DNA of 64,000 bases from an uncultured Bacilli bacterium (GTDB taxonomy: Bacteria > Bacillota_I > Bacilli_A > RF39 > UBA660), in assembly GCA_934153945.1 (NCBI GenBank), contig CAKPFM010000003.1, positions 3,831-67,830 on the forward strand, given 5' to 3'. Made by a program: the position numbers and the translations under genes. The notes beneath the pieces were generated by a model. The model saw only the letters and a program-made list of their open reading frames with translations, did not search any database and was not told where the DNA came from. Positions 1-64,000 of this stretch are shown here, piece by piece. The number at the start of each line of letters is the position of its first letter. Positions within the stretch are counted from its first letter, which is position 1.

Positions 1-1001
1 TCTTGAAGACTAATTAGTTCTTGTACTGTGCCTTTTCCATAACTATTTTCTCCAATAATAGTTGCTCCATATTCTTCTTTTAAAGCAGCACTTAATAATT
101 CTGATGCAGAAGCACTTCCATTATTTTGTAAAACAGCTATTGGATATGTTTTAGTTGTGTTTCCTTTTGAATAGTATTTAGTTACTTCTCCCTTATTTTC
201 TATTTGATATATTATTTTAGATGAATCTAATAAGCAAGATAGCATGTCTACAACACTAGTTAAGTGTCCACCTGTATTGCTTCTTACATCTATAATTAAT
301 GAATTAATTCCTTCTTTTTCTAGTTCTTCTATAGCGTTTTTGAATTGCGTAGATGTATTGCTTGCAAATATAGATATATATACATATCCAATTTTTTGAT
401 TATCAATATTCTTGATTTCTGAATATACTGATTTTATTTCTATTGTTTCTCTTGTTAGTTCAAAAGTTTCTTCTTTATTATCTCTTTCAACTTTTATTAT
501 ATATTTTTCTTTATTACTTTCTTTTATATAGTTAGTTAATTCAGTTGTCTTTTTACCTGTAAATTCAATTTCATCTATACTTATTATTTTATCAAGTACT
601 TTCAATCCTGCCTTTTCTGCTGGTGAACCCTCGATAACATCTGATATGTATATATTGTATAATTGATCATTTACTATTTCTATTCCTAATCCACTATAGC
701 TTCCAGTTAGTTTTATATTAAAGTTATTACTCATATCATCAGTTATGGCAATTGAATAGTCATCTCCAAGTGAATTTACCATACCTTCGATAGCGCCTTT
801 TATAAGTTTTGCTTTATCTACTTCCTCATAGTAATTATCTATTATATATTGATAGTTTTGTTCAAATTCTGTTAAATTTTCATCTATGGGTTGTTCTAAA
901 CTTTTTTTATCAATATTTATAGAATTACCTATTGCTAAACTTATAAGACATGTAACTATTAGTAAAAATATTACTTCTTTACTGTTAAAATTTTTTTTCA
1001 T
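1..1001 (-). CDS. S41-family C-terminal processing peptidase (CtpA/CtpB-like); C-terminal part runs off the left edge
   Basis: My own reverse-complement translation from the ATG at 999-1001 (GGTG RBS upstream) gives MKKNFNSKEVIFLLIV... with a PDZ-like region and S41 motifs (NGSASASE, GxxSYGKGTVQ). It is not in the ORF track because the ORF is truncated by the window edge. Confidence 0.7.
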   Translation of the reverse strand, partial: MKKNFNSKEVIFLLIVTCLISLAIGNSINIDKKSLEQPIDENLTEFEQNYQYIIDNYYEEVDKAKLIKGAIEGMVNSLGDDYSIAITDDMSNNFNIKLTGSYSGLGIEIVNDQLYNIYISDVIEGSPAEKAGLKVLDKIISIDEIEFTGKKTTELTNYIKESNKEKYIIKVERDNKEETFELTRETIEIKSVYSEIKNIDNQKIGYVYISIFASNTSTQFKNAIEELEKEGINSLIIDVRSNTGGHLTSVVDMLSCLLDSSKIIYQIENKGEVTKYYSKGNTTKTYPIAVLQNNGSASASELLSAALKEEYGATIIGENSYGKGTVQELISLQ

Positions 1002-1009
1002 ATTTTCAC

Positions 1010-1462
1010 CTATCCTAATTTTTTCTGAATTTCTTCTGTTCCTTCTACATATTCAACAAGTTGTTTATTTTTGATTTTTATTAATGTTGATTTGCTAAAT
1101 ATAGGATATTTATTATCAAAGTTACTTTCTTCCCCTATATATTTACTATTAAATCCATTATTTAAATCTGATATATATAATTTTATTTTATCTGTTTTAG
1201 CATTATATGTTGTTACTGTATTACTTAGAGTTAAATAATCACTATTAAATTCTACTAATACATAATATTCATCTTCTTTTTGATCATATATGTTTCCTAC
1301 TAATATTTCATCATATTGAATATCAACATTATCTGTTGATGTATCTGTTTCAGTTTTTTTATTTTTTGTTATTATAACTGTTAATCCATAAAAAACAAAT
1401 ACTACTATTACTATTATTATTATCATTTTTATTAAACTTGCTAAATTATATTCTTCATTCAT
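1010..1462 (-). CDS. hypothetical membrane-anchored protein (150 aa)
   Basis: ORF with an N-terminal hydrophobic helix. Packed tightly with the neighbouring minus-strand genes. No recognisable domain. Confidence 0.45.
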   Translation of the reverse strand: MNEEYNLASLIKMIIIIVIVVFVFYGLTVIITKNKKTETDTSTDNVDIQYDEILVGNIYDQKEDEYYVLVEFNSDYLTLSNTVTTYNAKTDKIKLYISDLNNGFNSKYIGEESNFDNKYPIFSKSTLIKIKNKQLVEYVEGTEEIQKKLG

Positions 1463-1532
1463 GTATAATCACCTTTCTTTTATCAGATAATATTATTATA
1501 ACATTTATCAAAGAAAAAAAATAGATATAAAT

Positions 1533-2519
1533 CTATTTTCCAACAGGAAGAACACTTATTGAGTTTACTACTTCTAATAATTGTTTTTGATCTAGTACTT
1601 CTGAAACAGCATAATATTCAATTCCATTACTTATAAAACTTGCTGAGTTTGTTGTGATGCTTCCTATTGTATCTAATAGGATTTCTGGATCTCCATATAC
1701 CATAGTCATTTCATATTCATCAGTTACATCTACAGTTTGTTCAATTAAAGTAAATGGATTTTCACCAGCAAATGTTAATATTATACGTTCTCCATTGTCT
1801 AAATTAACAGTATCTTGACTTTTTAAATAAGTATTTTCTGGCATATACATTGGATATATTACGTCTTCAATTTCTTTTATAGTTGTTTCTGTTTCTACAT
1901 TTTTCATATTTTTATTTAAATCAAAATAGTCATCTTTATATGTAGCTGATAAATCTATTTTATCAAATTTCATTTTCATTTTTACTATATTATTGTTATT
2001 TAATATTTCTACTTCTGTTATATTAGCATTTTTATCAGTATATATATATTGTTTTACTAAATTATGATTATTAGCATAGTTTACTCCTGTTGTTATCTTA
2101 TATCCATTTTCTATTTCTTCTACAATTTTTTCTTCATCGTTTTTAATATCTTTTATTAATGTTTGTAATAGATATATTTGTGAATTATTGTATGGCCAAT
2201 CACTTTGAAATTTAAAACTTTTGTTTAATGATGGTGTAAGTAAATATACTCCATCAGCGTTTTTTAGTATAATTTGTTCATGATTATTTGTTTTATTTAT
2301 TAAATCCACCTTAAAATTGTCTTCTTTTTTATATGAAACTTCTACATCATATAAATAACTATCTTCATTATTTATTATTTCCAATTCTCCTTTTATATAA
2401 TAACTATTTATGCCATCTACTTTTTTTGATAATTCTTTTACTACATCACTCTTTCCTTTGTTAAAGCATCCTGTCATAAAGAATACTGTCAAAAATAGGA
2501 TTATTAATTTTTTTTTCAC
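1533..2519 (-). CDS. putative lipoprotein (328 aa)
   Basis: N-terminus MKKKLIILFLTVFFMTGCF has a lipobox with Cys. RBS-like GGTGAG upstream. Confidence 0.55.
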   Translation of the reverse strand: MKKKLIILFLTVFFMTGCFNKGKSDVVKELSKKVDGINSYYIKGELEIINNEDSYLYDVEVSYKKEDNFKVDLINKTNNHEQIILKNADGVYLLTPSLNKSFKFQSDWPYNNSQIYLLQTLIKDIKNDEEKIVEEIENGYKITTGVNYANNHNLVKQYIYTDKNANITEVEILNNNNIVKMKMKFDKIDLSATYKDDYFDLNKNMKNVETETTIKEIEDVIYPMYMPENTYLKSQDTVNLDNGERIILTFAGENPFTLIEQTVDVTDEYEMTMVYGDPEILLDTIGSITTNSASFISNGIEYYAVSEVLDQKQLLEVVNSISVLPVGK

Positions 2520-2622
2520 TTTCTCACCTCATATATATTTCACTTAATTATACGGTTTTTTTATTGCTTTATGAATAATTTTTATCTTTTTGTTTATCTT
2601 ATTAATAGAGAAAGGAGTATTT

Positions 2623-2820
2623 ATGGAAACATTACAAAAAGTGGCACTAGTATTTACTATTATTGGTGGTATTATTTGGGGAATTATTGGTTTATTCAAT
2701 TTTAATCCTTTAGAAGCATTATTTAGTAATATGCTTATTATACCTAGAATTATTTATATTATTGTTGGTATATGTGCTTTAATTAATATTGGTATTTTAT
2801 TTAATGATATAGAAAAATAA
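2623..2820 (+). CDS. DUF378-family small membrane protein
   Basis: METLQKVALVFTIIGGIIWGIIGLFNFNPLEALFS matches the DUF378 (YuiB-like) pattern. AAAGGAG RBS 8 nt upstream of the ATG at 2623. The track's start at 2590 is probably too far upstream. Confidence 0.6.
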   Translation: METLQKVALVFTIIGGIIWGIIGLFNFNPLEALFSNMLIIPRIIYIIVGICALINIGILFNDIEK

Positions 2821-2837
2821 CTTTACATTATGTAAAG

Positions 2838-4211
2838 TTATTTTTTTGCTATTCTAATTTTTACCTTTTTCATTTTTGAAGTATATGTTACTCTTGAGTC
2901 AGCACCTTCAGCTATTACATCTACTTCATGTTCTCCTTCAGTTAATCCAGATAAATCAATGTATGCATTAATGTCTGTTGATTTTATTTCATCTATTACA
3001 TTTTTTACACCTTTAACATTTACTGTTACACTAGCATTTGATTCATCTGCTATTACTTTATAATTTTCTCTATCTAAGTTTTTAGTTGTTATAACTACAT
3101 CAGATATATCTTTTGAAGATATTTCTCCTAAACTTACATTTACAGTTAAATTATTTACTGATAATGAACTTATTCCAACAGGTTTACTTAGTTCTACTTT
3201 ATATTCTTTATTTTCTTTTAATCCTGTTACATCGATTTCAACTGGTATAGATGTAAGGCTATTTAATACGGCTTCATCACCATAAGCTGTTACTTTTGTT
3301 TCACTTGCATTCATTGAGCTAATTGCTAATCCAAATGACACTTCACCTTTTGGTATAACTTTAATAGCTAATTCTTTACTTGGAGATGTAATTTCTAATT
3401 CTACATCTATTTTTTGTGGAACTATTTCAACATCTACCACATTACCTGATTCATCATAAGCAACTAGTGGTACATCTTTTATTGTTGTCGTTCCTACTGT
3501 TTGTGTTATTATATCATTTATATTTACTAATGCTTTTACAATAGCAACTTTTTCCAATACTTTTTCTGAACCTTTAATAACAACTTTGTCAGTATCATAT
3601 TTAATATCTTTAATTGTTAATGTTGGATCTAGTTTATCTTTATTTATTAAATCTACAGATAAAGTTCTTGTTTCAGATACTTTTGGCGATATTATAACAG
3701 TTGCTACACTTGGATTTACCATATATTCTATATTACCAGCATTTTGTGAATATGTAATATTTACCTTATGAGTTCCAGGTTTTAATCCACTTAAATCTAC
3801 TGTTACTTTTTGTGAAGAAGATTGTTTAGCTATATACAAATCTGTTTTACTTCCTATTAAAGTAATATCAACAGTACTTGGTAATCCTTCTATTACATAT
3901 GCTTCTTCATTATATATAACATCAACTTTTTGATTTTTTAATACTTCTGCTGTATTGTCATTAAAAACTAATATTTTTTGATCTATTACTATAAATAGTA
4001 GTATAGATAAGAATAATGATATAAATAGTAGAGTATTTGTTTTTGTTAACCAATTTTCTATTCTACGACCTGATCTATCAAATCTTGATGTAATTAATAC
4101 AATTAGTTTTGTAATTGGAACTATTATTTTTCTATCTATAATTTTAACAAGATTTTTGAAAAATATTTTAATTGCTTTCATTGTTTTCTTCATTTGTTTC
4201 TTCCTCCTCAT
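2838..4211 (-). CDS. cdaR: CdaR (YbbR-like) regulator of diadenylate cyclase
   Basis: N-terminal TM followed by a long beta-rich repeated extracellular region. Sits immediately downstream of cdaA and overlaps it, which is the conserved cdaA-cdaR arrangement. Confidence 0.7.
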   Translation of the reverse strand: MRRKKQMKKTMKAIKIFFKNLVKIIDRKIIVPITKLIVLITSRFDRSGRRIENWLTKTNTLLFISLFLSILLFIVIDQKILVFNDNTAEVLKNQKVDVIYNEEAYVIEGLPSTVDITLIGSKTDLYIAKQSSSQKVTVDLSGLKPGTHKVNITYSQNAGNIEYMVNPSVATVIISPKVSETRTLSVDLINKDKLDPTLTIKDIKYDTDKVVIKGSEKVLEKVAIVKALVNINDIITQTVGTTTIKDVPLVAYDESGNVVDVEIVPQKIDVELEITSPSKELAIKVIPKGEVSFGLAISSMNASETKVTAYGDEAVLNSLTSIPVEIDVTGLKENKEYKVELSKPVGISSLSVNNLTVNVSLGEISSKDISDVVITTKNLDRENYKVIADESNASVTVNVKGVKNVIDEIKSTDINAYIDLSGLTEGEHEVDVIAEGADSRVTYTSKMKKVKIRIAKK

Positions 4212-4992
4212 CTATTATGATAGATTTTTTAGGACGTAGTTCTTCTAATAAAGTCATTTTTACTTCATCTAGTGTTAAATTATAGTTTAATTCACCATTG
4301 ATTGCTATTGATAGTCTACCTGTTTCTTCTGATACAACTAAAGCAATACAATCTCCTGTTTCTGAAATTCCTAATGCTGCTCTATGTCTTGTTCCTAATC
4401 TTTTACTTATTTTTAAATTATCACTTGTTGGAAATACTGCTCCAGCACTAGTTATTTTATCACCTTGAATTATTACACCACCATCATGTAATGGATTATT
4501 TGGGAAAAATATTGATACTAACAAATCTGATGATATATCAGCATATATTTTTTTTGATCTTTCAATGTAATCACTCAAACTATTATCTCTTTCAATTACC
4601 ATTAAAGCTCCTATTCTTTCCTTTTTTAGAACTTCCATAGCATTTACTATTTCATATACAACCTTTTCTCTTTCATCTACTGTTAATACCTTATGTCTTC
4701 CAAGTAGTTGACTTCTTCCTAAGTATTCTAGTACATTTCTAATTTCTGGTTGAAATATTACGATTAGAGCAAGTGGTCCCCATGTTATTACATAATCAAG
4801 TAAATAACCAACTGTTACTAAGTCAAATATATCACTTATAATCTTTAATGCAACTAGTATTAGAATTCCTTTAAATATTAATACCATTTTTACATTTTTT
4901 CTTAAATTTTTTAATATATAATATAATACTAACCAAACTAGTAGTACATCTAATAATTTTGTAAATAGACTAATTATACTATCAAATGTCAT
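4168..4992 (-). CDS. cdaA: diadenylate cyclase CdaA (c-di-AMP synthase)
   Basis: Three N-terminal TM helices plus a DAC domain with the DGA and RHRAA motifs (LHDGGVI...TRHRAALGISETGD). Confidence 0.9.
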   Translation of the reverse strand: MTFDSIISLFTKLLDVLLVWLVLYYILKNLRKNVKMVLIFKGILILVALKIISDIFDLVTVGYLLDYVITWGPLALIVIFQPEIRNVLEYLGRSQLLGRHKVLTVDEREKVVYEIVNAMEVLKKERIGALMVIERDNSLSDYIERSKKIYADISSDLLVSIFFPNNPLHDGGVIIQGDKITSAGAVFPTSDNLKISKRLGTRHRAALGISETGDCIALVVSEETGRLSIAINGELNYNLTLDEVKMTLLEELRPKKSIIIDEEEETNEENNESN

Positions 4993-5102
4993 AAATTACC
5001 TCCATATTCTATGATTGATTATATCATATATAGTTAGTTTTTTAAATAGATTGAATTATTTTTTTATTTTGAAAATTAAAAAAGCATTATTTTATAATGC
5101 CT

Positions 5103-5867
5103 TTATACGCCAATTTTATTTCCTTCTAATTTTAATTTATCTGCTATTGTAACAATAAATTCTGAATTAGTTGGCTTTGCTTTATCTATATCAACGCTAT
5201 GTCCAAATATTTCTTCCATCAAATAATAATTACCTCTATTCCAACTTACTTCAATTGCATGTCTTATTGCTCTTTCTACTCTAGATACAGTTGTATCAAA
5301 TTTATTAGCTAATTCTGGATATAATTCTTTTGTTATACCACCTATTATTTCTGGTCTTTCATATATAATTCCTATTGCTTCTCTTATATATTGATAACCT
5401 TTTATATGTGAAGGTATTCCTAATTCATGCAATACTTTTGTAATTGATAATTGTAAATTACTATATGTAAAGTCGATATTTTTATTTTGAACACTTTTAG
5501 TTGCTACATCTTTTATTCTTTTTTCCACATCTTTTAGATCAAATGGTTTTAAAATAAAATAATTTACACCAAATTCTGAAACTTGTCTAATTACATCACT
5601 AGCATTATAACTAGTTTCTACTATGACATTTTTATTTATATTTTTTTCTCTCATTTGTTCTAATACATAGATTCCATCTTTCTTTGGCATTATTAAATCC
5701 AATAATATTAAATCAATGTCATCTATATTTTCTTCTAATAAGGCTAAACCTTCTTCTCCATTGTAAGCCTCATATTTAATATTGATACTACTACCAGCAA
5801 AATACTCTTTTATCATATTGATTAATGCTGCATTGTCATCAATCATTAGTACCTTGATATTTTCCAT
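5103..5867 (-). CDS. spo0A: sporulation master regulator Spo0A
   Basis: Receiver domain (MIDDN...LLDLIMP) plus the Spo0A-specific C-terminal DNA-binding domain ([18 protein letters not shown]). Confidence 0.9.
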
Positions 5868-5953
5868 ACTTTATTCCTTTCCTTCGTAGTACTGCTATGC
5901 TGTTATTATATCTCATTTTTGTAATAATTACTAGAGCACATATTGTAAAATTT

Positions 5954-5960
5954 TGTCGAA
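5954..5960 (+). promoter_or_regulatory. candidate 0A box (TGTCGAA) in the spo0A upstream region
   Basis: Exact TGTCGAA heptamer, 87-93 nt upstream of the spo0A start codon. Spo0A autoregulation through 0A boxes is established in Bacillus and Clostridium. Confidence 0.3.
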
Positions 5961-5998
5961 TATGAATTTTTTTCTTATATATAAAGAAAAAAACAATA

Positions 5999-6922
5999 TT
6001 ATTTAATACTGTTAATTTCTTTTATTGTCATACCACTAATTTCTGATATTGTATTTACATCAATATTCTTTTTCAACATATTTATTACCATTTGCTTTTT
6101 ACCATCAAGAATCCCATCATTAAATCCATCATTAAATCCATCATTAAATCCATTGTTAAATCCATCATTGTATCCTTCTTCTCTTGCTTCATAAATATAT
6201 GTGTTTTGTTCCATTTCACTTCTTGGTAAAGCTGTGTATAAAAATATGTTTTCTTCATCATCACTAAATTCATTCATTTCTTCTAGTAATTTCTCTTTAC
6301 TTTCTTTTTCCATTAAATCATCACCCATTATCATTCTTATTTCTTCTTCACTTGTTGATGTTAATATCTTACACCATCTTGTTAGCTTTGTTTCATCTTT
6401 AGTATAACATATTTCTTTTGCTTTTACCATATCTACTGTATCTATTCTTAGTTTTTTACTTAGTATTTTTCCTTTTTCATTTCTTAAATAATAACTTTCT
6501 CTTATTTCTTCATTACATCTAAAGTTATTTAAATTTATTTGTATTGTTTCATTTATATGACTGTAGTCTCTATCTCCTTTTTTTAATTGTTTTGAATGTA
6601 TATTACACACATATACTACATTTCTATCTATTGTTCCTTGTGATACTTTATTTGATAGTTCTATATTTATTTTTTTCCCTCTATAATTTAACAATAAATC
6701 TACTTCTTTTTTTGATTCTTTTTTATTTTCTTTTTTTAAATCCCTATTTAGTAGTTTTAAATTTCCTTTTATTTCTTTTAATGGTATTTCTAGATATGTT
6801 GATATAAAGTTCTCTAGTATTATTATATTTTCTTCCTTATTGAATATTGATGTAAATGCTAGATCATAGTTTAGTGGTATTAATTCGGTTTTTAACATAT
6901 TTTCCTCCTCACTATATAACAT
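5999..6922 (-). CDS. Rpn-family recombination-promoting nuclease/putative transposase (PD-(D/E)XK, YhgA-like)
   Basis: N-terminal pattern D.AF..IF...L..F....L...K-DLLL....INIE.S matches the PDDEXK_1 family. The C-terminal GFND x4 glycine repeat tail is typical of the family. Confidence 0.65.
   Translation of the reverse strand: MLYSEEENMLKTELIPLNYDLAFTSIFNKEENIIILENFISTYLEIPLKEIKGNLKLLNRDLKKENKKESKKEVDLLLNYRGKKINIELSNKVSQGTIDRNVVYVCNIHSKQLKKGDRDYSHINETIQINLNNFRCNEEIRESYYLRNEKGKILSKKLRIDTVDMVKAKEICYTKDETKLTRWCKILTSTSEEEIRMIMGDDLMEKESKEKLLEEMNEFSDDEENIFLYTALPRSEMEQNTYIYEAREEGYNDGFNNGFNDGFNDGFNDGILDGKKQMVINMLKKNIDVNTISEISGMTIKEINSIK
6109..6168. repeat. 12-nt tandem repeat, about 5 copies, encoding (GFND)n in the Rpn-like gene
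   Basis: Direct repeats taaatccatcat x4-5 are visible in the sequence. They are in frame (multiples of 3). Confidence 0.7.
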
Positions 6923-6969
6923 AGTGGGATTTTTTTAAATCACCTGAAATAATTAAAAAAAAATACATT

Positions 6970-7677
6970 TTATTGTATTTTCTCTATTATTTTTAATAGT
7001 TGCTTTGGATTTAATGATGATTTACCTACAATAACTCCATTTATATTTGGTATTTTTCTAATAATTTCTATATTATTTTCATCTATACTACCACCATATA
7101 AAACTTTTACATCCTGTTTATTTAATTCATATACAACCTCTTTTATATAAGTTATAGTATCTTTTATATCTTGATTATTAGGAATATTACCACTACCTAT
7201 TGCCCATATAGGTTCATATGCTATAAAAAGATTGTTTATATTATTAATATTTCTTAAATCATTATTCAATTGTTTTTGTAGTACTCTAGTTGTTTTTAAC
7301 ATATTTTTTTCTTCTAGTGTTTCACCAATACACAAAATTACTTTTAATCCTGTATTTAAACATTCGGTGATTGTTTTATTTATTTCTAAATCACTTTCAT
7401 TAAATTTAATTCTTCTATCACTATGGCCAACAATAACATATTTTACTCCAAGACCATATGCTTGTTTTGGGGTAATTTCACCTGTATATAAATTACCATC
7501 ATAATATATATTTTGTAGTCCAACTGAATAATTATGTTTTAAAAAATATGGTATATATAATTCAGATGGACAAATTACTAAATTTGATTTACATGATTCA
7601 ATTTCAGTTAAATATGGCGCTATATCTTTTGGTAATAGGTTACCTTTTAAATTAGCAACTATTAAAAAATCATTCAT
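6970..7677 (-). CDS. tpiA: triosephosphate isomerase
   Basis: TIM motifs (AYEPIWAIGSG, GGS...). I prefer the internal ATG at 7675-7677, which has a GAGGG RBS and starts right after the glycosyltransferase stop. The track ORF begins upstream inside the glycosyltransferase gene. Confidence 0.9.
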   Translation of the reverse strand: MNDFLIVANLKGNLLPKDIAPYLTEIESCKSNLVICPSELYIPYFLKHNYSVGLQNIYYDGNLYTGEITPKQAYGLGVKYVIVGHSDRRIKFNESDLEINKTITECLNTGLKVILCIGETLEEKNMLKTTRVLQKQLNNDLRNINNINNLFIAYEPIWAIGSGNIPNNQDIKDTITYIKEVVYELNKQDVKVLYGGSIDENNIEIIRKIPNINGVIVGKSSLNPKQLLKIIEKIQ

Positions 7678-7678
7678 A

Positions 7679-8896
7679 TTAATCCCTCTTTGTTCTTTTA
7701 AATATTCTTTCAAATATTGATTTTTTCTTTTTCTTTGACATTGCTGATTTATAAACATCTAATATTTTTTCAGCATAGTATTTTAATGAGTGTTCATTAG
7801 CTGTTATTTTAGCTTGTGCTTTCATTTTATCATAAATTTCTTGATTTTCTATTAAAGTACTTATTTTTTTTAGATAATCATTTTTTTTATTAAATAAATA
7901 GCCATTTAATCCATCAATTACTGTATTTGAAAAACTTTCATCATTAATAGCAACTACTGGAATTCCTGATGCCATAGCCTCTATTACTGTTAATCCTTGT
8001 GTCTCTGTGGTACTTGCTGTTACAAACACATTGCCTAAAGCATAATAATATGGCATATCATCTCTTGGTACGGCACCTGTAAAAATAGTTGAATTTTCTA
8101 TTTTATTTTTTTTACACAATTTTTTGTATTTTTCCATATCAGGTCCATTACCAACTATCAATAATTTTAAATTTGGATATTTTTTTAATAAACTATATTG
8201 ATTATTAATAATAAATTCTATATTTTTTTCTTCTGCAAGTCTTCCAACATATAGAATAACAAATGAATTGTTTAATTCATATTTATTTTTTAATTCTTGT
8301 ATTTTTGATTGTTTCAATTTATTGACATCAAAATTATCTATATCCATACCAGTTGGTACTATGTATATGTTTTTATCACATTTATATTTTTCTTTAAATA
8401 AATTATAAGTTTTTTTACTTGGTACTATTAATTCACTAGCAGTTTTATCACAATAAAATTTTGTAAAATATTCGACTAATTTTTTACTAGATTTATCAAA
8501 GTATCCATGTGTTATATAATGTACATAATCTTCATACATAGTATGATATGTATGTACTAGCGGTATTCCAAATTGCTTTGAAATAATTCTAGCAAATGTA
8601 CCAACTCCAAATTCTGTATGTGAATGTATTACATCTAAATTCCATTTTTTTATTTTATTTATTACACGAACTGGATAAATACCTGTTAATCTATAATCAT
8701 ATATTCCTGTAGGAATCCCAGGTATACGTATAGTCTTTCCATCATTTTCATATATATATTTCATATTTTTTGTATTTACAGTAACAATATAAACTTGGTG
8801 TCCTTTTTCTTTTAAGGCTTGTTCTAACATCTTAACGCTAGTAGATACACCATTTATATATGGTGGATATGTATCGGTAAATATTCCTATTCGCAT
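7679..8896 (-). CDS. GT4-family glycosyltransferase (glycolipid synthase-like)
   Basis: MRIGIFTDTYPPYINGVSTSV... N-terminus and a C-terminal E-x7-E region typical of GT-B/GT4 enzymes such as diacylglycerol glucosyltransferases. Confidence 0.75.
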   Translation of the reverse strand: MRIGIFTDTYPPYINGVSTSVKMLEQALKEKGHQVYIVTVNTKNMKYIYENDGKTIRIPGIPTGIYDYRLTGIYPVRVINKIKKWNLDVIHSHTEFGVGTFARIISKQFGIPLVHTYHTMYEDYVHYITHGYFDKSSKKLVEYFTKFYCDKTASELIVPSKKTYNLFKEKYKCDKNIYIVPTGMDIDNFDVNKLKQSKIQELKNKYELNNSFVILYVGRLAEEKNIEFIINNQYSLLKKYPNLKLLIVGNGPDMEKYKKLCKKNKIENSTIFTGAVPRDDMPYYYALGNVFVTASTTETQGLTVIEAMASGIPVVAINDESFSNTVIDGLNGYLFNKKNDYLKKISTLIENQEIYDKMKAQAKITANEHSLKYYAEKILDVYKSAMSKKKKKSIFERIFKRTKRD

Positions 8897-8897
8897 A

Positions 8898-9893
8898 TTA
8901 GTCCTTCTTTCTTAATCCTAAAATAATTGCACCTAATATCATTCCAAAATAATATGTTACAAATCTCCATATTAACATTATGGCATTAATTTTGGGTCCA
9001 GTTATAAAATTACCATAAAATGATATAAATCCATATTCTAATCCACCAGTTCCTCCTGGTATTGGTACAAATGCTCCTATTAACATAACATATGCACTTG
9101 TTACTATTACATTAACAATTGATATATTAAGTCCTACACCTTTAATTATAAAATATGGAACTAAATATAATAAAGATAATGATAATAATTGTAACAAAAT
9201 AAGCATTATAAATTTCTTTTTATTTTTTAATAAAATTTTTGCTCCATCATTAAAATCTGATAAATATTTTTCAAATTGATTTATTTTTTCTTCTTTGTTT
9301 TTTATTATTTTTAATTTGGATAATATATTTATTATAAAATTAATTACTACTTTATTTCCTTTTTTAAAATAAGTAATTGAAAATAATACAACTATTACTA
9401 GAAAATTTATAATAAATCCAATTAAAACTAGATTTTTTAGCAAGGTTATATCTGGATACAATTTAAATATATAGTTATAAGTTACAGCAAATATTCCAAG
9501 TAATACTAATGCTGTTTGATATATTATAAAATTTTGAATCGAAATATTAGCTGCATTTATAATGCTGATTCCATCTTTATTTAATCTATATATTTCATAT
9601 GGTTGTCCACCTGTAGCAAATGGAGTTATTGCGTGAAAAAAATTAGTTTCTAAACCCATTCTAAATGACTTCTTTAATGTATAATCTTTTTTAAAATTAT
9701 TTACAACTATTTTCATTATTATACTTTTTATAAATACATATAATATGAATACAATTATAGCTAATAAGAATAATAACAAATTCATATTTTTTATAGTATT
9801 TATTATTTCGATATAATCATTTTTTAGTGATAAATATAATACTAGTATAGTTATTACAATTAGAATTAAAAAATTAATTATGTTCTTTTTCAT
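8898..9893 (-). CDS. flippase-like / lysylphosphatidylglycerol-synthase TM-domain (UPF0104) membrane protein
   Basis: Polytopic protein of about 8 TM helices with the LPG_synthase_TM-like flippase-like pattern. Commonly paired with GT4 glycolipid synthases. Confidence 0.6.
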   Translation of the reverse strand: MKKNIINFLILIVITILVLYLSLKNDYIEIINTIKNMNLLLFLLAIIVFILYVFIKSIIMKIVVNNFKKDYTLKKSFRMGLETNFFHAITPFATGGQPYEIYRLNKDGISIINAANISIQNFIIYQTALVLLGIFAVTYNYIFKLYPDITLLKNLVLIGFIINFLVIVVLFSITYFKKGNKVVINFIINILSKLKIIKNKEEKINQFEKYLSDFNDGAKILLKNKKKFIMLILLQLLSLSLLYLVPYFIIKGVGLNISIVNVIVTSAYVMLIGAFVPIPGGTGGLEYGFISFYGNFITGPKINAIMLIWRFVTYYFGMILGAIILGLRKKD

Positions 9894-19871: not shown

Positions 19872-19886
19872 TTTTTCATCCCCTTT

Positions 19887-22586
19887 TTATAAATGATATA
19901 ATTCATCTTCTATTTCTTCTATTTTTGCTTGTATATCTTTATATTCCCTTGTTTTTGAATATTCAAGAACTCCATAGTGTTTCTTTATTTCAGATTCCTC
20001 TTTACGATATTTATCTAATTCACTAATCAAATATTCTTTTCTTTTTTGTGTTTCTAATTTTTCCTGTTCTTCATTTGGATTTGTTGTATCATTTTCAAGA
20101 TGTTCATTATTTGATTCATTAGCTGATTCAAATAATTGTTCTACAGTTTGATCATCCTGTGGATTATTAATATTTTCAGACTGTCTTTCAGCTGATTGAT
20201 GTGTATTCAAATTATTAGCTTTTTGTCTAAATTCGTTTACTCTTTGTCCTAAAGAATAAATATTACTTGTTTCTGCTTTTAAGTATTCTTGTTTTAAAGC
20301 ATACTCTGCTTTTGCTTTTTGATAATCTGGATTTGTAGGATAATCTTCTCCATAATTTTGAACTGATACGTCTGGGTTTTTAAATGTATTATAAAGTGCA
20401 TCCATTTCCTTTTGTATTTGTTTTACGTTATTATTTTTGCTTGGAATAACAACATTTTCAATATAATCTGCTGCTACTTCTGGATGATCATTATTCATAT
20501 CTTCCCTTTCGTTTTTTAGTGCTGATATTTGTTCTTCATATTTTGAAATATCACTAGATATTTCATTTCTCTTTTCCTGGTCAGTTTCCTTAGAATATTC
20601 TTGCAGTTTTTTTCTCTTGTTCTCTTCTGCATTTTTTATATCTTCTTCAATTTTACTATAATTTTGATAATTTAAATTACCATTATAACTATTTGGATTA
20701 GCTGATTGAGAAGTAGATGAAGGATTACCAACTTGTGATGATGAAGTTTGTATATTTACGTTACCAGTATTAATTCCCAAACTATCCAAAGTTCTATCTG
20801 ATGTTCTATCCAAGTATTCTTTTACTGCACTTTCTACTTCAGCCTCTTTTGTATATTTTTGTTGAATAATTTTATGTCTTTCTTTAACACCATCTAAAGC
20901 TCCTTGAGCTTTATCAACTGCCTCTCTTTTAGCATTGACATTTTTTAATGCTGCATCAAGTTGTTCTTTTGTAGTATTTGGATTTGAATTTAGTCTTTCC
21001 AAATTACTTTGTGCTGCTTGGTATTCATTTTTTGCGTTTTTTAAATTTGTTTTTGCATTGTTTACTCTATTAAATGAATCTTGATATTCCTTATTATTTT
21101 CAAATAATTTTGCTCTCTTTTCTTCATCTATTTGATAATTTCCTTTTTCATCTAGTATATAGTTACCATCTTCATCTGTCTTAAGTATATTTTTAACTAA
21201 ATCTCTACCTTTTTGATTAAACTTATCAAATTTTTGCAATTTTCTATCTGCTTCTTTTTGTTCTTCTTTTTCTTTTTTTCTTTTTTCATAATAAGGTTGC
21301 ATACCAGCACCTAAACCCTTTAATGAGTTTGGTGATTTATATCCACCTTTTAATCCAGATGTAAATGCCTTTCCTGCATTTTCAAATCTTTCTTTGATAT
21401 TATTACCTCTAAAACTTGTTGCCATACCCAAAGTACCAGAAGCTAGTCCTGTTGCGGCTCCAGTTATTTGTTTACCACCGATTGCTTCTTTCTCTAATTT
21501 TTTTAATGGATTTAGAGTAAAGTTTCCACTTAAATCTATATTAAACATCTTCTTCAATATATCTGGTAATTTTTTAGCAAACATTAATGCTCCTAAAATA
21601 AATAGTACAGTTACTCTCATATCTCCTGTTTTACTAAATTCAATTTTAGAAATTAAGAATATGGCAAAATATATGGCAACTAATCTTAAAAATAAATCTG
21701 CCCATGTTGTTCCAACTTCTTTTAACCATTTGCTAAATAAACCTTTCTTTGCAGAACCTGGATCTATATATGAAATAATTGGAATTGGAGCAATTATTTC
21801 AAGAAAAGTTAATTTGATTGTTCGTAACGCTGCATCAAGACAGAACCCAGCAAATATCAAAACGATAATAAGTCCTATAATTGTTGATATAAAATAATTA
21901 TAATCTACATAATAATACTTTTCACCTCTAGATATATGTTCTTTTATAATGCTATCTCTCAATAATTCTTTTATGTTACCTGCTGAACAATAACCACCAG
22001 TTAAAAAACTATTAACCTTTTCAGAATTTGAATCGTCTATATCACTATTTATTTGTATAAATGGTCTAATTGTCATCATAGCGATATATTCGCCAGTACT
22101 TTCAATAATCTCACCAGTATCACTATATTTTTTATGTGGTTTAGTTGAATTATCACATAATGGACTTATAAATAATTCTTGTGTATCATATGTGTTAGTA
22201 TCATCAAGAATAATTCTAGTAAGAAGATGTTCATCTAATATTGCAGATTGAGCATCTCTCAATAAATCAAAAGCAAAAGGGCATAAAATAATTAAAGCAA
22301 AAGTAATAACAACATTTATTATTAACTTTGCTCCCCCTTTTTCCTTATCTGCTATACTATCAGGATTTATTATATAATTGATTATTGAAAATGATATTTT
22401 GAACAACATGAAAATTCCGATAAAAGAATATAACTTGCCTGTTATATTTGATACTGAAGTTTCTTTAATTAATGTCGATTCAGCTAAATTTACTATAATA
22501 TCATATAATGTGCCAATTAAAGAGTATATTCCTGTATCAACTGTAGCAAAAAATCCTCTTAAACCATCATTAAATTTACTGTACAT
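19887..22586 (-). CDS. VirB6-like polytopic membrane protein with a long C-terminal coiled-coil/low-complexity extension (TcpH/ConG/Orf15-like)
   Basis: About 6 TM helices in the N-terminal 400 aa, then an about 500-aa charged coiled-coil region. This architecture matches Gram-positive VirB6 analogues. Confidence 0.55.
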   Translation of the reverse strand: MYSKFNDGLRGFFATVDTGIYSLIGTLYDIIVNLAESTLIKETSVSNITGKLYSFIGIFMLFKISFSIINYIINPDSIADKEKGGAKLIINVVITFALIILCPFAFDLLRDAQSAILDEHLLTRIILDDTNTYDTQELFISPLCDNSTKPHKKYSDTGEIIESTGEYIAMMTIRPFIQINSDIDDSNSEKVNSFLTGGYCSAGNIKELLRDSIIKEHISRGEKYYYVDYNYFISTIIGLIIVLIFAGFCLDAALRTIKLTFLEIIAPIPIISYIDPGSAKKGLFSKWLKEVGTTWADLFLRLVAIYFAIFLISKIEFSKTGDMRVTVLFILGALMFAKKLPDILKKMFNIDLSGNFTLNPLKKLEKEAIGGKQITGAATGLASGTLGMATSFRGNNIKERFENAGKAFTSGLKGGYKSPNSLKGLGAGMQPYYEKRKKEKEEQKEADRKLQKFDKFNQKGRDLVKNILKTDEDGNYILDEKGNYQIDEEKRAKLFENNKEYQDSFNRVNNAKTNLKNAKNEYQAAQSNLERLNSNPNTTKEQLDAALKNVNAKREAVDKAQGALDGVKERHKIIQQKYTKEAEVESAVKEYLDRTSDRTLDSLGINTGNVNIQTSSSQVGNPSSTSQSANPNSYNGNLNYQNYSKIEEDIKNAEENKRKKLQEYSKETDQEKRNEISSDISKYEEQISALKNEREDMNNDHPEVAADYIENVVIPSKNNNVKQIQKEMDALYNTFKNPDVSVQNYGEDYPTNPDYQKAKAEYALKQEYLKAETSNIYSLGQRVNEFRQKANNLNTHQSAERQSENINNPQDDQTVEQLFESANESNNEHLENDTTNPNEEQEKLETQKRKEYLISELDKYRKEESEIKKHYGVLEYSKTREYKDIQAKIEEIEDELYHL

Positions 22587-22601
22587 TTTTTATCACTTCC
22601 T

Positions 22602-23471
22602 TTATCCTAGTATACATCCAATTGCTTTTATACCATCATTAACTTGACTATATTGACTAGTTATGCCACTAATATTTATTAAAATTTGAATAAGAATTGG
22701 AACTAAAATAAATACAATAGCTAGTATTATTCTTTTAGCAAACTTTTCTATTCCTTTTTTCATATCATCGTCTTTTCCAGTAATAACTAACTTAATAAAG
22801 TCTCCTATGCCAAGAACAACAATTAATAAAGGAATTATTATTTTAATATAAGTGTAAATCTTTTTTAAAATACCTATTACATTTGATTCATTGCTTCCAA
22901 GAAATCCACAACTATTGTCAATTGTTTGATCTCTATCATCAGGAACATAAGATTGGTCAACCGATATATATATATTATTATCATATACATATACTGGAGT
23001 TCTATCATGAACTGTGGGACCCTCAGTTGTTGATTCTATATTTAAATTTGTTTTAACTTTCACTGGTAAACATTTTAATTTATTATCAACTTCAAAGTCG
23101 TTATCAGATGGATATTTAAGATTTATGCGCAAAATTTTTTTAACATATCCACATGCCCATGGATTTGCACATACCTTTCTAGTTGCATTTTCACCAAAAA
23201 ACGAATTCTCGTTTGTCTCTATAGTATCATTAATTATTTCATGAACTAACTTACCTTTATTTAAAGATACACTATAATTGAACTTTAAATAAGATTCATC
23301 TTTTGTTATGTTACACGAATATGTACAGCTAAATGAAGCAGTTGAACTATTTATAAGTTCACAATTTCCATCAAAAGTTCCATTGTCTCCAAATTGTGTC
23401 TCGGCTGAAACTCCTTTTATTCCCATAAACATTAATAACATTATAATTAATAATTGTATTGTTTTTTTCAT
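22602..23471 (-). CDS. secreted Cys-containing protein with C-terminal double TM anchor (unknown)
   Basis: Signal peptide MKKTIQLLIIMLLMFMGIKGVSA. Cysteine-containing extracytoplasmic domain. Two C-terminal hydrophobic helices. Confidence 0.4.
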   Translation of the reverse strand: MKKTIQLLIIMLLMFMGIKGVSAETQFGDNGTFDGNCELINSSTASFSCTYSCNITKDESYLKFNYSVSLNKGKLVHEIINDTIETNENSFFGENATRKVCANPWACGYVKKILRINLKYPSDNDFEVDNKLKCLPVKVKTNLNIESTTEGPTVHDRTPVYVYDNNIYISVDQSYVPDDRDQTIDNSCGFLGSNESNVIGILKKIYTYIKIIIPLLIVVLGIGDFIKLVITGKDDDMKKGIEKFAKRIILAIVFILVPILIQILINISGITSQYSQVNDGIKAIGCILG

Positions 23472-23528
23472 ACATAATCATTCCTTTTTAATCAATAGAT
23501 AATTCTACACATACATTATAACATAACA

Positions 23529-23560
23529 AAAAAAAATATGGAATAATAATTCCATATTTT
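23529..23560 (-). terminator. strong intrinsic terminator/attenuator between the 118-aa gene and the downstream T4SS genes
   Basis: Perfect 12-bp inverted repeat aaaatatggaat/attccatatttt with a 4-nt loop. On the minus strand it is followed by UUUUUUUUUGUU. Confidence 0.6.
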
Positions 23561-23573
23561 AATTTAAAATATA

Positions 23574-23930
23574 TTATTTTCCACAATCTTCAGCGTTAGA
23601 TACAAAGCATGAGATACATGAAGATATATTGCCACTATCTGTAGCACCAGTATTACTTAAAGCACTAAATAATAATTGTACTACAGAAACAACTAAGAAT
23701 ACTAAAACTGCATAAATAACTCTTTTAATTAATTTAGATTGTGATTCCTTCATTTGTTTTTCATCATTGCCCATAACTGCTTTTGATAAATCAATCATTC
23801 CCATGATGATTAATATAATTGGTACAGCAATTTTAATTAAATTAACTACTAAAACTGTAATTTGTGGAATTAATAGTGTATTTGCATCCCAAGTAATTCC
23901 GCCAATAGTACATCTTAACACTTCTAACAT
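23574..23930 (-). CDS. small membrane protein, possible pilin-like structural subunit (VirB2/TrbC-like?)
   Basis: 118 aa with two hydrophobic helices and a Cys-rich C-terminal tail (SSCISCFVSNAEDCGK). AGGAGG RBS. Followed immediately by a strong terminator, as is usual for high-copy pilin genes. Confidence 0.35.
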   Translation of the reverse strand: MLEVLRCTIGGITWDANTLLIPQITVLVVNLIKIAVPIILIIMGMIDLSKAVMGNDEKQMKESQSKLIKRVIYAVLVFLVVSVVQLLFSALSNTGATDSGNISSCISCFVSNAEDCGK

Positions 23931-24013
23931 TTTAAAAACCTCCTCTTATTGCTTAAAATATAAGCAATTTATATAAATATATTATCTTATTTTTCTTTAT
24001 TTGTCAAATTTTA

Positions 24014-25015
24014 TTAAAATAATCCTAAAATAGATTTCTTTTTATCTTGATCATCACCTGTTAATTTAGTAAAACCAAGTTTAATTAAGAATGAATTTAG
24101 TTTTAATAAATTTTTATTTCTTTCATCTAAAGGTGGTAAATTATAATATATTTTTAATCCTGATTCATATTCGAAATCTGATACATCTTTTGATTCAAGT
24201 AAACTTTGATTCAAAATTACTTTTTTATCTTTCAATGTTTTAAATACCCCACCGTTTACCAACATCAATTTATTTAATTTAATAACTGATGGTTCTATTA
24301 AATATATAACATCATGACATAAATTTTCTGCTTGATTAGAATCATTCAAATCAACCAATATTGCATCATGATCCGAATACTTAGCAATAACATTTCCAAT
24401 TTCTGTATTAGTAGTTGAAACTAATTCTTTATCATTGAAATATCTAAAATCACTTTTATTTACTTCAATGGCAACAACAGAATAATCTTGTTTTAATTGA
24501 TTTTTGATCATATAAGTTAAAGTTGTTGCCCCTGATTGCTTAGTAACATTTTTTATTCCGATAATTTTAGGGCCAGTAGGAACTGTATTCTCATACTTTT
24601 CTACTATTACCGGTTGTTCTTGAACTGGTGTTATATCTAATTGTTGAATATGAGCTACATCTCGATATGTATTAGGATTATTATACAAATATAAAATTCC
24701 TTCAGCATTTTTTGTGAAATTATAAATACCCATTGATATTAACTTCGATAGATATGCATTTGTACCATCATCCACAGTATCATCTATTAACAATATTAAT
24801 TTGTCCATATCTAATGAGATTGATAATTTTTGAATTGTTCTAATATCACGATAATTTTTAATTGCAGTAATATCTAATATCATTTTTTGATAGAAAAAAT
24901 TTTGAAATTGATTCACTATCTCCTCTACTTCAAATTCCCCATTTAGAGTCTTTATAACCTCTATGTCTAAAGATTCTAACATTGCTTGATATTTATTAGA
25001 AATGACTACGTTCAT
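24014..25015 (-). CDS. TadZ/CpaE-like pilus-assembly protein (ParA/MinD-like fold with degenerate Walker A)
   Basis: Receiver-like N-terminal half. IIGIKNVTKQSGATTLTYMI sits where the deviant Walker A (GxKGGxGKT) would be. A later DAILVDLND block follows. Position next to the pilin and ATPase genes matches Tad loci. Confidence 0.45.
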   Translation of the reverse strand: MNVVISNKYQAMLESLDIEVIKTLNGEFEVEEIVNQFQNFFYQKMILDITAIKNYRDIRTIQKLSISLDMDKLILLIDDTVDDGTNAYLSKLISMGIYNFTKNAEGILYLYNNPNTYRDVAHIQQLDITPVQEQPVIVEKYENTVPTGPKIIGIKNVTKQSGATTLTYMIKNQLKQDYSVVAIEVNKSDFRYFNDKELVSTTNTEIGNVIAKYSDHDAILVDLNDSNQAENLCHDVIYLIEPSVIKLNKLMLVNGGVFKTLKDKKVILNQSLLESKDVSDFEYESGLKIYYNLPPLDERNKNLLKLNSFLIKLGFTKLTGDDQDKKKSILGLF

Positions 25016-25027
25016 AAGTTCCCCTCC

Positions 25028-25486
25028 CTATCTTAGTAATCCATTGATTTTAGTTTCACCATATACAGGGAATCTAAGTTCAACTCCTATTACTGGAATT
25101 TGGTAATACATATATGCAGTAACCCCATAATATGTACCTTTATTAGTGGAATAAGCATATATGCAATATTCATAATTTGATGTTAATTTTTTATTGACAG
25201 CATCTACACCATTACGAGCTGGACAATTATTAGGATTAGTACTAATTCTATATCCAGCAGTATTTAAAACATTGTTAATTTCTGATTCAACAGTACTATT
25301 TAAGCCTGTTGAGTCAGCAACATTTACACCTAAAATATCATCATATTTTTCTAATATTTCAACTATTTTGTTTTTCACTTTAAAAGCTTTTGTATAACTA
25401 GAAGAAGTCGCAAATAGAATTATAAATATTGCGACAAATGTAATAACTAAACCAAATACAAAGGCATTTCCTATTGCTTCTTTCAT
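25028..25486 (-). CDS. pilin-like protein with MKEAIG leader (TadE/TadF-like minor pilin candidate)
   Basis: MKEAIG|NAFVFGLVITFVAIFIILF has a short polar leader ending in Gly, then a hydrophobic helix. Two Cys (NCPARNG...YEYCIYAY). Paralog of 25496-25951. Confidence 0.5.
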   Translation of the reverse strand: MKEAIGNAFVFGLVITFVAIFIILFATSSSYTKAFKVKNKIVEILEKYDDILGVNVADSTGLNSTVESEINNVLNTAGYRISTNPNNCPARNGVDAVNKKLTSNYEYCIYAYSTNKGTYYGVTAYMYYQIPVIGVELRFPVYGETKINGLLR

Positions 25487-25495
25487 TTAATCACC

Positions 25496-25951
25496 CTAAT
25501 CTGTGAAATGGAAAATTTTTTCTGTTTCAGAGTATACTGGAAGTTTAAAATCAAAACCAAATGGTAAATCAACAAATATATATGTCAACACACCATAATT
25601 ATAGTATTTAGTTTTATTATCACCATATTGATAATAATCATATTCATAAATACAATAATAATGTTTTTTTGTTCCTCCAGCAAGTGCTGTTACAGCCTGT
25701 TTTCCATTTTTTGTTGGGCATTCAAAACTACCTGGTTCAGCAATACGATAACCAATTGAAGTTAACGTATTTGTAATTTCTCTATCAGATAGAATATTAT
25801 AACCCTCATGATTTTCTAACTCTTTTGCTATTCTTCCATTTACTTTAAAAGCTTTCATATAACTCAGTGTTGCTGCCAAGAAACCGAAAGTCAAAACAAT
25901 GAAAACTATTATAATATTATACATTGGAATACTTCCAATTGCTTGTTTCAT
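25496..25951 (-). CDS. pilin-like protein with MKQAIG leader (TadE/TadF-like minor pilin candidate)
   Basis: MKQAIG|SIPMYNIIIVFIVLTFGFL. Conserved C-terminal block shared with its neighbour (FKLPVYSETEK vs LRFPVYGETK). Two Cys. Confidence 0.5.
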   Translation of the reverse strand: MKQAIGSIPMYNIIIVFIVLTFGFLAATLSYMKAFKVNGRIAKELENHEGYNILSDREITNTLTSIGYRIAEPGSFECPTKNGKQAVTALAGGTKKHYYCIYEYDYYQYGDNKTKYYNYGVLTYIFVDLPFGFDFKLPVYSETEKIFHFTD

Positions 25952-25966
25952 ATTAACACCTACCCA

Positions 25967-26158
25967 CTATGCTGCGTAATCAACTTTATCGCATTGACCT
26001 GTTGAACTATTCCAAGTTCCACCATTATCCATACATTCAGCTCTTTTTTTAGTATTATTCATCATACTATTAATGATTGGTGTAGCAACCGCTACAATAA
26101 CGCCAATTAAGATAATAGTTACAACAGTCATGTTTGCTTCTCCAGCTGCTTCTTTCAT
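25967..26158 (-). CDS. Flp-type (type IVb/c) prepilin candidate, 63 aa
   Basis: MKEAAG|EANMTVVTIILIGVIVAVATPI has the same leader as the two downstream pilin-like genes. Very short, with a C-terminal Cys pair (C42/C56) that could form a disulfide loop. 130-nt upstream intergenic region. Confidence 0.5.
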   Translation of the reverse strand: MKEAAGEANMTVVTIILIGVIVAVATPIINSMMNNTKKRAECMDNGGTWNSSTGQCDKVDYAA

Positions 26159-26271
26159 ATATTCACCACCTTACAATATCTAATTTCACACTATTAGTAT
26201 AACACTATTTGTTATTTTTATCAAATATTATTGTAATATTTTACTATATATTTACATTTTTTATAATTAAA

Positions 26272-26293
26272 AAGCAACATATTAGTGTTGCTT
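26272..26293 (-). terminator. possible terminator overlapping the tadC-like stop, upstream of the flp-like gene
   Basis: 8-bp inverted repeat aagcaaca/tgttgctt with a 6-nt loop, followed by a U-rich tract on the minus strand. Confidence 0.35.
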
Positions 26294-27078
26294 TAAAAAT
26301 TCATCATTTGCATCATTGAATATAATAGAAGTAATAATATACCAATACCTGTTGTTGTAAGCATTGCCATAGTTTTACTTTCCATTTTATCAAGACGTTC
26401 TTTATATTTTTGTTCACGTGCTTTATTTTGTAGTGTTGAAACTGTTCTTGAGAATAAAAGTAATTGTTCTTGTTTATTTTCTTGTGATCCTAAACCTAAA
26501 CGATATAAAAGTCTCATCATTCTCATTGAATCTCTAACCGGATATTCTTTAGCAAAATCCATATATGGATCTACTGTAGAAATACCAGCTTCTATTTTAT
26601 CTACTAAAGTAACTAATCCACTTTTGAATATTTCTGGAGCAGTTTCTATTGATTTTCTTAAAGCTACAGGAACAGTATAATGTTGAATTAATATTTCCAA
26701 ACTTTTTAAATAGTATGGTAACATTTGATCAATTTTATTTAAATTAGCTTTGTAATATTTTTGTAATTGAGTATAAGGTAATTTAAATACTAAATATCCA
26801 ATTATAAATGAAATTAATAAATTCATAAAACTAAAATTTGAAAGTAAGAAAACAAATACTAAAACTATAATAGTTAAGACACCATTTCTTACACGTTGTC
26901 CAAATAATTTGTTTACATCGATATCTGATCCATATTTAACACTAAGTAAAAATTTGTAATCATCTTCCATTAAAAATCTAAAATAAGGTTCTGTTTCACC
27001 AATGAATTTTTTAGTATCAATTCTTTTAGTATATTCAAGTATAAATAATATAATAATCGCTATTAAAATAAATTCCAT
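26293..27078 (-). CDS. TadC-like (GspF-family) inner-membrane pilus platform protein
   Basis: N-terminal TM, central cytoplasmic domain, two C-terminal TMs. Paralogous with the adjacent gene (both begin MEFI...). Confidence 0.55.
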   Translation of the reverse strand: MEFILIAIIILFILEYTKRIDTKKFIGETEPYFRFLMEDDYKFLLSVKYGSDIDVNKLFGQRVRNGVLTIIVLVFVFLLSNFSFMNLLISFIIGYLVFKLPYTQLQKYYKANLNKIDQMLPYYLKSLEILIQHYTVPVALRKSIETAPEIFKSGLVTLVDKIEAGISTVDPYMDFAKEYPVRDSMRMMRLLYRLGLGSQENKQEQLLLFSRTVSTLQNKAREQKYKERLDKMESKTMAMLTTTGIGILLLLLYSMMQMMNF

Positions 27079-27983
27079 TATTCAGCCCCCACATTCTCAT
27101 TATAATATTTTTCTCCATTTAATAGGAAAGCAGTATTAATAATAATGATACCATGTAGTAATAATTGAACAAGCCAACTACTAGAAAGTAAATTAATATA
27201 TTGTTCTGTTCCTAATAAAAATTGTACTAACATAACCATTAAATATAAAACAATACCAAATTGTAAGAATTTTTTATGGAATGCAGCTCTATCCATTCTA
27301 TCACGATATACATTTTCAACTAACATATCTATATCTAATGACATATTTTCAAGTGCATCACTAGAATTTTTAGAACCTTCATTAGTAATTTGTAAAAAGA
27401 TTTGGTGCATATTACGTACTATGTAATAATCATATTTTGAATTCATATAATTGATAGATTGTTCAATAGTACCATTTTCATATGCTAAATCTATCATCAT
27501 TTTAACATCGCTAGCCACTGGATCTTCTAATACTCCAGAACTGTATACACCTTCTAGGGCTTTTACAAATGATTCAGTTGTAGCAAATTCCATAATTGTA
27601 TTCGTTGTATATACTTGAACTTGTTCAAATATAAATTCACTATAAATTCTTTTACATCTCAAATATGTAAGATATGGAATAATAGTTACTGAAATACAAG
27701 CATATATTAATGAAATAATTAGGTTATAAAAATAAAGATATGAAATTACAGCAGAAGCAATAGCAAAAACAGATATTTGAATAGTGTATTGTTTTTTAGT
27801 ATATTCTTGCCCTAAATCTTTTACTTTTTTTCTTACTTCTTTATAAGAATATGGGGCATATCTATCATACAATGCACCTGCTTGTTTTGAAACATATTTA
27901 TAAACATTTTCACCATTATTATTTCTATAGGCAATTACAAAAATGAATATAAATGCTACTAGTATAAATATAATAAATTCCAT
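27078..27983 (-). CDS. TadB-like (GspF-family) inner-membrane pilus platform protein
   Basis: Same topology as above. Located immediately downstream of the secretion ATPase, as in tadA-tadB-tadC loci. Confidence 0.55.
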   Translation of the reverse strand: MEFIIFILVAFIFIFVIAYRNNNGENVYKYVSKQAGALYDRYAPYSYKEVRKKVKDLGQEYTKKQYTIQISVFAIASAVISYLYFYNLIISLIYACISVTIIPYLTYLRCKRIYSEFIFEQVQVYTTNTIMEFATTESFVKALEGVYSSGVLEDPVASDVKMMIDLAYENGTIEQSINYMNSKYDYYIVRNMHQIFLQITNEGSKNSSDALENMSLDIDMLVENVYRDRMDRAAFHKKFLQFGIVLYLMVMLVQFLLGTEQYINLLSSSWLVQLLLHGIIIINTAFLLNGEKYYNENVGAE

Positions 27984-27993
27984 AAACTCCTCC

Positions 27994-29073
27994 TTAGAAT
28001 AATTCTTCTACTTTTTCTTCTGGTACCTTTATTTCATTTGGATCTAAAGTGACACCTTGTGCATCTAGATACTCAATTAAATAACTTGATGGGTGTTTTC
28101 TTTCTACTTTTCCACTTGTATTTTTCTTATAAATTACATTATATTTTGCTTCATTATCTTCCGTTACATAGAATTCAGTAACTTCTGAAATTTCACGTAC
28201 AAATCTCTTAGTGTTTTTATCTTGATAACCTCTTATACATACGCCAATTTGAATATATCGATAAATTGATTTTAAGAATTGATCAATATCTTGATTAGTT
28301 TCAAGTAAACTATACATACGATTTGGAATAGAACTAGCTTTATCAGCATGGATTGTTGACAAGATATAGTGACCACTCGATATAGAATTACGTACAGCTA
28401 ATACAGCTTCAGCACTTCTGACTTCGGATAATAATATCCATTTTGGATTTTGTCTCATACATGTAACAAGTACATCAGAATATGATGCTATATTATTTGT
28501 TTTCATAGCTACTATATCTCTATGTGGAAAGATTCTATCTAAATGTAGTTCTAGTGTATCTTCAATTGTTATTAATTTTTCATCTTCTTTTGTATGTGCT
28601 GCTAGATATTTAACAAATTCTGTTTTACCACTACCAGTTTCTCCACATACAATAATATTACAGTGTCCTAATACACATTTTATTAAAAAATCATGTATAT
28701 CTAAATCGATGTATCGTTGTTCTATTAATTTGTCTTTTTCAAGTCTTATTTTTGCTGGTGTTTTACGTATAACGCATGCTATACCGTTTTTAGCAATTGA
28801 CTCATGCACAAAATTAAGACGTAATTCTGCACTTTCTGCGTCTAGGAAAGGGTGCGCCATATTAAAAGTCGTACCCATTACGTTAGCGCATTGAAAGGCC
28901 AATTTTTCCATAAATGCATTGTTTATATTAGGATTCTCTGTCCTATAAATACCTCTTGATAAAGTTTTTAGCCAAATTTGACCACCATTACTATATGAAA
29001 TATCGGTAATATCATCATTTTTTAGATAATCATCTATTGGACCAAAGTCAATAGATGAAAACATATCATTCAA
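27994..29073 (-). CDS. TadA/CpaF-family (VirB11/GspE superfamily) secretion ATPase
   Basis: Walker A GETGSGKT, Asp box DRIFPHRDIVAMKT, Walker B ILLSEVRSAEA, His box ILSTIHA. Confidence 0.85.
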   Translation of the reverse strand: MNDMFSSIDFGPIDDYLKNDDITDISYSNGGQIWLKTLSRGIYRTENPNINNAFMEKLAFQCANVMGTTFNMAHPFLDAESAELRLNFVHESIAKNGIACVIRKTPAKIRLEKDKLIEQRYIDLDIHDFLIKCVLGHCNIIVCGETGSGKTEFVKYLAAHTKEDEKLITIEDTLELHLDRIFPHRDIVAMKTNNIASYSDVLVTCMRQNPKWILLSEVRSAEAVLAVRNSISSGHYILSTIHADKASSIPNRMYSLLETNQDIDQFLKSIYRYIQIGVCIRGYQDKNTKRFVREISEVTEFYVTEDNEAKYNVIYKKNTSGKVERKHPSSYLIEYLDAQGVTLDPNEIKVPEEKVEELF

Positions 29074-29075
29074 AA

Positions 29076-39234: not shown

Positions 39235-39945
39235 TTATTTCAAACTATATAATTTTTTTACTTCTTTTATAGATAACTTTCTATATTCACCAGATTTTAA
39301 TCCATCTAATGTTAGAAAAGCATATCTTTCTCTTTTTAATTTTAAAACATCATATCCAATTGCTTCAAACATTTTTTTTACTTGATGATTTCTTCCTTCA
39401 TGAATTATTAATTCAACATAAGAAGAATCTGTTTTTTTATCATATTTTAATATACGTGCTTTAGACTTACTAGTTTTAACTCCATCTATAACAACACCTT
39501 TTTCTAATGATAAAATTTGACTTTTTCCAATTAAACCTCTTACTTTAGCAATATAAACTTTATCAATATTGCTAGATGGATGGGTTAATATGTTAGTTAA
39601 TTCACCATCATTAGTAAGTAATAATATGCCTGTTGTATCATAATCTAATCTACCCACAGGATAAATTCTTTTAGTAGTATCTATCAAATCAACAACCGTT
39701 TTTCTATCTTTTTCATCACTAGTTGTAGTAACTATTCCTCTCGGTTTATATAATAGATAATATTCTTTTAATTCTTTCTTTAAAATATGATTATTTACTT
39801 CAATAATATCACTATCATCAACTTTAACACCTTGTTCTCTTATTACTTTTCCATTTACTTTTACAAGGCCTTTTTCAATTAACTCTTCAGCTTTTCTTCT
39901 TGATGCTATACCAGAAGCAGCTATTACTTTGCTAAGTCTTTCCAC
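39235..39945 (-). CDS. rluB: rRNA pseudouridine synthase (RsuA/RluB family) with S4 domain
   Basis: N-terminal S4 domain (RLSKVIAASGIASRRKAEELI). Catalytic GRLDYDTTGILL motif. Confidence 0.8.
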   Translation of the reverse strand: MERLSKVIAASGIASRRKAEELIEKGLVKVNGKVIREQGVKVDDSDIIEVNNHILKKELKEYYLLYKPRGIVTTTSDEKDRKTVVDLIDTTKRIYPVGRLDYDTTGILLLTNDGELTNILTHPSSNIDKVYIAKVRGLIGKSQILSLEKGVVIDGVKTSKSKARILKYDKKTDSSYVELIIHEGRNHQVKKMFEAIGYDVLKLKRERYAFLTLDGLKSGEYRKLSIKEVKKLYSLK

Positions 39946-40015
39946 GTTATCACCATTTCTAACATTTAATATATAGATAATTATATAATAAAATTAGTAT
40001 TTTAACAAGATAATC

Positions 40016-40534
40016 TTAAAAAATTAAATTGACTAAAAATATAGAAACAGCTATAGCACATATATCAGCAAGTAGTCCAGCTATTAGAGAATATCTTATT
40101 TTTTTTATTCCTACACTACCAAAATATAAAGTTAAAATATAAAAAGTTGTATCGGTTGATCCTTGTAATACAGAAGCCAGTGTTCCAATAAAACTATCAG
40201 GCCCATAATTAGCTAAAATATTGCTTAAAATTATTAAAGAAGAACTGCCAGATATAGGTCGCATTATAATCATTGGAAAAATTGGTAGTGGAACTTTCAA
40301 AAAATTTAAAACTGGACTTATAAACTGATTTAAATAATCTAAAAAACCACTTTTCAAAAATATATTTATTCCAAATATCATAGCTAAAAAACATGGAAAC
40401 ATTGTATATACTAGTTCAAAACTTTCCTTAGATCCTTCAACAAATACATTATAAATATCTACTTTTTTATAAAGACCATAAACAACAATAATTAATACTA
40501 TAAATGGTATTACATAATTAGAAATATTAGGCAT
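40016..40534 (-). CDS. spmB: spore maturation protein B
   Basis: Nucleoside-recognition-domain membrane protein. Third gene of the conserved dacB-spmA-spmB operon. Overlaps spmA by 8 nt. Confidence 0.75.
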   Translation of the reverse strand: MPNISNYVIPFIVLIIVVYGLYKKVDIYNVFVEGSKESFELVYTMFPCFLAMIFGINIFLKSGFLDYLNQFISPVLNFLKVPLPIFPMIIMRPISGSSSLIILSNILANYGPDSFIGTLASVLQGSTDTTFYILTLYFGSVGIKKIRYSLIAGLLADICAIAVSIFLVNLIF

Positions 40535-41117
40535 TTTTAGCTAATATCCTATCTATAATTAAACCTAAAAAAGTAGAAATAAAAGTTGACAATATACAGA
40601 TAAAAACTATTGAAGTAGGATCACTACTACCATACATCATTCTAAGTGAAATAATAGTAGTAGGTATTATTGTAATACCACTAGTATTTAAAACTAAAAA
40701 AGTTATCATACTACGTGTAGCTGTATCTTTTTTAGGATTTAATTCTTGTAAAGATTTCATAGCTTTAAGACCAAATGGGGTTGCCGCATTACCTAACCCA
40801 AACATATTAGCAACTATATTTGAAGATATGTATTCGTATGATTCATGATTTTCTGGTATTTCTGGAAATAATAACTTCAATAATGGTTTTAACATCCTTG
40901 AAAATTTATCTAATAAACCTGATGCACTAGCAATCTTCATAATACCTAACCATAAAGCCATAACAGGGAAAATTTTTAATATCATATCTAAACTAGTTTT
41001 AGTACATTCTAATATTTCAGTATTCAAAATATCTATTTTGGAAGTTAATAAACATGTAATTACACCTATAACAATAAAACATCCCCATATTTTATTTACC
41101 ATAGATTTAAAAACCAC
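40527..41117 (-). CDS. spmA: spore maturation protein A
   Basis: Membrane protein paralogous to spmB, directly downstream of dacB. Confidence 0.75.
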   Translation of the reverse strand: MVFKSMVNKIWGCFIVIGVITCLLTSKIDILNTEILECTKTSLDMILKIFPVMALWLGIMKIASASGLLDKFSRMLKPLLKLLFPEIPENHESYEYISSNIVANMFGLGNAATPFGLKAMKSLQELNPKKDTATRSMITFLVLNTSGITIIPTTIISLRMMYGSSDPTSIVFICILSTFISTFLGLIIDRILAKNA

Positions 41118-42181
41118 TCCTTGATTTTTGTAAATATTGACACATTCTCTTGTTTTTGTTCATTAACTTTTAAATAAATGTCGGTACTATATATTTTTTT
41201 ATCATATAAATAAACATTAGTTTTACCAACAATCATATCATTTTTAAATTCTCTTTCTTTTTTTAATTCATATTCAACTTTTATTCCATCTTCTTCATCT
41301 TTAGCAAGTGGATACCAAAAATCACCATTTATATACAGTTCATAACCTCTATAATAATCATCATCTATAGTCAATGTACCACTTTTTAATATTTGATGTT
41401 TTTTATAGTTATTAAATCCATATTCAAATAAATTTTTATGATCATTAAAATCATTTCCATCATTTAGAGTTACTGCTACTAAATTTAAATTATTTTTACT
41501 AGCAGTTGTTACTAAAGTTCTTCTTGCATTGACTGTAAAACCTGTTTTTCCTCCTGTAGTATATTCATATGAAGATAACAATTTATTTTTATTATGCCAA
41601 ATGTATGTATTCATATTTGTTTTTAAAGTATATTTTTTTGTACTAACTATTTTTCTATATATTTCATTTTTATTAGCATAAGAAGTAAGTAATGCCATAT
41701 CGTAAGCGGTTGAAAAATTACCTTCTTCTTCATCTAAACCATTAGGATTATTAAATTCAGTATTTTTCATACCTATATTTGCCGCTAATTCATTCATTTT
41801 TACAACAAAAGAGTCAATACTACCAAAAGTATTTTTAGCAATAGCGTAACTAGCATCATTGCCACTTCTTAACATTAGTCCATATAGTAAATCTTCAATG
41901 GTAAGTTCTTCACCTTTTTTTATATAAATACCAGAGCCATAAGAATGGTCTATTTCATCACCAATAACGACCTTTTTTTTAATATCAGTGTTTTCTATTG
42001 CTAGTATAGCTGTCATTATTTTAGAAATTGATGCTACACTTCTAACATTATGGATATTTTCAGCATATAATATTCTATTACTATCCATATCCATTAATAT
42101 AGCTGAAGTAGCACTTGTATCTATAGCCTTTACATTTCCTATAAATAAAAATATAACAATTATAAGAAAAAACTTTTTCAC
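41096..42181 (-). CDS. dacB: D-alanyl-D-alanine carboxypeptidase (sporulation-type PBP5*)
   Basis: Signal peptide, SxxK (ASISKIMT), SxN (LRSGND), and KTG (GKTGFT) motifs. Confidence 0.85.
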   Translation of the reverse strand: MKKFFLIIVIFLFIGNVKAIDTSATSAILMDMDSNRILYAENIHNVRSVASISKIMTAILAIENTDIKKKVVIGDEIDHSYGSGIYIKKGEELTIEDLLYGLMLRSGNDASYAIAKNTFGSIDSFVVKMNELAANIGMKNTEFNNPNGLDEEEGNFSTAYDMALLTSYANKNEIYRKIVSTKKYTLKTNMNTYIWHNKNKLLSSYEYTTGGKTGFTVNARRTLVTTASKNNLNLVAVTLNDGNDFNDHKNLFEYGFNNYKKHQILKSGTLTIDDDYYRGYELYINGDFWYPLAKDEEDGIKVEYELKKEREFKNDMIVGKTNVYLYDKKIYSTDIYLKVNEQKQENVSIFTKIKEWFLNLW

Positions 42182-42270
42182 AATATCACCTATAAAAATA
42201 TATGATTAATTAAATTATATATTCATTTGTAGTAAATATTTATTAAATACTATTTAAATAAAAAAAACTA

Positions 42271-43173
42271 CTATTTCGTAGTTGAATCAATTTTTATTTT
42301 TAATATTTTTTCTATTGATAAATCTGTCAATTTAGATATTTGGTCTACAGACGCCCCATTTTTTAACATTGTATTTATTAACTTTTTCATTCCAGCATCC
42401 ATTCCTTGTGATATTCCTTGTGATATTCCTTCTTCTGTTGCTCTTCTTATTTGGGTGTTTTTTATCATTTCTTCATCTTTTTCTTTTGTTATCCAATTTA
42501 TAAACATTGGATTTTGATTTAGTCTTTCTATTTTTTCCATATATTCTTCTACCACCTTATCTTTTTTTAGTTTCTTTAGTTCTTCTTTATCCATATCTAA
42601 CATTATTAGATATTTATTTTCTTCTAGTTGTTCTTCATCTCCATTATATAATATTTCTTTATATTTATCCATATTTATTTCATAGATTGTCAAATTTTTT
42701 ATATATTCTATTCCACTCTCATCTCTTACTTTATATATTCTTTTATATTCATTATCTTTTACTCCATAGTTTAAATTTATTTGTATTATATTTTTATCTT
42801 CATTATAATCTTCACCAACTACTGTTTCATTTTGATATATATTTGTTATTAAACAAAAGTTTCTTACTTTTACATAGTCTTGATAATAAGTATTTACTTC
42901 TACTTCTATTTTTCCTTGTTTCGTTGTTACTAGCAAATCTGCTTCTTTTCCTCTTACATATATATTATTTGTATTTAAGTTTAATGGTTGTATTTCTATA
43001 TTTGTTATTTCTATATTTAGTATTGTTTCTAATACTTTTTTTAATATATTAAAGTTTTCTTTTTTCATCATTATTTCTTTAAATGCTTTATCATATTTAC
43101 AAGTATAGAATTTCTTTTTCATGATGTTCACCTCTTGGTGATTTAATTTATCAAATTTATTTTTGTATTTCAA
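42271..43173 (-). CDS. Rpn-family recombination-promoting nuclease/putative transposase (PD-(D/E)XK, YhgA-like), second copy
   Basis: YDKAFKEIMMKKENFNILKKVLETIL...EADLLVTTKQGKIEVEVN nuclease core. C-terminal GISQGISQGMDAGM...ISKLTDLSIEKILKIK tail. The real start is probably the internal ATG at about 43122. Confidence 0.65.
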   Translation of the reverse strand: MKYKNKFDKLNHQEVNIMKKKFYTCKYDKAFKEIMMKKENFNILKKVLETILNIEITNIEIQPLNLNTNNIYVRGKEADLLVTTKQGKIEVEVNTYYQDYVKVRNFCLITNIYQNETVVGEDYNEDKNIIQINLNYGVKDNEYKRIYKVRDESGIEYIKNLTIYEINMDKYKEILYNGDEEQLEENKYLIMLDMDKEELKKLKKDKVVEEYMEKIERLNQNPMFINWITKEKDEEMIKNTQIRRATEEGISQGISQGMDAGMKKLINTMLKNGASVDQISKLTDLSIEKILKIKIDSTTK

Positions 43174-43319
43174 ATGAGGATTTTCATATTTTAGATTTAT
43201 TTTCTTTACTATTTTTTTATTTTAGTTATAGCTATTTTACTATATTAGATATATTTAATATAACTAAAATATTAAATTAGTATATTTTTAAATTTTTTTA
43301 CTTTTTGTGTTCTAAAAAT

Positions 43320-43347
43320 TAAAAAGGGCTTTATTTTCTAAGCCCTA
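43320..43347 (-). terminator. rho-independent terminator after the lipoprotein gene
   Basis: agggct/agccct hairpin followed by a U-run on the minus strand. Confidence 0.5.
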
Positions 43348-43887
43348 ATAATAATAAACACCATTAATTTTTTGTTCATCAGTATCACTAATTTTATCTA
43401 ATTGCCATTCATCATCTATTTTAGATAAATTCATATTTAAAGTAAATTTAACTTTATCTTTAACTTTCTTTAATTCTTCTATCCTATATGTCGTAAATAA
43501 GAATGCATCATATACTCCCTTATCATCATAAAATTCACTTCTATTGTTTTCTAAATATTTGTCAGCTTCTTTTAAAGCTTTACTATAATCAGTTACTTCT
43601 ATTTCAACAGTAACAGTTGCTTTATCACCATCTACTTTTTCATCCTTTATTTCGTATTTTAATTCTTGATAGTGTTTTTTCATCAATTCTTTATATGCAA
43701 GTCTTTGATCTGCATTAAAATTTTCTTCTTCATTTACTACTTTATTTAATTGTTCTATTACATCTTTATCTAAAGTTTGATAATTTTGAAAAAACATTTC
43801 TACTTTTTTAGTTGGTGTATTAAACATTTTCTCTCCACATCCAGATAAAAGCATAATTGATAAAATTCCTAATAATATTTTTTTCAT
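43345..43887 (-). CDS. lipoprotein (180 aa, unknown)
   Basis: MKKILLGILSIMLLSGCGEK lipobox. Confidence 0.5.
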   Translation of the reverse strand: MKKILLGILSIMLLSGCGEKMFNTPTKKVEMFFQNYQTLDKDVIEQLNKVVNEEENFNADQRLAYKELMKKHYQELKYEIKDEKVDGDKATVTVEIEVTDYSKALKEADKYLENNRSEFYDDKGVYDAFLFTTYRIEELKKVKDKVKFTLNMNLSKIDDEWQLDKISDTDEQKINGVYYY

Positions 43888-43926
43888 ATTGCCTCCTAAA
43901 TATAATATTGCTTACATTGTTATAAT

Positions 43927-44526
43927 TTATACATTATTTATTTGAATTAATTTTAAAATTTCATAAATCTTATTTGATTCCTTATATAATTTTTTTATAT
44001 CATAATCTTTTTTACCAAAACACTCAAAAAATAAATATTTTAATTTTTCTTCTTCATTATTTTTTTCTAATTTATTCAATTCCCTTTTTACATAATCTTC
44101 TATTTCTAACTCTTTTCTAGTTTTTAAATCATTAAATCTTTTCTTTATAATTTCATACTCAATATTCATTTCCTTCATACGTGTAGCAACTTCTATTACT
44201 TCCATTTCTTCTTCTATTATTAATTTTGAAAAATAATATTTATTATTTTTAACTTTAACAGCTATAACACTAGTTCCATCACTAAATATACAAGCATCAA
44301 TAGTTTTAACAGTTCTTCCAGCAAATACCTCTGTTCTTGATTTTATTTTATTAAATAAATCTTCATTAAATTTAATATAATTATTTTCTATATTATATAA
44401 ATCTTTACTATTAACTCTAATTAATGGTATTTTTCTTATATGAGTTAAATTATCACTTTTATTCCACTCATAAAAATCATAAATCTGTTCATTAAAATTT
44501 AAAATAATATCATATATATAGTTCAT
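43927..44526 (-). CDS. hypothetical protein (199 aa)
   Basis: ORF with an RBS. Charged, coiled-coil-like C-terminal half. No recognisable motif. Confidence 0.4.
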   Translation of the reverse strand: MNYIYDIILNFNEQIYDFYEWNKSDNLTHIRKIPLIRVNSKDLYNIENNYIKFNEDLFNKIKSRTEVFAGRTVKTIDACIFSDGTSVIAVKVKNNKYYFSKLIIEEEMEVIEVATRMKEMNIEYEIIKKRFNDLKTRKELEIEDYVKRELNKLEKNNEEEKLKYLFFECFGKKDYDIKKLYKESNKIYEILKLIQINNV

Positions 44527-44731
44527 TTTTTCCTCCTGGTAAATAAATATCTAATATCATAATTAGAATGCCAATAAAAGCATATAAACATTCTAATCTC
44601 TTCATTATAAATTGGACGTAATCTAAAAAATTATACCCTATTGATAATAAATTTAAATAACTTATCATATATACGAAACCTATTACAGTAAAACCAAATC
44701 CGATTAAAAAAACAAATAACCTAATAAACAT
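44510..44731 (-). CDS. small membrane protein (73 aa)
   Basis: Two hydrophobic helices. Overlaps the downstream ORF start. Confidence 0.3.
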   Translation of the reverse strand: MFIRLFVFLIGFGFTVIGFVYMISYLNLLSIGYNFLDYVQFIMKRLECLYAFIGILIMILDIYLPGGKNELYI

Positions 44732-44816
44732 ATTACCACCTAATTAATTTTACTTAATTTAAATAAATTTATTTATTATTTTTTTTAAATAGTATATAAT
44801 GGACTAAGGTGATAAT

Positions 44817-45623
44817 ATGATGACATTAATAAAATATTTGTTTTTAGCAATAATACAAGGGTTAACAGAACCAATACCAGTATCCTCTAGTGGACACTTA
44901 ATAATATTCAGAAATTTAATAAAAATAAATGAATTAAATGATTTAAATTTTGAAATATTACTTAACTTTGGTAGTTTAATAGCAATAGTTATCTTCTTTT
45001 GGGATGATATTGTATCAATTATAAAAGATTTCTTCTTATATATTAAAACTAAAGAAAAAAAATATGAAGGAAATTTTAAATATGCGTGGCTTATTGTAAT
45101 AGGTACTATTCCTGCCGGACTACTTGGTTTATTACTTAAAGATACTATTGAAGAATGGCTAAATAGTGTTAAAATAGTAGGATTTGCTTTATTAGTAACA
45201 GCTTTATGTTTATTTTTAATAAGAAATATTAAGGGTAAAAAAGATGATAAAGATATTACATGGTGGGACGCAATTGTAATAGGATTATTCCAAGCAGTAG
45301 CACTTCTTCCTGGTATCAGTAGAAGTGGCGCTACTTTAGTTGGTGGTATGTCTAGAGATTTAAAAAGAGATACAGCATTTAAATTTTCATTTATGTTATA
45401 TATTCCTATTTCTTTAGCAACTATGGTACTTGGAGTTAAAGATTTACTAGTAGCTAATATCAGTTTAAATTTATGGATGTGTTATATAGCATGTATGATT
45501 GTAACTGGTATAATTACTTACTTTGCTACTAAGTGGTTTAATGGAATTATCAAAAATGGAAAATTAATTTACTTTGTATTATATTGTTTAATAGTTGGAA
45601 CATTAGTAATATTATTTTTATAA
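44817..45623 (+). CDS. uppP: undecaprenyl-diphosphatase
   Basis: BacA/UppP motifs (GLTEPIPVSSSGHLII; SRSGATLVGG). Confidence 0.9.
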   Translation: MMTLIKYLFLAIIQGLTEPIPVSSSGHLIIFRNLIKINELNDLNFEILLNFGSLIAIVIFFWDDIVSIIKDFFLYIKTKEKKYEGNFKYAWLIVIGTIPAGLLGLLLKDTIEEWLNSVKIVGFALLVTALCLFLIRNIKGKKDDKDITWWDAIVIGLFQAVALLPGISRSGATLVGGMSRDLKRDTAFKFSFMLYIPISLATMVLGVKDLLVANISLNLWMCYIACMIVTGIITYFATKWFNGIIKNGKLIYFVLYCLIVGTLVILFL

Positions 45624-45640
45624 GCGAGAAATCGCTTTTT

Positions 45641-46678
45641 TTATATACCTTTATCTAGCAATATACTTATACTACTTGTTTTTCCATCTCTTATGTATGT
45701 AAGCTTTATAGTATCACCAACTTTATGTTTATATAAAATATATCTAAAATGACTAGTATTTTCTACTTCTTTATCATCAATTAAAGTTATTATATCTCCA
45801 ACACGTAAATATTTAGCAGGATAATCACTTTCTACTTTATTAACATATATTCCACTATTTACTTTATATCTCGTTAATAATTCATTATTTAAATCACTTA
45901 TTTCTAGTCCTATTATTGGTCTAGTAATTACTTCTCCTTTTTCAAGTCTATCCAATATAGTATTAACTAAACTAATAGGTATAGCAAAACCCATTCCTTC
46001 TATCTCATCTTGAACTAATTTTAGAGAATTTACACCAATTACTTCTCCACTTAAATTAACTAATGGTCCTCCACTATTACCAGGATTTATAGCAGCATCA
46101 GTTTGTAAGACTTCCATCATATAGTCTCCTCTACTAGTACTAACACTTACAATTCTATCTTTACCTGATAATATTCCTTTTGTTACTGTTCCCATATATT
46201 TAGAACCTAATGGGGAACCTACTGTAAATACTGTATCTCCTACATTTAATTCACTATTTGTTCCAAGTGTCGCTACTTGTAATACTGCTTCTTTATCTAC
46301 TGATAAAATTGCCAAATCAAAATATTCATCAGTTCCAATTATTTTAGCGCTAAAGGATTCTTTATTCATATTAATAATTTTCACTGTTTCACTTTTTTCT
46401 ATAACATGATTATTGGTAATAATATATCCTAGGTCATTTTTTTTATAGAAAAATCCTGATCCAGTTCCTATTATATTTCCATTTTTATCATAAGTTTCAA
46501 TAACTACAACAGCATTATATATTTTATCAATAGAATCTTTTAAACTATTACTTTCAGTTACTTGTATTTCATTAAATGTCGGTATTAGGTTATTATCCTC
46601 TTTAGTATTTTCATTATAAAAAAATCCAATAAAAAAAGAGGCTATAATACAAACTGCAAAATTAAATGCTTTTTTCAT
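45641..46678 (-). CDS. htrA: HtrA/DegP-family trypsin-like serine protease with PDZ domain
   Basis: N-terminal TM. Catalytic triad context (TNNHVI, DLAIL, GNSGGPLVN). C-terminal PDZ. Confidence 0.85.
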   Translation of the reverse strand: MKKAFNFAVCIIASFFIGFFYNENTKEDNNLIPTFNEIQVTESNSLKDSIDKIYNAVVVIETYDKNGNIIGTGSGFFYKKNDLGYIITNNHVIEKSETVKIINMNKESFSAKIIGTDEYFDLAILSVDKEAVLQVATLGTNSELNVGDTVFTVGSPLGSKYMGTVTKGILSGKDRIVSVSTSRGDYMMEVLQTDAAINPGNSGGPLVNLSGEVIGVNSLKLVQDEIEGMGFAIPISLVNTILDRLEKGEVITRPIIGLEISDLNNELLTRYKVNSGIYVNKVESDYPAKYLRVGDIITLIDDKEVENTSHFRYILYKHKVGDTIKLTYIRDGKTSSISILLDKGI

Positions 46679-46686
46679 ATTTCACC

Positions 46687-47622
46687 TTACTTTATATTTT
46701 CAATTTCCCTCCAATTACTTGGAAAACCTATTTTATTTAAGATTAATTCTAATGGTACAGTATCTACTTTGCCATCTAAAATATCTATTTCATAACCTAT
46801 TTCAAATATTAATTCATTAAATTCTTCTATTCTTAGCATTTGTTTCATAATAATTATAACTGCGAATAAATCATTCTTACCATAATCATATTCATCATCA
46901 GTCATTTCAATTCCTAATTCAAAGTGATATCTTGTATCTGGAATTACTCTTTGAGTTCTATGATCATATAATATATCTTCATGAGCACACAAATTTCTAA
47001 AATTAGCTAATAAAGATAAATAAATTGATAAAGTATCTGGATCTAAATTGTATATTTCTGCTATGGCAATTTGATCTTCTATTTTTAATATGTTATATAA
47101 TTCAGATATTATACCAAAAGATAAAACTTTTACTAAAATCCACATAGGTATATATCCATAGTTACTTAAGTAGTGCATTGTGGCAGCATGTTGTTTACCA
47201 TTAACTCTAATTTGTCTTTTCATTTTATTTATTACATCATATACTTGTCTATTTTTTAATTTATCTTGTGTAAAATTTTTAGGATTTAAATAATCTTTTT
47301 CTTTAAAACCATATTTCTTAGATAAAGTATAACTAAATATTGATTTAACATTGTTTTCAATTATTAATAAATGTTTAAACATTATATTTCTTAGATTTCT
47401 ATCAAATTGAAAGGTTGAGTATAATTCATCAAAAGTAGTACCTTTTATAAAAGTACTATCTTTAAAACTTTTCATAAATAAATGTCTATATCCACTTATA
47501 AAAAAGTAATTTTCTCTAAATAATATTTCCTTTGCTTTTTCTTCATCTTCTATTATTAAACCTTTATTTTTTAATATTTCTACTTGTTCATCTAATGTTT
47601 TAAATGTTTTTGTTTTTTTCAT
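46687..47622 (-). CDS. Abi_2-family abortive-infection protein (AbiD/AbiF-like)
   Basis: N-terminus LDEQVEILKNKGLIIEDEEKAKEILFRENYFFISGY is the hallmark of the Abi_2 (pfam07751-type) family. Confidence 0.75.
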   Translation of the reverse strand: MKKTKTFKTLDEQVEILKNKGLIIEDEEKAKEILFRENYFFISGYRHLFMKSFKDSTFIKGTTFDELYSTFQFDRNLRNIMFKHLLIIENNVKSIFSYTLSKKYGFKEKDYLNPKNFTQDKLKNRQVYDVINKMKRQIRVNGKQHAATMHYLSNYGYIPMWILVKVLSFGIISELYNILKIEDQIAIAEIYNLDPDTLSIYLSLLANFRNLCAHEDILYDHRTQRVIPDTRYHFELGIEMTDDEYDYGKNDLFAVIIIMKQMLRIEEFNELIFEIGYEIDILDGKVDTVPLELILNKIGFPSNWREIENIK

Positions 47623-47673
47623 GCTATCACCTATTATAGTAATTATATCATTAAATATTCAAGTTGTGAATTA

Positions 47674-48333
47674 TTAATCATTAAAATATGAAATAATAGC
47701 ATTAGTAATAGTATCAGATATTTTATTTTGATAACTTTCTTGTTTTAGTAAATACCTATCATTTGAATTACTTAAAAAACCTAATTCTAATAATACGCCA
47801 GGTCTATCAATCCTCTTAAGCAAATATAAACTATTATCTACTTTTGCTTTTCTCGTACTATTTAAATTTTTCTTAAAATATTTTTGAATTGTTTCAGCTA
47901 TTTTTTTATTTTTTTCTAATTTATCATTATAGAATACTTGAGCACCTCTCCATACACCTGTTTCTTCAGCATTTAAATGAATTGATATAAATAAATCACA
48001 GCCACTTTTATTTATTAAATTACCTCTTCTTGATAAATCACTTCTTTTATTATTAATTGTATTTGTTACTGATAAATCATAATCATCATATCTTGTTAAG
48101 TATACAATAGCACCTTTTTTTAATAAATTTTGTTCTATTTTTTTACTTATTTCTAAGTTAATATCTTTTTCTAATATATCTTTATACATAGCACCGGGAT
48201 CATTACCACCATGACCACTATCTATGTAAATAACTTTTCCCATTAGAGGAAACTCATTATTTGAAGCATATACATATTGTGTAGCAAATAAACATATTAA
48301 GAATAACAAAAAAACACATATTTTATAGCGCAT
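47674..48333 (-). CDS. cwlD: germination-specific N-acetylmuramoyl-L-alanine amidase
   Basis: Signal peptide plus an Amidase_3 domain (IYIDSGHGGNDPGA ... SIHLNA). Conserved position downstream of rplM-rpsI, as in Bacillus. Confidence 0.75.
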   Translation of the reverse strand: MRYKICVFLLFLICLFATQYVYASNNEFPLMGKVIYIDSGHGGNDPGAMYKDILEKDINLEISKKIEQNLLKKGAIVYLTRYDDYDLSVTNTINNKRSDLSRRGNLINKSGCDLFISIHLNAEETGVWRGAQVFYNDKLEKNKKIAETIQKYFKKNLNSTRKAKVDNSLYLLKRIDRPGVLLELGFLSNSNDRYLLKQESYQNKISDTITNAIISYFND

Positions 48334-48423
48334 ATTTTTTCACCTATTAAAATATATGTTTTTTTATTTTATTCATTACTTTCCCATCTAGCATATATAT
48401 ACTATTTATACTTGTTACAAAAT

Positions 48424-49611
48424 TTATTTATTCATTAGCCAGTCTAGAACATTTATTTTTCTTATTCCATTATAATCTACTTCTGGATCTATATCCATTG
48501 TTAGTATAAATTTTGGATAATGATCATTTATGCTTTCTAGTGCTGATAACTCTCTTTCTAAAGTACTCTTATCTCTTACTGTATAAGCAACTTGATAATA
48601 AATTATACCATTACTATTTTCAGCAATAAAATCAATTTCTTTATCTCCTGATTTTCCAATATAAACCTTATATCCTCTTCTTATTAATTCAATATAAACT
48701 ATATTTTCTAATATATGACCTAAATCAATATATTTTCTTCCTATTAAAGCATATCTCATTGTAACATCAGTAGCATAATATTTTTCACCAGTTTGTAAAT
48801 ATTGTTTCCCTTTTATATCATATCTAGATACCTTATTAAAAATATAACTTTCGACTAATGCATCTAAATAACTTTCGACGGTATGAACAGATATGTTCCT
48901 ACCATTTGATGTTAATGTATCTGCTATTTTTTTTATAGATAAAATATTACCTACGCTAGAAAACATAAATTCAGATATACTTTTCAAAATACCAGTATCA
49001 GATATTTTTTTTCTAGTAGCAATATCTTTTACTATTATAGTGTTATAAATACCATCTAAATATTTATCTATTTCATTTTGATCATCAAGTTTTAATGCAT
49101 ATGGCATAGAACTATTATTTATATATTTTAAATATAATTTTTCATCACCATCTTGTTTATAATAATTAGCATATTCTTTAAAAGATAATGGAAACATTTT
49201 TAATTCTACATACCTGCCAGACAATAAAGTAGCTAATTCACCAGACAATAAATATGCATTCGACCCAGTTATATATTCATCAACATTCTTTTTTATATAT
49301 AAACCATCTACTGCTTTTTCAAATTTATCTACAACCTGTACCTCATCTAAAAAAACATAATACATACCAGTATCAATTATTTTATTATTAACATAATTAT
49401 AAAGTTCCATGTAATTTTCAAAATTATATTCTGGAGATTCAAGATTTAATGATATTATATGGTCTTCATTAACACCTATTTCTTTTAAATATTCTATATA
49501 TAATTCAAATAAAGTTGATTTTCCACATCTTCGTATTCCTGTTATTACTTTTATTAAATCCTTATCTTTCCATTTTTTTAATTCATTCAAATAGTCATTT
49601 CTTTCTATCAT
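48424..49611 (-). CDS. AAA-family ATPase (AAA_14 + DUF4143 type)
   Basis: Walker A GIRRCGKST and Walker B VFLDEVQ. Architecture of the widespread DUF4143 ATPase family. Confidence 0.65.
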   Translation of the reverse strand: MIERNDYLNELKKWKDKDLIKVITGIRRCGKSTLFELYIEYLKEIGVNEDHIISLNLESPEYNFENYMELYNYVNNKIIDTGMYYVFLDEVQVVDKFEKAVDGLYIKKNVDEYITGSNAYLLSGELATLLSGRYVELKMFPLSFKEYANYYKQDGDEKLYLKYINNSSMPYALKLDDQNEIDKYLDGIYNTIIVKDIATRKKISDTGILKSISEFMFSSVGNILSIKKIADTLTSNGRNISVHTVESYLDALVESYIFNKVSRYDIKGKQYLQTGEKYYATDVTMRYALIGRKYIDLGHILENIVYIELIRRGYKVYIGKSGDKEIDFIAENSNGIIYYQVAYTVRDKSTLERELSALESINDHYPKFILTMDIDPEVDYNGIRKINVLDWLMNK

Positions 49612-49708
49612 AATAGATCACCAATTACAGTATAGCACATAAACAAAAAGTTTGCAATAGAATGCAAACTTTTATCATTTTTAGACATTTTTTGCAATAA
49701 TAAAATTT

Positions 49709-50581
49709 TTATTCATTGCTTTCCCATCTAGCATATATACCACAAGGTAATACCAAATTGTTATTTAAAACAGGTAGTCCTATTTCATCAGCTTCTATTC
49801 TTCCATATGGATATTTTTTAAGTAAACTCATTTTCATTACATTTTCTAATACACTTTCTGATATACCAGTAGTATATGCATTCACTTGAAAAAACAAAGG
49901 TTTATCACTTAAAATATCCATACAAGCATGAATTAATTCCATTATTTTTTCTTCAAATTTCCATACTTCACCTGATGGACCCCTACCAAATGATGGCGGA
50001 TCCATTACTATAGCATCATATGTATTTCCTCTTCTTTTTTCCCTTAACACAAATTTTAAACAATCATCTACTATAAATCTTATTTTATTATTTTCTAAAT
50101 GAGATAATTTCATGTTTTCTTTAGCCCAATCAATCATTCCACGAGCAGCATCAACATGTACTACTTCAGTTGCTCCAGCATATGAACAAGCCATTGTTGC
50201 TGCACCTGTGTATGCAAATAAATTTAAAACTTTAATTGGTCTTTTAGCATTTTTAATCTTATTTATCATAAAATCCCAGTTTGCTGCTTGTTCAGGAAAT
50301 AAACCTGTATGTTTAAAATTAGTTGGACTTACTTTAAATGTTAAATCTTTGTAATTTACTGTCCAATATTCTGGTAATTTTTTTCTAAATTCCCAAGAAC
50401 CTCCACCTTTAGAACTTCTATGATAAAATCCATCTACCTTATCCCAAGAAGAATTTATATCAATATCCCACATAGCTTGAGGATCAGGTCTTCTTAGTAT
50501 AATACCATTCCATATTTCTAATTTTTCTTTATTTCCAGCATCTATTATTGTATAATCTTTCCACTCTTTACTTAATAACAT
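49709..50581 (-). CDS. class I SAM-dependent (rRNA) methyltransferase, RlmI/YbaJ-like
   Basis: SAM-binding motif VLNLFAYTGAATMA and the DPPSF motif typical of RlmI/RlmK-type rRNA m5C/m2G methyltransferases. Confidence 0.7.
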   Translation of the reverse strand: MLLSKEWKDYTIIDAGNKEKLEIWNGIILRRPDPQAMWDIDINSSWDKVDGFYHRSSKGGGSWEFRKKLPEYWTVNYKDLTFKVSPTNFKHTGLFPEQAANWDFMINKIKNAKRPIKVLNLFAYTGAATMACSYAGATEVVHVDAARGMIDWAKENMKLSHLENNKIRFIVDDCLKFVLREKRRGNTYDAIVMDPPSFGRGPSGEVWKFEEKIMELIHACMDILSDKPLFFQVNAYTTGISESVLENVMKMSLLKKYPYGRIEADEIGLPVLNNNLVLPCGIYARWESNE

Positions 50582-50588
50582 AAATCAC

Positions 50589-51011
50589 CTAATTATAACT
50601 AATATCTATCAATTTGTAACTTACAGCATCTGTAGCATCAATATCTAAATAACTTGCTTTAAATTTCCAAGTTTCTTCTGAACTAATTCTATCTATATAT
50701 GCATATGCGTTACCTAATATATTTCCTTCCAAATCATATATTGTATAACTTAATGTAACATCATAATATGTTTTTTTTGTATTATTTTTTAGTATTCCTT
50801 CTATATAGAATCCTTTTGTATCTTCATCATAAAAGCTGTTCATTTCTTTATTAATTGAAAATTTGTTTTTTTCTAAAATTATATTACCATATGAATCAAT
50901 ATCATATTTAAAATCATATAAATTAAACAAATTAAATGTAACTAACATTAAAAATATAAACACACCTAAAGTACATATAACAATTACCCAATTTGGTATT
51001 CCCTTTTTCAT
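50589..51011 (-). CDS. hypothetical membrane-anchored protein (140 aa)
   Basis: N-terminal TM followed by a beta-rich domain. Confidence 0.4.
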   Translation of the reverse strand: MKKGIPNWVIVICTLGVFIFLMLVTFNLFNLYDFKYDIDSYGNIILEKNKFSINKEMNSFYDEDTKGFYIEGILKNNTKKTYYDVTLSYTIYDLEGNILGNAYAYIDRISSEETWKFKASYLDIDATDAVSYKLIDISYN

Positions 51012-51108
51012 ATTATTCCTCTTTTCTTATCTAATTATATCACAATAATAGTTTTGATAAAAGAAAAACCTTGAAACAATTGTTCCAAGGTGAATAGTAC
51101 ATAGTATA

Positions 51109-51519
51109 TTAACGTTTTGAGAATTGAGGTGCTCTACGTGCTGCTTTAAGACCTGGTTTTTTACGTTCTTTACTTCTTGCATCACGAGTAACAAATCCAG
51201 CTCTTTTTAAAGTTGTTCTGTAACTTGTTTCGCTTCCTTCATTTGCTTTATCATATTCTAATAAAGCTCTAGTAATTCCTAAACGAATAGCTCCAGTTTG
51301 TCCTGAGAATCCTCCACCTGTTACATTAACTTCGATATCAAATGTGTTTTCATTATTTGTTGCTACTAAAGGTTGTTTTAAATCCATTATATTTGTTTCA
51401 TATGGAAAGAAATCTTTAACGTCTCTTCCATTAACAGTAATTTTACCTTTTCCAGCAGTCATTTTAACTTGAGCTACTGAAGATTTTCTTCTACCTGTTC
51501 CTGTAAATACTTTTGCCAT
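51109..51519 (-). CDS. rpsI: 30S ribosomal protein S9
   Basis: [10 protein letters not shown] ... C-terminal RRAPQFSKR. Confidence 0.95.
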
Positions 51520-51530
51520 TTAAAACCCTC

Positions 51531-51965
51531 CTATTTAACTTTCATTTCCACTGGTTTTTGTGCCATATGTGGATGTTCTGAACCTTCATAAACAAATAAT
51601 TTTTTATACATTTGACGTCCTAGTCTTCCTTTTGGAAGCATTCCTTTAACTGCTCTTTCAATCATTTCAACTGGGTAATTATCTCTCATAACTCTAGCAG
51701 TTCTTTCTCTTAAACCACCAGTATATCCGCTATGATTGTAATAGATTTTATCATCTAATTTTTTACCTGTTAAATTAACTTTTGAAGCGTTAACAACAAT
51801 AACGAAGTCTCCACAATCCATATGTGGTGTGTATGTAGGTTTATGTTTTCCTCTTAAAACAGTTGCTACTTTAGTAGCTACACGTCCTAAGTTTTCTCCC
51901 TCAGCATCGATTACATACCAATTACGTACTAAATCTTCTTTCTTTTGCATATATGTGTTTTTCAT
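51531..51965 (-). CDS. rplM: 50S ribosomal protein L13
   Basis: Full-length L13 (WYVIDAEG...GRVAT..A..L.GKHKP). Confidence 0.95.
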
Positions 51966-52110
51966 AAAAACAAATCCTTTCTATAATTTGAAATAGATGT
52001 TCCCAATATCTATTTCTTTGGGATATAGAAAATGTACCAATTATGATTATATTAAAAAGTATGTTTAAAGTCAATATTTTTTTACTTTTTATGGTAAAAA
52101 AACTTAATAT

Positions 52111-52707
52111 TTATACTTTTTTTATTTCATTAATATAATTATTTACTTTTGTAGCCCATGTTTTACTCTCAGCATATTTATGATTCATAGCTTCAGGAGT
52201 AGTTAAACCATAAGCATAATAATTTTTAGCAATGTTTTCTATAAACTTAGTAATACCTTCTTCTAATGTATCAAATTTTCTATATGAACCACTACCACAA
52301 CTAGGTTTTCCTTTCATACCACCTACGTTATTACATTCTCTTGTTAGCTTACTACAACCCCATTTGCATCCTGTTTCATGCATTGAAATTGCTACTGCTA
52401 AGTATGGATCTACCCCTAATTCAATCGATTTAGAAGCATATACCATTCCCATACCACTTAAGTTTGATTTTAAATATCTATTTAGTTTCTCTGCTAATTC
52501 ATTTAATGTCATTCCATCATAGACAATTTCTTCAGTAAGAATAGGTTCAATTTCAGTTATTTCCTCTGCTATTTCTACTTTTGGTTCATATTTTACTTCT
52601 TTTTCTACCTCTTGATTAAAAAAACATTTACTAATTACAATATAACCAACTACACAATCAATTAAAGATATAATAATGATTAATATTGTAGATTTATTTA
52701 TTTTCAC
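52111..52707 (-). CDS. membrane-anchored glucosaminidase-domain protein (FlgJ/LytD-like N-acetylglucosaminidase)
   Basis: N-terminal TM. VAISMHETGCKWGCSKL...NNVGGMKG resembles the glucosaminidase (PF01832) catalytic region. Confidence 0.55.
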   Translation of the reverse strand: MKINKSTILIIIISLIDCVVGYIVISKCFFNQEVEKEVKYEPKVEIAEEITEIEPILTEEIVYDGMTLNELAEKLNRYLKSNLSGMGMVYASKSIELGVDPYLAVAISMHETGCKWGCSKLTRECNNVGGMKGKPSCGSGSYRKFDTLEEGITKFIENIAKNYYAYGLTTPEAMNHKYAESKTWATKVNNYINEIKKV

Positions 52708-52817
52708 AAATATTCACCTCTTAATTGAATGAATTAATTCTATCAAATATTACTTAATAAGTCAAATTGACATATCTAACAATATGCATTATAATTATTA
52801 ATACAGGGAGTGATAAA

Positions 52818-53198
52818 ATGAAAAATTTAACACCAAATATGGTAAAATTATTTTTAATACATGCTAAGGAAAACAATATCTCAGAAGTAAGTCTTAATGA
52901 ATTAAGAAACAGTTTTTTTGAATTTAAAAATTCTGAAAAATATGGCACAATTTTACAAGATTACCAATATGATGAAGATAATATTTGCTTTAAATATGAA
53001 AGTGAAATATTACACATAATTAAAGACAAAAAATTAAATAGTAACCAAAATTTAGAAGATCCTCATTATTACTTATATATATATGATATTGACACTTCAT
53101 ATAGAGATAATTTTTCACCAGAATTAAATAATTTATGTGACCAAATGGTTTTAGATTATAGAAAACTTAATATGAAAAAGCAAAAAGTTAAAATTTAA
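52818..53198 (+). CDS. hypothetical protein
   Basis: ORF preceded by GGGAG. The track start at 52767 would begin inside the previous gene's promoter region. No motif. Confidence 0.3.
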   Translation: MKNLTPNMVKLFLIHAKENNISEVSLNELRNSFFEFKNSEKYGTILQDYQYDEDNICFKYESEILHIIKDKKLNSNQNLEDPHYYLYIYDIDTSYRDNFSPELNNLCDQMVLDYRKLNMKKQKVKI

Positions 53199-54759
53199 CT
53201 TTTTTTATTTCGTCTACAAAGATTGATTTTTTATTTACTGGTATTAATAAATATACTTCATTTTTTGTCCTAGTAAGTGCTACATAAAATAATCTTCTTT
53301 CTTCTTCGTATGGATAATAATCTTTTTTATTTAGTACAAATCTTAGTATTTTATCATCTTCTATTTGACTTGGAAAACCTAATAATTTATCTTCCATATT
53401 TATTATAATTACATTATCACTTTCTAACCCTTTTGATTTATGAACAGTATAATATTTCATTTTAATATCTTTATTTTTTAGAAAAATCAAATCATTATTA
53501 CTCAAAATAAAATCATCATTTATTACAGAATTTATATCTTTATTATTTCTACCTAATATCATTATTTCTTTTTTAGTTTTATTATATATATCAATTATTA
53601 ATTTTTTAAATATTTCTTTCTTATTGTTATAATAAATATATTTAATAGGTTTATCTAAATGTTTACGCGATTGTAAATTTTTTTTAATTTGTTTTTTATT
53701 TTTTAATATAAATTTTGATGTAATATTAATTAGTTCTAAAGAATTTCTATATGTATTTTCTATTTTCATTATATTAGAATCTTTAAAATATTTTTTAAAA
53801 TTAACAAATATATCTAAATTACATCCAGTAAATCTATATATTGATTGAAAATCATCTCCTACGGCAAGTAAATGAGCATTTGTTTTTTCTAATATATTTT
53901 TTATTAAATTAAATTTAACATATGATGTATCTTGATATTCATCAATAATTATATATTTATATTTCTTTTTTATTCCATTTTTTAAAACTAATTTATTAGC
54001 AAGATGTAGCATATCATCAAAATCTAGTTCATTTTGAGATTTTAATTCTAGTTCATATAATGAATGTATTTTATATATTATTTTTAACAATATTAATTCT
54101 TTTTTATTTATATTTTTTTTAAATATCTTTTTATAATAATCTAGATTATCATATGATGACTTATATAAATGAATAAAAGTTGAAATTAGTTTATCTAATT
54201 GACTAATATATTCATTACTATAATATTTTTGTAATATTTTTTTTAATTCTTCTTGTTCTAGTATTTCTTTTATTACAATATCTAAATAATTATTGGCAAT
54301 ACTAAATTCTTGTGTTTTTTCTCTTATAATATTTAATCCTAATTTATGAAATGTTAAAACATCTATATCATAATTATAATATTTTTTTAATTTATTTTTT
54401 AAAGAATTACATGCTTCATTAGTAAATGATATACATAATATATCATTTTGTTTAATATTTTTTCTTTCTATCAAATATTTAATTTTGCCTATAATTGTTA
54501 AGCTTTTACCACTACCAGCACCGGCAATTACTAAAGTTTTTTCTTCATCAGTGACAACTATTTGTCTTTGTGCATCATCTAATTTATAACCACAAATATC
54601 GTCAAGCAAATATTCGGCTTCTTCTAATTCCTTTTTTATATAATTTTTATTATGCTTTTTTCTATTTATAAATAGATAATCATGTCTAAATTTCCAATTT
54701 TTATGTTCTTTTTTATTTATTTTGTAGCAAGTTTCAAATTTCTTTTTAATATTTATCAC
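53188..54759 (-). CDS. UvrD/Rep-family SF1 helicase (short form)
   Basis: Walker A AGAGSGKS, motif Ia ILCISFTNEA, Walker B IIDEYQD, and later helicase motifs (VGDDFQSIY, TVHKSKGLE). Confidence 0.7.
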   Translation of the reverse strand: MINIKKKFETCYKINKKEHKNWKFRHDYLFINRKKHNKNYIKKELEEAEYLLDDICGYKLDDAQRQIVVTDEEKTLVIAGAGSGKSLTIIGKIKYLIERKNIKQNDILCISFTNEACNSLKNKLKKYYNYDIDVLTFHKLGLNIIREKTQEFSIANNYLDIVIKEILEQEELKKILQKYYSNEYISQLDKLISTFIHLYKSSYDNLDYYKKIFKKNINKKELILLKIIYKIHSLYELELKSQNELDFDDMLHLANKLVLKNGIKKKYKYIIIDEYQDTSYVKFNLIKNILEKTNAHLLAVGDDFQSIYRFTGCNLDIFVNFKKYFKDSNIMKIENTYRNSLELINITSKFILKNKKQIKKNLQSRKHLDKPIKYIYYNNKKEIFKKLIIDIYNKTKKEIMILGRNNKDINSVINDDFILSNNDLIFLKNKDIKMKYYTVHKSKGLESDNVIIINMEDKLLGFPSQIEDDKILRFVLNKKDYYPYEEERRLFYVALTRTKNEVYLLIPVNKKSIFVDEIKKVKF

Positions 54760-54879
54760 ATCATTTTTTGTTAGATATTTATTTTCAAAACATCTATAAA
54801 AATTATTTATGATAATATCACTCCTTTGAACATCTATTTTATATAATAAATTATATATTGTAAAGAAAAAAACAAATAT

Positions 54880-55143
54880 TTATTTATTTGTTTCATAATA
54901 GTACTTATATTCTGATAATCTTGATGACAAGTTTTCTAAATCTAAAGCATCAGAATCATCATTTAAATATTCTTCTATTTCAAAAATTAATTCATCAGTG
55001 CTTATACATCTTTCATAGTTAATACCATATTTTTTTAATATGTTAATTTCTTCATCACTTAGTAAAATTCCATTATTTCTTCTTTTTAAAAATGACTTTG
55101 AAACATCTATATTTTTAATAAATTCATCAAAATTATTTTCCAT
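54880..55143 (-). CDS. hypothetical small acidic protein (87 aa)
   Basis: ORF overlapping the upstream gene end by 11 nt. No motif. Confidence 0.3.
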   Translation of the reverse strand: MENNFDEFIKNIDVSKSFLKRRNNGILLSDEEINILKKYGINYERCISTDELIFEIEEYLNDDSDALDLENLSSRLSEYKYYYETNK

Positions 55144-56371
55144 TTTTTAACTCATTAATCGCACTGATTAAACCTAATTTACCATATTCATAAGCAAGTC
55201 CACCTTGTTGATAAGCAATATATGGATCTCGTAGTGGTCCATCGCAGGATAATTCTATTGATGACCCTTGTGTAAAAGCACCAGAGGCCATTATAACTTG
55301 ATCATCATATCCTGGCATATCCCATGGCATTGGTATGGCGAATGAATCTATTGGAGAACCTTTTTGAATACCAACACAGTATTTAATTAAATCTTCTCTA
55401 TTACCAAAGATAATATTTTGAACAATATCGGCTCTTTCTTCATTATATCTAGGTTCTACTTGATAACCCATATCCTCTAAAACTTTACTTGTTAAAATTG
55501 CTGTTTTAAGGGCTGAACCTACTACACTTGGAGCTAAAAATAAACCTTGTAATATTTGTTTATTTATACCTAAAGTAGGTCCTACTTCTTTTCCTTCTCC
55601 TGGAACAGTTAGTCTTTCAGCAGCTAATTCTATTAAATCTTTTTTACCAACTATATAGGCACCATTAGGGGCAATACCTCCACCTAAGTTTTTAATTAAT
55701 GAACCAACTACTATATCTGCTCCTACTTCTGTTGGTTCCTTATCACTAACAAACTCACAATAACAATTATCAATCATAATAATAGTTTCAGGACTTATAT
55801 TTTTTATAAAAGTAATAACGCGCTCTAATGATTCAATTGTAATACTTTTTCTAGTAGAATATCCTTTAGATCTCTGTATTTCTATTACCTTAATTTTTTT
55901 TGATTTTAGTATTTTTTCTATTTGTTCATAATCAAATTCATTATCTACTAAATCTATTTGTTCATAATTAATTCCATATGATTTTAAAGAACTTTTGTTT
56001 TCTTTAATTCCAATTACTTCATGTAATGTATCATAAGGAAGCCCGCTGATACTTAGTAATATATCATTTGGTCTAAGTAGTGCGAAAAGACATACAGTTA
56101 AAGCATGTGAACCTGATATAAATTGACTTCTAACTAGTGCATCTTCACAATTAAATATATCAGAATATATTTTTTCTATTGTATCCCTACCTATATCATT
56201 GTATCCATAACCAGTTGTTGAACTAAAATGTGATTCAGATAAATTATTTTTTTGAAAAGCTTCTAATACCTTTAAACTATTTTTTTCTACTAATAAATCA
56301 ATATTATTAAATTGAACTTGTAATTCTTTTTCTTTAGAATGTATTAAATTTATTATTTCACTATTACCCAT
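55133..56371 (-). CDS. aluminium-resistance-family / Cys-Met-metabolism PLP-dependent enzyme
   Basis: 412 aa with a PLP-lyase-like fold. Overall pattern resembles the YnbB/aluminium resistance protein family. Confidence 0.6.
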   Translation of the reverse strand: MGNSEIINLIHSKEKELQVQFNNIDLLVEKNSLKVLEAFQKNNLSESHFSSTTGYGYNDIGRDTIEKIYSDIFNCEDALVRSQFISGSHALTVCLFALLRPNDILLSISGLPYDTLHEVIGIKENKSSLKSYGINYEQIDLVDNEFDYEQIEKILKSKKIKVIEIQRSKGYSTRKSITIESLERVITFIKNISPETIIMIDNCYCEFVSDKEPTEVGADIVVGSLIKNLGGGIAPNGAYIVGKKDLIELAAERLTVPGEGKEVGPTLGINKQILQGLFLAPSVVGSALKTAILTSKVLEDMGYQVEPRYNEERADIVQNIIFGNREDLIKYCVGIQKGSPIDSFAIPMPWDMPGYDDQVIMASGAFTQGSSIELSCDGPLRDPYIAYQQGGLAYEYGKLGLISAINELKNGK

Positions 56372-56399
56372 AATACCACGTATAATCTAATTATGGTCT

Positions 56400-57900
56400 A
56401 AATGACCTATATTAGATCCCTTTCTATTTATATTTTTTATATAACTTTTTAGGGTTATAATATTTAAGCACTGTGGATTTGTATCTATAATACTCCGGCT
56501 TTGACTGGTTTGAGGTGACAACTACCACAGGCTTTTATTTTTATTGGTAATTAGTTAGTTAACGCATTGACGTTTTATATCCTACGTGAATCCATAAATA
56601 GAAGTACCTGTGTCAAAACATACAGTGCATTAATACTAATTAGGAGGTGTTTTTATGTATTTTGTTGGTATTGATATTTCAAAATACAAGCATGACTGTT
56701 TCATTTGTACTGAAACAGGTGTAGTAATTGAAGAAAATTTATCCTTCCAAAACACCAATGAAGGATTCAATCAATTACTTAATTTATTAAATTCTCTAGA
56801 TAATAATCATGAAATTAGGATAGGATTTGAAGCTACTGGTCATTATGGTATGAACCTTAAGCTATTCCTTGAAAAGAACAACTATTCTTTTATGGAATTT
56901 AATCCTGCTTTGGTCAAGCAATTCATCAAAGGTCAAACCCTTAAAAGAACTAAAACAGACAAGAAAGATGCATTCCAAATTACCAAGTATCTTATGTCTG
57001 TGGATTACAAATCCCATCCAAATCAATTTTATCACAAATTTTCTTTAAAATCTCTATCTAGAAAAAGAGATAAATTAATTACTCAACGTTCATACTATTT
57101 GAATCAAATAACCAATATTTTGGATTTGATTTTTCCAGAGTTTAAACCTTTATTTGATAATGAGTTTTCTGTCACATCTCTTTATATTTTGAATAAATAT
57201 AAAACTCCTGATAAAATCAAAAATATGAAAGACTTTGATTCTATTAATAAAGTTGCTAGAGGCAAATTTTCTTATGCTAAATTTTTAAAAATCAAAGATG
57301 CTGCTAAAAATACTATTGGTCAATCTGATGATTATTTAGAATTTGATTTTCAAAATATGCTTGACCTTTACAATAATATTAATTCTACAATCAAAAAATA
57401 TGATGATAAAATTGAAGCAATTATTAAAGAACTTAATCCTCCAACTCTTTCTATTAAAGGAATTGGTCCTATTTCATGTGCAGCTATTATTTCTGAATTC
57501 GGTGATGTTTCTAGATTTAAATCTGCTGACGCTATGGTTGCTTTTGCTGGTATTGAACCTAGTATTTCGGAATCCGGAACAGAACAACATGATGGTAAAA
57601 TGGTTAAACATGGTTCTGGTCATTTAAGATATCATCTTTTAAATGCTGCTGATTATGTTTTTTTACATGAATCTATATTCACAGAATTCTATTATAAAAA
57701 ACGTAATGAAGGTAAGACTCATAGAGTTGCCTTATCTCATGTTGCTAAAAAACTTGTTAGAATTATTTATAAATTAGAATCTGAAAATATCACTTTTAAA
57801 TCTGATATAAAATAATTGGTGTATTATTTTATATTTTCATAATATTGCAACATAAAGTTTTAAAAATTGTTATTTTTAAAACCTTTTTGGTGTGGAATAA
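56400..57900 (+). mobile_element. IS110-family insertion sequence (approximate boundaries)
   Basis: Intact IS110-type transposase gene preceded by an about 250-nt leader that is more GC-rich than its surroundings. IS110 elements lack terminal inverted repeats, so the ends cannot be fixed from this sequence. Confidence 0.55.
56655..57815 (+). CDS. IS110-family transposase
   Basis: N-terminal DEDD domain (YFVGIDISKYKHD...GFEATGHY). C-terminal Transposase_20 region (GIGPISCAAIISEFGDVSRF). AGGAGG RBS. Confidence 0.9.
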   Translation: MYFVGIDISKYKHDCFICTETGVVIEENLSFQNTNEGFNQLLNLLNSLDNNHEIRIGFEATGHYGMNLKLFLEKNNYSFMEFNPALVKQFIKGQTLKRTKTDKKDAFQITKYLMSVDYKSHPNQFYHKFSLKSLSRKRDKLITQRSYYLNQITNILDLIFPEFKPLFDNEFSVTSLYILNKYKTPDKIKNMKDFDSINKVARGKFSYAKFLKIKDAAKNTIGQSDDYLEFDFQNMLDLYNNINSTIKKYDDKIEAIIKELNPPTLSIKGIGPISCAAIISEFGDVSRFKSADAMVAFAGIEPSISESGTEQHDGKMVKHGSGHLRYHLLNAADYVFLHESIFTEFYYKKRNEGKTHRVALSHVAKKLVRIIYKLESENITFKSDIK

Positions 57901-58057
57901 AATTCTTTTTAAGATTTTTAATTAAAATGACTTGACTTCTTATAGTTAGTCACCTCATGTACATAATATAACACAACTAATAAGTAAAATACAAATTTTT
58001 TTATTTACTAATACATTTTAAATTACATTATGTTATAATACTAATCGAGGTGATTAA

Positions 58058-59708
58058 CTTGAAAAAATTATTTATAGTAATTTTCATAATTTTCAGTATA
58101 AATGTAAAAGCGTATACCAGTAGTGATGCTGAATACAATCATGGATATATCATGCCAGATTTATATAATACTGGATACACATCTAGTTTTGATGAATTAG
58201 TTGATATAGAAATAAAATATCCCGATATAAATTGTTATTCAGGGCTATGTGATATAAATAAGAAGTTTATTGAAAAATATGGTTCTATTATTGATGGATT
58301 TAAAACTGATAAAATGATAAGAATAAATGCTGTAGATAATGTTACAATTAAAAACTTTTATATTAACAACAATACTTGGTATGGTATTAATGTTGTAGCC
58401 TATAATGGTGATAAATATCCTGAAAATATTTTAATTGAAAATGGCGAAATAATGGGTACTAAAGCTGCTGCTATTAACGGAAGTAATATTACAGTAAAAA
58501 AAATGTATATTCACGACTATGGTAATGATGCATTCAAAATTGGTAGTAATCAATATATTATTTCAAATTATATAACTAGTGGTGGATTAGGAGATGGAGC
58601 TCATGCTGATGGTGCTCAATTAAGTTTTGGTCCTATTAATAATGTCAATTTTTTTGGAAATAGATTTGATATGATCGGATTTAATTCAATTGATGGTAAA
58701 AAATATAAAGCAAATGCTATTTTCTTTTTATCATTAGAAAAAGGAGATGCAAGTAATATAAATATTAAATATAATTGGATTAATGGTGGCGGATATACTG
58801 TATATTTTGCTGAAGCCGAAAATTCCAATTTAAGTAATATTACATTTCAAGAAAACATTATTGGAAATGGATATAGATTCGGATATTATTGTAATAATTA
58901 TAATAAATTAATAAATGGTTATGATACGCAAATTTATATGGATGATGTTAATTTACCAAATATTGGTAGCATTGTATATTTAAATAATAATTCAATAATT
59001 AATAATTTAGATAAAGTTAATAATCAAATAAAGGTTATTGTAAATAGTTCTAACTATACTTCAAATGAACAAATAATATTAGTCAAGGTAGAATTATATG
59101 ATTATAACAATAAACTAATAAGCAGTAAAAAACAAACTACAACATTGATAAAAAATATGAAGGGAAAAGAATTTGCTAATAAACAAAATATATCATTTAA
59201 TATGTTTCCAAAAGATATTAAAACAACACTAACAATTGATTTACCAAACGACATTAATGGGTATTATATTAAAACTACAGCATATAAAAATGATGAAAAC
59301 GGTACAATTTTAAGAACTAGTAAAATAATTAATACAAAACCCGGCAATATTAAAAGCACTGAAAATGTAAATAATAAACAAAATAATGCAAATATTAAAA
59401 ATGAAGAAAACAATAATGTTAATAATGTAAACAATAAACAAAATAATACAAATATTAAAAATGAAGAAAACAATAATGTTAATAATGTAAATAATAAATC
59501 AGAAGAAATAAAATCTAATAATAACACAAATGAAAATAATGTAATTGATAATTCTAATCTAGAAGCTAATAATGATAAAACAGATAACAAAGAAATGATA
59601 ATAAATGAAACAAATAATAATATTGATATAGATTTAATAGGAATTATAATAATTGCTTTTATAGAAATTTGTGTAGCAATCATAGTTATAATAAAACATA
59701 AGAAATAA
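58058..59708 (+). CDS. surface protein with right-handed parallel beta-helix (pectin-lyase-fold) domain, Asn-rich tandem repeats and C-terminal TM anchor
   Basis: Signal peptide MKKLFIVIFIIFSINVKA, likely from the TTG at 58058 (GAGGTG RBS). Beta-helix repeats (NGSNITVKKMYIHDYGNDAF...). Two 20-aa repeats NVNNKQNNxNIKNEENNNVN. C-terminal hydrophobic helix plus KHKK. Confidence 0.55.
59364..59498. repeat. 60-nt tandem repeat, about 2.25 copies, inside the beta-helix surface protein gene
   Basis: Near-identical 60-nt units beginning aatgtaaataataaacaaaataat..., differing at only a few positions. Confidence 0.7.
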
Positions 59709-59785
59709 AGTTAATGCTTTATTTTTTTAGTTGATAAAAAATAAATTTTATGTTATTATAACTTACTAATTAAGGGGTGTATTAC

Positions 59786-60448
59786 ATGGAAGATGTAATT
59801 AAAGATGCAAAATATTGTTTAAATATAATCAATGGATTCATTGATGGTAGAAGAAATTTTGGAAAAATATATAGAAATACTAATGAAAATTTATCTAAAA
59901 TTTTTTCAAACTATAATTTTGAAAATAAAAATGTTTTAAGTGTTCTAGCATCAGGCGATCAAGTATTTTCAAGTTACTATTTAGGGGCTAATAATGTTGA
60001 TACATTTGATTCAAATATACTGACATATTATTATTTTTTTCTAAAAAAATGGACTATTTTAAAAACTAGTAAAACATATATTCCAGCATCTAATAAAGAA
60101 CTATTAGAAATCATTAAATTACATGATAATAGTGAGGAAGAAATTAATGCATCATATTTTTGGAAATATACACTTTTAAATATTAACACTTCATTATATT
60201 ATTCAGAATTATTTTATAAAGGTCTTGCTCTATATAAATTACCATATGAAAATGATATAAATAATCTAAAAAAAATTATTATAAATAAAAAGCCAAATTA
60301 TAATAACTTCGATTTATTTAAACCAATAAATACTAATAAAAAATATGAAATAATTATTTTATCAAACATGTTGGAATACTTATATGATAATGAAGAAAAT
60401 AAAAAAATATATAATATTACAGCTAGTAATATATATAATTTATTATAA
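59786..60448 (+). CDS. hypothetical protein (about 220 aa)
   Basis: AAGGGG RBS 7 nt upstream of the ATG at 59786. The track's GTG start at 59777 overlaps the RBS. No motif. Confidence 0.4.
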   Translation: MEDVIKDAKYCLNIINGFIDGRRNFGKIYRNTNENLSKIFSNYNFENKNVLSVLASGDQVFSSYYLGANNVDTFDSNILTYYYFFLKKWTILKTSKTYIPASNKELLEIIKLHDNSEEEINASYFWKYTLLNINTSLYYSELFYKGLALYKLPYENDINNLKKIIINKKPNYNNFDLFKPINTNKKYEIIILSNMLEYLYDNEENKKIYNITASNIYNLL

Positions 60449-60612
60449 GAAAATGGAATAGCCATATCATCAAACATTATTGATTACAATTATCAAGGAA
60501 ACAAAATATTTGAAAAACATCTAGAATACATTGAGGGACCACTTGATAAAAACAATATATACAATAAAAATAAACCAATATGTTATGTTTATAAGAAAAG
60601 GAAAAATAAGTA

Positions 60613-61731
60613 ATGAAATTAGAAGATTATATAATTATTGCAAAATTAATAAATGAAAAAAAATATAATGATATATATGTAAGGTATGGAAAGCAATGTT
60701 TTCTAGATTTTACTTCATATAGTTATCAAAAAGAAGAACTTAATAATTTATTAAAAAATGGCAGGTTTTTAGATATATATGAAAAATATAGTACTAGTAC
60801 TTATAATAAATATCTTAAAAAAATGACAAAAATTGACATTAAAAATGAGTTGGGAAAAAATTCGATTAAATACATTATCTTCGAAAATTTAAAAAATAAA
60901 TTAAGATTAATAAAACAAAATACAGTTATTGGACTAGCTACACTATCGACGATTTCAATTTGTTTAGCAGCAGAAATATCAACAAGTTTTGATACAATTA
61001 TAAATAATAATTCTATTAAATATGAAAATGAAATAAATGATTATAACCAAGAAATAAAAGAATATGCTGAATACATTAAATCTTTAAAATTGAGTGATTT
61101 AGAAACAATTATAAAAGTAATTAATGATATGTGGTCTAATATTGATGGATACAAAACTCCTGATGACTATGATATAATAGGATACCATAGATTATCACTT
61201 TATATTGATGGATATGGAGTATGTAGAAATATGGCAGATGATTTTACTGCACGTATTAATGCTATAAACCCGGATTATGAAGCATGTAACTTTTATGTAT
61301 ACATAAGCAATTCTGAATTAAATGATATTGAAAGAAATATCATTAATGAAAATGATACTGTAATGCAAATCGATTCAGAAAATAAAAACAATTATATAAA
61401 TGAATTTAGTAAAAAAATAATCGGTAATCATTTAGTCACTTGTATGAAAATAAAAAATGACAATGCTATACTTATAGTAGATCCAACTAATCCATCAATA
61501 GGTTTATATCAAAATGGTAAAACATACATGTTTAATAATACAATTGATGGAATAGAAAATAAACCAGTGGGAAATATATTATCTGGAATTAAAAATAGAA
61601 TTAACTATTTAAAAAAACTAAAAGATAGTTATATTATAAATAGTAATTATGATTATTTAAACAAAAAATATAATATAGAAAATCAAAATAAGGCATTAAA
61701 AAAAATTAAAGAATATTCTAATAATAAATAA
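60613..61731 (+). CDS. hypothetical protein with internal TM helix (372 aa)
   Basis: ORF followed by a hairpin terminator. Hydrophobic segment VIGLATLSTISICLAAEI. Confidence 0.4.
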   Translation: MKLEDYIIIAKLINEKKYNDIYVRYGKQCFLDFTSYSYQKEELNNLLKNGRFLDIYEKYSTSTYNKYLKKMTKIDIKNELGKNSIKYIIFENLKNKLRLIKQNTVIGLATLSTISICLAAEISTSFDTIINNNSIKYENEINDYNQEIKEYAEYIKSLKLSDLETIIKVINDMWSNIDGYKTPDDYDIIGYHRLSLYIDGYGVCRNMADDFTARINAINPDYEACNFYVYISNSELNDIERNIINENDTVMQIDSENKNNYINEFSKKIIGNHLVTCMKIKNDNAILIVDPTNPSIGLYQNGKTYMFNNTIDGIENKPVGNILSGIKNRINYLKKLKDSYIINSNYDYLNKKYNIENQNKALKKIKEYSNNK

Positions 61732-61760
61732 AAACCTCCAATAAGGTTTTTATTTTTATA
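61731..61760. terminator. bidirectional terminator between convergent genes
   Basis: aaaacc-tccaataa-ggtttt hairpin followed by a T-run. Confidence 0.5.
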
Positions 61761-61762
61761 TT

Positions 61763-62680
61763 TTAAAATAAACTTTCTAATTTATTTTTATATTTTTTTG
61801 AAACATCGCCTATTGATTTAATAGCATCAATATTAAAATTATTTCCATGACTTGATCTAACAATATTATTTCTTCTAGATACATAACCATTAGTGATTAA
61901 AAAATTATTTGTTAAAAACATAGCATTATTTGTTATCAACAATTGTAATACTTTTAGATTGAGTTCAAAATTTCTTGACAAATATTTAAATGAATCAACG
62001 TAAAATAATGATGACTCTTTATCTAGTATTCCTTTTAATAATTTAATAAGAGCGTCTGGTAATTCATCGCTGATACCATTTGTTATAGTTTTAACTACAT
62101 TACCTATATTTTCTACTTCTTTGTAGTTTAGAATTTCATCAAATACATAAGGTTTATCATTATATTTTTCAAATTCAATTTCTAAATTTTCAGAAGAACA
62201 ATTTCCAAGCTTAACTAATGCATTATAAGCCACATTATATTTTTTGACAATGTCATAATAATAATCATCTTCTATACTTATTTTTTTGGATAACAAATCT
62301 ATATCAATGTCTTTAAAGTATTCAATAGCGCTACTAGTTATAAGTTTAATATCTTTGTTACTTAAAGGATTTTTTAAGCCATATCTTTTATAATCAACAC
62401 TAGCGGCAATTTCTAATAAACTATTTCTTATTCCAAGTACAACTAAATTTCCTATCTTATCATTTATATAAGGCTCATAGAAGTGTCCTTCTTCTATTAC
62501 TGTACAAAATATAGCATTTATAAAATCGGTATCATTCCAATGTTTAATAATACTGTTTAGTTGTGATTTAACATTTTCAATAATAGAATATAATCCATAA
62601 TTAGAAAATTTTAATCTACTCAATTGTTTTTTCAAAATTTTTTGTATATAAATATCTATTTCATTTTCCTCTAACATCAT
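61763..62680 (-). CDS. hypothetical protein (305 aa)
   Basis: ORF with an RBS. No motif recognised. Confidence 0.4.
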   Translation of the reverse strand: MMLEENEIDIYIQKILKKQLSRLKFSNYGLYSIIENVKSQLNSIIKHWNDTDFINAIFCTVIEEGHFYEPYINDKIGNLVVLGIRNSLLEIAASVDYKRYGLKNPLSNKDIKLITSSAIEYFKDIDIDLLSKKISIEDDYYYDIVKKYNVAYNALVKLGNCSSENLEIEFEKYNDKPYVFDEILNYKEVENIGNVVKTITNGISDELPDALIKLLKGILDKESSLFYVDSFKYLSRNFELNLKVLQLLITNNAMFLTNNFLITNGYVSRRNNIVRSSHGNNFNIDAIKSIGDVSKKYKNKLESLF

Positions 62681-62761
62681 ATAACATCTCCTAGACGTAA
62701 AGTAACATAAATTATATTTTTTGTCAAATAATTAAAAATATTCAAAGTAATAAAATTTCTA

Positions 62762-63313
62762 TTATTCAATTTTAACTAATTTAGCAGGATAAATTTCATA
62801 TAAACCAAATGTATCCACTTCTATTTCAAATGGAATAAAGTTTTGTAATATTTTTTCTTTCATTGAAATTATTTTATTATAATCTTTATCAATATGAATA
62901 GTAATATGAAAATTAAAATTATTAGGATTGTACTTTTCACTTGGTAAAATTTCATATATTTTTTGTTGTAATAATTTCAATTCTTCATTATCTTCAATAC
63001 TAAAATATAATACATAACTATTTTCTTTACCATTCATTATTTCTATATCATTTATTAGTATTTTTAGTTTAGGATATTCTATCTTTGATAGTTCATCAAT
63101 AACTTTCTCTTTACAAGAAATATCCCATGCTGACAAAGTAAAGTGATAAGGAAGTGTATCTGCTTCTTCACGATTATTAACGTTTTTTCCAAATGGAACT
63201 TTGCATAATTTATCATTTATTTCTTTTGTATAATGTTCTATTTTTTCTAAACTAATATCATTAAAAACAGAAATAAAAGTTATCCTTTCATTCATAAGTC
63301 CATCTCCAATCAT
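62762..63313 (-). CDS. 2H-phosphoesterase superfamily protein (LigT / 2'-5' RNA ligase-like)
   Basis: Two H-x-T/S-x motifs at the appropriate spacing (YHFTLSAW ... FHITIHID). Confidence 0.55.
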   Translation of the reverse strand: MIGDGLMNERITFISVFNDISLEKIEHYTKEINDKLCKVPFGKNVNNREEADTLPYHFTLSAWDISCKEKVIDELSKIEYPKLKILINDIEIMNGKENSYVLYFSIEDNEELKLLQQKIYEILPSEKYNPNNFNFHITIHIDKDYNKIISMKEKILQNFIPFEIEVDTFGLYEIYPAKLVKIE

Positions 63314-63325
63314 TATTAGATTATA

Positions 63326-63868
63326 TTATTCTTTAGCTAAATTTTCTAAAATTTCTACATTGTTTAACTTTAATAAATATTTACTTGGTAATGAAATTTT
63401 TGACTTTTTTAATCCACTTCCACAGATAATTCTTTCAACTTCCAATACTTTAGGATCAATAAATAATTTCCAATCTTCTGGTAATCCTATTGGGTTAATA
63501 CTTCCATATTCCATTTTAGTTTTTTCTAAAACATAATCAAGTGGAGCAACAGATACCATTCTAGAATTAGTATATTTTCTTACTGTAGAAGACATATTGT
63601 ATCTATATCCTGTAGGGACTAACAATGCAACATAACTTTTATTTTCTCCACGCTTACATTCACATATTAAGCAATTAGCACCTATTTTAGCATCCACATT
63701 ATAGTGTTCGAATAACTTAATACCATCCATAAATTCTGGATTTATTTCTGCGACTAAAAAATCACTTTTTTCTTCTGCAGAAAACAATTTATCTATACAA
63801 TTATAAGTAGATTCTGCTACTAAATCTTTATTATCTTCTACTTTTTTAAATTCTAATTCATTATTCAT
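63326..63868 (-). CDS. YbaK/ProX-like aminoacyl-tRNA deacylase-domain protein (tentative)
   Basis: About 180 aa with a GANCLICE...GSGLKKSKISLP pattern reminiscent of the YbaK family. The call is weak. Confidence 0.4.
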   Translation of the reverse strand: MNNELEFKKVEDNKDLVAESTYNCIDKLFSAEEKSDFLVAEINPEFMDGIKLFEHYNVDAKIGANCLICECKRGENKSYVALLVPTGYRYNMSSTVRKYTNSRMVSVAPLDYVLEKTKMEYGSINPIGLPEDWKLFIDPKVLEVERIICGSGLKKSKISLPSKYLLKLNNVEILENLAKE

Positions 63869-63893
63869 TTTCTCATCTCCATAATTTCTATAT

Positions 63894-64000
63894 CAATTTC
63901 TTATTACTTTAATTTGATATAACACTTTAGGTTTTGAATATTCTTCCTCATTTCTTGTCATAGAAGTTTCAAATGACTCTAGTGTTCCAATAATACCAAA
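63894..64000 (-). CDS. 3' end of a minus-strand ORF continuing beyond the right edge
   Basis: Open frame ...FGIIGTLESFETSMTRNEEEYSKPKVLYQIKVIRN* reading leftwards to a stop at about 63894. Fragment only. Confidence 0.2.

Follow-up and report, generated by a model that had tools for sequence, protein, structure and literature searches.

A Tad-like gene set with three short-leader pilin candidates beside a type IV secretion cluster in uncultured gut Bacilli

Related systems and how the locus compares

Gram-positive conjugation systems are generally described as pilus-less and reliant on adhesins. Plasmid R64 encodes its own prepilin peptidase, PilU. In the Gram-negative elements R64 (IncI), with its thin pilus, and PAPI-1, a type IV filament module stands beside the VirB4/VirD4 transfer genes and supports mating (PMC12857230). 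Genes 36 to 41 of pLS20, grouped around the 'VirB11' gene 37, have been described as secretion components of unknown function, with no pilus homologues present (PMC8557374). In Roseburia, Ruminococcus, and Eubacterium, an operon with DUF5411, CpaF, and PilC genes has been predicted to be secretion related (Miller et al. 2022, PMC9523054).

Here, we analyzed a stretch of 64,000 nucleotides from an uncultured Bacilli bacterium (the window), in which an earlier note had pointed to three tandem genes for pilin-like proteins of 63, 151, and 152 amino acids (aa) (the trio). The trio lies inside a roughly 24-kb chromosomal block that consists of a Tad-like half and a type IV secretion half, and the gene order of the block is kept across the related species genomes examined (Table 1). 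Two Firmicute Tad (type IVc) loci were compared with it, one on a Bacillus thuringiensis plasmid and one in Clostridioides difficile BI1, the latter with an A24 prepilin peptidase gene in the locus. In both, as in the window, the ATPase gene is followed by genes for two membrane proteins, a small pilin (putative in the window), and two pseudopilin-sized proteins, and the trio occupies the flp-tadE-tadF place of Tad loci, directly downstream of the genes for the T2SSE ATPase and the membrane proteins. Tad systems and the window are also alike in lacking a secretin, in having two ~150- to 200-aa proteins whose transmembrane helix is N terminal, and in encoding upstream a CpaB-like protein, in the window a weak match. 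Like the trio, the pilins of the two comparison loci (AGEDG/MELLQ and NNDG/SIAILG in C. difficile; SSENG/MLIALAV in B. thuringiensis) are without the strict G/xxxxEY motif and go undetected by the Flp and TadE models of Pfam. Their leaders, however, are roughly 13 to 35 variable residues long with a polar-polar-Gly end, whereas the putative window leader has 5 to 6 residues and is conserved as MKEAxG. The window further differs from these Tad loci in that its TadZ-like candidate has a degenerate P-loop and is placed after the pseudopilins, in that its Tad-like set adjoins a cluster of type IV secretion genes, and in that no A24 gene lies near the block in any relative examined. In Bifidobacterium breve, the tad genes reportedly run tadZ-A-B-C-flp-tadE-tadF with tadV elsewhere, a likeness to the window, whose peptidase may also be encoded elsewhere.

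The ATPase region of the block also parallels genes 36 to 41 of pLS20/pXO2, which the literature lists as unknown. The best plasmid match of the window ATPase is the ATPase of the pLS20/pXO2/Enterococcus faecium type (29 to 31% identity). In the pLS20-like plasmid, as in the window, a DUF5411-like protein precedes the ATPase, the PF17424 model matching the gene-36-like protein with an E value of 1.4e-5. The two membrane proteins that follow the plasmid ATPase are matched by the HMMs of the 301-aa and 261-aa families of the window; the second of them is matched by the 261-aa family HMM in pXO2 (2.4e-6), a Bacillus mycoides plasmid (4.2e-6), an E. faecium plasmid (2.2e-5), and the pLS20-like plasmid (8e-4). 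Next on the plasmids come a protein of ~120 aa whose transmembrane helix lies at the N terminus and proteins of 47 to 50 aa with a single such helix, and then a VirB2-like protein, VirD4, a pLS20_p028/TrbL-like protein, and VirB4. The small plasmid proteins start MLDQN... or MQENN... (MLDQNADRMYWVIG... and MQENNVSRIVYLIG...) and have no Gly site, unlike the trio with its Gly6. In the plasmid stretches compared, the annotation shows no CpaB-like gene, whereas the window has one (a weak match), and the plasmids carry MOBP relaxases, whereas the block is chromosomal and has no recognizable relaxase or integrase.

The operon of Miller et al. (2022) and the window both contain DUF5411, a CpaF-type ATPase, a PilC/GspF-like membrane protein, and a large surface protein. 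The remaining genes of that operon are without recognizable pilus homology, and it differs from the window in coming from Clostridia; its description names no pilin candidates, does not analyze leaders, and states no link to type IV secretion. R64 and PAPI-1 resemble the window in placing a type IV filament-type module (a putative one in the window) next to VirB4/VirD4; unlike the window, they have type IVb pili of diderms with classical prepilins. Literature searches returned no paper on the pilin families considered here, nor any Tad-like reading of pLS20 genes 36 to 41.

The trio and its genomic block

Table 1. Features of the block and its surroundings (positions in the window)
Position	Strand	Feature	Remarks
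11067..11606	-	Classical prepilin-like gene, GA-like domain	MKKG/FTLVELL; host gene, pgk-linked
11686..23930	-	Type IV secretion half; with decreasing coordinates, T4SS_pilin-like proteins (118 and 289 aa), TrbL/VirB6-like protein (899 aa), 107-aa protein, TraC-like protein (185 aa), VirB4-like protein (594 aa), SpoIID+CHAP hydrolase (839 aa), 204-aa protein, VirD4 coupling protein (675 aa), rhodanese (98 aa)	Pfam; gene order conserved in relatives
24014..25015	-	333-aa protein, degenerate ParA/MinD-like P-loop (KNVTKQSGATTL)	No Pfam/PDB match
25028..25486	-	152-aa putative minor pilin/pseudopilin	Start MKEAIG + N...
25496..25951	-	151-aa putative minor pilin/pseudopilin, TadE/TadF position	Start MKQAIG + S...
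25967..26158	-	63-aa putative major pilin, Flp-sized	MKEAAG + EANMTVVTIILIGVIVAVATP...; C42-C56 pair
26196..26224	-	Promoter-like site, extended -10 (TTGATA-17-TG-TATACT)	Just 5' of pilin gene; consensus match only
26271..26294	-	Terminator-like hairpin + T-run	After stop of 261-aa gene, ahead of pilin gene
26293..27078	-	261-aa polytopic membrane protein, TadC position	No Pfam match
27078..27983	-	301-aa polytopic membrane protein, GspF/PilC-like platform, TadB position	
27994..29073	-	359-aa CpaF/VirB11-family secretion ATPase	PF00437 (T2SSE) E=2.9e-25, above cutoff
29076..29903	-	275-aa CpaB/RcpC-like protein, weak match	PF16976, TIGR03177, both below cutoffs
29909..30310	-	133-aa DUF5411 protein	PF17424 E=4.7e-54; MKES start, then transmembrane helix
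30322..35973	-	Upstream block genes: 527-aa polytopic protein; 214-aa protein with signal peptide and C-terminal anchor; 1119-aa Cys-rich secreted protein	No Pfam matches; kept in most relatives reaching that far

Inspection of the open reading frames bore out the earlier description of three tandem genes with an MK[EQ]A[IA]G-type start followed by a hydrophobic helix. A Shine-Dalgarno-like sequence (AAGGTGGTG, GGGTAGGTG, and TAGGGTGAT) precedes each ATG by 4 to 6 nt. The N termini read MKEAAGEANMTVV, MKQAIGSIPMYNI, and MKEAIGNAFVFGL, and residues 8 to 27 form a hydrophobic helix with a mean Kyte-Doolittle hydropathy of 2.1 to 2.8. The pattern ^M[KR][EQD][ASG].[GAS] fits 5 of the 806 possible starts in the window, and the only fits that are real gene starts with a hydrophobic stretch after them are the mutually adjacent trio; the start motif is therefore not a chance match. 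The C-terminal Cys pair noted before in the 63-aa protein, C42 and C56, is invariant in its family, together with M1, E3, G6, E7, A8, N9, T11, and P27. Likewise, the 151-aa and 152-aa proteins, which had been described as paralogues with a common C-terminal block and two Cys, are 35% identical, share a conserved PVYGET block, and keep both Cys invariant.

The short leader and ~20-residue hydrophobic helix at the extreme N terminus are kept in 83 related loci from roughly 80 species, and the first residues of the trio are conserved both there and across 1,440 representative clusters; among the best 150 of these clusters, full-length matches all start at residue 1 or 2, and none has a longer leader. 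The 63-aa protein has 668 homologues (67 to 95% identity among the matches listed) and no real match in Pfam or NCBIfam, and no Pfam or NCBIfam model was found for any of the trio families (up to 1,440 representative clusters). A PDB profile search with the 152-aa family gave nothing meaningful, and Foldseek on the 152-aa model gave no significant match. The pilin gene lies 3' of a terminator-like hairpin, a class of site found three times against 0.6 expected, and has its own promoter-like site, the total of such sites in the region being no higher than the shuffled expectation.

Upstream of the trio, the 359-aa protein is a secretion ATPase with the characteristics of the GspE/PilB/TadA type of assembly ATPase. 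It scores against both the VirB11 model (TIGR02788, E = 3.4e-32) and the TadA-family model (TIGR03819, E = 1.1e-27), in each case below the cutoff, and its best PDB match is CpaF (70.5 bits), with Cag-alpha/VirB11 at 69 bits. The 301-aa protein is, as judged by its AlphaFold model (pLDDT 63, from a less diverse alignment), a GspF/PilC-like platform protein of the GspF/PilC/TadB-C kind. Pfam detected T2SSF in neither the 301-aa nor the 261-aa protein, and hhalign of the two families gave no TadB/TadC-like paralogy. The 275-aa protein matches CpaB/RcpC models weakly, with an E value of 1.9e-8 and 33.9 bits against a cutoff of 71 for TIGR03177 and an E value of 1.7e-5 and 25.1 bits against a cutoff of 28.8 for PF16976. 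The DUF5411 protein is a fourth protein with an MKES-type start (family N terminus, MKESFW[G/A/L/S]). Beyond the pseudopilin genes, the 333-aa protein is a possible TadZ/CpaE analogue: its P-loop was aligned by hhalign with the KGGTGSST motif of Sinorhizobium meliloti CpaE at a nonsignificant E value of 0.065. Profile and hhalign comparisons did not tie the 261-aa and 333-aa proteins to TadC or TadZ, hhalign against S. meliloti TadB, TadC, TadE, and CpaE and against E. faecium plasmid proteins gave nothing significant, and PDB profile searches with the 301-aa, 261-aa, 333-aa, and DUF5411 families gave nothing meaningful. Some of the hhalign alignments were colinear and agreed with known motifs, e.g., TadE EFGRAFYVRN with SYTKAFKVKN, and are leads only.

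The block also carries genes for VirB4, VirD4, a VirB6/TrbL-like protein, and a cell-wall hydrolase, of which the earlier note made no mention; they are clustered as in a monoderm conjugative type IV secretion system (T4SS), and the Pfam matches in this half comprise an AAA_10/TraG P-loop, T4SS-DNA_transf (E = 6.3e-56), TrbL_4 (weak), and CHAP plus SpoIID. Among the products of the upstream genes, the 527-aa protein contains four or five transmembrane helices in its N-terminal part, and Asp131, which lies in a hydrophobic segment, is invariant. Two complete chromosomes with the block (OZ007022.1 and OZ007038.1) are about 1.5 Mb in size, and in two relatives, the Tad-like half is directly followed by hpf and secA, with no VirB4 half adjacent. 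No relaxase or recombinase (integrase) family was recognized at 11067 to 35973 or, in relatives, beside the block, which is flanked there by housekeeping genes. As the divergence of its core proteins also tracks that of pgk, the idea that the block is a recently acquired mobile element is not supported. The divergence of these proteins does not outpace that of pgk, which points to a function that is important and of long standing.

Leader cleavage and the prepilin peptidase

The earlier note had read the trio N termini as class III signal peptides and had proposed comparing them with Flp, TadE, and class III models. In this comparison, none of the three matched Flp_Fap, TadE, N_methyl, or the NCBIfam/TIGR pilin models at an E value of ≤0.1. 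The short leader, the helix, and the flp-tadE-tadF position agree with this reading; a profile match and a Glu at +5 are lacking, and one of the families varies at position 6. At position 11 (+5), the three families have Thr, Tyr, or Phe, with no instance of Glu. Position 6 is occupied by Gly in 77 of the 86 called open reading frames of the 63-aa family (83 related loci), the non-Gly calls mostly reflecting an upstream alternative start codon ahead of the same MKEA motif, and in 77 of 81 members of the 151-aa family (N terminus, M[RK][EQ][SGA]IG); in the 152-aa family (n = 77), it is Gly in 39, Ala in 30, Ser in 5, and Asn in 3. Positions -2 and -3 are hydrophobic or small, not polar or charged, and residues K2 and E3 of the putative leader show stronger conservation than is commonly seen in a leader that is cut off. 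As for the profiles, neither the pilin and pseudopilin of the C. difficile Tad locus, which encodes an A24 peptidase itself, nor the B. thuringiensis Tad-like locus gives an Flp or TadE match, and the failure of the trio to match is therefore weak evidence. Since Glu is absent at +5, no profile matches, and about half of the 152-aa family lacks Gly6, we regard cleavage of the trio leaders after Gly6 as plausible only.

The earlier observation that the 64 kb encode no A24 peptidase held up under Pfam, phmmer, and motif scanning alike. Peptidase_A24 was not found by Pfam among the window open reading frames of at least 100 aa, a set that covered all but a few that overlap longer genes or lie at the window edge. 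A search with phmmer (two A24 seeds) plus a motif scan, in which both positive controls were recovered, found no A24 gene in ~130 related loci (2.1 Mb), which were covered to ~10 kb from the pilin or VirD4 gene. The 10 kb beyond either window end were likewise without an A24 match. The motif pattern was looser than GxGDxK, which the A24 enzyme of C. difficile (KGGDIR) does not fit. It is common for a prepilin peptidase to be shared and for its gene to lie away from those of the system that depends on it (Denise et al. 2019, PMC6668835), so that the missing local peptidase is ordinary.

The window does contain, as previously reported, a classical G/FTLVE prepilin gene, whose motif is textbook and whose product matches N_methyl with an E value of 0.0029, below the Pfam cutoff. 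In relatives, this gene adjoins pgk, in one case even apart from the block, and in most of them it is missing after the rhodanese gene; it was rejected as part of the block because it travels with pgk. In diverged relatives, a canonical KKGFTLVEL prepilin is kept beside pgk, which suggests that a host A24 enzyme exists.

A putative filament and the competing readings

We put at about 50% the probability that the trio encodes pilus subunits, that the resulting Tad-like filament serves the T4SS, and that the leaders are cut by an A24 peptidase encoded elsewhere. The 63-aa protein would be the major (shaft) subunit, and the 151-aa and 152-aa proteins would be minor subunits, of a divergent Tad-like (type IVc-like) filament. 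Assembly would be carried out by the products of the upstream genes, namely, the CpaF/VirB11-family ATPase, the GspF/PilC-like platform with its second membrane partner, and the CpaB-like protein, perhaps joined by the DUF5411 protein and the 333-aa protein with the degenerate P-loop. Because the pilus module forms one half of the block and a Gram-positive T4SS the other, we infer that the filament would most likely serve cell-to-cell contact or substrate transfer by this T4SS. The most likely role of the M-[KR]-[EQ]-[ASG]-x-Gly start is that of a class III-type leader of very small length, which would be removed after position 6 by the distantly encoded A24 enzyme, probably the same one that matures the GFTLVE prepilin.

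The lack of an A24 gene in the ~130 related loci and the extended window would also fit pilins that are never processed, with M-K-E as the mature N terminus and Glu3 replacing the classical Glu5, so that no prepilin peptidase is needed. This is possible though doubtful. It agrees with the fixed start in all full-length matches of the best 150 representatives, with K2 and E3 being conserved as strongly as Gly6 or more, and with the retention of E3 in DUF5411 (MKESFW), where position 7 is G, A, L, or S. The 38 of 77 members of the 152-aa family with Ala, Ser, or Asn at position 6 point the same way, as do their counterparts on pLS20, pXO2, and the E. faecium plasmid, small proteins without a Gly-type site. 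However, the near invariance of Gly6 in the 63-aa and 151-aa families is hard to explain unless the position serves a particular purpose, Lys2, if kept, would need to leave the membrane and be buried in the filament core, and the Firmicute Tad loci with similar pilins carry A24; to our knowledge, every characterized type IV filament system uses an A24 peptidase. Similarly doubtful is the proposal that the trio represents an unrecognized type IV filament branch in Gram-positive conjugation-type systems, including pLS20/pXO2 genes 36 to 41, in which the leader is absent or vestigial and assembly is independent of the peptidase.

It is unlikely, in our estimate, that the trio are not pilins at all and are instead uncleaved signal-anchor, single-pass proteins of the T4SS channel or a wall-spanning scaffold, with the ATPase acting as VirB11 and not as a pilus motor. 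The absence of a pilin profile match and of a significant Foldseek match would be expected in that case, the ATPase scores equally against VirB11 and CpaF, the block has its own VirB2-like T4SS_pilin proteins, and the pLS20 literature treats genes 36 to 41 as secretion components without pilus homologues (PMC8557374). Such an account nevertheless leaves aside the GspF/PilC-like platform protein, which has no known role in VirB-type secretion, as well as the CpaB-like protein, the extremely conserved Flp-sized protein, the Tad gene order, and the two relatives in which the Tad-like half adjoins hpf and secA with no VirB4 half adjacent. Cutting of the leader by a non-A24 protease from the block, e.g., the 527-aa polytopic protein, appears far-fetched: the trio is always accompanied by several conserved but uncharacterized membrane proteins, and the 527-aa protein combines its N-terminal helices with the invariant Asp131, but no block protein has a protease-like motif or family match, and the idea is purely speculative. 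The 527-aa protein itself was rejected as a hidden peptidase, as no catalytic-type motif was found in it.

Returning to the reading of the trio as Tad-like pilus subunits, the locus adds to a 'VirB11'-type ATPase a GspF/PilC-like platform, a CpaB-like protein, an Flp-sized protein, and two pseudopilin-sized partners, and this combination makes it a testable proposal that the secretion class includes a Tad-like filament. The MKEAxG start offers a clean test of how far recognition by prepilin peptidases stretches, or whether it is dispensable. The block is found in hundreds of uncultured gut Bacilli, the putative 63-aa pilin being present in 253 GTDB species genomes. If the trio does belong to an unrecognized filament branch, a large class of Gram-positive transfer systems thought to be pilus-less would make a Tad-like pilus.

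Genes and N-termini of the pilin-like trio

The three tandem genes described in the earlier note, each with a short common leader followed by a hydrophobic helix, were confirmed by ORF calling, and their hydrophobic segments by hydropathy analysis. A Shine-Dalgarno-like sequence lies upstream of all three ATGs at normal spacing, and the encoded N-termini, MKEAAGEANMTVV, MKQAIGSIPMYNI and MKEAIGNAFVFGL, all run into a strongly hydrophobic segment. A relaxed form of this start motif fitted 5 of the 806 possible starts in the window; among these five, only the trio, all three adjacent, were true gene starts with a hydrophobic helix after them. The common start is no chance match. The 151-aa and 152-aa proteins, which the earlier note already took for paralogues with a common C-terminal block and two Cys each, are 35% identical; both Cys residues are invariant, the conserved block is PVYGET, and the Cys pair of the 63-aa protein is invariant among its homologues. 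What was observed in the earlier note is thereby confirmed, while its interpretation is only partly supported.

Features of the window and of related loci. Positions are those of the window unless a locus is named; the genes of the Tad-like and type IV secretion block are listed in the order read along the minus strand.
Feature	Position	Strand	Remark
527-aa polytopic protein, 214-aa protein, 1119-aa Cys-rich secreted protein	first in block (1119-aa: 30322-33681)	minus	no Pfam match
DUF5411 protein	next after those three	minus	Pfam E=4.7e-54
CpaB/RcpC-like protein	after DUF5411	minus	weak match
T2SSE ATPase	after CpaB/RcpC-like gene	minus	E=2.9e-25
301-aa and 261-aa polytopic proteins	after ATPase	minus	
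Terminator-like hairpin and promoter-like site	between 261-aa gene and trio	minus	
63-aa pilin-like ORF	25967-26158	minus	real ORF
151-aa pilin-like ORF	25496-25951	minus	real ORF
152-aa pilin-like ORF	25028-25486	minus	real ORF
333-aa protein, degenerate ParA-like P-loop	directly after trio	minus	
Two T4SS_pilin-like proteins, TrbL/VirB6-like, VirB4-like ATPase, SpoIID+CHAP hydrolase, VirD4 coupling protein, rhodanese	after 333-aa gene	minus	Pfam
Classical prepilin MKKG↓FTLVE	11067-11606	-	outside block
Abi_2 and AAA_14/DUF4143 region	46687-49611		
IS110-family transposase	56655-57815		
Four consecutive ORFs (552, 223, 372, 305 aa)	58050-62680		
YfhO-family gene	L053:10053-12524	+	PF09586; also L052, L074
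YfhO-family gene	L080:10992-13424	-	PF09586
Three tandem pilin-like ORFs	L080:9407-10820		
Three tandem 67-aa Flp-like genes	L142:7954-8706		NZ_CP114400.1

The 152-aa protein had 191 homologues in a word-indexed search, and its family comprised 1440 representative clusters in a profile search. The 63-aa protein had 668 homologues (67-95% identity among those listed) and is present in 253 GTDB species genomes. The few named homologues and most genome records are labelled as uncultured Bacilli, Tenericutes/Mollicutes, 'Candidatus Coprosoma' or 'Firmicutes bacterium CAG:822'; gut samples are the main source of genomes with trio homologues, and two records with the 63-aa gene are complete chromosomes of ~1.5 Mb. 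The window has a G+C content of ~25% and contains spo0A, with cotJ spore-coat genes just beyond its edge.

Residue counts were taken for each family over 83 loci. The 63-aa family follows M-K-E-A-A-G-E-A-N-[LM]-T-V-V, with Gly at position 6 in 77 of 86 called ORFs, the remainder being mostly ORFs called from an alternative start upstream of the same MKEA motif. The 151-aa family follows M-[RK]-[EQ]-[SGA]-I-G (Gly in 77/81) and the 152-aa family M-[KR]-E-[AS]-I-x-N (39 Gly, 30 Ala, 5 Ser and 3 Asn among 77). All full-length matches among the best 150 of the 1440 representatives begin at protein residue 1-2, so none of these members has a longer leader. The locus contains a fourth family, DUF5411, whose proteins start MKESFW[G/A/L/S].

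Probable pilin identity and the surrounding gene block

The trio matched none of the Flp, TadE, N_methyl or NCBIfam pilin models, and the expectation that its leaders would match class III, Flp or TadE profiles thus failed in the Pfam/NCBIfam search. Since the earlier note had named such a failure as grounds against its own reading, two Firmicute Tad loci were used as a control. In C. difficile BI1, an A24 peptidase is encoded in the locus together with cpaB, an AAA ATPase, the assembly ATPase and TadB-like proteins; the locus also has one small pilin (..AGEDG↓MELLQ) and a pair of larger proteins (KNG↓MVFIEF and NNDG↓SIAILG). On a B. thuringiensis plasmid, three 67-aa pilins in tandem (..SSENG↓MLIALAV) accompany cpaB, an AAA ATPase, CpaF and a pair of membrane proteins. 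The pilin and pseudopilin tested from both loci had no Pfam Flp or TadE match either, so that the missing profile match counts for little against the trio being pilins. Direct support for pilin identity is modest. The 152-aa protein was modelled (pLDDT 76) with two helices, the N-terminal one 46 residues long, and a sheet of three strands; Foldseek gave no significant match to this model. Judged by context, size, N-terminal architecture and conservation, the three proteins are probably pilins. The 67-aa genes of the B. thuringiensis pXO1-type plasmid are annotated merely as 'hypothetical'; WxL surface proteins lie downstream of them, and no A24 gene was present in the 11 kb read.

Gene order in the ~24-kb block is conserved in essentially all related loci extending far enough. 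From its gene content, two of the parts that define a type IV filament machine, ATPase and platform, are therefore present, in Tad gene order. The T2SSE ATPase scores equally well against CpaF and VirB11, and its best plasmid matches (28-31% identity) are in the pLS20 family and in E. faecium, pXO2/pAW63-type and pXO1-type Bacillus plasmids. The ATPase has the same kind of neighbours as in the block on pLS20-like, pXO2 and E. faecium plasmids: it is preceded by a DUF5411-like protein (Pfam E=1.4e-5 and 1.3e-3) and followed by two membrane proteins that match the 301-aa and 261-aa family HMMs, beyond which lie a protein of ~120 aa with a transmembrane helix at its N-terminus and single-helix membrane proteins of 47-50 aa. 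Genes 36 and 38-41 of pLS20 have been given as unknown, with no pilus homologues encoded (PMC8557374), and neither pLS20 nor Tad comes up in a review on type IV secretion systems from 2025 (PMC12857230). In Clostridia, an operon with DUF5411, CpaF and PilC was put forward as a predicted secretion system, no pilins being named (Miller et al. 2022, PMC9523054). Our literature search found no paper on these pilin-like families.

Other parts of the block vary among relatives. The 1119-aa protein is highly variable; its C-terminal motif ..YRTISL..PFP...G..PG.NW.. is conserved and common to a 947-aa counterpart in the related locus L003, and the 1119-aa protein may be equivalent to the surface protein that Miller et al. 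(PMC9523054) called 'internalin-like'. Some relatives carry a YfhO-family membrane glycosyltransferase gene (E=1e-127) between the pilin and two pseudopilin genes, which hints that the pilin may be glycosylated in those lineages. Copy number varies in the trio region, with three tandem pilin-like ORFs in L080, and downstream of the 333-aa gene some relatives (L054, L059 and L080) carry 4-6 members of the 118-aa T4SS_pilin-like family.

Possible leader processing and the prepilin peptidase

In line with the earlier note, no A24 peptidase was found nearby: none by Pfam among window ORFs of at least 100 aa (a scan that left out a few ORFs overlapping longer genes or at the window edge), none in the 10 kb past either window end, and none in ~130 related loci (2.09 Mb) by phmmer with two A24 seeds and by a motif scan in which both positive controls were picked up. 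As all routes were negative, absence nearby is a stable property of the system. Such an absence is nevertheless ordinary. The Bifidobacterium breve tad locus, for one, has its peptidase encoded elsewhere. Prepilin peptidases are often common to several systems, all MSH loci are without their own, and tadV may be encoded apart (Denise et al. 2019, PMC6668835).

The classical prepilin was rejected as a block member, as it stays beside pgk in relatives even when apart from the block; after the rhodanese gene most relatives carry housekeeping genes. Its homologues there (38-49% identity) keep the KKGFTLVEL motif intact, and this retention across diverged species suggests that the host genomes encode a conventional A24 enzyme. 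The window contains no com or pil assembly genes. A GA-like domain (PF22775, E=2e-4) is also present in the classical prepilin.

The likeliest single reading, to which we give a probability of about 0.5, is that the trio proteins function in a pilus and that their leaders would be cut after position 6 by an A24 enzyme encoded elsewhere. Gly is near-invariant at this position in two families, and G, A and S dominate it in the 152-aa family. Furthermore, the leaders resemble those of Flp/TadE prepilins cut down to the last few residues, as in ..KDESG↓ of Caulobacter and ..RNESG↓ of S. meliloti. The TadE-like xFGRAF/SYTKAF motif lies at a similar distance from the putative site, +24 here versus +22 in TadE, in an alignment that is not significant. 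Glu at position 11 (+5 if cut at Gly6) never occurs in the three families across the 83 loci, and Glu at +5 is absent from most pilins and pseudopilins of the two comparison loci.

The same N-termini could belong to unprocessed pilins that keep their original N-terminus, which we rank second and consider rather unlikely. K2 and E3 are at least as conserved as Gly6, E3 is also present in the DUF5411 family and the start position is invariant, all of which would suit an intact N-terminus. So would the Ala, Ser or Asn at position 6 in half of the 152-aa family, and the absence of the Gly site from the corresponding small proteins encoded by pLS20, pXO2 and the E. faecium plasmid.

Probable long residence of the block in the chromosome

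No relaxase or integrase was recognisable in the block (11686-35973). VirD4 and the rhodanese gene are always at its end, and the flanks vary by species (ecfA here; pflAB, scpAB or glmM elsewhere). Core-protein identity tracks or exceeds that of pgk (VirB4, for example, 95, 93 and 79% vs pgk 87, 80 and 71%). In the related loci L052 and L053 (~14400-18400), hpf and secA directly follow the Tad-like half (527-aa through 118-aa gene), and the VirB4/VirD4 half is not adjacent to it. The block has the appearance of a system that has long resided in the chromosome, and not of one that moved recently.

Elsewhere in the window, the IS110-family transposase gene is also present in contig L141 and missing from the matching place in contig L140, which is otherwise syntenic, suggesting a recent insertion polymorphism. 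The four ORFs beside it had no Pfam match, and their annotation differs between L140 and L141. A small defence islet may be formed by an Abi_2 abortive-infection-like gene and a nearby gene for an AAA_14/DUF4143 ATPase, which are separated by an amidase gene.

Collectively, the trio forms a Tad-like pilin set, divergent and unannotated, within a block that joins Tad-like and type IV secretion genes, and is of interest for its unusual leader and for what it implies about Gram-positive transfer systems.
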